DNA from: a virus | Taxonomy: Duplodnaviria; Heunggongvirae; Uroviricota; Caudoviricetes | DNA: 20,816 nt | Strand: one strand, 5' to 3' | Virus record (IMG/VR): IMGVR_UViG_2565956607_000008 | Span: 1 to 20,816 of that record | Shown: positions 1 to 20,816 of the stretch, piece by piece | Position numbering within the stretch: position 1 is the first letter of the stretch | Layout of the letters: every line of letters begins with the position of its first letter | Made by a program: the position numbers and the translations under genes | Notes under the pieces: model-generated | The model's input: the letters and a program-made list of their open reading frames with translations, nothing else | Database searches by the model: none | What the model was told of the DNA's origin: nothing

Positions 1-387
1 TCACAGGTATTTGGTTTCAATACCCTTGTAAACAGTTCTAAGCGTGTCTTCAGGCACTTTACCCACCAGCCCACGCAACAACGACAACGTTATGTTTACC
101 TTACGCAATGTCTTTACATATCTGGCGTTCGTCCTCCAGATCTTCAATGTTTCGTCTTTATCGCTGTGGTATGCTTCTAAATTGCGTTCTGTGACGTGAT
201 ACGCCTCTGTTTTAAACTGCTCAACAGGAATTCCCCAATCGTTGCGTAACAGCGTTAAAACGCGACTACGTTCGTGATTTCCGGCTTTCCTTAATATGTC
301 GTCAAACTCTTTTGGGGTAAGCTTCCTGCCACTTAGTAGGATATCGCGTATATTCGCGGCGACCTGAGAGCGTGTAAGAGTGCTCAT
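1..387 (-). CDS. Hypothetical protein of the P4/CP4-like island (128 aa)
   Basis: Complete ORF; its start overlaps the stop of the upstream 64-aa gene (ATGA-type overlap at 384..387); same strand as the island integrase. No recognisable motif. Confidence 0.45.
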   Translation of the reverse strand: MSTLTRSQVAANIRDILLSGRKLTPKEFDDILRKAGNHERSRVLTLLRNDWGIPVEQFKTEAYHVTERNLEAYHSDKDETLKIWRTNARYVKTLRKVNITLSLLRGLVGKVPEDTLRTVYKGIETKYL

Positions 388-578
388 TTTCGTCCCCCCA
401 GAAATCTGTCGGCAAATTGATCAAGGCTGGAGGCAAGCCACACCCGGCGCTTGCGTCCATTGATGGTCTGATTTATATAGGGAGGAAAGCTTCGGATATA
501 TCGCTTTAACTGATAGAAGCGTGACAGACAGACGCCAAGATATTCTGCTGCGTCTTTAGCGGTCAGGTAATTAATCAT
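384..578 (-). CDS. Small HTH DNA-binding protein, AlpA/excisionase-like (64 aa)
   Basis: Translation MINYLTAKDAAEYLGV... resembles the N-terminal helix-turn-helix of AlpA/Xis-type phage regulators; sits in a P4-like island. Confidence 0.5.
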   Translation of the reverse strand: MINYLTAKDAAEYLGVCLSRFYQLKRYIRSFPPYINQTINGRKRRVWLASSLDQFADRFLGGRK

Positions 579-659
579 TTTATTCCCTTACTGTTGTACC
601 AAAATGTAATATGGAGGAGACTTCCTGTCTCCCCAAATTACTCTACAATTTTTGTGCGA

Positions 660-851
660 TTAAATCAGATCTATTACTAAGTAATCATCGCCAGAGGCAA
701 TGCCGATAGCTTTTCCACCGCTGGTGGATTTCACATCATAAACCCAGGTGCTGGTGCTCACCTTTTGTGGCTCTGATCTAATCAGTGCCGCGAAGGTTTC
801 AAAATCAACATGGGTTACGTTCAGCTTTTGATTGGTAGGTTTCAACTGCAT
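660..851 (-). CDS. Hypothetical small protein (63 aa)
   Basis: ORF on the island strand between two AlpA-like genes; weak ribosome-binding site; no motif recognised. Confidence 0.35.
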   Translation of the reverse strand: MQLKPTNQKLNVTHVDFETFAALIRSEPQKVSTSTWVYDVKSTSGGKAIGIASGDDYLVIDLI

Positions 852-899
852 TCTTAATACCTAATAACGTATTGTTTGTATCCTGTTTGTTTCTGTTCT

Positions 900-1091
900 T
901 TAGTTACTACGCGATTCGGCTATACGTTGATCGATCCAGTCATCGATCTCGCTTTCAATAAAAGCTATTGCGCGAGCACCAATCTTGACTGATTGGGGGA
1001 ATTGTCCTCGGCTCATCAGAGCATATACCCACGCCTTGCTATAGCCAGTGCGTTTCAAAACCTCAGATAGCCGAATCAGCGACTTTTTCAT
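900..1091 (-). CDS. alpA: AlpA-family prophage transcriptional regulator (63 aa)
   Basis: Translation MKKSLIRLSEVLKRTGYSKAWVYALMSRGQFPQSVKIGARAIAFIESEIDDWI is the typical AlpA (CP4-57 regulatory protein) HTH pattern; typical position near a P4-type integrase. Confidence 0.7.
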   Translation of the reverse strand: MKKSLIRLSEVLKRTGYSKAWVYALMSRGQFPQSVKIGARAIAFIESEIDDWIDQRIAESRSN

Positions 1092-1247
1092 ATCTACCTC
1101 GTAATACGTTGCTTGACTATGTGAGATAGTAAATCATTGTTTTTTTAAGTTTTCTGTGAATTTGGAGAAAAAATTTTTGGGAATAGAATTACCCCAAATT
1201 GGGCGTTATTTTTTAGTTCTAACGCACAATTTGGGAACATCCTTCCT

Positions 1248-2003
1248 TTATTTTGGACGCTTTTTGGTTGCTTTTTTCTTAAATTTGGGGGCGTACTTAT
1301 CCAAAGCGTTCGTTAGCAATCTCCGAAATGTATCTGGGTGGGTATCGCTGTCTTCATCGTTCCCGAATATTATGTTGTTTTCTATTACTTGGGCACTAAC
1401 CCTATTGATACTAAGGTTTCCTCCACTATGGAAATCTTTGCTTGATTCAAATAAGGCAATCGCCATTCCGGCGATCATCTTTAAAGCCGTATCTTTTCCT
1501 CTCCAGTTTTGTTCTCTTTCTACTTTTTTTGACAGTGCTCCAATTTCTGGTTCGTTATCTGGAACATTCATATCCAGTTCTGGGAAGAAGTTCACAACCT
1601 CGGAGCGCTTGAAATAAAACGAATCGTAAGACCCATACCAATCATCCTCATCATCGTGATATAAAAAGTCTTCCCCTTTCCTAACGTTGAAAGTCCCTTC
1701 TTCCCCCGGTATCGGGCTCTCCCTGTATTCATGCCCCATAGCCAGAAGACCTAAAAACTCCACACACTGCTTTTCAAAGTCGTCATTAGTTGTAAAACCT
1801 GATACCCAATCGAACTGATAAAAGCCCAGCCCCCCTAAAGTATCTGGTTTAGCTTTGCTCAATCTGTAGTTACTTAAGATAGCGGCAGCGATCATTCTTT
1901 CATTTTCATTGTTTAGTCTTGCCAGTTCGCTGATCAGATTACCAAACCAGATTTTATCTTCTGACTCGTTATAAAACGCATCTAGTCCTGTCATCTTAGT
2001 CAC
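1248..2003 (-). CDS. Hypothetical cargo protein of unknown function (251 aa), translationally coupled to the integrase
   Basis: Start overlaps the integrase stop by 8 nt (1996..2003); acidic central region; no motif recognised. The antisense ORF 1156..1617 is judged spurious. Confidence 0.55.
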   Translation of the reverse strand: MTKMTGLDAFYNESEDKIWFGNLISELARLNNENERMIAAAILSNYRLSKAKPDTLGGLGFYQFDWVSGFTTNDDFEKQCVEFLGLLAMGHEYRESPIPGEEGTFNVRKGEDFLYHDDEDDWYGSYDSFYFKRSEVVNFFPELDMNVPDNEPEIGALSKKVEREQNWRGKDTALKMIAGMAIALFESSKDFHSGGNLSINRVSAQVIENNIIFGNDEDSDTHPDTFRRLLTNALDKYAPKFKKKATKKRPK

Positions 2004-3282
2004 GGCGTGTTCTCCTTCCGAACTCGTAAGGGCTTATATGTATTTCTCGATTGGCGTCCAGATAATCTGCCCACCATTGAAGCATTAGTTTGCGCTCTTC
2101 TAAGTAATCAGCCTTGTGCTTGTAGGCTCTTTTAACGTCTTTATATTCTTTGTGGCTCATCTGGCGCTCTACTGCGTCCTCCTGCCACAAACCGGACTCC
2201 ATCAGGGAACTACAGGCTGTGGCACGGAATCCATGTCCAGTTACGTCCTCTTGCGTGTTATAGCCCATTAAGCGTAATGCCTTGTTTACCGTGTTTTCAC
2301 TCATCACGCCTTTGGTGTTTCTTTCATTCGGAAACACAACATCGTAGCTTCCGCTTAGTTCTCTCAACTGCTTTACAATAGAAACAGCCTGACGGCTAAG
2401 AAGCACGATATGTTCGTCTTTTCCCGTTTTTGTGCCACGGGTGGAAAACCTCACACCATCGATAGGCTCTCTTTTTTTAGGGATAATCCACTCAGCCCGA
2501 TCAAGGTCAAACTCTTTCCAACGGGCAAACCTTAACTCGCTTGAACGAACAAATGTCAACATGGTTAGCTCAATGGCAAGGCGGGTAAGAGGATTACCTT
2601 TAAAGCTGCCCAATCGAGTGAAAAAGTCTGGTAAATCTCTGGGATGTAGTGCGGCATGATGCTTAGTTTCATATTGCATTAACCGGACATCGAGATCATT
2701 CGTGATGATTTCTGTCTTAATGCCGCTCAGACGGGCGCTATGTATGATGTCCTTAACTCGTTGTTTAAGTCGGTTGGCTGTATCGTGTTTCCCGGCGTCA
2801 TCTACCTTCTTAAACAAAGGTAAAATTGTCATCGCCTCCAGTTTGCGAATATCCGAAGTGCCAATGTGAGGGAAAATATACATTTCAAGGCTTCTAAGTA
2901 CGCGTTTTCGTTGGTCTTCGTTCCACATCTGGTGGCTTTCAACCCATTGACGTCCTATTGTCTCAAAAGTGAATGCGCCTTTTTCTTCTGCTTTTGCTGC
3001 TCTTTGCTCTGCTTTGGGATCTATCCCCTTGACTAACAACTTTTTGGCGTTGTCTCGTTTTTCTCTGGCGTCTTGTAAGCTAATGGTTGGATATACACCA
3101 AAAGCAAGTCTGTCTTCTTTCTTATCTGATGGGCGGCGATACTTCATTCGCCAATACTTCGACCCGGTCTGGGATACTTCAAGATAAAGACCACCACCAT
3201 CAGACAATTTATAAGTTTTGTCTCGTGGCTTAGCTGCTTTGCACTGACGGTCTGTTAATTTGTTGAGGGTATTTCTGGACAT
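1996..3282 (-). CDS. int: Tyrosine site-specific integrase, P4/CP4-57 type (428 aa)
   Basis: N-terminal DUF4102-like arm-binding pattern (LTDRQCKAAKP...DGGGLYLEV...YWRMKYR), C-terminal catalytic region with HGFRAT and later Y; lies 165 bp from the 3' end of the tRNA on the same strand. Confidence 0.9.
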   Translation of the reverse strand: MSRNTLNKLTDRQCKAAKPRDKTYKLSDGGGLYLEVSQTGSKYWRMKYRRPSDKKEDRLAFGVYPTISLQDAREKRDNAKKLLVKGIDPKAEQRAAKAEEKGAFTFETIGRQWVESHQMWNEDQRKRVLRSLEMYIFPHIGTSDIRKLEAMTILPLFKKVDDAGKHDTANRLKQRVKDIIHSARLSGIKTEIITNDLDVRLMQYETKHHAALHPRDLPDFFTRLGSFKGNPLTRLAIELTMLTFVRSSELRFARWKEFDLDRAEWIIPKKREPIDGVRFSTRGTKTGKDEHIVLLSRQAVSIVKQLRELSGSYDVVFPNERNTKGVMSENTVNKALRLMGYNTQEDVTGHGFRATACSSLMESGLWQEDAVERQMSHKEYKDVKRAYKHKADYLEERKLMLQWWADYLDANREIHISPYEFGRRTRRD

Positions 3283-3446
3283 GTTGGGGGCACATATACA
3301 ATCGAACCAGCAATGCCCCTAATTATGCCCCATAGATTTACTTGATTTCAATAGACGGAAATGGACGTCATGAGAATAAAATCTCTTTATTTTTATATGT
3401 TTACATGGGATTTATAGACAATGGTAGACGTTGGTGTACAGCGGGA

Positions 3447-3521
3447 TGGTGTCCCCTGCAGGAATCGAACCTGCAATTAGCCCTTAGGAGGGGCTCGTTA
3501 TATCCATTTAACTAAGGGGAC
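3447..3521 (-). tRNA. argW: tRNA-Arg (anticodon CCU)
   Basis: Reverse complement folds by hand into a 75-nt cloverleaf: 7-bp acceptor stem GTCCCCT/AGGGGAC, D-arm GTTA/TAAC, anticodon stem AGCCC/GGGCT with loop CTCCTAA (anticodon CCT), T-arm GCAGG-TTCGATT-CCTGC, discriminator A, CCA end. Confidence 0.9.
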
Positions 3522-3716
3522 ATAGAACTCACTGATTTTTAAGCGTTCAGCTTGTGTTGCATGTTATCCTATCATTCCCCGTACCATCAAGCATTTCATT
3601 CCTTTTATTTCCTTTCCGTTCGCATCAATTCGCTTAGAAAATCACTTCGTTCACTTGCCATTGCGTACACATTGAGTACAGAATGCAGAATTTCAGTGTG
3701 TACAGGATACAGAGCC

Positions 3717-4892
3717 GTGGCCCTTAGTGATACCAAACTCCGTAGCATCAATGCTAAGCCATACAGCGGCGCAGCTGAGGTCACAGATGGTGACGGGCTA
3801 AGTGTACGCATAACTCCCACAGGCACGATCACATTCCAGTTTCGTTATCGCTGGAACGGTAAGCCCGTTCGTCTCTCCATTGGCCGCTATCCCGCTATGT
3901 CTCTCAAGGAGGCGCGCGTAGTCGTCGGTGAGATGCGCGAATTGTACCTCAAGGGACTAAACCCGAAAAATTATTTTGCCAAAGAAGATGGCGAGTTGAC
4001 TCTCAAAGAGTGCCTGGATCAGTGGTGGGGTAAGTATGTTGAAACGCTGAAGCCGAACACTCAGACGCTGTACAAGTCCGTTGTGTACAACACGATGTAC
4101 ACAGAATTCCCGGACGCTCCGGTAGTTAACATTCCTATTTCTGCATGGGTGCGTTTCTTTGATAAGCAGGAAAAGAAGAACAGCAAAAAGGCCAGAGTGC
4201 TTCTTCTACAGCTACGTTCTGTAATGAACTGGTGTATCAGCCGCCAGTTGATCCCATCGTGCGAGGTCCTGAAGCTTAGCGTTAAGAGCATTGGGAAAAA
4301 ACCTGATGTGGGTAGCCGAGTTCTCACATATACCGAGTTGGCAAAAATCTGGCTGGCGCTGGAGAATAACAAGATCGTGACTTCCAACAAGGTGCTTCAT
4401 CAGCTGCTTTTGCTTTGGGGAGCCAGGCTATCAGAGCTGCGTCTGGCTACCGCCAGTGAATTTAACATGGATGATCTTATCTGGACGACGCCAGGAGAGC
4501 ATTCCAAGATGGGTAACGTTATCCGTCGCCCGGTGTTTGGCCAGGTGAAACCTTTTGTTGAAAGGCTCCTCAATGCTGGAAATGATGTTCTGTTTCCCGG
4601 CCAGGAACTGGACAAGCCAATAGATCGCTCATCAGCTAATCTCTATATGAAAAAGTTAAGGAATAAAATTGATATCCCAGAATGGCGAACACATGACTTC
4701 AGGCGCTCGCTGGTGACAAATTTATCAGGTGAAGGGGTTATGCCCCACGTCACCGAAAAGATGTTGGGGCATGAGTTGGGAGGAGTGATGGCGGTGTATA
4801 ACAAGCACGATTGGCTGGTAGAACAGAAAGAAGCATATGAGCTATATGCAGATAAAATTTTTTGGCATGTCAAGAAAATAAATGACCAATAA
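3717..4892 (+). CDS. int: Tyrosine integrase of the lambdoid prophage (about 391 aa; GTG start proposed)
   Basis: The ORF track gives 3552..4892, but the conserved integrase N-terminus (ALSDTKLRSINAKP...DGDGLSVRI...FQFRYRWNGK) begins at an in-frame GTG at 3717 preceded by AGGA; C-terminal catalytic region has HDFRRS. Start choice is uncertain. Confidence 0.8.
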   Translation: MALSDTKLRSINAKPYSGAAEVTDGDGLSVRITPTGTITFQFRYRWNGKPVRLSIGRYPAMSLKEARVVVGEMRELYLKGLNPKNYFAKEDGELTLKECLDQWWGKYVETLKPNTQTLYKSVVYNTMYTEFPDAPVVNIPISAWVRFFDKQEKKNSKKARVLLLQLRSVMNWCISRQLIPSCEVLKLSVKSIGKKPDVGSRVLTYTELAKIWLALENNKIVTSNKVLHQLLLLWGARLSELRLATASEFNMDDLIWTTPGEHSKMGNVIRRPVFGQVKPFVERLLNAGNDVLFPGQELDKPIDRSSANLYMKKLRNKIDIPEWRTHDFRRSLVTNLSGEGVMPHVTEKMLGHELGGVMAVYNKHDWLVEQKEAYELYADKIFWHVKKINDQ

Positions 4893-4928
4893 CTTTAGAC
4901 GTAAGTATTGAATTCTCTGGGGTATGAA

Positions 4929-6245
4929 ATGGAAATGATATTTAATGAAGATAAAGATATTGAAAATGCATTGCAGTGGCTATCTAAAACTCTACCAGAA
5001 CCTAATTCATTGTTTGATAGAATGTGTCTGGCACAAGAGAGTTATATTAAAGAATCGGCCTTGAAGGTTAATATTGGAAAGGAATCGAAAATAGAATGGC
5101 ATGGATGTGATGTTGTCGCAGGTTTTTTCTCTCAAGCTAAATCCTATCTTGATAATCGACGTTCTTATGATATTTCAGCTGCATCTAAAATACTTCCTTG
5201 GGTGAAACAACTTGGTGTTAATGTTGAATATCTTAACAATATTCCAGGTGCGGTAGAACGTGCTAAAAGGATGTTGGAAAGTTATACCGTTTATCCGGAT
5301 AATGCATTGTTTGAATTAATATTAGCAGGAAATTATGCGGCTAAAGGTTTCGATGTTGAGTTTATACCTGAGCAGAAAGGAATAGCTAAAACTCCTGAGT
5401 TTAAATGTAGCTTTGATGGTAAGGCTCTTTTTGTTGTTGAATGCAAAAGATTAAAAAAGGGGCAATACGCCCAACAAGAGGAGTCGGCTCATTCAACAAG
5501 AGCTTCTTTTATTGAATCTCGTGTACATCTGAAAAGAATGAGTGTCTGGATGGATGTCACATATAAATGTGAAGTAAATGAAACACCGGACGATTATCTT
5601 TTAAAACATTTATGTAATTATTATGGGAAAGAATATTCCTGGAGTGATGACTACGGTAGTGGTTTTATAAAGCCTGCAAATTTGCGTAGGGTGAATGATG
5701 ATATTAAATTGAACGGTTCTCTATCATTACACACCAAATTGGCAAGACTAATTAAAACATCTCCACTCGATGGTGAGTTTTACAATGTTTATGCGTTTGG
5801 TCGACCAGATGAACGAGATCCACGTTTTTTCTCTAAAATTAATTATGCAACATTACTGACATGGCGAAATGTAAGCGAGGTGTCATTAGAAAACAGGTCC
5901 AGGCATATCACTAAACATTTAAAAGAAATTGAAGATCAAATATCAAATAATGGACTTGGTGTAGGGCATTTAGTTATTGATGCTGACGTACAAAAAGATG
6001 TCGCTGATAAACGGAGGGAAAAAAATATTGAGGCTGCACTTTCTTTCCGGATAAAGTCCAAGCTTGTTCGGTTAAATATTCATTATCTTGTTCCTCGTGT
6101 TGATGAAGATAATTCGTGGCTGGTGGACGAAACTCTTGAATTTTTCAGCGGTGACGAGTTGATTAGTCATTTGTTTCCTGAGGTGAAATTATTTTCAGGG
6201 ATGGAACTTTTTGAAAATGATTTGCCTGCATGGCATCAGAAATGA
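4929..6245 (+). CDS. AT-rich cargo protein with a PD-(D/E)xK nuclease-like motif (about 438 aa)
   Basis: ATG at 4929 preceded by GGGG (ORF track uses TTG at 4908). Residues GFDVEF...x...FVVECKRL give a D...ExK pattern. Immediately downstream of the integrase and followed by an intrinsic terminator. Confidence 0.6.
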   Translation: MEMIFNEDKDIENALQWLSKTLPEPNSLFDRMCLAQESYIKESALKVNIGKESKIEWHGCDVVAGFFSQAKSYLDNRRSYDISAASKILPWVKQLGVNVEYLNNIPGAVERAKRMLESYTVYPDNALFELILAGNYAAKGFDVEFIPEQKGIAKTPEFKCSFDGKALFVVECKRLKKGQYAQQEESAHSTRASFIESRVHLKRMSVWMDVTYKCEVNETPDDYLLKHLCNYYGKEYSWSDDYGSGFIKPANLRRVNDDIKLNGSLSLHTKLARLIKTSPLDGEFYNVYAFGRPDERDPRFFSKINYATLLTWRNVSEVSLENRSRHITKHLKEIEDQISNNGLGVGHLVIDADVQKDVADKRREKNIEAALSFRIKSKLVRLNIHYLVPRVDEDNSWLVDETLEFFSGDELISHLFPEVKLFSGMELFENDLPAWHQK

Positions 6246-6252
6246 TTTTTAT

Positions 6253-6280
6253 GCCACCCAGGATAGGGTGGCTTTTTATT
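6253..6280 (+). terminator. Intrinsic terminator after the int-cargo unit
   Basis: Hairpin GCCACCC-AGGATA-GGGTGGC followed by TTTTTATT, directly after the stop at 6243..6245. Confidence 0.6.
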
Positions 6281-6469
6281 CTAACTATGGCTACCACTAA
6301 TCCCACCATTTTCAATCCATTGAAACACAGCTTTTCTGCTATATCGCGTAGGATAAGTGAGAACTGGATTTGGGAAATTATGATCTTTACGTAAACGCCA
6401 TACTGCTGTTTTTTTCTTGCCCAGTAATTCGAATACTTCTTTCTCTTCCATAAAATCTGTAGAAGTCAT
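6281..6469 (-). CDS. xis: Excisionase-like HTH protein (about 62 aa)
   Basis: Internal ATG at 6467..6469 with GAGGTG ribosome-binding site; translation MTSTDFMEEKEVFELLGKKKTAVWRLRKDHNFPNPV... is an AlpA/Xis-type HTH; located beside int. ORF-track start at 6544 would overlap the next gene. Confidence 0.6.
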   Translation of the reverse strand: MTSTDFMEEKEVFELLGKKKTAVWRLRKDHNFPNPVLTYPTRYSRKAVFQWIENGGISGSHS

Positions 6470-6476
6470 AAGCACC

Positions 6477-6998
6477 TCATTCAAAATTACCGTTAAAAAT
6501 ACACGTTCCACACCCACCGCGAGCCCCTTCAGTACAAACATCACAGCGATCTACTTTTTTACGAGGTCGTTCTTTGATGTGCAGCCTTGGTTCCCCGTCT
6601 TTTGGTTCCGGCCATGAGCGCTGCTTGTTCACCGCCAGCTTTTCGATCATCGCCTGGGTAATCTGCTCATCTGCAATACCGGAACGGTGCTGAGCGTCCC
6701 ACAACAGGAACTGCATATCCGCCCACTCTGAAAGGTCGTCTGGTGCCGCTGCGGCCTCCAGCGCTTCTTTGCTGAGGTGCTTCAGCGGGCCAACCGGGCC
6801 GACATTGCCGAAAGTTGCCTGTGACCACTCGGCGTGCTCGTTGCGTACCTGTTCTCTGTCCATTGCGTCCAGTGCTATGCGGGCCAGCGCTTCAGCTTCT
6901 TCTGCTGGCAGCATTACGTTGCTTCCAGCTCCATAGGTTCCACGCCATGATTTAATTTTTTCCAGGCGCTCTCTCGCCAGTTTGGTTATATCAGTCAT
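6477..6998 (-). CDS. MazG-like nucleotide pyrophosphohydrolase domain protein (DUF550-like) with C-terminal Cys cluster (about 173 aa)
   Basis: Start ATG 6996..6998 overlaps the upstream stop (ATGACTGA); EWADMQFLLWDA resembles the MazG-type E-x-x-D helix; C-terminal CDVC...CGTC. The longer ORF-track N-terminus overlaps a convincing neighbouring gene. Confidence 0.55.
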   Translation of the reverse strand: MTDITKLARERLEKIKSWRGTYGAGSNVMLPAEEAEALARIALDAMDREQVRNEHAEWSQATFGNVGPVGPLKHLSKEALEAAAAPDDLSEWADMQFLLWDAQHRSGIADEQITQAMIEKLAVNKQRSWPEPKDGEPRLHIKERPRKKVDRCDVCTEGARGGCGTCIFNGNFE

Positions 6999-7191
6999 CG
7001 GAGTTATCCTCGCAGCAGTAGTGAGCGCCGTCCGGGTCAGTACTTTTGAAACCGCAGATATCACACTCAATTTCGTCATGGGCTTCTTCATCGCATTCGT
7101 GACTTTCCGGATCGTCGGCTTTGTAATAACCGCCGCACAAATTGCAGCGGACTTCTGCCACATCGTCATAGTTAGTAGTCCCGGTTATCAT
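6991..7191 (-). CDS. Small highly acidic cysteine-rich protein (66 aa), zinc-ribbon-like
   Basis: Translation rich in D/E with CxxC...C...CxxC...CC; ATGA overlap with the upstream gene at 7188..7191. Confidence 0.55.
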   Translation of the reverse strand: MITGTTNYDDVAEVRCNLCGGYYKADDPESHECDEEAHDEIECDICGFKSTDPDGAHYCCEDNSDD

Positions 7192-7427
7192 TTGTCAGCC
7201 CCCTCATGTAGCTGCTCTGCGATGCACGAAAAAAAAGACTCCCGCGTATGACTTTTAAGAGCTGATGCAAACGCCGCGTTAAGAACGGCAGCATCACAGC
7301 CGTCATCGATATAGAGTGCGATTTTTTTCTCCAGGCGCGCTTTGGCTTCCTGCAGCTGCATACCCCGGCAGGCGCGCGGGATATATTCCGCAATCTGTGA
7401 AATAGCCTTTTCGTTCTGTTTAAACAT
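7188..7427 (-). CDS. Hypothetical early-operon protein (79 aa)
   Basis: ATG 7425..7427 with GAGGTGA ribosome-binding site; overlaps neighbouring genes at both ends. Confidence 0.5.
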   Translation of the reverse strand: MFKQNEKAISQIAEYIPRACRGMQLQEAKARLEKKIALYIDDGCDAAVLNAAFASALKSHTRESFFSCIAEQLHEGADK

Positions 7428-7623
7428 GCTTCACCTCGATAGGCTTGATGGTGTCGAGCAGCAGTCGGCGGCGCGTATTTTCTGCAAAGTGACGGCGCCC
7501 GGTTTCTTTGTGGTAAAACTCGTTTTTGCCGACGACCCACATCCGCTCTGTCTGGTGCAGTTTTTTTACCTTCGGACCGTCTTTGGTGATAACGGTGCCG
7601 GTATGGGTTTTTACGATTGTCAT
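7420..7623 (-). CDS. Hypothetical early-operon protein (about 67 aa)
   Basis: Internal ATG 7621..7623 preceded by GGGGAGG; ATGA overlap with the stop of the ParB-like gene. Confidence 0.5.
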   Translation of the reverse strand: MTIVKTHTGTVITKDGPKVKKLHQTERMWVVGKNEFYHKETGRRHFAENTRRRLLLDTIKPIEVKHV

Positions 7624-8405
7624 ACAGCCTCCCCAAGCACCCAACGGAGTGCGCTCGCATACTCACCCTCGGCTGATTCCAGGGCTTTTGTGATTTCTTT
7701 GCGGGTTTTCAGGCGCGGCTTTGCCTCGCCGAGGATCTGACGCTGACGCCGGGCTTTTTCATGGCCGGTTGTGCCAGCAGTTGCCGCTTCGATTTCAGAT
7801 ACCTTCTCCCGCTGCTCTTCAGGTTTAAGCGATGCCAGCTGACGCGCCTGGGTAACAGTGACCGTTCCGGACTCCACTGCATCGCGAACAGCCTGGGTGG
7901 CATCCAGCAGTGACAGCGTTGCGCGTACGGTCTGGACACTCACGCCAAACATCAGCGCTAAATCGTCCTCGTCGTGCCCGCGCTCCAGCGCATCAGCCAT
8001 TTTCTTTGCTCGGCCCAGTGGCGTATCTGCTTGGCGGATTTCGTTAGCACTTACCATCGCCTGCGCCATGCGAACGGCGGAGCCACGTTTAGCGACTGCC
8101 GGAACCAGTAACGGTTCTTTACCCTCTTTCAACAGTCGCTTGTTGGCTTCCAGTGTATGGCGCACACGCTGGCGACCATCGACTACACAAGACAGCCCTG
8201 TTTCCGGGTCTTTCCAGACGATAATCGGCTCAAGAACGCCCTGATCCATGATGTTCAGCACCATTGCCTCGCTGATAGGCAGGTGGATACGCTCATCGTA
8301 AAGCGGGTGCGTTTTGTCCGTAACCAAGTGCAGGTTTTCAGGTTCGAACGTTAAAACATTCGTTTTGCCGCTGGCGCCGTATACCACCTTTGAGTCTTTA
8401 GCCAT
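7620..8405 (-). CDS. ParB-like nuclease domain protein (261 aa)
   Basis: VVDGRQRVRHTLEA resembles the ParB/sulfiredoxin-fold arginine motif; common in lambdoid early regions. Confidence 0.65.
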   Translation of the reverse strand: MAKDSKVVYGASGKTNVLTFEPENLHLVTDKTHPLYDERIHLPISEAMVLNIMDQGVLEPIIVWKDPETGLSCVVDGRQRVRHTLEANKRLLKEGKEPLLVPAVAKRGSAVRMAQAMVSANEIRQADTPLGRAKKMADALERGHDEDDLALMFGVSVQTVRATLSLLDATQAVRDAVESGTVTVTQARQLASLKPEEQREKVSEIEAATAGTTGHEKARRQRQILGEAKPRLKTRKEITKALESAEGEYASALRWVLGEAV

Positions 8406-8704
8406 CAGAGAGCCTCTACGTTACGGAAGCTGGTGGGGCAAATTGCTTTCAAATCGCGCATTGCTTCGAGGACATGCAGATTTGTGCGCTTCTTGGTGTG
8501 TCGCTCGGTCAGACGATCACACTCTTTCGCCCAGGATTTGACCTCTGCGAGAAGGGCGTCACGTTCGGTTCGCGTCTGGCGCAGAGCTACATTCGAAACA
8601 TCGAGGACGGTAGCCAGTTCCCTGATGATTGCTGCCTGTGCTGGTGGCATAGTTTGGGCTATTTCGTACGCCTGTTTAATAAGTTGATTTGCTGTCTTAG
8701 CCAT
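8405..8704 (-). CDS. Hypothetical protein, first gene of the early-left operon (about 99 aa)
   Basis: Internal ATG 8702..8704 with GGAGAA ribosome-binding site (MAKTANQLIKQAYE...); ATGA overlap with the ParB-like gene start. Confidence 0.5.
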   Translation of the reverse strand: MAKTANQLIKQAYEIAQTMPPAQAAIIRELATVLDVSNVALRQTRTERDALLAEVKSWAKECDRLTERHTKKRTNLHVLEAMRDLKAICPTSFRNVEAL

Positions 8705-9007
8705 CTTTTGTTCTCCATCTGACGCGCTGCAACGCGTAAATTTAGGGTGCAGCAACCCAACCCATGAGAGTGGGTGAATAGCTGGTTAAAATTTCTTGCT
8801 GATGGGGAGCCGCCACTGCAATGGCGGCACGTTAGTTCTCCACACAACGGAAAGAGCACTGAAGCACTGGAAACTCACTTGACTAACACAGTGCTTTTTC
8901 CTGTTGTGTGCCGGGCTTCCACCGGCTCCCATCTGTTTTTAAAGCCACTCAGATATCGTCTGGGCTGCGTCGTCTCCGTGCATCACACGTTTTCGCGACC
9001 GCTGAAA

Positions 9008-9067
9008 TAAATCTAAAATAATTTAGTTTTTTGGTCAAGGTGAATAAACTAAATATTCTTAGTTTTC
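9008..9067. promoter_or_regulatory. Putative left operator/promoter region (OL/pL)
   Basis: Two 14-bp near-palindromes CTAAAATAATTTAG (9013..9026) and CTAAATATTCTTAG (9049..9062) sharing half-sites with the OR repeats; a leftward TTGACC / TAGATT-like promoter overlaps them. Confidence 0.45.
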
Positions 9068-9092
9068 ACCATTGATAGAGTAGAGGAAAGGA

Positions 9093-9737
9093 TTAGCGGC
9101 GCATCTGGCGGCGGTGTTCGACAACGACACCGATGATGGAAATTTTTTCAACAGCAGAGTTTAAAGCAGCAAAATCAGGGTTTAACGGGACCAATTCGAA
9201 AACCTCTTCACCATTTTCGTTGACACCCCTTGCACGGTATTTTTTAAAAGTGGCGTATTCACTACCGTTTTTGGCTACAACATAGTCCCCAGGACCTGGA
9301 CACAAGTCAGGATCCACAATGATAGTGTCTCCCTCTTTGAACTCTGGCTCCATAGATTTTCCACGTACCTTAAGAGCGAAGGTACCAAACGAATGAGCGC
9401 CGTTTGTTAAAATGTAATCCACGGCACCCTCTAAATTACGAGCATCACTTTCAGATGTCCAAGTTCCTGCTTGAACCCAACTTATGATAGGGATCTGCAT
9501 AGCGCCTAAGTTGCCAGGCGCTACATTGGAGAGTTCCTCTTTACCGGTGAGGAGAAAGTCCTCAGAAACACCAAAATACCGAGCTAATTTTGTCAGCGAG
9601 ACTCCTCCGGGTATGTTTTGGTCTTTCTCCCAGTATCCAATGGTGACATCTGTCACTCCAACAACTTTACCCAGTTGCTTCTGGGTAAGCTTACGATCCT
9701 TTCTTAATGATTTTAAACGACTTCCAAATGTGCTCAC
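9093..9737 (-). CDS. cI: CI-like prophage repressor (HTH_XRE N-terminus, S24 LexA-like peptidase C-terminus; 214 aa)
   Basis: N-terminal MSTFGSRLKSLRKDRKLTQKQLGKVVGV... HTH; C-terminal ...KVRGKSMEPEFKEGDTIIVDPD... Ser-Lys dyad region typical of autocleaving repressors; GTG start; divergent from cro. Confidence 0.85.
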   Translation of the reverse strand: MSTFGSRLKSLRKDRKLTQKQLGKVVGVTDVTIGYWEKDQNIPGGVSLTKLARYFGVSEDFLLTGKEELSNVAPGNLGAMQIPIISWVQAGTWTSESDARNLEGAVDYILTNGAHSFGTFALKVRGKSMEPEFKEGDTIIVDPDLCPGPGDYVVAKNGSEYATFKKYRARGVNENGEEVFELVPLNPDFAALNSAVEKISIIGVVVEHRRQMRR

Positions 9738-9760
9738 TGTGGTTCGCCATGTTATGAAAA

Positions 9761-9824
9761 CTAAATTATCTTAGCTTTAATTGACCTAAATTTGCTTTGG
9801 TCTTAATATCTAAATAAATTTAGG
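9761..9824. promoter_or_regulatory. Putative right operator region (OR) with three repressor-binding palindromes
   Basis: CTAAATTATCTTAG (9761..9774), CTAAATTTGCTTTGG (9786..9800), CTAAATAAATTTAG (9810..9823), spaced about 24 bp apart between the divergent cI and cro starts. Confidence 0.5.
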
Positions 9825-9831
9825 AGGGTGT

Positions 9832-10041
9832 ATGACAACAACAGAGTTAGAAACGTTCTTCGGAACCCCCAACAAGGCAGCAGACTTCTTCGGTGTTTCT
9901 CCTGAGGCTTTTTATCAATGGCGAAAACGACCGGGCAGTTTGATCCCAAAAGGTCGTGCTGCAGAAGCTGCATATCGTACTAATGGGCAGCTTGTTTTTC
10001 GACCTGAACTTTACCAAAAGGCTACAGATTCAGCTGCTTGA
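9832..10041 (+). CDS. cro: Cro-like small DNA-binding regulator (69 aa)
   Basis: ATG preceded by AGGAGG at 9821..9826; divergent from cI across the operator region; small basic HTH-like protein. Confidence 0.7.
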   Translation: MTTTELETFFGTPNKAADFFGVSPEAFYQWRKRPGSLIPKGRAAEAAYRTNGQLVFRPELYQKATDSAA

Positions 10042-10186
10042 AAGTAACTACAAATCGAATTTTAAAGGGGTAGGTGTGACAAAAAAAATTGAATCAGAGG
10101 TGATAAAGCGGTTGCAAGCGCTCAACCCTGAAACGGTAAGGCTGGATGAAATGAATCGAGTAGTGACTCTGATCGGGTGGACCTTA

Positions 10187-10510
10187 TCAGAAAAACTTCC
10201 AGACACCTATAGCGATGAGAACAAAGGCAAGGATATCGAACACGACTCCGATTCGCTTGGGATTTCTCGGGTAACAAGAAATGGTTGCTGTAACCCGACC
10301 GAGGCCGTCGTACTGGAGCATTTCCTGGTAGGGGTGGTTAATCCACTCACCAATGCCCCAAAAAAAGACGCCAAGGGAAACCAGTGCTGTAGGGCCAGGA
10401 GGATATGCAGAAAGAACTCCAGTACCGTTCAGCAGAAAAACGAATGCACCAGCGACAATCAAAACTTTGTACCAGTAGTCCAGAGTCAATTTAGACAAAG
10501 GGTTATTCAT
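10187..10510 (-). CDS. Small integral membrane protein (107 aa, about 3 predicted TM helices), possible moron
   Basis: Strongly hydrophobic segments with aromatic belts. The overlapping plus-strand ORF 9956..10546 translates to Cys/Arg-rich text typical of antisense noise. Weak ribosome-binding site, so uncertain. Confidence 0.4.
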   Translation of the reverse strand: MNNPLSKLTLDYWYKVLIVAGAFVFLLNGTGVLSAYPPGPTALVSLGVFFWGIGEWINHPYQEMLQYDGLGRVTATISCYPRNPKRIGVVFDILAFVLIAIGVWKFF

Positions 10511-10568
10511 TTAATACACCGGCTGTTCCGTGGGCTAAGAAAGTGATTTTAAGCGAAGGGTTATCAAC

Positions 10569-11036
10569 ATGGTAGAACAAAAGCAAAGTTTGAAAGATGT
10601 AGTCAAGGCTATGTGTAAGTCCATACATGGTGGGCGTGAGGCTATGGCTGGCGCGCTAGGCATGACCTTAACGCAGTTCAATAACAACCTTTATGAGAAA
10701 AATGGTTGTCGTTTCTTCGAAGTCAGCGAACTGGAAGCGATGGAGGACATTTCCAACACGTCGTTACTGGCTGACTACTTCGCTCGCCGTCGTGGTGCTC
10801 TGCTGGTGGATGTTCCGCACCTGGAAGAACTGGACCGCGTGGACTTATTTAGCCGGGCAATGCGTACCTCTGCCGCCAGGGGGCAGGTTGATCAGATTAT
10901 CGAACAGGCGCTTGAAGATGGCGTTATTGAAAGGCACGAGGCCGAAGAAATCATGGTGCATCACCGCCGTCACCTGGCAGCTCGTGAAGAAGAGATTGCC
11001 GCAATCATCACGCTTTTTTCACGCAAAAAGAAGTGA
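10569..11036 (+). CDS. CII-like phage regulatory protein (CP76/YdaT-like family; 155 aa)
   Basis: Position downstream of cro; N-terminal pattern (LKDVVKAMCKSIHGGREAMAGALGMTLTQFNN) recalled as the phage CP76-type CII family. Recollection, not a search. Confidence 0.6.
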   Translation: MVEQKQSLKDVVKAMCKSIHGGREAMAGALGMTLTQFNNNLYEKNGCRFFEVSELEAMEDISNTSLLADYFARRRGALLVDVPHLEELDRVDLFSRAMRTSAARGQVDQIIEQALEDGVIERHEAEEIMVHHRRHLAAREEEIAAIITLFSRKKK

Positions 11037-11273
11037 CGCCAGCGAGTTGCAGCTCCTGGCGTCGTGGCGTGTCGTTATCAGTGGAGATTACTAACGCATG
11101 AACAGTTTATCAACACAGTACCGCAGGTCGCAACTTGTAGCGCGTCCGGTTCCTGGTGGATCAGGGCCGGTGCAGTTCGTGTATGGGGTAAGAGTACCAG
11201 GCGGGTTCGAGCCTGTCTGCTACCAGTTTGCTCAGTGGGTGGTAGGGGACTTTAACGGCCAGGCGGAGAAAGT

Positions 11274-11453
11274 ATGCGAGAACTTAACCGATGGTTCAGA
11301 GATCACTACGGTGTCCCGGTCAGGGTCATACGCTGGGAGCCCCAAACACAGCGCGTTATATACCTGCGTGAAGGGTACGAGCATGAATGCTTTAGCCCCC
11401 TCGAGCAATTCAGACGTAAATTCAGAGAAATAAAGGACGATCATGAGCACTAA
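11274..11453 (+). CDS. Small basic protein (59 aa), below the ORF-track size cut-off
   Basis: ATG 11274 preceded by GGAG; translation MRELNRWFRDHYGVPVRVIRWEPQTQRVIYLREGYEHECFSPLEQFRRKFREIKDDHEH; its stop overlaps the start of the replication gene. The alternative ORF 11098..11433 looks low-complexity. Confidence 0.35.
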   Translation: MRELNRWFRDHYGVPVRVIRWEPQTQRVIYLREGYEHECFSPLEQFRRKFREIKDDHEH

Positions 11454-12396
11454 ATTAACAGGATACGTCTGGGACGCTTGTGCATCTTCGGGGATGAAGC
11501 TATCCAGCGTGGCAATCATGGCGCGCCTGGCTGACTTCAGCAACGATGAGGGTGTTTGCTGGCCTTCTATTGCGACCATATCCCGTCAGATTGGCGCTGG
11601 TGAAAGTACTGTCAGAACGGCGATAGCTGCACTTGAGAAAGAGGGGTGGCTCACTCGTACGCAGCGCCGCAACGGCAACCGTAATGCATCGAACGTCTAC
11701 CAGCTCAACGTTTCCAAACTACAGAAAGCGGCATTTTCTCACCTGTCAGTTTCTGACACATCAAAATCTGACGCGTCAAAATCTGATGCGTCAAAAATTG
11801 ACCCCTCAAAATTTGATGCGTCGGAATCCATCAAAAAAACCGGTTTTGACCCGTCAGAATCTGGTGGGGATCCGTCAGTAAAATCAACTACTGATCCATC
11901 AGATATAAATCCTTCTTGTCCGGACGCTTCGCAACCGGACGAACAGGGCTCTGCTGATGAATTTCTGTCACGACATCCTGACGCGGTGGTGTACAGCGCT
12001 GCAAAGCGGCAGTGGGGCAGCCAGGACGATTTAACCTGCGCTGAGTTCATTTGGGGAAAAATTATCAGCATGTACGAACTGGCGGCTGAAAGTGATGGTG
12101 AGGTAGTTCGCCCTAAAGAACCAAACTGGACCGCATGGGCGAATGAGGTTCGCCTGATGGTGATGCAGGACGGGAGAACCCATAAACAAATTTGCTCACT
12201 TTTCAAGCGCGCCAACAAAGATTCGTTCTGGTGTAAAAACGTGCTCAGCCCGTCGAAGCTGCGGGAAAAATGGGATGAGCTGTCGTTAAAACTATCTGCT
12301 CCACTCAATAGCTCCCGCCAGGAATCGTCCATTTCGCGAGCCAGCTTCGACGGGGTTGATTACTCATTGCCAGAAAACTCGGGGTTCCGCACATGA
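11443..12396 (+). CDS. Replication initiator, lambda O-like architecture (317 aa)
   Basis: N-terminal winged-helix-like region, then pentapeptide repeats (SKSDA-like) encoded by 15-bp DNA iterons, then C-terminal domain; stop overlaps the dam start (ATGA). Confidence 0.7.
   Translation: MSTKLTGYVWDACASSGMKLSSVAIMARLADFSNDEGVCWPSIATISRQIGAGESTVRTAIAALEKEGWLTRTQRRNGNRNASNVYQLNVSKLQKAAFSHLSVSDTSKSDASKSDASKIDPSKFDASESIKKTGFDPSESGGDPSVKSTTDPSDINPSCPDASQPDEQGSADEFLSRHPDAVVYSAAKRQWGSQDDLTCAEFIWGKIISMYELAAESDGEVVRPKEPNWTAWANEVRLMVMQDGRTHKQICSLFKRANKDSFWCKNVLSPSKLREKWDELSLKLSAPLNSSRQESSISRASFDGVDYSLPENSGFRT
11751..11835. repeat. Iteron array inside the replication gene (putative prophage origin)
   Basis: Four to five tandem 15-bp units TCAAAATCTGACGCG / TCAAAATCTGATGCG / TCAAAAATTGACCCC / TCAAAATTTGATGCG containing TGACGCGTCA-type palindromes, followed by an A-rich stretch. 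Confidence 0.55.
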
Positions 12397-13202
12397 GCAA
12401 GCCATTTCTGAAATGGGCTGGTGGAAAGTATACCCAGCTGGCTGACCTGTTCGTGCATATCCCGGCAGGGAAACGCCTGATAGATCCATTCGTTGGTGGT
12501 GGGTCAGTATTCCTGAACAGCGAAAAGCACGCAGATTACCTGCTGGCGGACGTTAACCCGGACCTGATTAATCTGTATCAGATGTTAGCGGTCGTGCCGG
12601 ATGAAGTGGAATTGAAGGCCCGCTGGATGTTCGAGCACATGCGGTCACCAGATGGTTATGAGCTGATCCGTTCCGAGTTCAACGCTCAGACGCTGGATGC
12701 TACTGAACGCGCAGCTGCATTCCTGTATCTCAACCGGCATTGCTTCAATGGCCTGATGCGCTACAACCAGGCTAACAAATTCAATGTGGGCTGGGGAGGC
12801 TACAAGGCTCCGTATTACCCGATGGATGAGATGAAAGCCTTCGCGGCTATGGCGCATAACTGCGTATTCATGACTGCTGATTACCGTCGGACAATCAGCC
12901 TGGCCGGGAAAGGGGATGTGGTTTACTGCGATCCGCCTTACGAACCGATGCCGGGAACAGCCGGATTCACTGCCTACGCCGCTGGTGGGTTTAACTGGGA
13001 GAACCAGGTAGACCTGGCGAAGCAATGTGTATCTGCCTTTCACCGCGGGGCTCGGGTAGTAATTTCTAACTCATCCGCACCGAAGGTTCTCGATCTGTAC
13101 CGGGAGCATGGTTTTAACCTGCAATTCATCAAAGCGCGCCGTTCGATCTCCTGCAAAAGCAGTACGCGGGAAGTCGCCAAAGATGTCGTGGCTATCCTGT
13201 GA
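12393..13202 (+). CDS. dam: DNA adenine methyltransferase, Dam family (N6-adenine, orphan; 269 aa)
   Basis: Motif FLKWAGGK near the N-terminus and catalytic DPPY (VYCDPPYEP); no adjacent restriction endonuclease gene. Confidence 0.9.
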   Translation: MSKPFLKWAGGKYTQLADLFVHIPAGKRLIDPFVGGGSVFLNSEKHADYLLADVNPDLINLYQMLAVVPDEVELKARWMFEHMRSPDGYELIRSEFNAQTLDATERAAAFLYLNRHCFNGLMRYNQANKFNVGWGGYKAPYYPMDEMKAFAAMAHNCVFMTADYRRTISLAGKGDVVYCDPPYEPMPGTAGFTAYAAGGFNWENQVDLAKQCVSAFHRGARVVISNSSAPKVLDLYREHGFNLQFIKARRSISCKSSTREVAKDVVAIL

Positions 13203-13226
13203 GCTGCCTGCCGTGGAGAAAATGAC

Positions 13227-14207
13227 ATGAGAGCATTACTCACTCCTGAAATTGCCCCACGCATGGGCATTGTTCTGCTTCGCCCTGGCGCCGATCTGAT
13301 GCCGATGTTCAGGAGAGGGCGGGTACTGATTGAGCCTGCACCGGAAAAATACAGTGAATACGCAACCGGCGCCATTCCTCCCGCCACGCAGCCACTGGCA
13401 GAAGACCCGGTTTTGAAACCAGTATTCGAAAACCACGACGTCATTCTGCGTGCGGGGGGGATTAGCTCGCTGGAGGCCGAGCTGGAGCGTCGTTTTGAAT
13501 GCCAGTACCCGCACGGCTCATGGCACAGTGAAAATTTTACGCTGTTCCGGCATGAGCCTGGCAGCATCCGGCTTTGCTGGGCCTGCGACAACCTGGTGCG
13601 AGATCAGTACACAGAGACGCTGGCAGGCATTGCGCGTGAGAACCTGGTATCCTGGCTGATAAAGGTCATCCGCTCACAACTGGGGTTCAACGAAGACCAT
13701 CAACTGACGATCCCGGAGTTGTGCTGGTGGCTGGTTATAAACAATCTGGCGCACGTCATTCCTGAATCGCTGGCCCGGAAAGCCCTGCGATTGCCGGAAA
13801 TAAAGCATCAACCAGTGATGAAGGAGAGCGATATTGTGCCGGAGCCAGCGGCGAGCGAAGTGGTGCAGAAAAAGATTCTCGGTCTTCGCGTAGATCCTGA
13901 AACGCCGGAATCATTCATGCTGCGACCAAAGCGTCGCCGCTGGGTAAACGAGAGCTGGACGCGCTGGGTTAAGTCCCAGCAGTGTGTCTGCTGTAACAAA
14001 CAAGCAGATGATCCCCATCACCTGATAGGCCACGGACAAGGTGGAATGGGAACAAAAGCGCATGACCTGTTTGTGTTGCCGCTTTGCAGAGCGCATCACG
14101 ACGAGTTGCACGCTGACACCGTGGCATTTGAGGAGAAGCACGGCTCACAGCTGGAGCTGCTGTTTCGATTTCTGGATCGTTCGCTGGCAATTGGCGTGCT
14201 GGCTTAA
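13227..14207 (+). CDS. DUF968-like phage protein with C-terminal HNH/zinc-binding motif (326 aa)
   Basis: C-terminal CVCC...HHLIGHGQGGMGTKAHDLFVLPLCRAHHDELH pattern; position in the nin-like region between replication genes and Q. Confidence 0.65.
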   Translation: MRALLTPEIAPRMGIVLLRPGADLMPMFRRGRVLIEPAPEKYSEYATGAIPPATQPLAEDPVLKPVFENHDVILRAGGISSLEAELERRFECQYPHGSWHSENFTLFRHEPGSIRLCWACDNLVRDQYTETLAGIARENLVSWLIKVIRSQLGFNEDHQLTIPELCWWLVINNLAHVIPESLARKALRLPEIKHQPVMKESDIVPEPAASEVVQKKILGLRVDPETPESFMLRPKRRRWVNESWTRWVKSQQCVCCNKQADDPHHLIGHGQGGMGTKAHDLFVLPLCRAHHDELHADTVAFEEKHGSQLELLFRFLDRSLAIGVLA

Positions 14208-14225
14208 TTCAGTGGAGATGAGTTA

Positions 14226-14570
14226 ATGCGTGATATGTATGAAATTTTAGACCGCTGGGGAGCATGGGCTGCAGCTGATAGTAGTGGTGTTGATTGGAAA
14301 CCCATTGCCGCAGGTTTTAAAGGTTTGTTACCTCATGGAAAGAAAACACGTCATCAATGCGATGATGATGAAGGAATCATGATTGACGGCTGTGTAGCGC
14401 GATTGCGGAAGTATAAGCCAGAAGAGTATGAGTTAATAATTGCTCATTTTGTTATTGGTTTCTCATTAAGAAGCATCGCGAAGAAACGGAAGTGTTCTGA
14501 TGGGACCATCAGGAAGGAATTGCAGACTGCAATGGGGTTTGTAGATGGTTGTTTAGAAATGGTTAACTGA
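14226..14570 (+). CDS. Late-gene antitermination protein Q (QuuD-like family; 114 aa)
   Basis: MRD...LDRWGAWAA...DWKPIAAGFKGL...RHQCDDDEG...DGCVARL...CSDGTIRKELQTAMGFVDGCL closely follows the pattern I recall for DLP12-type Q antiterminators. Confidence 0.8.
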   Translation: MRDMYEILDRWGAWAAADSSGVDWKPIAAGFKGLLPHGKKTRHQCDDDEGIMIDGCVARLRKYKPEEYELIIAHFVIGFSLRSIAKKRKCSDGTIRKELQTAMGFVDGCLEMVN

Positions 14571-14594
14571 AGTCTTAATGTGACTTCAGTTAAC
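14562..14594. terminator. Perfect 13-bp-stem hairpin (33-bp palindrome) between convergent Q and the reverse-strand cassette
   Basis: GTTAACTGAAGTC-TTAATGT-GACTTCAGTTAAC; overlaps the Q stop codon; only weak U-tracts on either side, so it may be a bidirectional terminator or a protein-binding palindrome. Confidence 0.4.
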
Positions 14595-14606
14595 ATTAAC
14601 GGCTAA

Positions 14607-15068
14607 TTAAAAGCTTTTAAGATATTTGCTTTTGATTTTTTCACTAACACTTTGTAATTCATGCAGTGTTGTGCCAACTTTATCAGCTTCATATTTTGTG
14701 TCATTGGTACATGCTTGGCGCAACTCTGCTATGAAACCTGTATCTTTTGTGCGGCTTGCATCAAGGAGTTGAATGCGTTCACATATAAACTCAACATGCC
14801 GTACGGACGATGTAAATATGAAATAAGATACTCTTTTGTCTTTTTCTTTATTCTCAAGTAGTTCCAGCATTTCACTATAAATGAAATCTAACTTGTAAAA
14901 CAACTCGTCTATCAATCTGTTTATTTCAAGTTTTTTGAGATTGTTTGCATTATTTTTCCGCGCCAAGTAGGCAGTAACTATCCATCCAATGATAGTTAAA
15001 CATATGCCCACAATAGCAATTATGGTAGCTGGTAGTGCCCATAAATTTGGAGTAACGGCTTGTTCCAT
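14607..15068 (-). CDS. Cassette gene C: single-pass membrane protein with helical cytoplasmic domain (153 aa)
   Basis: N-terminal hydrophobic helix (LWALPATIIAIVGICLTIIGWIVTAYLA) then charged helical region; 1-nt TAATG overlap with gene B; GAGGGATG ribosome-binding site; AT-rich. Confidence 0.7.
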   Translation of the reverse strand: MEQAVTPNLWALPATIIAIVGICLTIIGWIVTAYLARKNNANNLKKLEINRLIDELFYKLDFIYSEMLELLENKEKDKRVSYFIFTSSVRHVEFICERIQLLDASRTKDTGFIAELRQACTNDTKYEADKVGTTLHELQSVSEKIKSKYLKSF

Positions 15069-15385
15069 TATTTGGCATCCCTCAGAGCATCATTGATATA
15101 AGTAACAACCTCGGCAACTAATGCCGGATCCTTACTTTTAAGATTTTTCTTTAGGTTGTTAATCTTATCTTTGCTGATTCCCTTTCGCACCAGTCCACCA
15201 AAGGCCTCCTCCAAAAATGAGGATCCATACCCGAAAACCCCGTCAAAGTCAACGCAAATTTCATCATTTTCCAGTATTGCAGGAACTAAATAAAATTCGC
15301 GGAATTTTTCGCCACTATTCTCTCCAAGCGACTCGTAGCGAGGGCCAGGATATCTGGAGAATTCCTTGATATATAAAGTTTTCAT
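15068..15385 (-). CDS. Cassette gene B: STAS-like (DUF4325-like) small protein (105 aa)
   Basis: VDFDGVFGYGSSFLEEAFGGL parallels the anti-sigma-factor-antagonist motif around the phosphorylatable serine; strong AAGGAGAAG ribosome-binding site; ATGA overlap with gene A. Confidence 0.7.
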   Translation of the reverse strand: MKTLYIKEFSRYPGPRYESLGENSGEKFREFYLVPAILENDEICVDFDGVFGYGSSFLEEAFGGLVRKGISKDKINNLKKNLKSKDPALVAEVVTYINDALRDAK

Positions 15386-16482
15386 GCCGCTTCTCCTTCA
15401 GTTGGTAGTGGCACACTCCACTCAACAATTGTACCATTGATGGATTTATGAGCATCCCACATCAATTCGGGCCTTGCTTTCTTCCTTTTAGTATATCTGT
15501 AGTTCCCCTTGTTTGATATGATTCTGAGTTGGGCATGTGTAAAATTATCTATAATTGATTGTAAATCCGTGCCGCCTTTCCCTCTGTAACCAAGTTTTGT
15601 TCTTGTGCGTTTAACCTGTAATGATGCTTTTATATGCTCTGAATCTAATTCAATAGGCTTGCCTATAATTTCAATAAGTTTTGATAAAACTCTTTCTCCT
15701 TGAGTTAATTTCAAAGTTTTGGGAATTCCAACTCCTAAATCGCATATGGATAAAATCAATTTATTATTCATTATTGCTGCAAAACACCACCATTTATTTT
15801 TAATGTTGTTCTTTTGCTTGTCGTATAGATCATCTCTATATGCGTGCTCTACCGAGTTGGACATCGCCTCAATTAGAGGTCTGTATAAATTAGTGTAATC
15901 CGTTCCCATTTTCTCAGTTACTGCTTCTAATAGTTTCCCAGCAATTGTAGAATCAACCAGTTCACCTCTAATAACCTCCCAGCACTTAACAGATGGGTTC
16001 TCTTTCATCTCTCGACCTTTTACCCCAAATGCAGAATATATACCAATACGGTTAAGTACGCTATCAACTACATGATGTTCGCCTTTCTGTGTAGTTTTGA
16101 ATGGAGGGCGAGTTACAGTGTATCTTATATCTGGATAGTTACTTTTTAAACTCTCCAGTTTTGCTAGTAAATATAATCCTGCAGCGGCCGATATGTAAAT
16201 CGTATTTCTGAAGCAAACATATATTTTTTGAGTTTTAAACTGCTCTTGCTTGGCTTTTTTTTCAATATTTTCAATAAAACTTATTACGTTGTCATGGTAA
16301 TTAGAGTTATAGATATCAAGAATAGTAGGTGCAACTATTTTTTCAGAATTTGATTTTCGTATGTTACCATTACGTTTGTATCTTTTGTGTTCGGTTGACT
16401 TTTTGCTTGCGTTTGCACGGAGAAACCTTTTTCTCCTTATTCTTTTTAACACTGAAGTATAGAGCTGTTCTATTTTTTTCAT
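15382..16482 (-). CDS. Cassette gene A: protein with basic N-terminal region and C-terminal GHKL/HATPase-like ATP-binding domain (366 aa)
   Basis: AAGGAG ribosome-binding site 8 nt upstream; N-box-like EAMSNSVEHAY (E205..N209..H213), G1-like CDLGVGI (D248xGxG), G2-like GYRGKGGTDL (about 299..308); AT-rich. Confidence 0.7.
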   Translation of the reverse strand: MKKIEQLYTSVLKRIRRKRFLRANASKKSTEHKRYKRNGNIRKSNSEKIVAPTILDIYNSNYHDNVISFIENIEKKAKQEQFKTQKIYVCFRNTIYISAAAGLYLLAKLESLKSNYPDIRYTVTRPPFKTTQKGEHHVVDSVLNRIGIYSAFGVKGREMKENPSVKCWEVIRGELVDSTIAGKLLEAVTEKMGTDYTNLYRPLIEAMSNSVEHAYRDDLYDKQKNNIKNKWWCFAAIMNNKLILSICDLGVGIPKTLKLTQGERVLSKLIEIIGKPIELDSEHIKASLQVKRTRTKLGYRGKGGTDLQSIIDNFTHAQLRIISNKGNYRYTKRKKARPELMWDAHKSINGTIVEWSVPLPTEGEAA

Positions 16483-16707
16483 TTTACTCGACTCCTTGAT
16501 GTAATAATCAGCTCAGTTTACAAAAACACTAACGCGTACGCAAAAACTATCGTAATCTGTTAAGAGTGGTCACTTCGACACGAACTTAAAACATATTGAA
16601 GCCTCGCTTTTGCGGGTTTTGTTCCGTTCAGGGCTCTTGGGTTGAGATGTTCTGCATGACACATCGCAAGTAAGCATCTTCTGGCGCCTTTGACAGAGTG
16701 TTACATA

Positions 16708-16737
16708 TTGACTAACACAAAGTTTACAAATTAGATT
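16708..16737 (+). promoter_or_regulatory. Putative late promoter (pR'-like)
   Basis: TTGACT (16708..16713), 17-18 bp spacer, TTAGAT/TAGATT (16731..16737); upstream of a non-coding leader ending in terminators before the lysis genes. Sequence-only prediction. Confidence 0.3.
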
Positions 16738-17010
16738 ATCGACATGGTGAATCCCCCTATGCGGTGGGGCGACCAGTCACTTACAGTGATCTGTAAATGC
16801 AGCGCGGGCCATGTCGACTGGGACATGCTCACCGGGAGGCACCCGGCACCATACAATGCTACTAAGCTATTTGGTAGTGGGGTTGCCGTTTCGGCTTCTC
16901 CAGCTATGTTTAAAAGGTAGTAACGGAAAACGAGCGCTCTCCTGGTAAATCGGTAGCTCGGACTATTAGGTGCGCCTCGTTCCGTTGCAGAATCAGTATT
17001 GCCTACCTTC

Positions 17011-17037
17011 TGCCCGCCCCTCTGAGCGGGCTTTTTT
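17011..17037 (+). terminator. Intrinsic terminator (tR'-like) in the late leader
   Basis: GCCCGC-CCCTCTGA-GCGGGC followed by TTTTTTT. Confidence 0.6.
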
Positions 17038-17083
17038 TCGCCATGAATAAGTCTCCCCGGCAAGATGAGGAACAAATCATTTG

Positions 17084-17113
17084 AGGCTGCGCTTATGCGC
17101 GGCCTTTTTCATT
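17084..17113 (+). terminator. Second intrinsic terminator upstream of the holin
   Basis: GGCTGCGC-TTAT-GCGCGGCC (8-bp stem with one G-U pair) followed by TTTTTCATTT. Confidence 0.5.
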
Positions 17114-17216
17114 TCAGGCTCACGGGAATCATCATCGATAAAGCTCGTTGTTAAATCAGCCCGATGGGCCTGACCCTTTCAAACACACAGCACCCCGTTA
17201 ACCCGGAGGTGAACCT

Positions 17217-17528
17217 ATGGCAAAGCATATGCAAGACAAAGAAAGCATGGCCGGAATCACCTGGCTGGCTCTGCTGATCATTGCTGGCTGGGGCGGCCTT
17301 GTCCGATTCCTGATGGATGTGAAGCAGGGCAAAGCGAAATGGAGTTGGATAAATGCTTTTGCGCAGATTGTGGTTTCGGCGTTTACCGGGGTCATTGGTG
17401 GGCTCATCAGCATTGAAGGTGGCCTGAGTATTTACATGATACTGGCCACGGCCGGTATCAGTGGCGCTATGGGTTCCGTAGCGCTCACGTATTTCTGGGA
17501 ACGAATTACCGGAGTGAAAGCACAATGA
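17217..17528 (+). CDS. Holin (103 aa, multi-TM)
   Basis: GGAGGTG ribosome-binding site; hydrophobic helices with charged C-terminus; immediately upstream of and overlapping (ATGA) the endolysin gene. Confidence 0.75.
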   Translation: MAKHMQDKESMAGITWLALLIIAGWGGLVRFLMDVKQGKAKWSWINAFAQIVVSAFTGVIGGLISIEGGLSIYMILATAGISGAMGSVALTYFWERITGVKAQ

Positions 17529-18064
17529 CAGCAGAACAGATTATCGAGGGGATCCTCGGCAAAGAGGGTGGTTATGTCGATCACCCCTCTGATAAAGGCG
17601 GGCCAACCCGCTGGGGCATCACGCAAACCACAGCTCGCGCACATGGCTACACCGGTGATATGCGAAACCTGCCCAGGGAAACAGCAAAGCAAATCCTGCT
17701 GAGCGATTACTGGACCGGCCCCCGGTTCGACCAGGTAGCAGCTCTATCTACGTTACTGGCAGACGAGCTTTGCGACACTGGCGTGAACATGGGGCCCAGC
17801 GTCGCCAGTAAGTTTTTCCAGCGCTGGCTCACTGCCCTGAACATGCGCGGGAAGCTTTATCCAGACCTTATCCCAGATGGCGCGATTGGACCCCGAACCA
17901 TCACCGCTCTGAAGGGGTATCTTTCTGCCCGCGGGAAAGAAGGCGAGCTGGTTTTGCTAAGAGCATTGAATTGCAGTCAGGGCGCCAGATACCTCGAACT
18001 GGCGGAGGGCCGCGAAGCCAACGAGGATTTTCTCTACGGCTGGGTTAAGGAGCGTGTCCTGTGA
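17525..18064 (+). CDS. Endolysin, GH108 family with peptidoglycan-binding domain (179 aa)
   Basis: N-terminal EGGYVDHPSDKGGPTRWGITQ is the hallmark of glycoside hydrolase family 108. Confidence 0.85.
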   Translation: MTAEQIIEGILGKEGGYVDHPSDKGGPTRWGITQTTARAHGYTGDMRNLPRETAKQILLSDYWTGPRFDQVAALSTLLADELCDTGVNMGPSVASKFFQRWLTALNMRGKLYPDLIPDGAIGPRTITALKGYLSARGKEGELVLLRALNCSQGARYLELAEGREANEDFLYGWVKERVL

Positions 18065-18405
18065 AGATGATCATTTTCGCTTTGCTCGTGCTGGTGGCTG
18101 TGCTCGTTCTGTTACTTCTGCGCAAATATACCCGGCTGGAGTTCGTAGGCCATGCCAGCCTGCTGCTGAAAACATGGTCTGTAAAGCTGGGAGCTATCGG
18201 CGCGCTGGTTGGTGTATGGGCGCAGTCGTTCCCGGATGCTGCGCTGCACGCCTGGGCGGTGCTGCCGCCGGATATCAAAAACATCCTGCCGCCAAACATC
18301 GTTGCGTTGATTAGCCCTGCGCTGGTGGTGCTGGCCGTACTATCGCAATACGTACGCCAGCCAGCATTGAAAGAAAAGGCCGACGAACTGAAGGAGCAGC
18401 AATGA
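18061..18405 (+). CDS. Membrane protein in the lysis cassette (114 aa), function unclear
   Basis: Overlaps the endolysin stop (GTGA); N-terminal and internal hydrophobic helices; could be an accessory holin/antiholin-type protein. Confidence 0.5.
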   Translation: MKMIIFALLVLVAVLVLLLLRKYTRLEFVGHASLLLKTWSVKLGAIGALVGVWAQSFPDAALHAWAVLPPDIKNILPPNIVALISPALVVLAVLSQYVRQPALKEKADELKEQQ

Positions 18406-18677
18406 GCTTTGAAATTATCGCGGGACTGGTGGTCGTCATCCTGGGTGCTATTGCTGGCGCGTTCGGCATTGGTCATGCTCGCGGGGCCAGTAAGGCGAAA
18501 GCCAAAGCTGATCAGCAACGTACCGAAGAGAACGCCGCTGCTACTGTCGCCGCGGCAGAACGCCGTGCTGAAGTCACGAAAGGGGCAAGCGATGTACAGG
18601 AAGACGTTAAGCGTATGGGCGATGACGATGTTGATCGCGAGCTGCGCGAAGGATTTACCCGCCCCGGTAGTCGTTGA
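18402..18677 (+). CDS. i-spanin (Rz-like; 91 aa)
   Basis: AAGGAG ribosome-binding site; N-terminal TM helix followed by charged, Ala-rich periplasmic region. Confidence 0.6.
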   Translation: MSFEIIAGLVVVILGAIAGAFGIGHARGASKAKAKADQQRTEENAAATVAAAERRAEVTKGASDVQEDVKRMGDDDVDRELREGFTRPGSR

Positions 18678-18807
18678 TACGGCCTGCAGCTGGGTGAGGA
18701 TCATCTACCTGACCGACCACGATATTGACGTGATGGACCGTCAGACCAAGCGAGACATTCTGGCGCACAACAAAGCAGTAGTAGTCAACTGCCAGAAATT
18801 AAAGTGA
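18592..18807 (+). CDS. o-spanin (Rz1-like lipoprotein; about 71 aa) in the +1 frame, overlapping and extending beyond the i-spanin
   Basis: ATG 18592 preceded by AAAGGGG; signal peptide MYRKTLSVWAMTMLIAS followed by Cys (lipobox IASC); mature part Pro/Val-rich. Confidence 0.55.
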   Translation: MYRKTLSVWAMTMLIASCAKDLPAPVVVDTACSWVRIIYLTDHDIDVMDRQTKRDILAHNKAVVVNCQKLK

Positions 18808-18905
18808 CAATTCTCATACTTTTTTAAGACTAATCTTAATTAAGGGGTTGCCAGTGGATAAAGTGTTGCTGCTGCAATTGGCAGTATCGCTCTGGGGCAA
18901 TACCT

Positions 18906-19115
18906 ATGGGTAATTATTATTATGTTAATAAAAATGCGCAGTCAAATGGTGATCATGAGGTACACGTAAGTTCCTGTGCCAGATTACCCGCAGTTGAAAA
19001 CAGGCTTTTCCTTGGGATATTTGAATCGTGTTCACCCGCTGTGCGCGAAGCCAAGAAAACCTACACGCAATCAAATGGCTGTTATTATTGCTGTTATGCG
19101 TGTCATACGTCATGA
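18906..19115 (+). CDS. Possible small Cys/Tyr-rich protein (69 aa)
   Basis: AT-rich ORF with weak ribosome-binding site, followed by an intrinsic terminator; unusual YYY and CYYCCYAC composition. Low confidence. Confidence 0.25.
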   Translation: MGNYYYVNKNAQSNGDHEVHVSSCARLPAVENRLFLGIFESCSPAVREAKKTYTQSNGCYYCCYACHTS

Positions 19116-19137
19116 CAATTAGTATGAATCTAACCAA

Positions 19138-19160
19138 GGTCGCCAATGGCGGCCTTTTTT
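19138..19160 (+). terminator. Intrinsic terminator
   Basis: GGTCGCC-AAT-GGCGGCC (7-bp stem with one G-U pair) followed by TTTTTT. Confidence 0.5.
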
Positions 19161-19184
19161 ATTGCCAGAAGCAGGAGAAGAATC

Positions 19185-19385
19185 ATGTTAACAGTAAAAG
19201 TAATGTCATCAGATGGTGGCGAAGAAATCCATAGCGGCCTGAGCGTTGGTTTCAACCCCAATCAGCAGAGTATCTCAGTGTCTGGAATGGACCAGAACGT
19301 GTTCCTGAAGCAGGGGGAGGTGGCCTATGTGATGAACGCAAACGGCAAGACCATTTCCCGTTACGAACACAGGACCCAGCAGTAG
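19185..19385 (+). CDS. Hypothetical small protein (about 66 aa)
   Basis: ATG 19185 preceded by AGGAG; the ORF-track start at 19146 lies inside the terminator hairpin, so the shorter start is preferred. Confidence 0.4.
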   Translation: MLTVKVMSSDGGEEIHSGLSVGFNPNQQSISVSGMDQNVFLKQGEVAYVMNANGKTISRYEHRTQQ

Positions 19386-19821
19386 GCATTACAGAAGCTC
19401 CTGAGCTAAGGGGCTTCGATAATGCTAAACCGAAAAATCGGGTTAAAACCTGATAAAAACCCCGTGGAGGAAATCCCAAAGCTACGGGGTGCTGCAGGGG
19501 CAGCCAATGTCGGAGTTTAGTCAGATTGTGAGGCATTTTACTACTTGTTTTGAGTAAAAATAGAAGGTCTGACACTACAGGGAGTGGCTCATCCCTGAGC
19601 TCACGGATAGAACAGTGGACTTTGTCATGGCAGAGCAAAGTCATAAGATAGTTTAGATAACACTCCGGATATGACAAGCGTAGCGGGTGTAAATCAGTTA
19701 ACGGAGCTCAGCGGCTAAGGCATCAAGCATTCACTGAGTATCGTTGATAATGCTATAGTTCACCAGAAAGAGCAGATTGCATGGTGTCAGGAGACACAGC
19801 TCATATTTAGTGGATTTGCCC

Positions 19822-20727
19822 CTATATTTCCAGACACCTGTCATCACTTAACCCATTACTGGCCCGCTGCCGTAGATATTCCCGTGGCGAGCGATAACCC
19901 AGTGCACTATGCGGATGCCATTCGTTATAATGCTCGAACGCCTCTGCAAGGTTCTTTGCTGCCGTTAACCCGTCTGGTTTGGGCATGATACTGATGTAAT
20001 CACGCTTTATCGTTTTCACGAAGCTCTCTGCTATGCCGTTACTCTCCGGACTCCGCACCGCCGTGTTCTTCGGTTCAAGTCCCAACATCCGGGCGAACTG
20101 GCGTGTTTCATTAGCCCGGTAGCATGAACCATTATCCGTCAGCCACTCCACTGGAGATGTCGGAAGCTCGCTGCCGAAGCGGCGTTCCACCGCTCCCAGC
20201 ATGACGTCCTGTACTGTTTCACTGTTGAAGCCGCCCGTAGTGACCGCCCAGTGCAGTGCCTCACGGTCACAGCAGTCCAGCGCGAACGTGACTCGCAGTC
20301 TCTCTCCGTTATCACAGCAGAACTCGAACCCGTCAGAGCACCATCGCTGATTGCTTTCTTTCACGGCCACTCTGCCTGTATGTGCCCGTTTCGATGGCGG
20401 TACAGCAGGTTTTCGCTCAAGCAACAGCGCATTCTGGCGCATGATCCGGTAAACACGTTTGGCATTGATCGCAGGCATACCATCAAGTTCTGCCTGTCTG
20501 CGAAGCAGCGCCCATACCCGACGATAACCATACGTGGGCAGCTCTCCGATAACATGGTGTATACGGAGAAGCACATCCGTATCATCAGTGTGACGACTGC
20601 GGCGGCCATCCATCCAGTCATCGGTTCGTCTGAGAATGACGTGCAACTGCGCACGCGACACCCGGAGACAACGGCTGACTAAGCTTACTCCCCATCCCCG
20701 GGCAATAAGGGCGCGTGCGCTATCCAC
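19822..20727 (-). CDS. insD: IS2 transposase OrfB (InsD; 301 aa)
   Basis: Translation [43 protein letters not shown]... with DDE-type integrase core matches IS2 InsD as I recall it. Confidence 0.95.
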
Positions 20728-20816
20728 TTTTTTGCACGCCCATATTCAACGGCTTCTTTAAGGAGTTCATTTTCCATCGTTTTTTTGCCGAGCAGGCGCT
20801 GGAGTTCTTTAATCTG
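20685..20816 (-). CDS. insC: IS2 OrfA (InsC), 3' portion; N-terminus lies beyond the window
   Basis: Reverse-strand translation ...[43 protein letters not shown] then stop at 20685..20687; overlaps insD in the frameshift region. Confidence 0.85.

Follow-up and report, generated by a model that had tools for sequence, protein, structure and literature searches.

CapK (WP_160230705.1) is an HTH-STAS-GHKL kinase that is activated by ssDNA and phosphorylates Ser54 of CapS, a STAS-wHTH protein; the phosphorylated serine is conserved and opens the second helix (Chambers et al., EMBO J 2026, PMC13373217). In the three-gene vapKSC operon, a STAS-GHKL kinase (VapK; WP_135559716.1 in Escherichia sp. 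E4736) is encoded together with a STAS protein (VapS) and a PIN toxin (VapC). VapC is bound and neutralised by VapS, and phosphorylation of VapS by VapK at a conserved serine releases the toxin. The substitution S48E in VapS abolished both VapC binding and antitoxin activity, and protection against phage Bas42 was abolished by each of VapS S48A, VapK F54A and VapC D28A (PMC13373217).

We analysed a stretch of 20,816 nucleotides from a tailed phage (Caudoviricetes; IMG/VR record IMGVR_UViG_2565956607_000008), here called the window, which carries three adjoining genes, A, B and C. We consider it reasonably probable that A-B-C form one prophage-borne module that is built like VapKSC, as a kinase-gated toxin-antitoxin system, and that acts by release of C.

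The cassette in the window

A prophage of E. coli p10A/p10B has the same sequence as the window; its integration site adjoins a tRNA-Arg gene, and its gene content consists mostly of Klebsiella-type phage genes. Among 5,426 complete E. coli genomes the exact cassette was found only in these two isolates, p10A and p10B. It consists of three overlapping minus-strand ORFs, antisense to the Q gene on one side and to the holin/endolysin genes on the other (Table 1), and forms a low-GC island (30-42%, vs 50-59% in the flanks).

Table 1. Coordinates of the cassette genes, their motifs and the flanking features in the window
Feature	Position	Strand	Remarks
Antiterminator Q gene	14226-14570	+	Convergent with C
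Inverted repeat	14562-14594	.	Perfect 13-bp arms, 7-nt loop; between convergent Q and C
Gene C	14607-15068	-	153 aa; single-pass membrane protein, predicted effector
C Thr121 codon	14706-14708	-	Sole near-invariant residue of the C family; [R/K]-x3-T motif
C residues 9-33, transmembrane helix	14970-15044	-	Kyte-Doolittle 2.43; predicted N-out/C-in
Gene B ('S')	15068-15385	-	105 aa, ATG start; DUF4325 STAS-like, predicted kinase substrate/switch
B residues 45-65, VDFDGVFGYGSSFLEEAFGGL	15191-15253	-	Strand, Gly-rich loop, helix N-terminus; near-invariant columns
B Ser56 codon TCA	15218-15220	-	
B Ser55 codon TCC	15221-15223	-	Predicted phospho-acceptor
Gene A ('K')	15382-16482	-	366 aa; STAS + GHKL, putative Ser kinase
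A residues ~178-360, SpoIIAB/RsbW-like GHKL (Bergerat fold) domain	15403-15951	-	
A G3 box G350-T351	15430-15435	-	Both invariant
A G2 box R300-G301-K302-G303-G304	15571-15585	-	ATP-lid-like loop; R300, G301, G303 invariant
A G1 box D248-L-G250-V-G252-I-P254	15721-15741	-	D248, G250, G252, I253 invariant
A N box E205-AMS-N209-SV-E212-H213-A-Y215	15838-15870	-	Aligned to RsbW 'EACTNAVQHAY'
A residues ~49-175, internal STAS-like domain	15958-16338	-	Ala99 at phospho-serine-equivalent position
A residues 1-48, basic N-terminal extension	16339-16482	-	18 K/R, 3 D/E
Holin and endolysin genes	from 17217	+	

The ribosome-binding site AAGGAG stands 5' of the ATG of gene A. The stop codon of A overlaps the start codon of B (ATGA), and that of B overlaps the start of C (TAATG); judged by these two overlaps, the three genes are translationally coupled. 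The inverted repeat between Q and C, which has no U-tract, may serve as a transcription stop for both genes; a terminator scan made no call there. A consensus scan found no sigma-70 promoter upstream of A.

A putative kinase and its STAS-like neighbour

The sequence of gene A predicts a kinase of the type expected for such a substrate, with the domain plan published for VapK. The initial annotation had read N, G1 and G2 boxes like those of RsbW/SpoIIAB in this protein, and all three are present; together with the G3 box they form a core that is invariant in 96-112 homologues (E205, N209, E212, H213, Y215, D248, G250, G252, R300, G301, G303, G350 and T351). In the structural model the G2 loop is of low confidence (pLDDT <50 at residues 297-301). 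The best matches in a structure search, among GHKL proteins, were the anti-sigma Ser kinases SpoIIAB, UsfX/RsbW, SiaB and RsbW. No kinase model of Pfam matched A, the NCBIfam RsbW model matched it weakly (E=0.045), and nothing was matched in a single-sequence search of the PDB. Precomputed annotation of A homologues includes three with PF13581 (HATPase_c_2, the RsbW/SpoIIAB family) and three with PF02518.

The N-terminal extension is basic in the relatives of A as well; the family median is 19 K/R over some 50 residues. The net charge of A is +28, and a conserved basic residue at position 230 adjoins W231-W232. The tail, the charge and position 230 are indirect hints in the sequence toward activation by nucleic acid. 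Position 96, the site of the ssDNA aromatic residue in CapK/VapK, is Y, F or L in the family and not clearly conserved, and Pfam matched no HTH in A or B.

For a comparison with the VapKSC kinase we used a proxy. Searches with the crystallised VapS fragment matched no authentic vapKSC locus in plasmids or IMG/VR, and a search of the phage collection gave one weak match, a human-faecal phage contig (L086). This contig carries a vapKSC-type operon of a 290-aa kinase with weak STAS_2 and HATPase_c matches, a DUF4325 protein (53.6 bits) and a PIN protein, and its kinase stood in for VapK. The L086 kinase and A are about 15% identical; the alignment of the two spans both domains and keeps all boxes in register (hhalign E=0.0019, and in a multiple alignment), and each of them matches almost the whole length of phrog_3364 (E=2.4e-69 for A, E=6.9e-34 for the L086 kinase). 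Each has Ala at the phospho-site position of its internal STAS domain. The basic tail of A is missing from the VapK-like kinase in the alignment.

Gene B had been called STAS-like, and this is borne out: it is an exact 105-aa minus-strand ORF at 15068-15385 that matches PF14213 (DUF4325, 'STAS-like') with E=3.2e-14 and 52.8 bits, above the cut-off of 23. The same domain is present in all listed homologues of B, and RefSeq annotates the gene in E. coli p10A as 'STAS-like domain-containing protein'. B falls below the reach of the Pfam STAS models (PF01740/PF13466). The crystallised VapS fragment matches PF14213 at 52.6 bits (E=3.8e-14), so VapS belongs to the same family as B, with about equal score.

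The SpoIIAA-like serine motif proposed for B is likewise there, as VDFDGVFGYGSSFLEEAFGGL (residues 45-65), with a near-invariant Ser55 at the start of a helix. Across relatives the motif GYGSSFLEEAFGG is almost invariant. G52, G54, S56, F57, E60, F62, G63, G64 and R67 are invariant in 121 homologues (identity at least 49%), 120 of which keep S55 and all 121 S56. A second set, of 68 distinct B copies from the fetched loci described below, has kinase partners only 26-50% identical to A; here S55 is kept in 67 copies and S56 in all 68. Such conservation of the motif, read from these alignments, is far from chance.

The AlphaFold2 model of B (pLDDT 96) is a small alpha/beta domain that has nothing beyond the STAS-like fold, made of strand 2-5, helix 25-39, strand 43-46, helix 55-67, helix 72-80 and helix 87-104, and without the N-terminal beta-hairpin of SpoIIAA/RsbV-type STAS domains. 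In this model Ser55 is the first residue of helix 55-67, the second long helix, and follows strand 43-46; this is the site of Ser58 in SpoIIAA and the phospho-serine position of SpoIIAA/RsbV. A Foldseek search of the PDB (library to April 2026) with the model gave no significant match, and no VapS or CapS chain was among the matches. In the model the serine at the helix start is placed as in SpoIIAA/RsbV; over the whole fold the resemblance to canonical STAS is modest.

Alignment places Ser55 at an acceptor position three times over. In a profile search, the kind of comparison with canonical STAS proteins that had been suggested for B, it aligned to the first Ser of GSSF in 3t6o. With phmmer it aligned, in a match of weak score, to the VapS serine of PDB 9z7o (native S48); VapS has 116 aa in its native form and 134 aa in the crystal chain, which carries an 18-residue tag, so Ser66 of the chain is native Ser48. 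With hhalign it aligned to a Thr of the L086 VapS-like protein. The phmmer search of the PDB, made with B as a single sequence, gave marginal matches only, 'Escherichia VapS' (9z7o) among them. These three independent alignments and the position at the helix start make Ser55 the likely phospho-acceptor, and the sequence comparisons and the model support the view that the neighbouring GHKL protein, A, has B as its partner and phosphorylates it on a serine.

Conservation covers the whole surface of B (PGPR, SGE-FR, GYGSSFLEE-FGG-R), including three invariant arginines, R16, R29 and R67. This exceeds what a phospho-site alone would need, and ligand binding could be an alternative cause. A might not be a protein kinase but an ATPase or binding protein of the GHKL type, and B a non-phosphorylated STAS-like adaptor or small-ligand sensor that binds a phosphate-containing ligand or nucleic acid with its GYGSS loop and the three arginines, Ser55 being structural. 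We think this quite improbable. It would account for the conserved surface of Gly-rich loops and arginines, and it agrees with the weak sequence links of A to Ser-kinase models and with the modest fold similarity of B, but the structural matches of A listed above are to Ser kinases, some members of its family match PF13581, and Ser55 aligns to the functionally proven Ser/Thr of VapS within one Pfam family (PMC13373217).

The initial annotation had cast A and B as a partner-switching pair inside a prophage accessory operon. The operon and the STAS/GHKL pair stand; the sigma-control model does not, since in the 32-kb prophage region and in related loci no sigma factor and no PP2C phosphatase is annotated or can be detected. 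Classical sigma-factor partner switching was rejected for this reason.

The membrane protein C and the triad in other genomes

Relatives of A were fetched from genomes, from IMG/VR (75 loci) and from the isolated Marinobacter phage AS1, giving about 80 loci in total. The DUF4325 gene, B, lies directly downstream of A in every locus with sequence beyond the kinase, and in every locus with sequence beyond B there follows an ORF of 134-188 aa with an N-terminal transmembrane segment, at a spacing of -55 to +37 nt. An iterative HMM search joined all 70 distinct third proteins into one family, and a PIN gene occupies the third position in none of the roughly 80 loci. Identity to the window copy is highest for B (43-56%), intermediate for A (27-47%) and at most 41% for C, which evolves fastest of the three; some of its copies are undetectable by BLAST.

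C is predicted to be a single-pass inner-membrane protein with a helical domain of about 120 residues (34-153) facing the cytoplasm. Positive charges outnumber those before the transmembrane segment on its far side (K/R after exceeding K/R before) in 97% of the 70 family members, so an N-out/C-in topology is predicted. No relative of C was found in Pfam, PADLOC, NCBIfam or the PDB, Pfam gave nothing for 36 members of the family, and a profile search of the family against the PDB returned coiled-coil and helical-bundle noise only; there is no recognisable toxin domain in C and no PIN match. When 1.84 billion representative proteins were searched exhaustively with a profile of the family, no more than 15 clusters came up (46-191 aa), all of them stand-alone, so no informative fusion is available.

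With a mean column identity of 21%, the C family keeps Thr121 in 68 of 70 sequences and R/K at position 117 in 67. A threonine that stands out in this way, behind a basic residue, would suit a scheme in which C is the target of the kinase instead of or besides B, phosphorylation of Thr121 gating C while B acts as an adaptor or pseudo-substrate. We rate this as very improbable: B keeps the canonical acceptor position, the threonine could just as well have a structural role or belong to an interface with B, and what kinases of the SpoIIAB type recognise is a STAS domain in its folded state and not a linear motif, as in SpoIIAB-SpoIIAA (PDB 1TID, cited in PMC13373217).

The hosts of most loci are prophages; nearly all copies of the cassette are carried by phages, and many of them stand close behind the cI repressor gene. 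AS1-like phages have it immediately after cI, in the same orientation, and 186-like Citrobacter prophages have it in the cI-int interval; lambda rexAB is known for this arrangement. An E. coli lambdoid prophage carries it in the early/nin region, with an A that is 34% identical to that of the window. In Vibrio fluvialis it belongs to an island with AlpA and YfjJ-type genes; in V. cholerae it adjoins an AAA_16 protein gene and a transposase gene in a non-prophage island. A published gene table shows the pattern again in Francisella phage KIRK, which has, beside its repressor, a hypothetical protein of 293 aa (Fhv_0046), a DUF4325 protein (Fhv_0047) and a transmembrane protein (Fhv_0048) (PMC7924643). 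These contexts are typical of accessory prophage cargo, and the slots that the cassettes occupy are those of classic prophage immunity cargo.

The kinase-STAS switch may also be real and yet serve the membrane biology of the phage itself, in superinfection exclusion by a block of DNA entry, in lysis timing or in lysogeny control, with C a regulated membrane factor and not a toxin. This we regard as unlikely, if less so than the two alternatives above. The place of the window cassette between the Q gene and the holin/endolysin genes invites it, as do the prediction that C is a small N-out/C-in membrane protein and the occurrence of almost all copies in temperate phages, in many cases inside the immunity region; a trigger by DNA damage would agree with a connection to induction of the prophage (PMC13373217). 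However, the position of the cassette is not fixed with respect to lysis genes (nin region, cI-int interval, V. cholerae non-prophage island), which is how an accessory moron behaves; the window copy runs antisense to the late operon, upstream of a pR'-like region; and VapKSC, the closest relative to have been characterised, is a toxin-antitoxin system of defence.

Proposed mechanism and relation to known systems

In the VapKSC-like module that we favour, A would correspond to VapK, with an internal STAS domain that cannot be phosphorylated, B would correspond to VapS, and C would be a membrane effector in place of the PIN toxin. In the resting lysogen, unphosphorylated B would hold the cytoplasmic domain of C inactive by way of the conserved face around Ser55. 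A cue derived from infection would activate A; by analogy with CapK and VapK, and in view of the basic tail of A, this cue is possibly a nucleic acid. A would then phosphorylate B on Ser55, and phospho-B would release C. Free C would act on the membrane and stop the infected cell, an abortive infection directed against competing phages. No phosphatase is encoded, which fits a one-way toxin-antitoxin or abortive-infection switch and not a reversible regulatory module.

A prophage-borne kinase raises the question of how firing is avoided during induction of its own prophage. If the trigger were ssDNA from DNA damage, as for CapK, SOS induction of the resident prophage should fire the system, and because of this conflict the trigger may differ. 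The basic tail of A and the poorly conserved CapK/VapK aromatic at position 96 leave room for a different one; were infection sensed by the tail instead of through DNA-damage ssDNA, induction of the prophage would not set the system off.

More tentatively, as something possible that we would not yet call probable, the triad may be a distinct, undescribed abortive-infection system that is widespread in temperate phages. A would sense infection, possibly by its basic tail, the ultra-conserved B, phosphorylated on Ser55, would free a new class of fast-evolving, single-pass membrane effector, and the kinase-STAS pair would be a general, exchangeable module that gates nucleases and membrane toxins alike. 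Confirmation of the kinase-gated switch in this cassette would place a defence or exclusion system in many temperate phages, from Enterobacteria, Vibrio, Aeromonas, Marinobacter and Francisella, and would mean that the 'phospho-antitoxin' logic of CapKS and VapKSC is modular, serving a repressor, a PIN nuclease and also an unannotated membrane protein. It would also offer a clean, small experimental system, for which the point mutants S55A, S55E, N209A and T121A are already predictable.

PADLOC-DB v2.0.0 gave no match at E<=1 for A, B or C, so the triad is not a defence system catalogued there, and we found no description of a kinase-STAS-membrane triad in the literature on DUF4325, STAS-like, STAS-GHKL and anti-sigma-antagonist defence topics. 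Among the known systems, VapKSC has the same gene order of kinase, STAS protein and third-gene effector, a role that for C is predicted. In both, the kinase consists of a STAS and then a GHKL domain, the middle protein is a DUF4325 protein with a conserved Ser/Thr at the aligned position, no phosphatase is encoded, and the contexts are mobile or defence-related. The differences are that C, a single-pass membrane protein of an unannotated, fast-evolving family, takes the place of the PIN nuclease, that A has an extra K/R-rich N-terminal tail of ~48 residues, that B carries the signature GYGSSFLEEAFGG where VapS has FASPFF, and that the A-B-C cassette is almost always phage-borne.

As is predicted for A and B, CapK/CapS pairs a Ser kinase of the GHKL type, which contains a STAS domain of its own, with a separate STAS protein that has a conserved serine at a helix start. 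CapK, however, has an N-terminal HTH and CapS a C-terminal DNA-binding wHTH, whereas B is a bare 105-aa domain and no HTH was detected in A; and in the window A-B is followed not by an immune operon but by C and then the convergent Q gene.

SpoIIAB-SpoIIAA and RsbW-RsbV resemble A-B in having the substrate serine at the helix N-terminus of a STAS-type alpha/beta domain. Unlike these pairs, the A-B-C locus is without a sigma factor and a PP2C phosphatase, its output is a membrane protein, its kinase carries a STAS domain of its own, and its B lies below the Pfam STAS models and has no N-terminal beta-hairpin. SiaB-SiaC of Pseudomonas aeruginosa (PDB 6kko) differs in belonging to another Pfam family, in controlling a diguanylate cyclase, in including a PP2C phosphatase, SiaA, and in not being phage-borne.

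Lambda RexAB is a prophage abortive-infection system that is co-transcribed with cI; its RexB is a polytopic protein, and neither a kinase nor a STAS component belongs to Rex. RexAB is prophage-expressed, as the cassette would be, several relatives of which lie directly downstream of cI on the same strand, and in both a membrane protein is the probable executor; there is no sequence or fold relationship between Rex and A-B-C. The kinase-STAS logic of the cassette is already published; its combination with a membrane protein in one triad, the signature of the B subfamily and the basic tail of A were described in none of the papers found and are absent from PADLOC v2.

Flanks of the cassette

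The non-coding gap that separates the cassette, comprising kinase A, the DUF4325 STAS-like protein B and the single-pass membrane protein C, from the holin gene contains a match to the Rfam family STnc100, a gammaproteobacterial sRNA, scoring 76 bits against a gathering score of 47. A promoter-like site and two terminator-like hairpins flank this match (see the table below), and the region is probably the late-promoter leader of the prophage. Closer to the cassette, a segment of ~70 nt upstream of A matches, at 89-98% identity, non-annotated sequence both of Klebsiella phages (Kp4865-4, ST846-OXA48phi9.1) and of three further E. coli genomes without the cassette; this segment may be the edge of the cassette insertion. 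At the other flank a perfect inverted repeat overlaps the stop codon of the antiterminator gene Q. The terminator scan did not call this repeat because it has no U-tract.

Coordinates of sequence features in the window and of triads or operons in three fetched loci
Feature	Position	Remarks
Inverted repeat	window 14562-14594	perfect, 13 bp, 7-nt loop; between convergent Q and C
C Thr121 codon	window 14706-14708	near-invariant residue (alignment A3, the C family)
A residues 96-99	window ~16186-16197	Y-I-S-A; internal STAS domain
A residues 1-48	window 16339-16482	K/R-rich N-terminal extension, conserved across kinase family
Segment upstream of A	window 16523-16594	
Promoter-like site	window 16708-16737	flanks STnc100 match
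STnc100 match	window 16715-16907 (+)	
Terminator-like hairpins	window 17012-17031 and 17083-17106	flank STnc100 match
Diverged E. coli triad	L002 4001-5958	
Mini triad, Vibrio fluvialis	L006 6102-7455	193-aa kinase, 110-aa DUF4325 protein, 147-aa TM protein
vapKSC-type operon	L086 1420-3192	290-aa STAS-GHKL kinase, 125-aa DUF4325 protein, 188-aa PIN protein

Elsewhere in the window, 4.7 copies of a 15-bp unit (11752-11822, 78% matches) lie inside an HTH replication-initiator-like gene (11443-12396), where they encode SKSDA-type peptide repeats. They look like iterons of the lambda O style, that is, a candidate phage origin.

Versions and relatives of the triad

E. coli also has another, more distant triad (L002, CP158447.1), with identities to the window copies of 34% for A, 46% for B and 28% for C. 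Its place is the early part of a different lambdoid prophage, immediately upstream of a hok/gef gene, and the cluster of its kinase has 153 member sequences. Vibrio fluvialis (L006, and likewise L007 and L008) has a 'mini' triad immediately after a full one. Since the mini-triad kinase of L006 matches phrog_3364, the PHROG family matched by A, in the GHKL half only, some versions seem able to dispense with both the basic tail and the STAS domain inside the kinase.

B matches the 441-position family phrog_5816 at positions 343-439 only, which suggests that in some phages DUF4325 is fused to an N-terminal region of ~340 residues; A had no match to this family. Human faecal phage contig MT837343.1 (L086) carries, without annotation, an operon of the type published as the kinase / STAS antitoxin / PIN toxin system VapKSC (PMC13373217), and the acceptor position of its DUF4325 protein is Thr.

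Candidate functional sites in C and A

Thr121 is present in 68 of 70 C-family sequences, a family with a mean column identity of 21%, and R/K precedes it at position 117. Thr121 might thus be phosphorylated as a second site, lie in an interface or have some functional role.

The internal STAS domain of A has Ala99 at the phospho-serine-equivalent position (Ala in 96 and Ser in 12 of 112 sequences). At position 98, 108 of the 112 carry Ser or Thr. The region of residues 96-99 could serve as a pseudo-substrate or be auto-inhibitory. The tail of A has 18 K/R among 48 residues (kinase-family median 19); nucleic acid and membrane are its possible binding partners. The L086 kinase, which is VapK-like, shares with A the Ala at the phospho-serine-equivalent position and lacks the K/R-rich N-terminal extension of the A family.

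Follow-up and report, generated by a model that had tools for sequence, protein, structure and literature searches.

In lambdoid phages, Q-modified polymerase must read through the terminators that lie ahead of the lysis genes. The phage DNA analysed here, a stretch of 20,816 nucleotides that has a Klebsiella host (the whole stretch is referred to as the window), raises the question of what occupies the leader between the Q gene and the lysis genes at positions 16708 to 17113. A sequence-only reading had described a TTGACT/TAGATT promoter-like pair, about 300 nt that contained no credible open reading frame and two tandem terminator hairpins, and had judged them together to be consistent with a pR'/qut/tR' system that needs antitermination by Q. 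The current analysis leads to a different assignment. The flagged stretch is probably an autonomous gene for a small RNA of the STnc100/EcOnc27/PasD family, which a Klebsiella lambdoid prophage carries inside its late operon.

The Q antiterminator gene of the window (14226-14570, plus strand) encodes a protein of 114 amino acids that matches Pfam PF06530 (E = 1.5e-46), the type of Q for which the family name Q21/Q933W has been used (bioRxiv 10.1101/651190). A three-gene cassette on the minus strand (14607-16482) lies between Q and the probable late promoter, outside the RNA unit. One of its proteins is a DUF4325 protein with a STAS-like domain and all three match PHROGs of unknown function; an identity as an anti-phage defence system was rejected, as none of the three proteins had a PADLOC match. 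Other cassettes, of 1.4-3.0 kb, occupy the same site in related phages. On the far side of the flagged stretch, a ribosome-binding site, GGAGG (17206-17210), precedes the holin gene (17217-17528, plus strand; PF16083, E = 2.7e-21), which is the first gene shielded by the terminators, and the gene for a GH108 endolysin (PF05838 and PF09374) comes next. The placement of the terminators ahead of the holin ribosome-binding site was read correctly from the sequence, as was the lack of tRNA genes. ARAGORN gave only a tRNA-Arg at 3447-3521 in the window, and the tRNA and tmRNA models of Rfam had zero matches in 16450-17250 even at E values up to 10, so that a tRNA or degenerate tRNA at 16950-17010 was ruled out.

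Positions 16715-16907 matched the Rfam family STnc100 (RF02076) over the full length of the model, with 76.2 bits compared to a gathering score of 47 (E = 5.8e-15), and the STnc100-type core, 16744-16852 on the plus strand, scored 97.5 bits with our own covariance model. The unit consists, in order, of a promoter, the 109-nt pseudoknotted core, a conserved 3' domain and a terminator, T1. The flagged element adds one more member, with a 3' domain specific to its sub-family, to a prophage sRNA family that is already known, as is its genomic niche; in that respect the feature is ordinary.

The promoter of the unit is a sigma-70 promoter at 16708-16737 on the plus strand, with TTGACT (16708-16713) as the -35 hexamer, TAGATT (16732-16737) as the -10 hexamer and an 18-bp spacer, so that the expected start is at about 16742-16744. 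Judged from the window alone, neither type of signal exceeded chance as estimated from shuffled sequence: three promoter-like sites were found and 4.3 expected, and five terminator-like sites were found and 3.1 expected. Consequently, significance had to come from the comparison with relatives. Among 55 distinct upstream contexts, which are otherwise very diverse, a TAnnnT hexamer starts -14 to -11 from the first base of the first RNA helix (P1) in 36, and exactly at -12 in 24, while other positions have 0-9 occurrences, mostly 1-3. The TTGnnn hexamer was commonest where a spacer of 16-18 bp predicts it. The position of the transcript start was approached in two ways. The 5' end of PasD1, determined from RNA-seq coverage, is at position 1060260 of NC_011601 (PMC8550237 Table S6), and when this coordinate was mapped it fell 2 nt ahead of the homologous ATGGTG. 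In addition, changes in the first two bases of P1 are matched by changes in the bases with which they pair (ATGGTG/CACCAT, GTGGTG/CACCAC, CAGGTG/CACCTG), which means that the transcript must begin at or just before P1. The promoter-like pair noticed in the sequence was thus borne out, although it is convincing only through the comparison of upstream contexts.

The minimum-energy fold of the 109-nt core reproduced all five helices: P1 (16744-16749 with 16847-16852), P2 (16753-16756 with 16766-16769), P3 (16781-16786 with 16791-16796), P4 (16806-16815 with 16822-16830) and P5 (16832-16836 with 16842-16846). Members of the family were collected with an exact two-block pattern in viral contigs, with the same pattern in one genome per species, and with our own covariance model, R1. 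In the model-guided alignment of 119 distinct sequences, 87.1% of the paired cells were complementary, compared to at most 52% when the 3' partners were slid by 1-3 columns. Both sides had changed in 19 of the 26 pairs, and the observed values were reached by none of 500 shuffles. P1 and P4 covary strongly, and P2 and P5 are nearly invariant. The helices of the RF02076 model, namely the closing helix, the CCCC/GGGG hairpin, the variable hairpin and the CCGGG-AGGCA-CCCGG hairpin, were reproduced in the fold. The number of G-U pairs exceeded that of A-C pairs by 44 to 3 in P1 and by 131 to 27 in P4, which indicates that the constraint acts on the plus-strand RNA.

A further helix, a pseudoknot that the Rfam STnc100 model does not include, is formed between CCAGTC at 16773-16778, immediately after P2, and the P4 loop, GACTGG at 16816-16821. 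Counting by alignment columns gave too low a value (70.6% paired), because the register of the loop shifts by one base between sub-families, and a helix search in each individual sequence was used instead. The search showed 85 distinct complementary sequence pairs across the family, and a helix of at least 6 bp was present in 77% of the cognate combinations compared to 22% of the non-cognate ones. The topology that results is a four-way junction with a closing helix that runs straight into a 5-bp hairpin, a stem of 4 bp capped by a loop of 9 nt, and a central arm that takes part in the pseudoknot. In our own reading this loosely recalls a cloverleaf, though the tRNA models lend it no support; tRNA genes share this position in phages.

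The sequence of the core is also conserved. BLAST searches of phage records showed two short, near-invariant blocks, CATGGTGAATCCCCC..GGGGCGAC and CTCACCGGGAGGCACCCGGCACCA, flanking a variable centre, and both are present in Klebsiella, Stx-converting, Shigella and other phages. A search for the exact two-block signature yielded 84 stretches, in which about 30 named enterobacterial genera are represented, among them Pantoea, Erwinia, Rosenbergiella and Rahnella. Since the blocks served as the search pattern, the invariance of these columns is partly a matter of ascertainment; only the covariance model picked up divergent members such as PasD.

Cores also occur in arrays. A Pantoea megaplasmid has six cores within about 1 kb, downstream of a DUF1133 Q-like gene and organized as two promoter-core-core-core-terminator units, in which the shortest spacers measure about 15-27 nt. 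At a second locus on the same plasmid there are five cores, one of them directly before an ORF of 41 codons. Together with the recurrence of the two blocks and the pseudoknot, these arrays suggest a role for the core in its own right. The exact recurrence of the two blocks (12 and 15 nt) across many genera seems to exceed the needs of a scaffold for a base-pairing sRNA, as do the pseudoknot and the arrays with spacers down to about 15-27 nt, and this counts against the sRNA-gene explanation.

The alternative that survives best is that the core is itself the functional structured RNA, an aptamer-like, protein- or polymerase-binding module and not merely the body of a base-pairing sRNA. Such a module could act in cis on the late transcript or on the downstream terminators, or it could be a decoy for a conserved host or phage factor, and either action can coexist with the sRNA-gene explanation. 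Several observations favor it, 1) the five helices and covarying pseudoknot are accompanied by near-invariant loops and junctions, 2) the exact signature blocks have the wide distribution described above, 3) the tandem arrays reach six cores with spacers too short for each core to have a promoter and a terminator, 4) one array member is immediately 5' of the 41-codon ORF and 5) the 5' end is buried in P1. However, the ascertainment noted above weakens the argument from invariance, and PasD has no P5. Inspection of the sequences showed no conserved alternative pairing of the core with T1 or T2, and the genes downstream differ (holin, esterase, tRNA), while most cores are followed by a terminator within 300 nt. 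The riboswitch, ribozyme and tRNA models of Rfam gave no match even at E values up to 10. On this evidence a module of this kind is unlikely to be the main explanation. It is similarly doubtful that the 109-nt core works as a self-contained module by binding some conserved macromolecule of the host or the phage, whether as a decoy, as a sponge or as the substrate of an enzyme, with the variable 3' tails merely adding Hfq and seed functions. A switch between core and terminator, of the riboswitch type, was also considered and rejected: in PasD1, the 3' strand of P1 is complementary to the terminator over 8 nt, but this complementarity is absent in the window and in relatives L126 and L127 and was taken as chance.

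The assignment as an sRNA gene also rests on what follows the core. The RF02076 model continues into a terminator (model positions approximately 166-206), but this part aligns poorly here, with a weak hairpin and no U-tract. There is no terminator directly after the core; it lies about 160 nt further on, beyond a conserved extra domain. This Klebsiella-type 3' domain (16853-17011, plus strand, about 160 nt) folds with -50.9 kcal/mol (z = -2.95) and contains an invariant 30-mer, CCTGGTAAATCGGTAGCTCGGACTATTAGG, at 16941-16970. An exact search with part of the 30-mer gave more than 110 distinct occurrences in viral contigs. The core was found about 100-119 nt upstream of the motif in 107 of 110 distinct occurrences, and the remaining three come after point-variant or partly unread cores.

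The terminator of the unit, T1 (17012-17038, plus strand), has a stem at 17012-17031 followed by U7, and folds with -12.5 kcal/mol (z = -3.35 compared to shuffles). It is kept in all 30 of the aligned 3'-domain variants, with changes that preserve the stem, regardless of the sequence downstream. The RNA predicted from the sRNA promoter to T1 is about 295 nt long. More generally, an intrinsic terminator was found within 300 nt of the core in 266 of 314 distinct contexts (85%); 130 of these terminators lie within 60 nt and 107, the Klebsiella type, at 120-199 nt.

The second hairpin, T2 (17083-17111, plus strand; stem 17083-17106 followed by U5), is the more stable of the two, with a fold of -19.3 kcal/mol (z = -5.95 compared to shuffles). 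In E. coli phages without the Klebsiella-type unit, the match to the window starts only at 17084 and extends to the holin, and several relatives have no T2 after T1; in one relative, a genuine tRNA-Asn is inserted 3' of T2. The T2 stem, GGCTGCGC/GCGCGGCC, also terminates PasD1 and is found before the esterase gene in a Stx1 phage. T1 is the sRNA's own terminator, and T2, an intrinsic terminator that acts as a back-up, comes with the module that follows, ahead of the lysis genes. The terminator scan and folding thus confirmed the two tandem terminators, but the notion of an unusual double terminator holds only in part, since the two are not one device and come from different modules. The idea that T2 is a terminator of a PasA/PasC-type sRNA was dropped, as PasA and PasC are encoded on the other strand and differ in sequence. 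An antisense partner of the AsxR/AgvB type was also sought; there were no Rfam matches, and only a weak minus-strand hairpin was seen at 17072-17053.

The interpretation that the TTGACT/TAGATT pair is pR', that the leader carries the qut site for the phage's Q and that T1 and T2 form a double tR' has some evidence in its favor. The promoter and the terminators are real and lie ahead of the lysis genes, in a non-coding late leader, and the unit is downstream of a Q gene in every annotated relative. The difficulty is that a near-identical unit follows three unrelated Q families, PF06530, PF03589 and PF06323. In Klebsiella phages it is located behind a Q-lambda-type Q (PF03589, relative L001) and a Q82-type Q (PF06323, relative L002), and both of these have a promoter-like region and a terminator of their own directly after Q, ahead of the sRNA promoter; L001 also carries a lambda-like pause motif, AACGATGGG, after Q. 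Conversely, in two phages with the same Q allele (88% identical) the promoter sequence before the unit differs from -35 to +1. In Stx phages the unit comes after stxB, far from the mapped pR' (PMC12370729), and in enteropathogenic E. coli (EPEC) it is 1.2 kb after a lambda-like pR'. Since the unit follows three Q families, and follows stxB in Stx phages, it is not a Q-specific qut site. Furthermore, reading of the sequence 16744-16775, approximately the first 30 bases transcribed from the flagged promoter, showed no TAnnnT hexamer of the kind expected for a pause element between +1 and +30.

The Q allele proved to be linked to another sequence. Eighty viral loci with a Q at least 86% identical to that of the window were fetched and, together with the window, L126 and L127, gave 83 loci. 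The block ACGCGTACGCAAAAACTATCGTAATCTGTTAAGAGTGGTCACTT, at 16532-16575, is present in 75 of the 83, and for seven of the eight loci that lack it the contig stops within 1.4 kb downstream of Q. The STnc100 core, in contrast, is present in only 30 of the 80 same-Q loci, where its distance to the block ranges from 190 to about 2000 nt. The block contains two overlapping hexamers in which TAnnnT is maintained though other bases change, and the flanks, ACGCGTACGCAAAAA and TGTTAAGAGTGGT, are almost invariant among the same-Q loci. The Q-linked late promoter is most probably this block, about 180 bases upstream of the flagged promoter. The probable pR' and Q-loading region would occupy 16529-16575 on the plus strand, with a weak -35-like sequence, CTAACG (16529-16534), and TAATCT (16553-16558) as the -10 element. 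ACGC occurs twice, 6 bases apart, within ACGCGTACGC (16532-16541) in the spacer, and this pair is only a candidate for the Q-binding element.

The 3' part of the block, TAAGAGTGGTYAC, and the hairpin with a T-run that follows it are homologous to the sequence immediately after the Q933-type Q in a Stx1 phage. The pR' start of Stx phages was placed 258 nt before the 3' end at tR' by dRNA-seq and Term-seq (PMC7547250). Counting back from the terminator of relative L004 put the start in TAAGAGTGG, equivalent to a position near 16565 in the window, give or take a few bases. By this homology the window's pR' would start near 16565, with TAATCT as its -10. A few bases after this putative start, where a pause element would be expected, the relatives have TACTTT or TACATT and the window has TCACTT. 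The sequence-only reading had missed the hairpin with a U-tract at 16598-16625 (plus strand), a candidate early terminator detected by the terminator scan (-10.7 kcal/mol, z = -2.3), that would be about 35-60 nt into the predicted pR' transcript. An equivalent hairpin with a T-run is at the same position in L126, L127 and L004. This early hairpin may terminate poorly, a doubt that arises because the 3' end in Stx phages is at +258 despite a similar hairpin at about +25 to +52; in that case T1 and T2 may also be the effective tR', a barrier for pR' transcripts too, which is a further point in favor of the original interpretation. Homology of the upstream leader to IsrK was not significant (11.9 bits, E = 8.5). 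Taken together, the promoter and terminators in the late leader stand as described, and we consider it very unlikely that the TTGACT/TAGATT promoter is pR' or that qut follows it.

That the flagged region codes for a small protein is the least plausible explanation and highly unlikely: there are ORFs on both strands, several phage records annotate minus-strand hypothetical proteins over homologous regions and the 114-aa minus-strand ORF has a weak match to a PHROG of unknown function (E = 0.0013), but the frame of the 58-aa plus-strand ORF (16744-16920) is open with a start codon in only 34 of the 119 distinct cores, core lengths are evenly distributed modulo 3 (37, 39 and 43), the substitutions compensate helices and tolerate G-U on the plus strand, and there is no ribosome-binding site. 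The earlier impression of a leader of about 300 nt that has no credible ORF was therefore sound, and the hypothetical proteins drawn on the minus strand over the element in phage records are probably spurious.

The sRNA-gene assignment agrees with what has been found for relatives in E. coli and Salmonella. Tree et al. (PMC4104026) described convergent Hfq-binding sRNA genes at an insertion site downstream of pR' in eight Sakai prophages, one of these genes being EcOnc27, 3' of stx2B, and the arrangement was taken up in a later review (PMC7873438). EDL933 has 11 copies of STnc100, most of which are expressed and one of which was confirmed by Northern blot (PMC5331693). In S. Typhimurium LT2, which has multiple STnc100 copies, a ChIP-exo study illustrated how RpoD and RpoN bind to their promoter regions (PMC10794520). 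PasD1 and PasD2 were detected as abundant RNAs of 172-173 nt by Hfq RIL-seq in EPEC, with chimeras at their 3' ends (PMC8550237). A point against the assignment is that PasD levels were independent of Hfq (PMC8550237 Table S2). PasD and STnc100 have been linked by structure and a shared ancestor was proposed (bioRxiv 10.64898/2026.05.13.724894).

The window shares with STnc100, including EcOnc27/sRNA103 and EcOnc42 of the EHEC Stx phages, the core helices, a promoter of its own, the orientation and the place between late promoter and lysis genes. This placement in the lambdoid late region, between Q/pR' and the lysis genes and on the strand of the late genes, is common to the window and relatives L001, L002, L003, L004, L126, L127 and L208. 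The differences lie downstream of the core. The STnc100 terminator comes right after the core, from which no more than about 60 nt separate it in members from E. coli and Salmonella, whereas the window has the 3' domain of about 160 nt and then T1, so that STnc100 RNAs are about 170-210 nt long compared to the predicted 295 nt or so for the window, whose host is Klebsiella. The EHEC members have an AsxR/AgvB-type antisense partner, and the Rfam scans detected none in the window. PasD1 and PasD2 occupy the same genomic niche and have the same kind of core start closed by P1, and PasD1 scored 25 bits with our covariance model (E = 0.005-0.007). However, PasD has lost the P5 hairpin, its P2 is CCUCC/GGAGG and a short tail leads straight to a T2-type terminator; its terminator stem is that of T2, whereas in the window the 3' domain and T1 lie between the core and T2.

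Other short RNAs of lambdoid phages are less similar. Lambda 6S RNA and StxS are constitutive short RNAs with a promoter before terminators that are read through by Q-modified polymerase, and StxS binds Hfq (PMC7547250). Their counterpart in the window would be the 16529-16625 element, which shares the TAAGAGTGGTYAC start region with Stx phages, and not the flagged unit, which has neither the linkage to a Q allele nor sequence similarity to StxS. The matches that the flagged unit gave in the BLAST search of phage records did not include lambda. The put RNA of HK022 is likewise a structured RNA that starts a few bases from the transcript start in a lambdoid operon (PMC9378689). However, it is about 70 nt long, has two stems and no pseudoknot, belongs to the early operons and makes the polymerase terminator-resistant, while the core in the window has five helices and a pseudoknot. 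Neither the core nor its flanks gave a match to HK022 in the phage searches, and no sequence similarity to put was detected. A put-type antiterminator RNA appears unlikely, as the architecture differs and the terminated RNA species of the relatives argue against it.

A working scheme can be proposed in which the expression, 3' ends and Hfq binding of the Klebsiella element are extrapolated from E. coli and Salmonella. The sigma-70 promoter at 16708-16737 would start the RNA at about 16742-16744, and the transcript would fold at once into the 109-nt core of five helices and a pseudoknot, with its first bases locked in P1. Transcription would then run on through the 3' domain of about 160 nt and stop at T1, to give a product of about 295 nt. 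By analogy with the E. coli and Salmonella relatives, which accumulate in lysogens and bind Hfq near their 3' ends (PMC4104026, PMC5331693, PMC8550237), the sRNA would be transcribed constitutively in the Klebsiella lysogen, bind Hfq and act in trans. The separate upstream element would serve as pR', with its -10 at 16553-16558, a start near 16565 and then the hairpin at 16598-16625. In the lysogen, pR' transcripts would meet this hairpin, then T1 and then T2, and T1 and T2 in series would stop both constitutive promoters from expressing the lysis genes. After induction, Q would presumably load at the upstream promoter, so that the polymerase would pass the hairpin, the sRNA gene, T1 and T2 and enter the holin gene.

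For annotation, the region should be labeled as a gene for an sRNA of the STnc100 family that has a promoter and a terminator of its own, and the late promoter placed about 180 bases upstream. RNAs of this type are among the most abundant prophage RNAs in pathogenic E. coli. The arrangement in the window would amount to a layered safety design, in which the lysis genes have two constitutive promoters pointing at them and the holin is shielded by three terminators. If the core does bind a macromolecule, this would explain both the recurrence of the two blocks across Enterobacterales and the arrays of up to six cores. The covarying pseudoknot, the two blocks that recur from Escherichia to Pantoea and Rahnella, and the tandem arrays of cores provide handles on the function of the core.

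The core of the STnc100-type RNA (Rfam RF02076; window positions 16744-16852) contained a pseudoknot formed by the strand following helix P2 (16773-16778) and the P4 loop (16816-16821). Across the family, the interaction was backed by 85 distinct complementary sequence pairs, and it is not part of the Rfam STnc100 model. The region immediately 3' of the core (16853-17011) was a second structured domain that was conserved in the Klebsiella-type variant only, was always preceded by a core, and had no match in Rfam. An invariant 30-mer was located within the domain at 16941-16970, and the domain could serve as a seed or protein-binding site.

Three to six STnc100-type cores were arranged in tandem in L222 (950-1986, minus strand), L218 (3116-4483, minus strand), L220, L237, L277, L278, L268 and L053. 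In a Pantoea plasmid, cores were organized as promoter-core-core-core-terminator units, and the shortest spacers between them measured only about 15-27 nt. These cores must therefore be co-transcribed. A gene encoding a Q-like DUF1133 protein was found upstream of the L222 array, and a 41-codon ORF lay directly 3' of one L218 core. A tRNA-like sequence was recognized by eye, from acceptor- and T-arm-like segments, just 5' of the L218 array. In the related Klebsiella phage L002, a tRNA-Asn gene (4360-4431) together with an extra terminator was inserted between the second terminator, T2, and holin. An insertion zone is thus common to tRNA genes and the STnc100-type RNA. In the window, a tRNA-Arg (CCT) gene (3447-3521, minus strand) was adjoined by a 428-amino acid ORF (1996-3282, minus strand), a region that may be the prophage integration end.

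Stx1 phages carried a GC hairpin and a T7 run (L004, 3205-3232; L127, 7108-7135) as early as about +25 to +52 of the pR' transcript, yet the 3' end published for this transcript in Stx phages from Term-seq is at +258 (PMC7547250). Either the hairpin is a poor terminator or very short RNAs were missed by detection. A conserved segment, GTTCAGGGCTCTTGGGTTGAGATG (window, 16626-16670; Klebsiella phage L001, 3999-4070), was located 3' of the early hairpin, which in the window is at 16598-16625. In L001, a long inverted repeat (TCAGGGCTCT...AGAGCCCTGA) had this segment as its 5' arm. The window lacked the 3' arm, an absence resembling a scar left by recombination. In the holin 5' region beyond T2 (17112-17200), CAGGCTCACGGG and CCCGATGGGCCTG made up a long-range inverted repeat that was conserved, being common to E. 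coli and Klebsiella phages, and that may give the lysis operon a structured 5' UTR.

All loci carrying the Q allele of the window (the window itself and L126-L207) had 1.4-3.0 kb of variable genes between Q and the cognate late-promoter block. These genes were on the opposite strand in the window, L126 and L127, the loci whose annotation was inspected. The window cassette (14607-16482, minus strand) encoded a DUF4325 STAS-like protein, a 366-amino acid protein and a 153-amino acid protein, none of the three matching PADLOC. Among the loci with this allele, the Q-to-block distances fell into discrete classes, which suggests that the site between Q and the late-promoter block is a hotspot for exchangeable cassettes.

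Follow-up and report, generated by a model that had tools for sequence, protein, structure and literature searches.

A conserved His/Cys-rich small protein encoded by a probable single-gene moron that follows the lysis genes in a lambdoid, HK97-like prophage

The moron concept of Juhala and Hendrix, with HK97 gene 15 and lambda bor and lom as prophage examples, designates genes that have a deviant GC content, a promoter and a terminator of their own, and expression from the repressed prophage (PMC3594210). The small gene analyzed here (ORF1) resembles such morons in being a single extra gene between conserved late genes, missing from close relatives and of deviant GC content, with a predicted terminator and an apparent promoter of its own, and with horizontal spread. 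Unlike described morons, ORF1 encodes a protein unrelated to any characterized moron product, and both its conservation and its taxonomic spread far exceed those of typical morons. We propose that ORF1 is probably a single-gene moron, i.e., an independent transcription unit that was inserted after the lysis cassette, ahead of the following late gene, in a lambdoid, HK97-like prophage and works as modeled below. The moron architecture is of a known and ordinary kind, and the notable part is the ORF1 protein family. ORF1 and its downstream neighbor ORF2 fall in phrog_4298 and phrog_3909, respectively, two PHROGs sequence clusters without assigned function, structure, or literature.

The window is the whole 20,816-nucleotide stretch of viral DNA that was analyzed. 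Its segment 18700-19810 is 100% identical to the lambdoid, HK97-like prophage of Escherichia coli p10A and p10B, which is integrated at a tRNA-Arg gene. A complete lysis cassette sits 5' of the ORF1 cassette (Table 1). The homology with the p10A prophage stops at 19810, where an IS3-family element (~19811-20816), IS2-like by its InsD sequence, is inserted in the window and replaces or interrupts the small hypothetical genes that come after ORF2 in p10A. Between the Q antiterminator gene and the holin gene, an antisense cluster of three genes (14607-16482, minus strand) encodes a 366-aa unknown protein, a 105-aa DUF4325 STAS-like protein, and a 153-aa unknown protein; it has no PADLOC match, Pfam gives DUF4325 only, and its placement is typical of prophage accessory or defense cargo.

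Table 1. Features of the ORF1 locus and its surroundings, in window coordinates
Feature	Position	Strand	Remarks
LydA-type holin	17217-17528		
GH108 endolysin	17525-18064		
DUF7940 holin-like protein	18061-18405		
i-spanin	18402-18677		
o-spanin	end at 18807		overlaps i-spanin
ORF1 cassette	18800-19122	+	~320-bp insertion relative to empty-site relatives; with terminator to 19160 (~360 bp)
Dyad AGTGA-CAATTC-TCATA (GTGA-N6-TCA)	18803-18818	+	CRP-like; first half overlaps the o-spanin stop codon
-10-like hexamer TAAAGT	18859-18864	+	5 nt before the leader hairpin; read by eye
Leader stem-loop TGCTGC-AATTG-GCAGTA	18870-18886	+	predicted to lie at or close to the mRNA 5' end of ORF1
CTCTGGGG block	18890-18897	+	weak Shine-Dalgarno-like, 8-10 nt 5' of the ORF1 ATG
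ORF1	18906-19115	+	69-aa His/Cys-rich protein, phrog_4298
Intrinsic terminator	19136-19160	+	terminator scan; 9-bp stem, AAT loop, T-run
Shine-Dalgarno AGGAG of ORF2	19173-19177	+	7 nt 5' of the ATG, inside the invariant block TTTTTATTRCCAGAAGYAGGAGAAGAA
ORF2	19185-19385	+	66 aa, phrog_3909; ATG at 19185
Transposase ORF of IS3-family element	19822-20727	minus	

Open reading frames as short as ORF1 and ORF2 arise by chance, and their size alone is no proof; conservation settles the question and marks both as real genes. The initial annotation had described an AT-rich 69-aa ORF with YYY near its N terminus and CYYCCYAC at its C terminus, separated by a terminator hairpin from a 66-aa ORF with a good ribosome-binding site, and this description stands. 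The protein encoded by ORF1 (18906-19115, plus strand; MGNYYYVNKNAQSNGDHEVHVSSCARLPAVENRLFLGIFESCSPAVREAKKTYTQSNGCYYCCYACHTS) reads MGNYYYVNK...NGCYYCCYACHTS, YYY occupying residues 4-6 and CYYCCYAC residues 59-66. GC content is 0.39-0.41 over ORF1, compared to 0.55-0.60 in the lysis genes, and 0.385-0.41 over 18800-19100, compared to 0.54-0.60. The terminator scan places the hairpin at 19136-19160 (19138-19160 in that annotation), and the AGGAG of ORF2 precedes an ATG that is the start used in most homologues and in the RefSeq record of E. coli p10A. Both frames are also kept in relatives: a profile search of 50%-identity representatives with ORF1 gave 1,827 clusters at E ≤ 1e-3 (826 at E ≤ 1e-10), and ORF2 has 155 homologous clusters, in Enterobacterales. 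Each protein matches its PHROG over the full length (E = 3.5e-26 for ORF1 and phrog_4298; E = 4.3e-36 for ORF2 and phrog_3909).

For ORF1, a word-indexed search returned 1,496 homologues, nearly all of 66-72 aa. Among 23 distinct enterobacterial alleles, median pN was 0.136 and median pS 0.849, variable sites at codon positions 1/2/3 numbered 25/19/67, and dN/dS was ~0.055 for the allele pairs with unsaturated dS; this pattern indicates strong purifying selection on the protein. The antisense 73-aa ORF (18925-19146) is not kept open in relatives. Thus, the homologues, the dN/dS value, and the codon-position pattern refute the earlier suggestion that the first ORF may be non-coding. The same data bear on the view that the product of ORF1 is a small peptide with toxic or membrane activity, or that the locus is untranslated and acts as RNA, for which one could invoke its short and AT-rich sequence, its weak Shine-Dalgarno, its usual omission from RefSeq, and the conserved RNA hairpin in its leader. 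However, the codon-position variation and the low dN/dS point to selection on a protein, direct reading of the sequence found no long hydrophobic stretch, the AlphaFold2 (AF2) model is globular, and an Rfam search of 18600-19900 gave chance-level matches only, driven by the terminator. This view is, in our opinion, highly improbable, and the toxic peptide proposed in the initial annotation finds no support either, with no recurrent partner gene in 80 genomic and 80 viral loci and no PADLOC match.

The position of ORF1 behaves as a cargo slot. In a pairwise alignment with a prophage whose slot is empty (L187), 18700-18799 and 19123-19259 match at 86-91% identity, and 18800-19122 has no counterpart, which corresponds to an insertion of ~323 nt. 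We surveyed 78 ORF2-carrying viral loci, in 65 of which the o-spanin could be located, and defined the slot as the interval from the spanin stop to the hairpin preceding ORF2. Its length ranges over these 65 loci from ~14 nt, the empty state seen in 9 of them, to ~2.1 kb; slots holding ORF1 alone measure ~330 nt, and those with unrelated cargo 490 nt to ~2.1 kb, with an IS element in one case. Altogether, the variable interval and the empty-site alignment argue for a cargo slot of which ORF1 is one cassette. Other recurrent cargos (L178-L257) include a 61- to 65-aa two-helix membrane protein, minus-strand proteins of 83-119 aa, and a protein of 73 aa, and each cargo is closed by a hairpin and T-run whose sequence type is its own. 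The ORF1 coding region is flanked by two direct copies of the 8-bp sequence TGACAATT (18805-18812 and 19113-19120), each copy opening with the TGA stop of the preceding gene (o-spanin and ORF1, respectively); this repeat may have been left by the recombination event that brought in the cassette and does not occur in all other cassettes.

Hence, two traits of a moron, presence or absence at the same position in relatives and a base composition unlike that of the flanks, are found for the ORF1 cassette. Of the two ORFs that had been put forward as possible morons, ORF1 fits on slot presence/absence, GC content, upstream block, and terminator, and ORF2 does not, as it is a constant backbone gene.

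The ~100 bp 5' of ORF1 have a conserved architecture in 25 divergent cassettes, a set which takes in the E. coli 71-aa variant, located in another phage backbone next to the nu1 and A terminase genes. In the alignment of these 25 upstream regions, the AGTGA and TCA halves of the CRP-like dyad are invariant or nearly so, and of 29 distinct upstream regions scanned for the pattern, E. coli 71-aa variants included, 27 contain the full dyad. The distance from the dyad center to the first base of the leader hairpin is 59.5 nt in 21/25 cassettes and 58.5 nt in 4/25, and this spacing is fixed despite the sequence in between not being conserved. A TAnnnT hexamer occupies the aligned columns of the -10-like box in nearly all cassettes (TAGATT, TACTAT, TAGTAT, TAATAT, TATGAT, and TAGCAT, by eye). 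The leader stem-loop has 96.4% of cells paired over 23 distinct sequences, with CG, AU, UA, and UG as closing pairs, and its covariation of 0.348 compares to 0.187 in shuffles, none of 500 of which reached it, and collapses in slid controls; the frequent G-U pairs favor an RNA structure on the plus strand. CTCTGGG is likewise conserved in nearly all ORF1 cassettes. Between the dyad and the -10-like box, the window carries a perfect palindrome, TTAAGA-CTAA-TCTTAA (18824-18839), and other cassettes have different palindromes there, e.g., TAAGAATATTCTTA and GATATATC.

In class I CRP-dependent promoters, e.g., lac P1, the CRP site is centered at -61.5. If transcription of ORF1 started 1-2 nt into the stem, its dyad would be centered at about -61.5, i.e., in class I geometry. 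Like these promoters, the ORF1 block combines a dyad 59.5 nt from the hairpin and ~49-54 nt before the -10-like box with a weak -35; unlike them, its dyad has two mismatches to the core consensus. A scan of the window with TGTGA-N6-TCACA, from which the single dyad differs at these 2 positions, found 13 sites with 9.9 expected, which is not significant, and no site in the upstream block passed the threshold of a generic sigma-70 promoter scan, TAAAGT scoring below it. Because the single site matches at chance level and the promoter scan made no call, the weight of the CRP-like site lies in cross-cassette conservation and spacing only, and promoter and CRP dependence are both drawn from conservation. 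On this basis, it seems likely that the block, with its dyad, -10-like hexamer, and leader hairpin at fixed spacing, contains a promoter of its own, which is probably activator-dependent, and CRP, the leading candidate, may be the activator acting at the dyad, to which we give somewhat less than an even chance.

Downstream of ORF1, the terminator hairpin AAGGTCGCC-AAT-GGCGGCCTT (19136-19156) has 9 pairs, 6 of them G-C, followed by a T-run to 19160; its energy contribution is ~-11 kcal/mol, and it lies 20 nt past the ORF1 stop. A hairpin and T-run stand 3' of ORF1 in 37 of 44 distinct viral-locus contexts, including loci without ORF2, and the stem is usually GGTCGCC/GGCGGCC. The same stem being present even where ORF2 is absent, the terminator appears to travel with ORF1. 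A predicted terminator thus belongs to the cassette, but the backbone also has a hairpin at this place in loci lacking ORF1: all 78 ORF2 loci carry a hairpin and T-run directly before the invariant TTTTTATTRCCAGAAGYAGGAGAAGAAGCATG, with at least 5 stem types. Since every ORF2 locus has such a hairpin, of several stem sequences, the hairpin also marks a mosaic junction. Outside Enterobacterales, terminators are not enriched 3' of family members (7/76 versus 19/246 controls).

These junctions raise the alternative that the dyad, the hairpin, and the terminator stem from recombination or mosaic junctions and are not expression signals, and that ORF1 is expressed only from the late operon. Mosaic junctions do fall at the hairpin, the homology with Klebsiella phage ST13-OXA48phi12.2 beginning inside it at 19149; moreover, every slot cargo ends in a hairpin, the 8-bp repeat TGACAATT flanks ORF1, and the promoter scan predicts no strong promoter. 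Junction sequences would nevertheless hardly account for a dyad-hairpin spacing fixed at 58.5-59.5 nt across otherwise divergent sequence, for covariation that tolerates G-U pairs and so indicates an RNA structure, or for the same block accompanying ORF1 in the other backbone, that of E. coli lambdoid prophages beside the nu1 terminase gene. We regard this alternative as improbable and retain the independent transcription unit.

According to the model that we favor, a weak sigma-70 promoter would fire in the lysogen, with TAAAGT as its -10 box and a start near 18870-18872, and its firing would need an activator on the GTGA-N6-TCA dyad centered near -60/-61.5. The ORF1 mRNA would be monocistronic and ~290 nt long and would start at the stem-loop, which may stabilize it; it would be translated from the weak Shine-Dalgarno and end at the terminator, so that ORF2 and the terminase and head genes would not be expressed in the lysogen. 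In the lytic cycle, late transcription coming from upstream of the holin gene and antiterminated by Q would pass the terminator and continue into ORF2 and onward. The antiterminator Q gene is present, and the read-through is postulated from lambdoid biology.

ORF2, annotated as WP_024176412.1 in E. coli p10A, follows a different distribution. Tblastn matched it in 252 phage records, mostly T5-like Demerecviridae, and in phage AKFV33 its homologue lies among tRNAs and small early ORFs. Its AF2 model is a compact all-beta fold of six strands (pLDDT 95.8), and searches of Pfam, NCBIfam, PADLOC, and PDB sequences gave nothing significant. Comparison with the Hsp20 alpha-crystallin domain (PDB 4ylc) aligned 43 residues at a nonsignificant E of 0.46, and DUF3060 matched below threshold in 19/80 members, again not significantly. 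ORF1 and ORF2 could form one two-gene unit, e.g., toxin/antidote or regulator/effector, as they lie side by side on one strand, both in the window and in all Klebsiella prophages with an identical ORF1, and as ORF2 comes after ORF1 in 22/80 viral loci. This is largely refuted by their distribution and has, to our mind, hardly any likelihood: only 16 of the 78 ORF2 viral loci have ORF1 upstream and 62 lack it, as do the 252 phage records, lambdoid prophages of E. coli, inoviruses, and other phyla have ORF1 but no ORF2, and a terminator stands between the two genes. Thus, ORF2 is a conserved phage gene independent of ORF1, their pairing has no detectable functional meaning, and at this locus ORF2 is a constant backbone gene of the late operon beyond the variable slot and not a moron, found also in virulent T5-like phages.

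The ORF1 family is broad. At least 554 loci were confirmed in GTDB species genomes with proteins 62-81% identical to that of the window, and among the matches listed these relatives span more than 12 phyla, part of the loci being metagenome bins in which single placements could be contamination. At this identity, they occur in Alpha- and Gammaproteobacteria (Pseudomonadota), Bacteroidota, Planctomycetota, Acidobacteriota, Myxococcota, Chloroflexota, Verrucomicrobiota (Akkermansia), Actinomycetota (Mycolicibacterium), Saccharibacteria, Latescibacterota, and Calditrichia, and in one DPANN archaeal bin. Distant members of 35-50% identity are found in Streptococcus Javan prophages, Erysipelothrix phage SE-1, Staphylococcus phage 187, and a filamentous Vibrio phage (inovirus); a further copy, in Vibrio cholerae, adjoins an inovirus replication module. 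Accessory genes of mobile elements normally diverge fast. The conservation of ORF1 is unusual for such a gene and points to a tightly constrained interaction or chemistry.

Source databases label all members of the family hypothetical. The PGAP/RefSeq annotation of E. coli p10A lacks ORF1 (window 18906-19115; 20207-20416 in locus L001), and the 71-aa variant, present in 99/5,426 complete E. coli genomes, has no feature under the match in 7 of 8 records among the matches listed (H22-H29). Full-length members have GenBank accessions and no WP_ accessions. RefSeq usually leaves the family unannotated, and the family is systematically under-annotated. Searches of ORF1 against Pfam, NCBIfam, PADLOC, and PDB sequences returned nothing significant, no recurrent family emerged when 150 diverse relatives were scanned with Pfam at E ≤ 1, and in the literature library that was searched, sequence motifs, PHROG identifiers, and accessions led to nothing relevant to the ORF1 family or phrog_3909.

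The family consensus reads MxxYYVNKNAQSNGDHEVHxxGCSxLPxxENRxYLGxFxSCxPAVREAKKxYxQSNGCYYCxxACHTS. In the 114 closest sequences, 21 columns are invariant, i.e., Y6, N8, Q12, N14, G15, D16, H17, E18, V19, H20, and C24 in the first part and P28, N32, G37, C42, A45, V46, G58, C59, C62, and C66 in the second. Of 150 diverse representatives, at least 134 keep H20, C24, C59, and C62; in 11 of the 150, C42 and C66 are both missing, and 10 of those 11 have C63. The ligand pattern suggests one or two zinc sites, and we infer a universal H/C3 metal site and a second, coupled, dispensable pair or site. Hence, what had been noticed as unusual Cys/Tyr clusters is a conserved putative metal-ligand motif of the family, and metal binding by the protein is likely. 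With a globular beta3-alpha domain in its AF2 model (pLDDT 83.9, pTM 0.73), ORF1 is probably a zinc-binding beta3-alpha domain. Its three beta strands and the helix after them would pack around a zinc ion bound by H20, C24, C59, and C62, with C42 and C66, possibly together with H17 and H67, making the second, dispensable site.

Several known domains were compared and set aside. For an HNH or beta-beta-alpha-metal nuclease, Pfam HNH matched 0/150 members, the helix after N32 opens with a single Cys and no His, and Foldseek matches to HNH proteins had E values above 1. The Ada N-terminal zinc domain (Ada_Zn_binding; PDB 1eyf and 1u8b), compared through a 13-sequence Ada alignment built from plasmid matches, gave an hhalign probability of 0.2-0.3% and served as a lead only; Ada has four Cys zinc ligands, including the nucleophilic Cys38, where ORF1 has the invariant His20 (alignment by eye). 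ORF1 shows neither significant profile or fold similarity to that family nor its four Cys ligands. In Hyphomonas beringensis (L003 1737-2171), the ORF1 homologue starts 3 nt past a DUF2188 gene, whose product resembles ORF1 by eye in its beta-beta-beta-alpha order as read from sequence; the hhalign probability for the two was 0.4%. A fusion of ORF1 to GIY-YIG (P0344) was discarded as a functional clue, being a singleton on one 1.9-kb contig and having stand-alone GIY-YIG proteins as its relatives.

The genomic surroundings of the family do not point to a partner. No neighbor recurs in 80 genomic and 80 viral loci; in the 80 diverse genomic loci, neighbors lie on the same strand in 91 cases and on the opposite strand in 59, with median gaps of ~100 bp on both sides. 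Immediate neighbors are enriched for Xre HTH, integrase, AbiEii, ResIII, HSDR_N, M78 peptidase, and HNH proteins. Altogether, the absence of a recurrent neighbor, the mixed strands, the gaps, and the mobile-element and defense-island neighbors describe a solitary mobile accessory gene. In 7-8 loci of Flavobacteriia/Bacteroidota (L004, L073, and others), genes for a large TPR protein and a response regulator precede the homologue on the same strand, which could reflect a regulatory linkage peculiar to this lineage or no more than synteny. The homologue in Streptococcus phage Javan231 lies between the antirepressor and cI genes in the lysogeny direction, like cI and integrase, and the early lytic genes around it run on the opposite strand.

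Such surroundings could suit an anti-defense or superinfection-exclusion (defense) factor, i.e., a metal-binding protein blocking or mimicking a component of immunity or of the infection pathway. Exclusion or defense functions are common among morons (PMC3594210), the chromosomal neighbors AbiEii, ResIII, HSDR_N, M78 peptidase, and integrases are typical of defense or mobile islands, and in Gram-positive prophages the homologue sits in the lysogeny or early region. We nonetheless hold such a role to be rather unlikely: ORF1 has no PADLOC match and, over the 80 genomic and 80 viral loci, no recurrent partner gene, either of which would mark a toxin-antitoxin or known defense system, and 60-80% identity across more than 12 phyla would be unusual for arms-race genes, which normally diverge quickly. 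We favor instead a moron product that would work alone and bind some cellular partner of broad conservation, a nucleic acid or a core protein being the most likely kinds; the unusually high conservation of ORF1 argues for a conserved partner or chemistry, and a nucleic acid is a tentative candidate that we consider less likely than not.

Our most far-reaching proposal is a speculative one, which we do not think likely to hold in full: the ORF1 family may represent a new, widespread class of metal-binding mini-proteins with a new fold and an overlooked lysogenic-conversion function, acting on a universally conserved target and wired to CRP in enterobacterial prophages. If this were true, tailed and filamentous phages and genomic islands would spread the family over most bacterial phyla, its candidate targets would include DNA, RNA polymerase, the ribosome, or a metal or redox pathway, and a universal target would account for why Enterobacteria, Bacteroidota, Actinomycetota, and others share 60-80% identity. 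The family is a concrete case of small-protein under-annotation and, with a soluble protein of 68 aa and predicted metal ligands, a cheap and well-defined experimental target. The conserved block of putative promoter, leader, and terminator, moreover, provides a testable model of how an add-on gene may be expressed in the lysogen while the neighboring late genes are insulated.

Follow-up and report, generated by a model that had tools for sequence, protein, structure and literature searches.

A recent IS2 insertion in a post-lysis spacer next to conserved, structured non-coding DNA of a Klebsiella-type lambdoid prophage in Escherichia coli

We analysed a 20,816-nucleotide stretch of Caudoviricetes DNA (IMG/VR record IMGVR_UViG_2565956607_000008, positions 1 to 20,816; hereafter the window), and the main outcome is a two-layer explanation of its right end, in which a recently arrived IS2 copy sits in a spacer behind the lysis genes, and in which the ORF-poor DNA that precedes it is a normal conserved part of the post-lysis cassette region of this phage family, bearing structured RNA elements. 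For this explanation as a whole we estimate a probability of about 70%.

The element that hosts the insertion is an HK97-like, Q-regulated lambdoid prophage of the Klebsiella type, of about 40.6 kb, located beside tRNA-Arg (argW) in E. coli. Its Q antiterminator, late-promoter leader and lysis cassette all lie in one rightward operon (Table 1), tR'-like terminators were predicted, and the gene order of the lysis cassette (17217..18677, plus strand) is the same in E. coli p10A, which carries a twin of this prophage. The last ORF ahead of the ORF-poor stretch encodes a 66-aa protein whose exact sequence occurs in 2826 indexed blocks of the public assembly collection. The integrase of the left island is present in the window and absent from p10A, and PADLOC gave no defence-system match for the cargo genes on the minus strand or for the integrase-adjacent gene.

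Table 1. Features of the prophage, the post-lysis region and the IS2 copy, in window coordinates.
Feature	Position	Strand	Details
tRNA-Arg	3447-3521		only ARAGORN prediction in the window
Q-type antiterminator	14226-14570		PF06530, E=1.5e-46
STnc100 late leader	16715-16907		Rfam, 76 bits (gathering score 47)
Holin	17217-17528	+	Pfam/PHROG matches
GH108 endolysin	17525-18064	+	Pfam/PHROG matches
DUF7940/holin-like protein	18061-18405	+	Pfam/PHROG matches
Rz-like spanin	18402-18677	+	Pfam/PHROG matches
Small ORF, 69 aa	18906-19115	+	phrog_4298
Intrinsic-terminator-like hairpin	19136-19156	+	after the 69-aa ORF
66-aa ORF	19185..19385	+	phrog_3909, E=4e-36; PGAP CDS WP_024176412.1 in p10A
Hairpin copy A, intact	19387..19424	+	CATTA-CA-(9-bp stem, 6-nt loop)-GA-TAATG; nhmmer 19384-19426, E=3e-9
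Conserved non-coding module	19453..19690	-	~240 nt; between both hairpins
Terminator-like hairpin	19455..19489	-	CCCCGU...ACGGGG + U5; stem 19489-19460, U5 19459-19455; module left edge
Sigma-70 promoter-like site	19650..19677	-	TTGTCA-N16-TAAACT, 9/12 consensus match; module right edge
Hairpin copy B, degenerate	19716..19754	+	left arm and stem eroded; nhmmer E=4e-7; includes the second GATAATGCTA
TTTAG, presumed 5-bp IS2 target	19806..19810		empty site CATATTTAG/AACGTCAGGG in p10A
IS2 (IS3 family)	19811..20816	-	IS2 coordinates 1331 to 326 (descending); opposite in orientation to the late operon
insD/orfB	19822-20727	-	301 aa
insC/orfA, 3' end	20685-20816	-	last 132 nt
A6G frameshift window (AAAAAAG)	20727-20733	-

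The IS2 copy and its insertion site

The right inverted repeat of IS2 (TGGATTTGCCCCTATATTTCC...) begins at 19811, exactly where an earlier note, made from the letters of the window, had placed the start of the element. This 41-bp repeat (19811-19851, TGGATTTGCCCCTATATTTCCAGACACCTGTCATCACTTAACC) is identical to that of a complete sister copy of 1331 bp, which is flanked by a 5-bp duplication (CCGAA), and the visible part, corresponding to the right-hand 1006 bp of the 1331-bp element, matches coordinates 326-1331 of the sister copy with 99.6% identity (4 mismatches in 1006). When 19811-20816 was compared with thousands of E. coli IS2 copies, identities ranged from 97.5 to 99.6%. Furthermore, the layout of the element, with its 41-bp IRR, orfA and orfB, and the A6G window, agrees with the published description of IS2 (PMC3299598). 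According to precomputed Pfam annotation, the identical 301-aa InsD protein carries PF13276 (HTH_21), PF00665 (rve) and PF13683 (rve_3), denoting that the DDE transposase domain is present. IS2 transposes by a copy-out-paste-in pathway via a figure-of-eight and a minicircle, with the OrfAB transposase being made by -1 frameshifting at the A6G window.

This variant of IS2 is rare. None of 5426 complete E. coli genomes contained a 100% match to the copy in the window, and the index of the public assembly collection lists the exact InsD protein in only 28 blocks; in other E. coli, the identical InsD variant was located in a Klebsiella-like capsule locus, with wzi on one side and a PAP2 gene/galF on the other. 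Since independent short-read contigs of the same IS2 variant (five in number) break within about 10 nt of IS2 coordinate 326, the end of the window is probably the end of a contig.

A comparison with intact relatives, as proposed in the earlier note, identified the near-identical, IS2-free prophages of E. coli p10A and p10B. Positions 3447-19810 of the window align with p10A at 99.988% identity (2 mismatches in 16,364), and p10A and p10B, which carry the same prophage, have the site without IS2, as do more than 20 further genomes with this region. In p10A, the empty site reads CATATTTAG/AACGTC, where the slash denotes the insertion point. Past this site the twins encode two small ORFs, DUF2560, HNH, a P27-family TerS (at about 1.6 kb), TerL, a portal protein, a ClpP-type protease, and capsid and tail proteins. 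Every one of these genes is intact, with the HNH, terminase, portal, capsid and tail genes starting 0.3-1.6 kb past the site, and no ORF of at least 20 codons crosses the insertion point on either strand. Because the packaging and structural genes of the twins are intact past an empty site that no ORF spans, we conclude from these alignments that IS2 occupies a variable spacer and replaces nothing. Consequently, the earlier proposal that IS2 stands where packaging genes would be expected after the lysis region holds in part: the element does lie downstream of the lysis cassette and upstream of the packaging genes of the relatives, but these genes have not been displaced, since in the IS2-free twin they follow the site intact.

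IS2 inserted very recently after base 19810, at a point in a poorly conserved spacer that lies 56 nt to the right of the last conserved element and about 20 nt ahead of a small membrane-protein ORF, and its entry there severed neither a gene nor a conserved element. In a simple insertion, the IRL end of IS2 would adjoin (TTTAG)AACGTCAGGGTTAAG, with a 62-aa ORF, DUF2560, HNH and terS beyond it. Neither junction pattern of IS2 was detected in GTDB species representatives or JGI metagenomes, the IS2 junction was not spanned by any complete E. coli genome, and look-ups with three window proteins returned only IS2-free regions or other IS2 sites. The insertion site is new, and it was not found in any other genome examined.

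Structured and conserved elements in the ORF-poor DNA

The window contains just two exact copies of the decamer GATAATGCTA, one at 19418-19427 and one at 19746-19755, each on the plus strand (chance expectation 0.03; two copies reached in 0 of 100 shuffles), which bears out the repeat reported in the earlier note near 19420 and 19745. It is the 3' arm of an intercistronic hairpin of about 38 nt. Copy A begins 2 nt past the TAG stop of the 66-aa ORF, folds with -18.5 kcal/mol (RNAfold) and represents the commonest variant (42 instances); by copy B, at about 19687-19723, homology among relatives breaks. Across related loci, the hairpin family comprised 221 nhmmer matches with 81 distinct sequences. 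All 211 matches at E<=1e-4 in loci that also hold the core of the neighbouring module (see below) lie on the plus strand of that module, which is the late-operon strand in the window and in the annotated loci, and a stop codon was present no more than 14 nt upstream in 179 of 180 cases.

Pairing was kept in 92.8% of cells, against 34-47% when the partners were slid, and double changes were observed at 4 pairs in 41 cells, a count reached by none of 500 shuffles; likewise, the covariation score was 0.284, compared with at most 0.108 in 500 shuffles. Due to G-U pairs, the plus-strand fold was more stable than the minus-strand fold in 34 of 38 variants. The hairpin is a structured RNA element with compensatory changes and strand-specific G-U pairs. 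Its motif was further detected in phi80 (directly after rha), ST64B, phiP27, mEp390, cdtI and ZF40, with conserved flanks (CAUUACAG ... YGAUAAUG). On the late mRNA, the two hairpins follow the stop codons of successive cistrons and may protect or process mRNA 3' ends, and the conserved flanks may act as linkers for module exchange; the hairpin could be a stabiliser, a processing site, a protein-binding site or a recombination linker.

Between the two hairpins lies a non-coding module conserved in 59 distinct contexts in which both flanks diverge. Its 30-mer core was found in 79 IMG/VR contigs, and in most loci the hairpin flanks the module on both sides. As the IMG/VR loci were collected with this 30-mer (19618-19647), the perfect conservation of those positions is partly by construction. 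In agreement with the earlier note, 19386..19810 holds no convincing ORF, since none remained open across the 59 distinct relatives and PGAP annotated nothing in the identical DNA of p10A. An ORF from a minus-strand ATG (19644) was rejected, as its length ranges from 33 to >109 aa with frameshifting indels between variant types, and so was a plus-strand mini-ORF at 19507, which in the alignment lacks a Shine-Dalgarno sequence in most variants and varies in length; in our own reading of the conservation table, variable sites fall at second codon positions of the single frame that remains open. The module is conserved and non-coding, and the picture of some 420 bp of featureless DNA has to be abandoned, given that the stretch holds this module and two structured hairpins.

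The edges of conservation coincide with a minus-strand U-tract (about 19455) and with a -35 box (19677). The terminator-like hairpin at the left edge reaches -8 to -14 kcal/mol over 19 variants, always with its U-tract (U5-U8 in relatives), and is found in all variants that keep that part of the module, with a single locus (L094) having lost it by deletion; a simple terminator scan missed it because its loop exceeds 8 nt. At the right edge, the -35 element of the promoter-like site is mostly TTGTTA in relatives, and promoter-like sites are not enriched in the region (8 versus 4.2 +/- 2.4 in shuffles). The module could constitute a self-contained minus-strand transcription unit, from promoter to intrinsic terminator, and would therefore give a prophage small RNA of about 190 nt (~19643 to ~19455), antisense to the late transcript, a candidate based on consensus matches. 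Searched against Rfam, the module gave no match in the window (E<=1) and none in three variant loci (E<=0.1), the STnc100 match lying elsewhere; RNAalifold covariation was essentially absent (term -0.2) because the sequences are too similar, and the structure predicted for the centre of the module differs among variants. No literature matching the sequence strings of the hairpin or of the module core was found, and the searched portions of Klebsiella RIL-seq papers do not mention such a prophage sRNA.

On the other hand, the module could be a cis-acting DNA site, such as a cos or packaging recognition site or another protein-binding site, or an element of the plus-strand late mRNA. Like lambda cos, it lies between lysis and terminase genes; a perfect inverted repeat with 7-bp arms (GACTTTG-N11-CAAAGTC) lies in its most conserved part, the plus and minus strands fold about equally well (z-scores of -1.85 and only -2.05, respectively), and covariation does not discriminate the strands. 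The cos version, however, conflicts with the occurrence of the module with three terminase modules (Terminase_4 and a TerL of 580 aa; a TerS of 144 aa and a TerL of 510 aa; Terminase_2 and a TerL of 552 aa) as well as two lysis modules, at distances to terS from about 1.4 to >5 kb, and the annotated cosQ and cos of phi80 lie elsewhere. Since the module is tied neither to a terminase or lysis type nor to a given distance from terS, a cos/pac site was rejected, and a purely plus-strand element fits poorly with a GC hairpin that has its trailing U5-U8 run in every case on the minus strand and in none on the plus. Taken together, we consider a cis-acting or plus-strand element unlikely, at perhaps one chance in four.

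Consequences of the insertion and remaining alternatives

IS2 is oriented against late transcription, and its expected effects would be limited to a gain of 1.33 kb in length and to Rho-dependent polarity on the downstream genes for packaging and structure; of these, polarity is the only plausible route to inactivation of the prophage. IS2 bears Rho-dependent terminators, and the resulting polarity is relieved by an antiterminator (PMC3737525). If polarity blocked late transcription into the packaging and structural genes, a lysis-competent, non-productive element would be left, an outcome made conceivable by the position of IS2 between the late promoter region, with its STnc100 leader, and every packaging and structural gene, and by about 1.3 kb of untranslated antisense-IS2 RNA, which would suit Rho well as a substrate. 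Nevertheless, this outcome is improbable, inasmuch as the operon is under a Q-family antiterminator, no plus-strand intrinsic terminator was predicted in the visible part of IS2, no gene is interrupted, and the added length is only about 3% of the prophage. The Q proteins of lambda and phage 82 allow RNA polymerase to pass both intrinsic and Rho-dependent terminators for tens of kb, and Q-modified polymerase should largely override the polarity of IS2. Because Q read-through should largely offset the only expected harm, the prophage is not demonstrably inactivated; a mild effect of IS2 is what lambda biology would predict by analogy.

More doubtful still is that IS2 marks a rearrangement junction, produced by IS2-mediated deletion or inversion or by recombination between two copies, which would leave the prophage truncated and its structural half absent or elsewhere. 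Only one IS2 end is visible in the window, the identical InsD variant occurs in the capsule locus mentioned above, and the prophage neighbourhood seems prone to rearrange, since the right end of the p10A prophage is joined by IS26/ISKpn26 to wcaM/galF. Against this, transposition of IS2 by default yields a simple insertion, and the left flank stays collinear with the twin as far as the IS2 boundary. RefSeq protein numbering adds a weak hint in the same direction, from accession order only: WP_023149819-838 run from the left-island integrase through the spanin, and the numbers descend from WP_023149919 to -907 between the 74-aa ORF immediately beyond the site and the tail genes, a pattern that would fit one 2013 draft genome in which a contig break at this IS2 had separated the two halves of the prophage.

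Finally, that the ORF-poor stretch is a functionless decayed gene or degenerate duplicate of the 66-aa gene cassette is very unlikely: short direct repeats 360-361 nt apart (19142-19157/19503-19518 and 19186-19202/19546-19562), the hairpin motif at the end of both units and a locus (L094) that resembles a deletion between direct repeats are in its favour, but global alignment of the units exceeds shuffles by only about 2.5 sd (17 vs 9.4 +/- 3.1, max 22), a weak basis for a tandem duplication, and the module is better conserved than its flanks in 59 contexts and retained with many neighbours, unlike a pseudogene.

Significance and comparison with known systems

The RNA elements in the ORF-poor DNA appear undescribed. 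The hairpin family, CAUUACAG-stem-loop-stem-YGAUAAUG, may mark the 3' end of each small post-lysis cassette in many enterobacterial lambdoid phages (Klebsiella prophages, phi80, ST64B, phiP27, mEp390 and ZF40), where it may process or stabilise mRNA and join swapped cassettes, and one cassette slot may hold an RNA moron encoding the minus-strand RNA of about 190 nt, a small or late-transcript-antisense RNA. That both elements are new in these senses is a tentative proposal, somewhat more apt to fail than to hold. The IS2 insertion itself is ordinary and matters little; it is of use mainly for marking the strain, it illustrates that draft contigs end in IS copies, and it might offer a natural experiment on the read-through of an IS by Q. 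The hairpin repeat offers a handle on how the late transcript is partitioned and on why mosaic joints sit at gene boundaries, and the ORF-free module is a specific candidate for a regulatory RNA, so far without annotation, encoded by prophages in Klebsiella and E. coli lineages of clinical importance.

The copy in the window is the same element as the IS2 of E. coli, as indicated by its IRR, orfA/orfB overlap, A6G window, 301-aa rve OrfB and DNA identity. As in galEP3, it lies within an operon, upstream of genes that it could silence; in contrast to the classical insertions in galEP3 and lambda, it is a rare variant at a new site, visible over 1006 of 1331 bp, in a Q-antiterminated operon.

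Among phages, Klebsiella phages ST13-OXA48phi12.2, phi12.4 and 1 LV-2017, and Escherichia phage vB_EcoS-733R5, are HK97-like/phiP27-like relatives with an HNH-TerS(P27)-TerL module. They share the order Q, late leader, lysis, small cassettes, DUF2560, HNH, TerS, TerL, portal, protease and capsid, with 85-95% DNA identity over large parts, and differ from the prophage in the window, which has IS2 and adjoins argW in E. coli, whereas the relatives are overwhelmingly found in Klebsiella.

Regarding the candidate minus-strand RNA, lambda bor (downstream of Rz), oop RNA, the paQ antisense RNA and P22 sar are likewise small minus-strand units, and the likeness proposed here comprises an own promoter and an intrinsic terminator, directed against the late operon, between the lysis and packaging regions. 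Unlike bor, the module has no ORF; it shows no sequence similarity to bor, oop, paQ RNA or sar, belongs to no Rfam family, and is for now a candidate only.

The intercistronic RNase III hairpins of T7 are, like those described here, repeated and related, located between cistrons of a long transcript, after stop codons and on the sense strand only, and in each a small internal loop separates the lower stem from the upper one. With 5 + 9-10 bp, the hairpin of the window falls short of the usual length of RNase III substrates, and its CAUUACAG and YGAUAAUG flanks have no T7 counterpart. The likeness concerns the working principle only. In lambdoid phages (HK620, HK97 and HK022), boundary or linker sequences are short conserved sequences at gene boundaries and module junctions. 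As in those cases, the elements described here coincide with breaks of mosaic homology (~19687-19723 and the DUF2560-HNH junction); in contrast to them, the linker in the window is a structured RNA hairpin, and its compensatory changes and G-U strand asymmetry point to selection on the RNA and not only to a passive recombination site.

IS2 copy and its insertion site

The IS2 right inverted repeat TGGATTTGCCCCTATATTTCC opens at position 19811 and IS2 sequence runs from there to the window end, with matching copies in 4658 of 5426 complete E. coli genomes (97.5-99.6% identity), which bears out the earlier note's placement of an IS2 from that position. Furthermore, we retrieved a complete 1331-bp IS2 (L017) with an identical 301-aa InsD, flanked by a 5-bp duplication (CCGAA); the window holds coordinates 326-1331 of this copy in reverse orientation, at 99.6% identity (four mismatches). 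Its anatomy is the same as that of published IS2, for which a 41-bp IRR, a 42-bp IRL, orfA/orfB, an A6G window and a figure-of-eight/minicircle pathway have been described (PMC3299598). Independent short-read contigs with the same IS2 variant (L021-L023, L025, L026) start at IS2 coordinates 317-328, and coordinate 326 is where the window stops; very probably, therefore, the window too ends where IS2 repeats broke a contig.

Bases 1-3446 represent an E. coli island that carries an integrase of its own, left of tRNA-Arg(CCU)/argW (3447-3521), and bases 3447-19810 form a prophage, the great majority of whose relatives are Klebsiella prophages. The E. coli strains p10A and p10B carry the same prophage (two mismatches in 16,364 bp) without IS2, the empty site reading GCTCATATTTAG directly followed by AACGTCAGGGTTAAG; in this comparison with intact relatives, which the earlier note had proposed, terminase and structural genes were intact downstream. 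IS2 was also missing from more than 20 other genomes carrying the region, and no ORF of at least 20 codons crosses the junction on either strand. Consequently, the insertion is recent, confined to the source lineage and intergenic. The junction is covered by no complete E. coli genome, and neither junction pattern was found in GTDB species representatives or JGI metagenomes.

The left flanks of this 99.99% identical prophage differ, with argW and another integrase island in the window (1-3521), identical to Ec42, WCHEC005784 and AR_0114, and argW with csc sucrose genes in p10A (L005, 1-7307); in Ec42 this site is occupied by a related but distinct prophage with yfdC/mlaA at its boundary. The first ORF past the insertion point in p10A (L004, 3615-3806) encodes a very hydrophobic 62-63-aa phrog_36556 protein; the IS2 insertion separates this ORF from everything upstream. 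Nested within it is a 24-codon ORF, MKKTALGWLLAALFFGIIGWLCGY, which has a good GGAG Shine-Dalgarno and recalls small membrane toxins.

Table. Features of the window and of the IS2-free twin prophage in p10A
Feature	Position	Strand	Remark
Q-family antiterminator	14226-14570		late-operon feature
Promoter-like site	16708-16737		upstream of STnc100
Late-leader RNA, Rfam STnc100	16715-16907	+	76 bits vs gathering score 47
Terminator-like hairpins	17012 and 17083		downstream of STnc100
Lysis cassette	17217-18677		after late leader and terminator-like hairpins
Hairpin copy A	19387-19424	+	commonest intact variant
GC-rich hairpin	19460-19489		module left edge
Promoter-like site TTGT(C/T)A-N16-TAAACT	19677-19650	-	module right edge
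Hairpin copy B	19716-19754	+	eroded
IS2 IRR	19811-19851
insD/orfB	19822-20727	-
insC/orfA, last 132 nt	20685-20816
IS2 A6G frameshift window	20727-20733
62-aa hydrophobic ORF (phrog_36556)	p10A, ~20 nt past IS2 site		first of downstream genes
74-aa ORF (phrog_38275)	p10A		after 62-aa ORF
DUF2560, then HNH endonuclease	p10A		after 74-aa ORF
Third hairpin copy	p10A		between DUF2560 and HNH
P27-family TerS	p10A, ~1.6 kb downstream of site		after HNH
TerL, portal, ClpP-type protease, major capsid, head-tail and tail genes	p10A		after TerS; all intact

Effect of the insertion on the prophage

IS2 lies 1.1 kb beyond the spanin gene and is opposed to late transcription. Three features define the late operon, namely the Q-family antiterminator, STnc100 and the terminator-like hairpins. 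STnc100 forms the prophage's Q-dependent late-promoter leader, and its family also occurs in three relatives (L037, L027, L071). In lambda and phage 82, Q-modified polymerase withstands both intrinsic and Rho-dependent termination. Because Q should confer such resistance here, because no plus-strand intrinsic terminator was predicted in the visible part of IS2, and because the added 1.33 kb amounts to only ~3% of the ~40.6-kb prophage, a simple, largely tolerated insertion is most likely; by analogy with lambda, the gain would fall within cos-packaging tolerance. The element is a genuine, recent and ordinary IS2 in a spacer, and nothing visible is broken.

The possibility that IS2 had inactivated the prophage, raised in the earlier note, draws on the Rho-dependent terminators that IS2 carries, whose polarity was relieved by an antiterminator in a galEP3 reporter (PMC3737525). 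However, no visible gene is broken, and polarity, against which both Q and the visible IS2 sequence argue, is an unlikely route, so that the prophage was probably not inactivated. Even more doubtful is an IS2 marking a rearrangement junction, to which the same rare variant in a Klebsiella-like capsule locus of other E. coli and the joining of the p10A prophage right end via IS26/ISKpn26 to wcaM/galF would point; a tolerated insertion remains the preferred reading.

The exact InsD variant is rare, being indexed in 28 blocks of the assembly collection, and elsewhere (L017-L023, E. coli) it is flanked by wzi and a PAP2 gene/galF in a Klebsiella-like wzi-wza-wzb-wzc capsule locus, which suggests a lineage that acquired both Klebsiella capsule and Klebsiella prophage DNA. 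At the p10A right end (L004, 27957-30698), IS26 and ISKpn26 lead to wcaM fragments, then galF and an O89/O101/O162-type O-antigen cluster; the attR side is not visible, and the IS2-free twin is thus itself rearranged there. RefSeq protein numbers ascend as WP_023149819-838 between the left-island integrase, which the window has and the p10A flank lacks, and the spanin; from the 74-aa ORF to the tail genes they descend as WP_023149919-907. This pattern, a weak hint based on accession order only, would be expected if the two halves of the prophage lay on separate contigs, broken at this spot, of a single 2013 draft genome.

A minus-strand three-gene cargo (14607-16482) encoding 366-aa, 105-aa STAS-like DUF4325 and 153-aa proteins separates Q from the lysis genes, a position that defence or moron genes typically occupy; it had no PADLOC match. 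The 366-aa protein is indexed in 366 collection blocks and occupies the same slot in 10 of 10 loci shown.

Conserved non-coding module

The ORF-poor DNA (19386-19810), between a 66-aa ORF and IS2, is a conserved phage component. Within it, a module between both hairpin copies (19453-19690) was conserved in 59 distinct sequence contexts, with both flanks diverging. A 30-nt module core was found in 79 IMG/VR contigs, and a 25-nt core in a single GTDB species-representative contig (L106), binned as Bacteroidota and evidently a mis-binned MAG. The earlier note rightly saw no convincing ORF in this DNA, and no reading frame is conserved in the module, whose sole minus-strand ATG-ORF ranges from 33 to >109 aa, with indels shifting the frame between variants, and a protein-coding role was therefore rejected. 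A cos site was likewise excluded, since the module occurs with two lysis modules and three terminase types, at varying distance to terS. In the relative L027 (3396-4409), only ~800 nt separate the STnc100 late leader from the module downstream of it, and no lysis cassette can be recognised in that interval, so lysis genes do not always precede the module.

The conserved block coincides with a ~190-nt minus-strand promoter-to-terminator unit, predicted on account of the promoter-like site at its right edge and the hairpin with U-tract at its left; the GC-rich hairpin is always followed by U5-U8 on the minus strand (19455-19459) and never on the plus strand. We tentatively propose a candidate minus-strand prophage small RNA, antisense to the late transcript and an RNA 'moron' in the cassette slot, to which we give rather less than an even chance; it appears undescribed. 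Promoter-like sites are not enriched in the module region, fold z-scores are ~-2 on both strands, no covariation was detected in the module and its centre varies between variants; the perfect conservation of the core is partly by construction.

Two short direct repeats 360-361 nt apart (19142-19202 and 19503-19562) connect the beginning of the cassette with the 66-aa gene to the module middle; in the relative L094, a deletion between them seems to have taken out this gene together with hairpin A and the minus-strand terminator. In Klebsiella phage KP-Rio/2015 (KX856662.1; L002, 1-162), a T7-like Drulisvirus, the first 99 nt match the core (window 19589-19687) at 89%, and the hairpin motif is matched at 127-162; the record appears either to be a chimeric assembly that includes host-prophage DNA or to reflect a genuine acquisition.

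Intercistronic hairpin repeat

The two copies of GATAATGCTA recorded in the earlier note are indeed the only ones in the 20.8-kb window (19418 and 19746; chance expectation 0.03), and each forms the 3' arm of a longer motif, (G)GCATTACAG - stem - loop - stem - YGATAATG(CT), starting 2-6 nt past a stop codon. A profile from eight instances, run over ~1.4 Mb of related loci, gave 221 hits, among them 81 distinct sequences. Where the locus has the module core, 211 of 211 hits at E<=1e-4 were on the module's plus strand and none on the other; the plus strand is the late-operon strand in the window and annotated loci. A stop codon lay at most 14 nt upstream in 179 of 180 cases. Moreover, the hits recur after one small gene after another and group at fixed offsets to either side of the module, and homology breaks in mosaic relatives fall at these motifs.

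In the folded motif, the outer stem has 5 bp (CAUUA/UAAUG) and is separated by a 2x2 internal loop from an inner stem of 9-10 bp, whose sequence varies and which is capped by a loop of 3-6 nt. Among 38 distinct variants, 92.8% of cells were paired, against 34-47% with partners slid; double-sided changes affected four pairs (41 cells), a level reached by 0 of 500 shuffles, and the covariation score was 0.284, whereas slid partners gave at most 0.108. Many plus-strand G-U pairs are A-C mismatches on the minus strand, and in 34 of 38 variants the plus-strand RNA has the more stable fold (means -15.7 vs -12.0 kcal/mol), which identifies the element as a sense-strand RNA hairpin of the late transcript. 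An intercistronic structured hairpin repeat in the ORF-poor DNA is thus well supported.

Classical phages have the motif as well, namely phi80 (directly after rha), mEp390, phiP27, cdtI, ST64B, Pectobacterium ZF40 and others. It appears undescribed: none of five records checked (phi80, phiP27, cdtI, ST64B, FSL SP-016) annotates a feature there, Rfam gave no match, and no searchable paper contains its sequence strings. A 45-nt, 100% identical copy of this enterobacterial motif in the Elizabethkingia phage EKP1 record (OM284015.1, 35841-35885), unexpected for a Bacteroidota host, may reflect contamination or mislabelling.

The conserved hairpin flanks could provide micro-homology for cassette exchange, and the hairpin itself may act as an intercistronic signal protecting or processing mRNA 3' ends, a working principle that it would share with the RNase III sites of T7.
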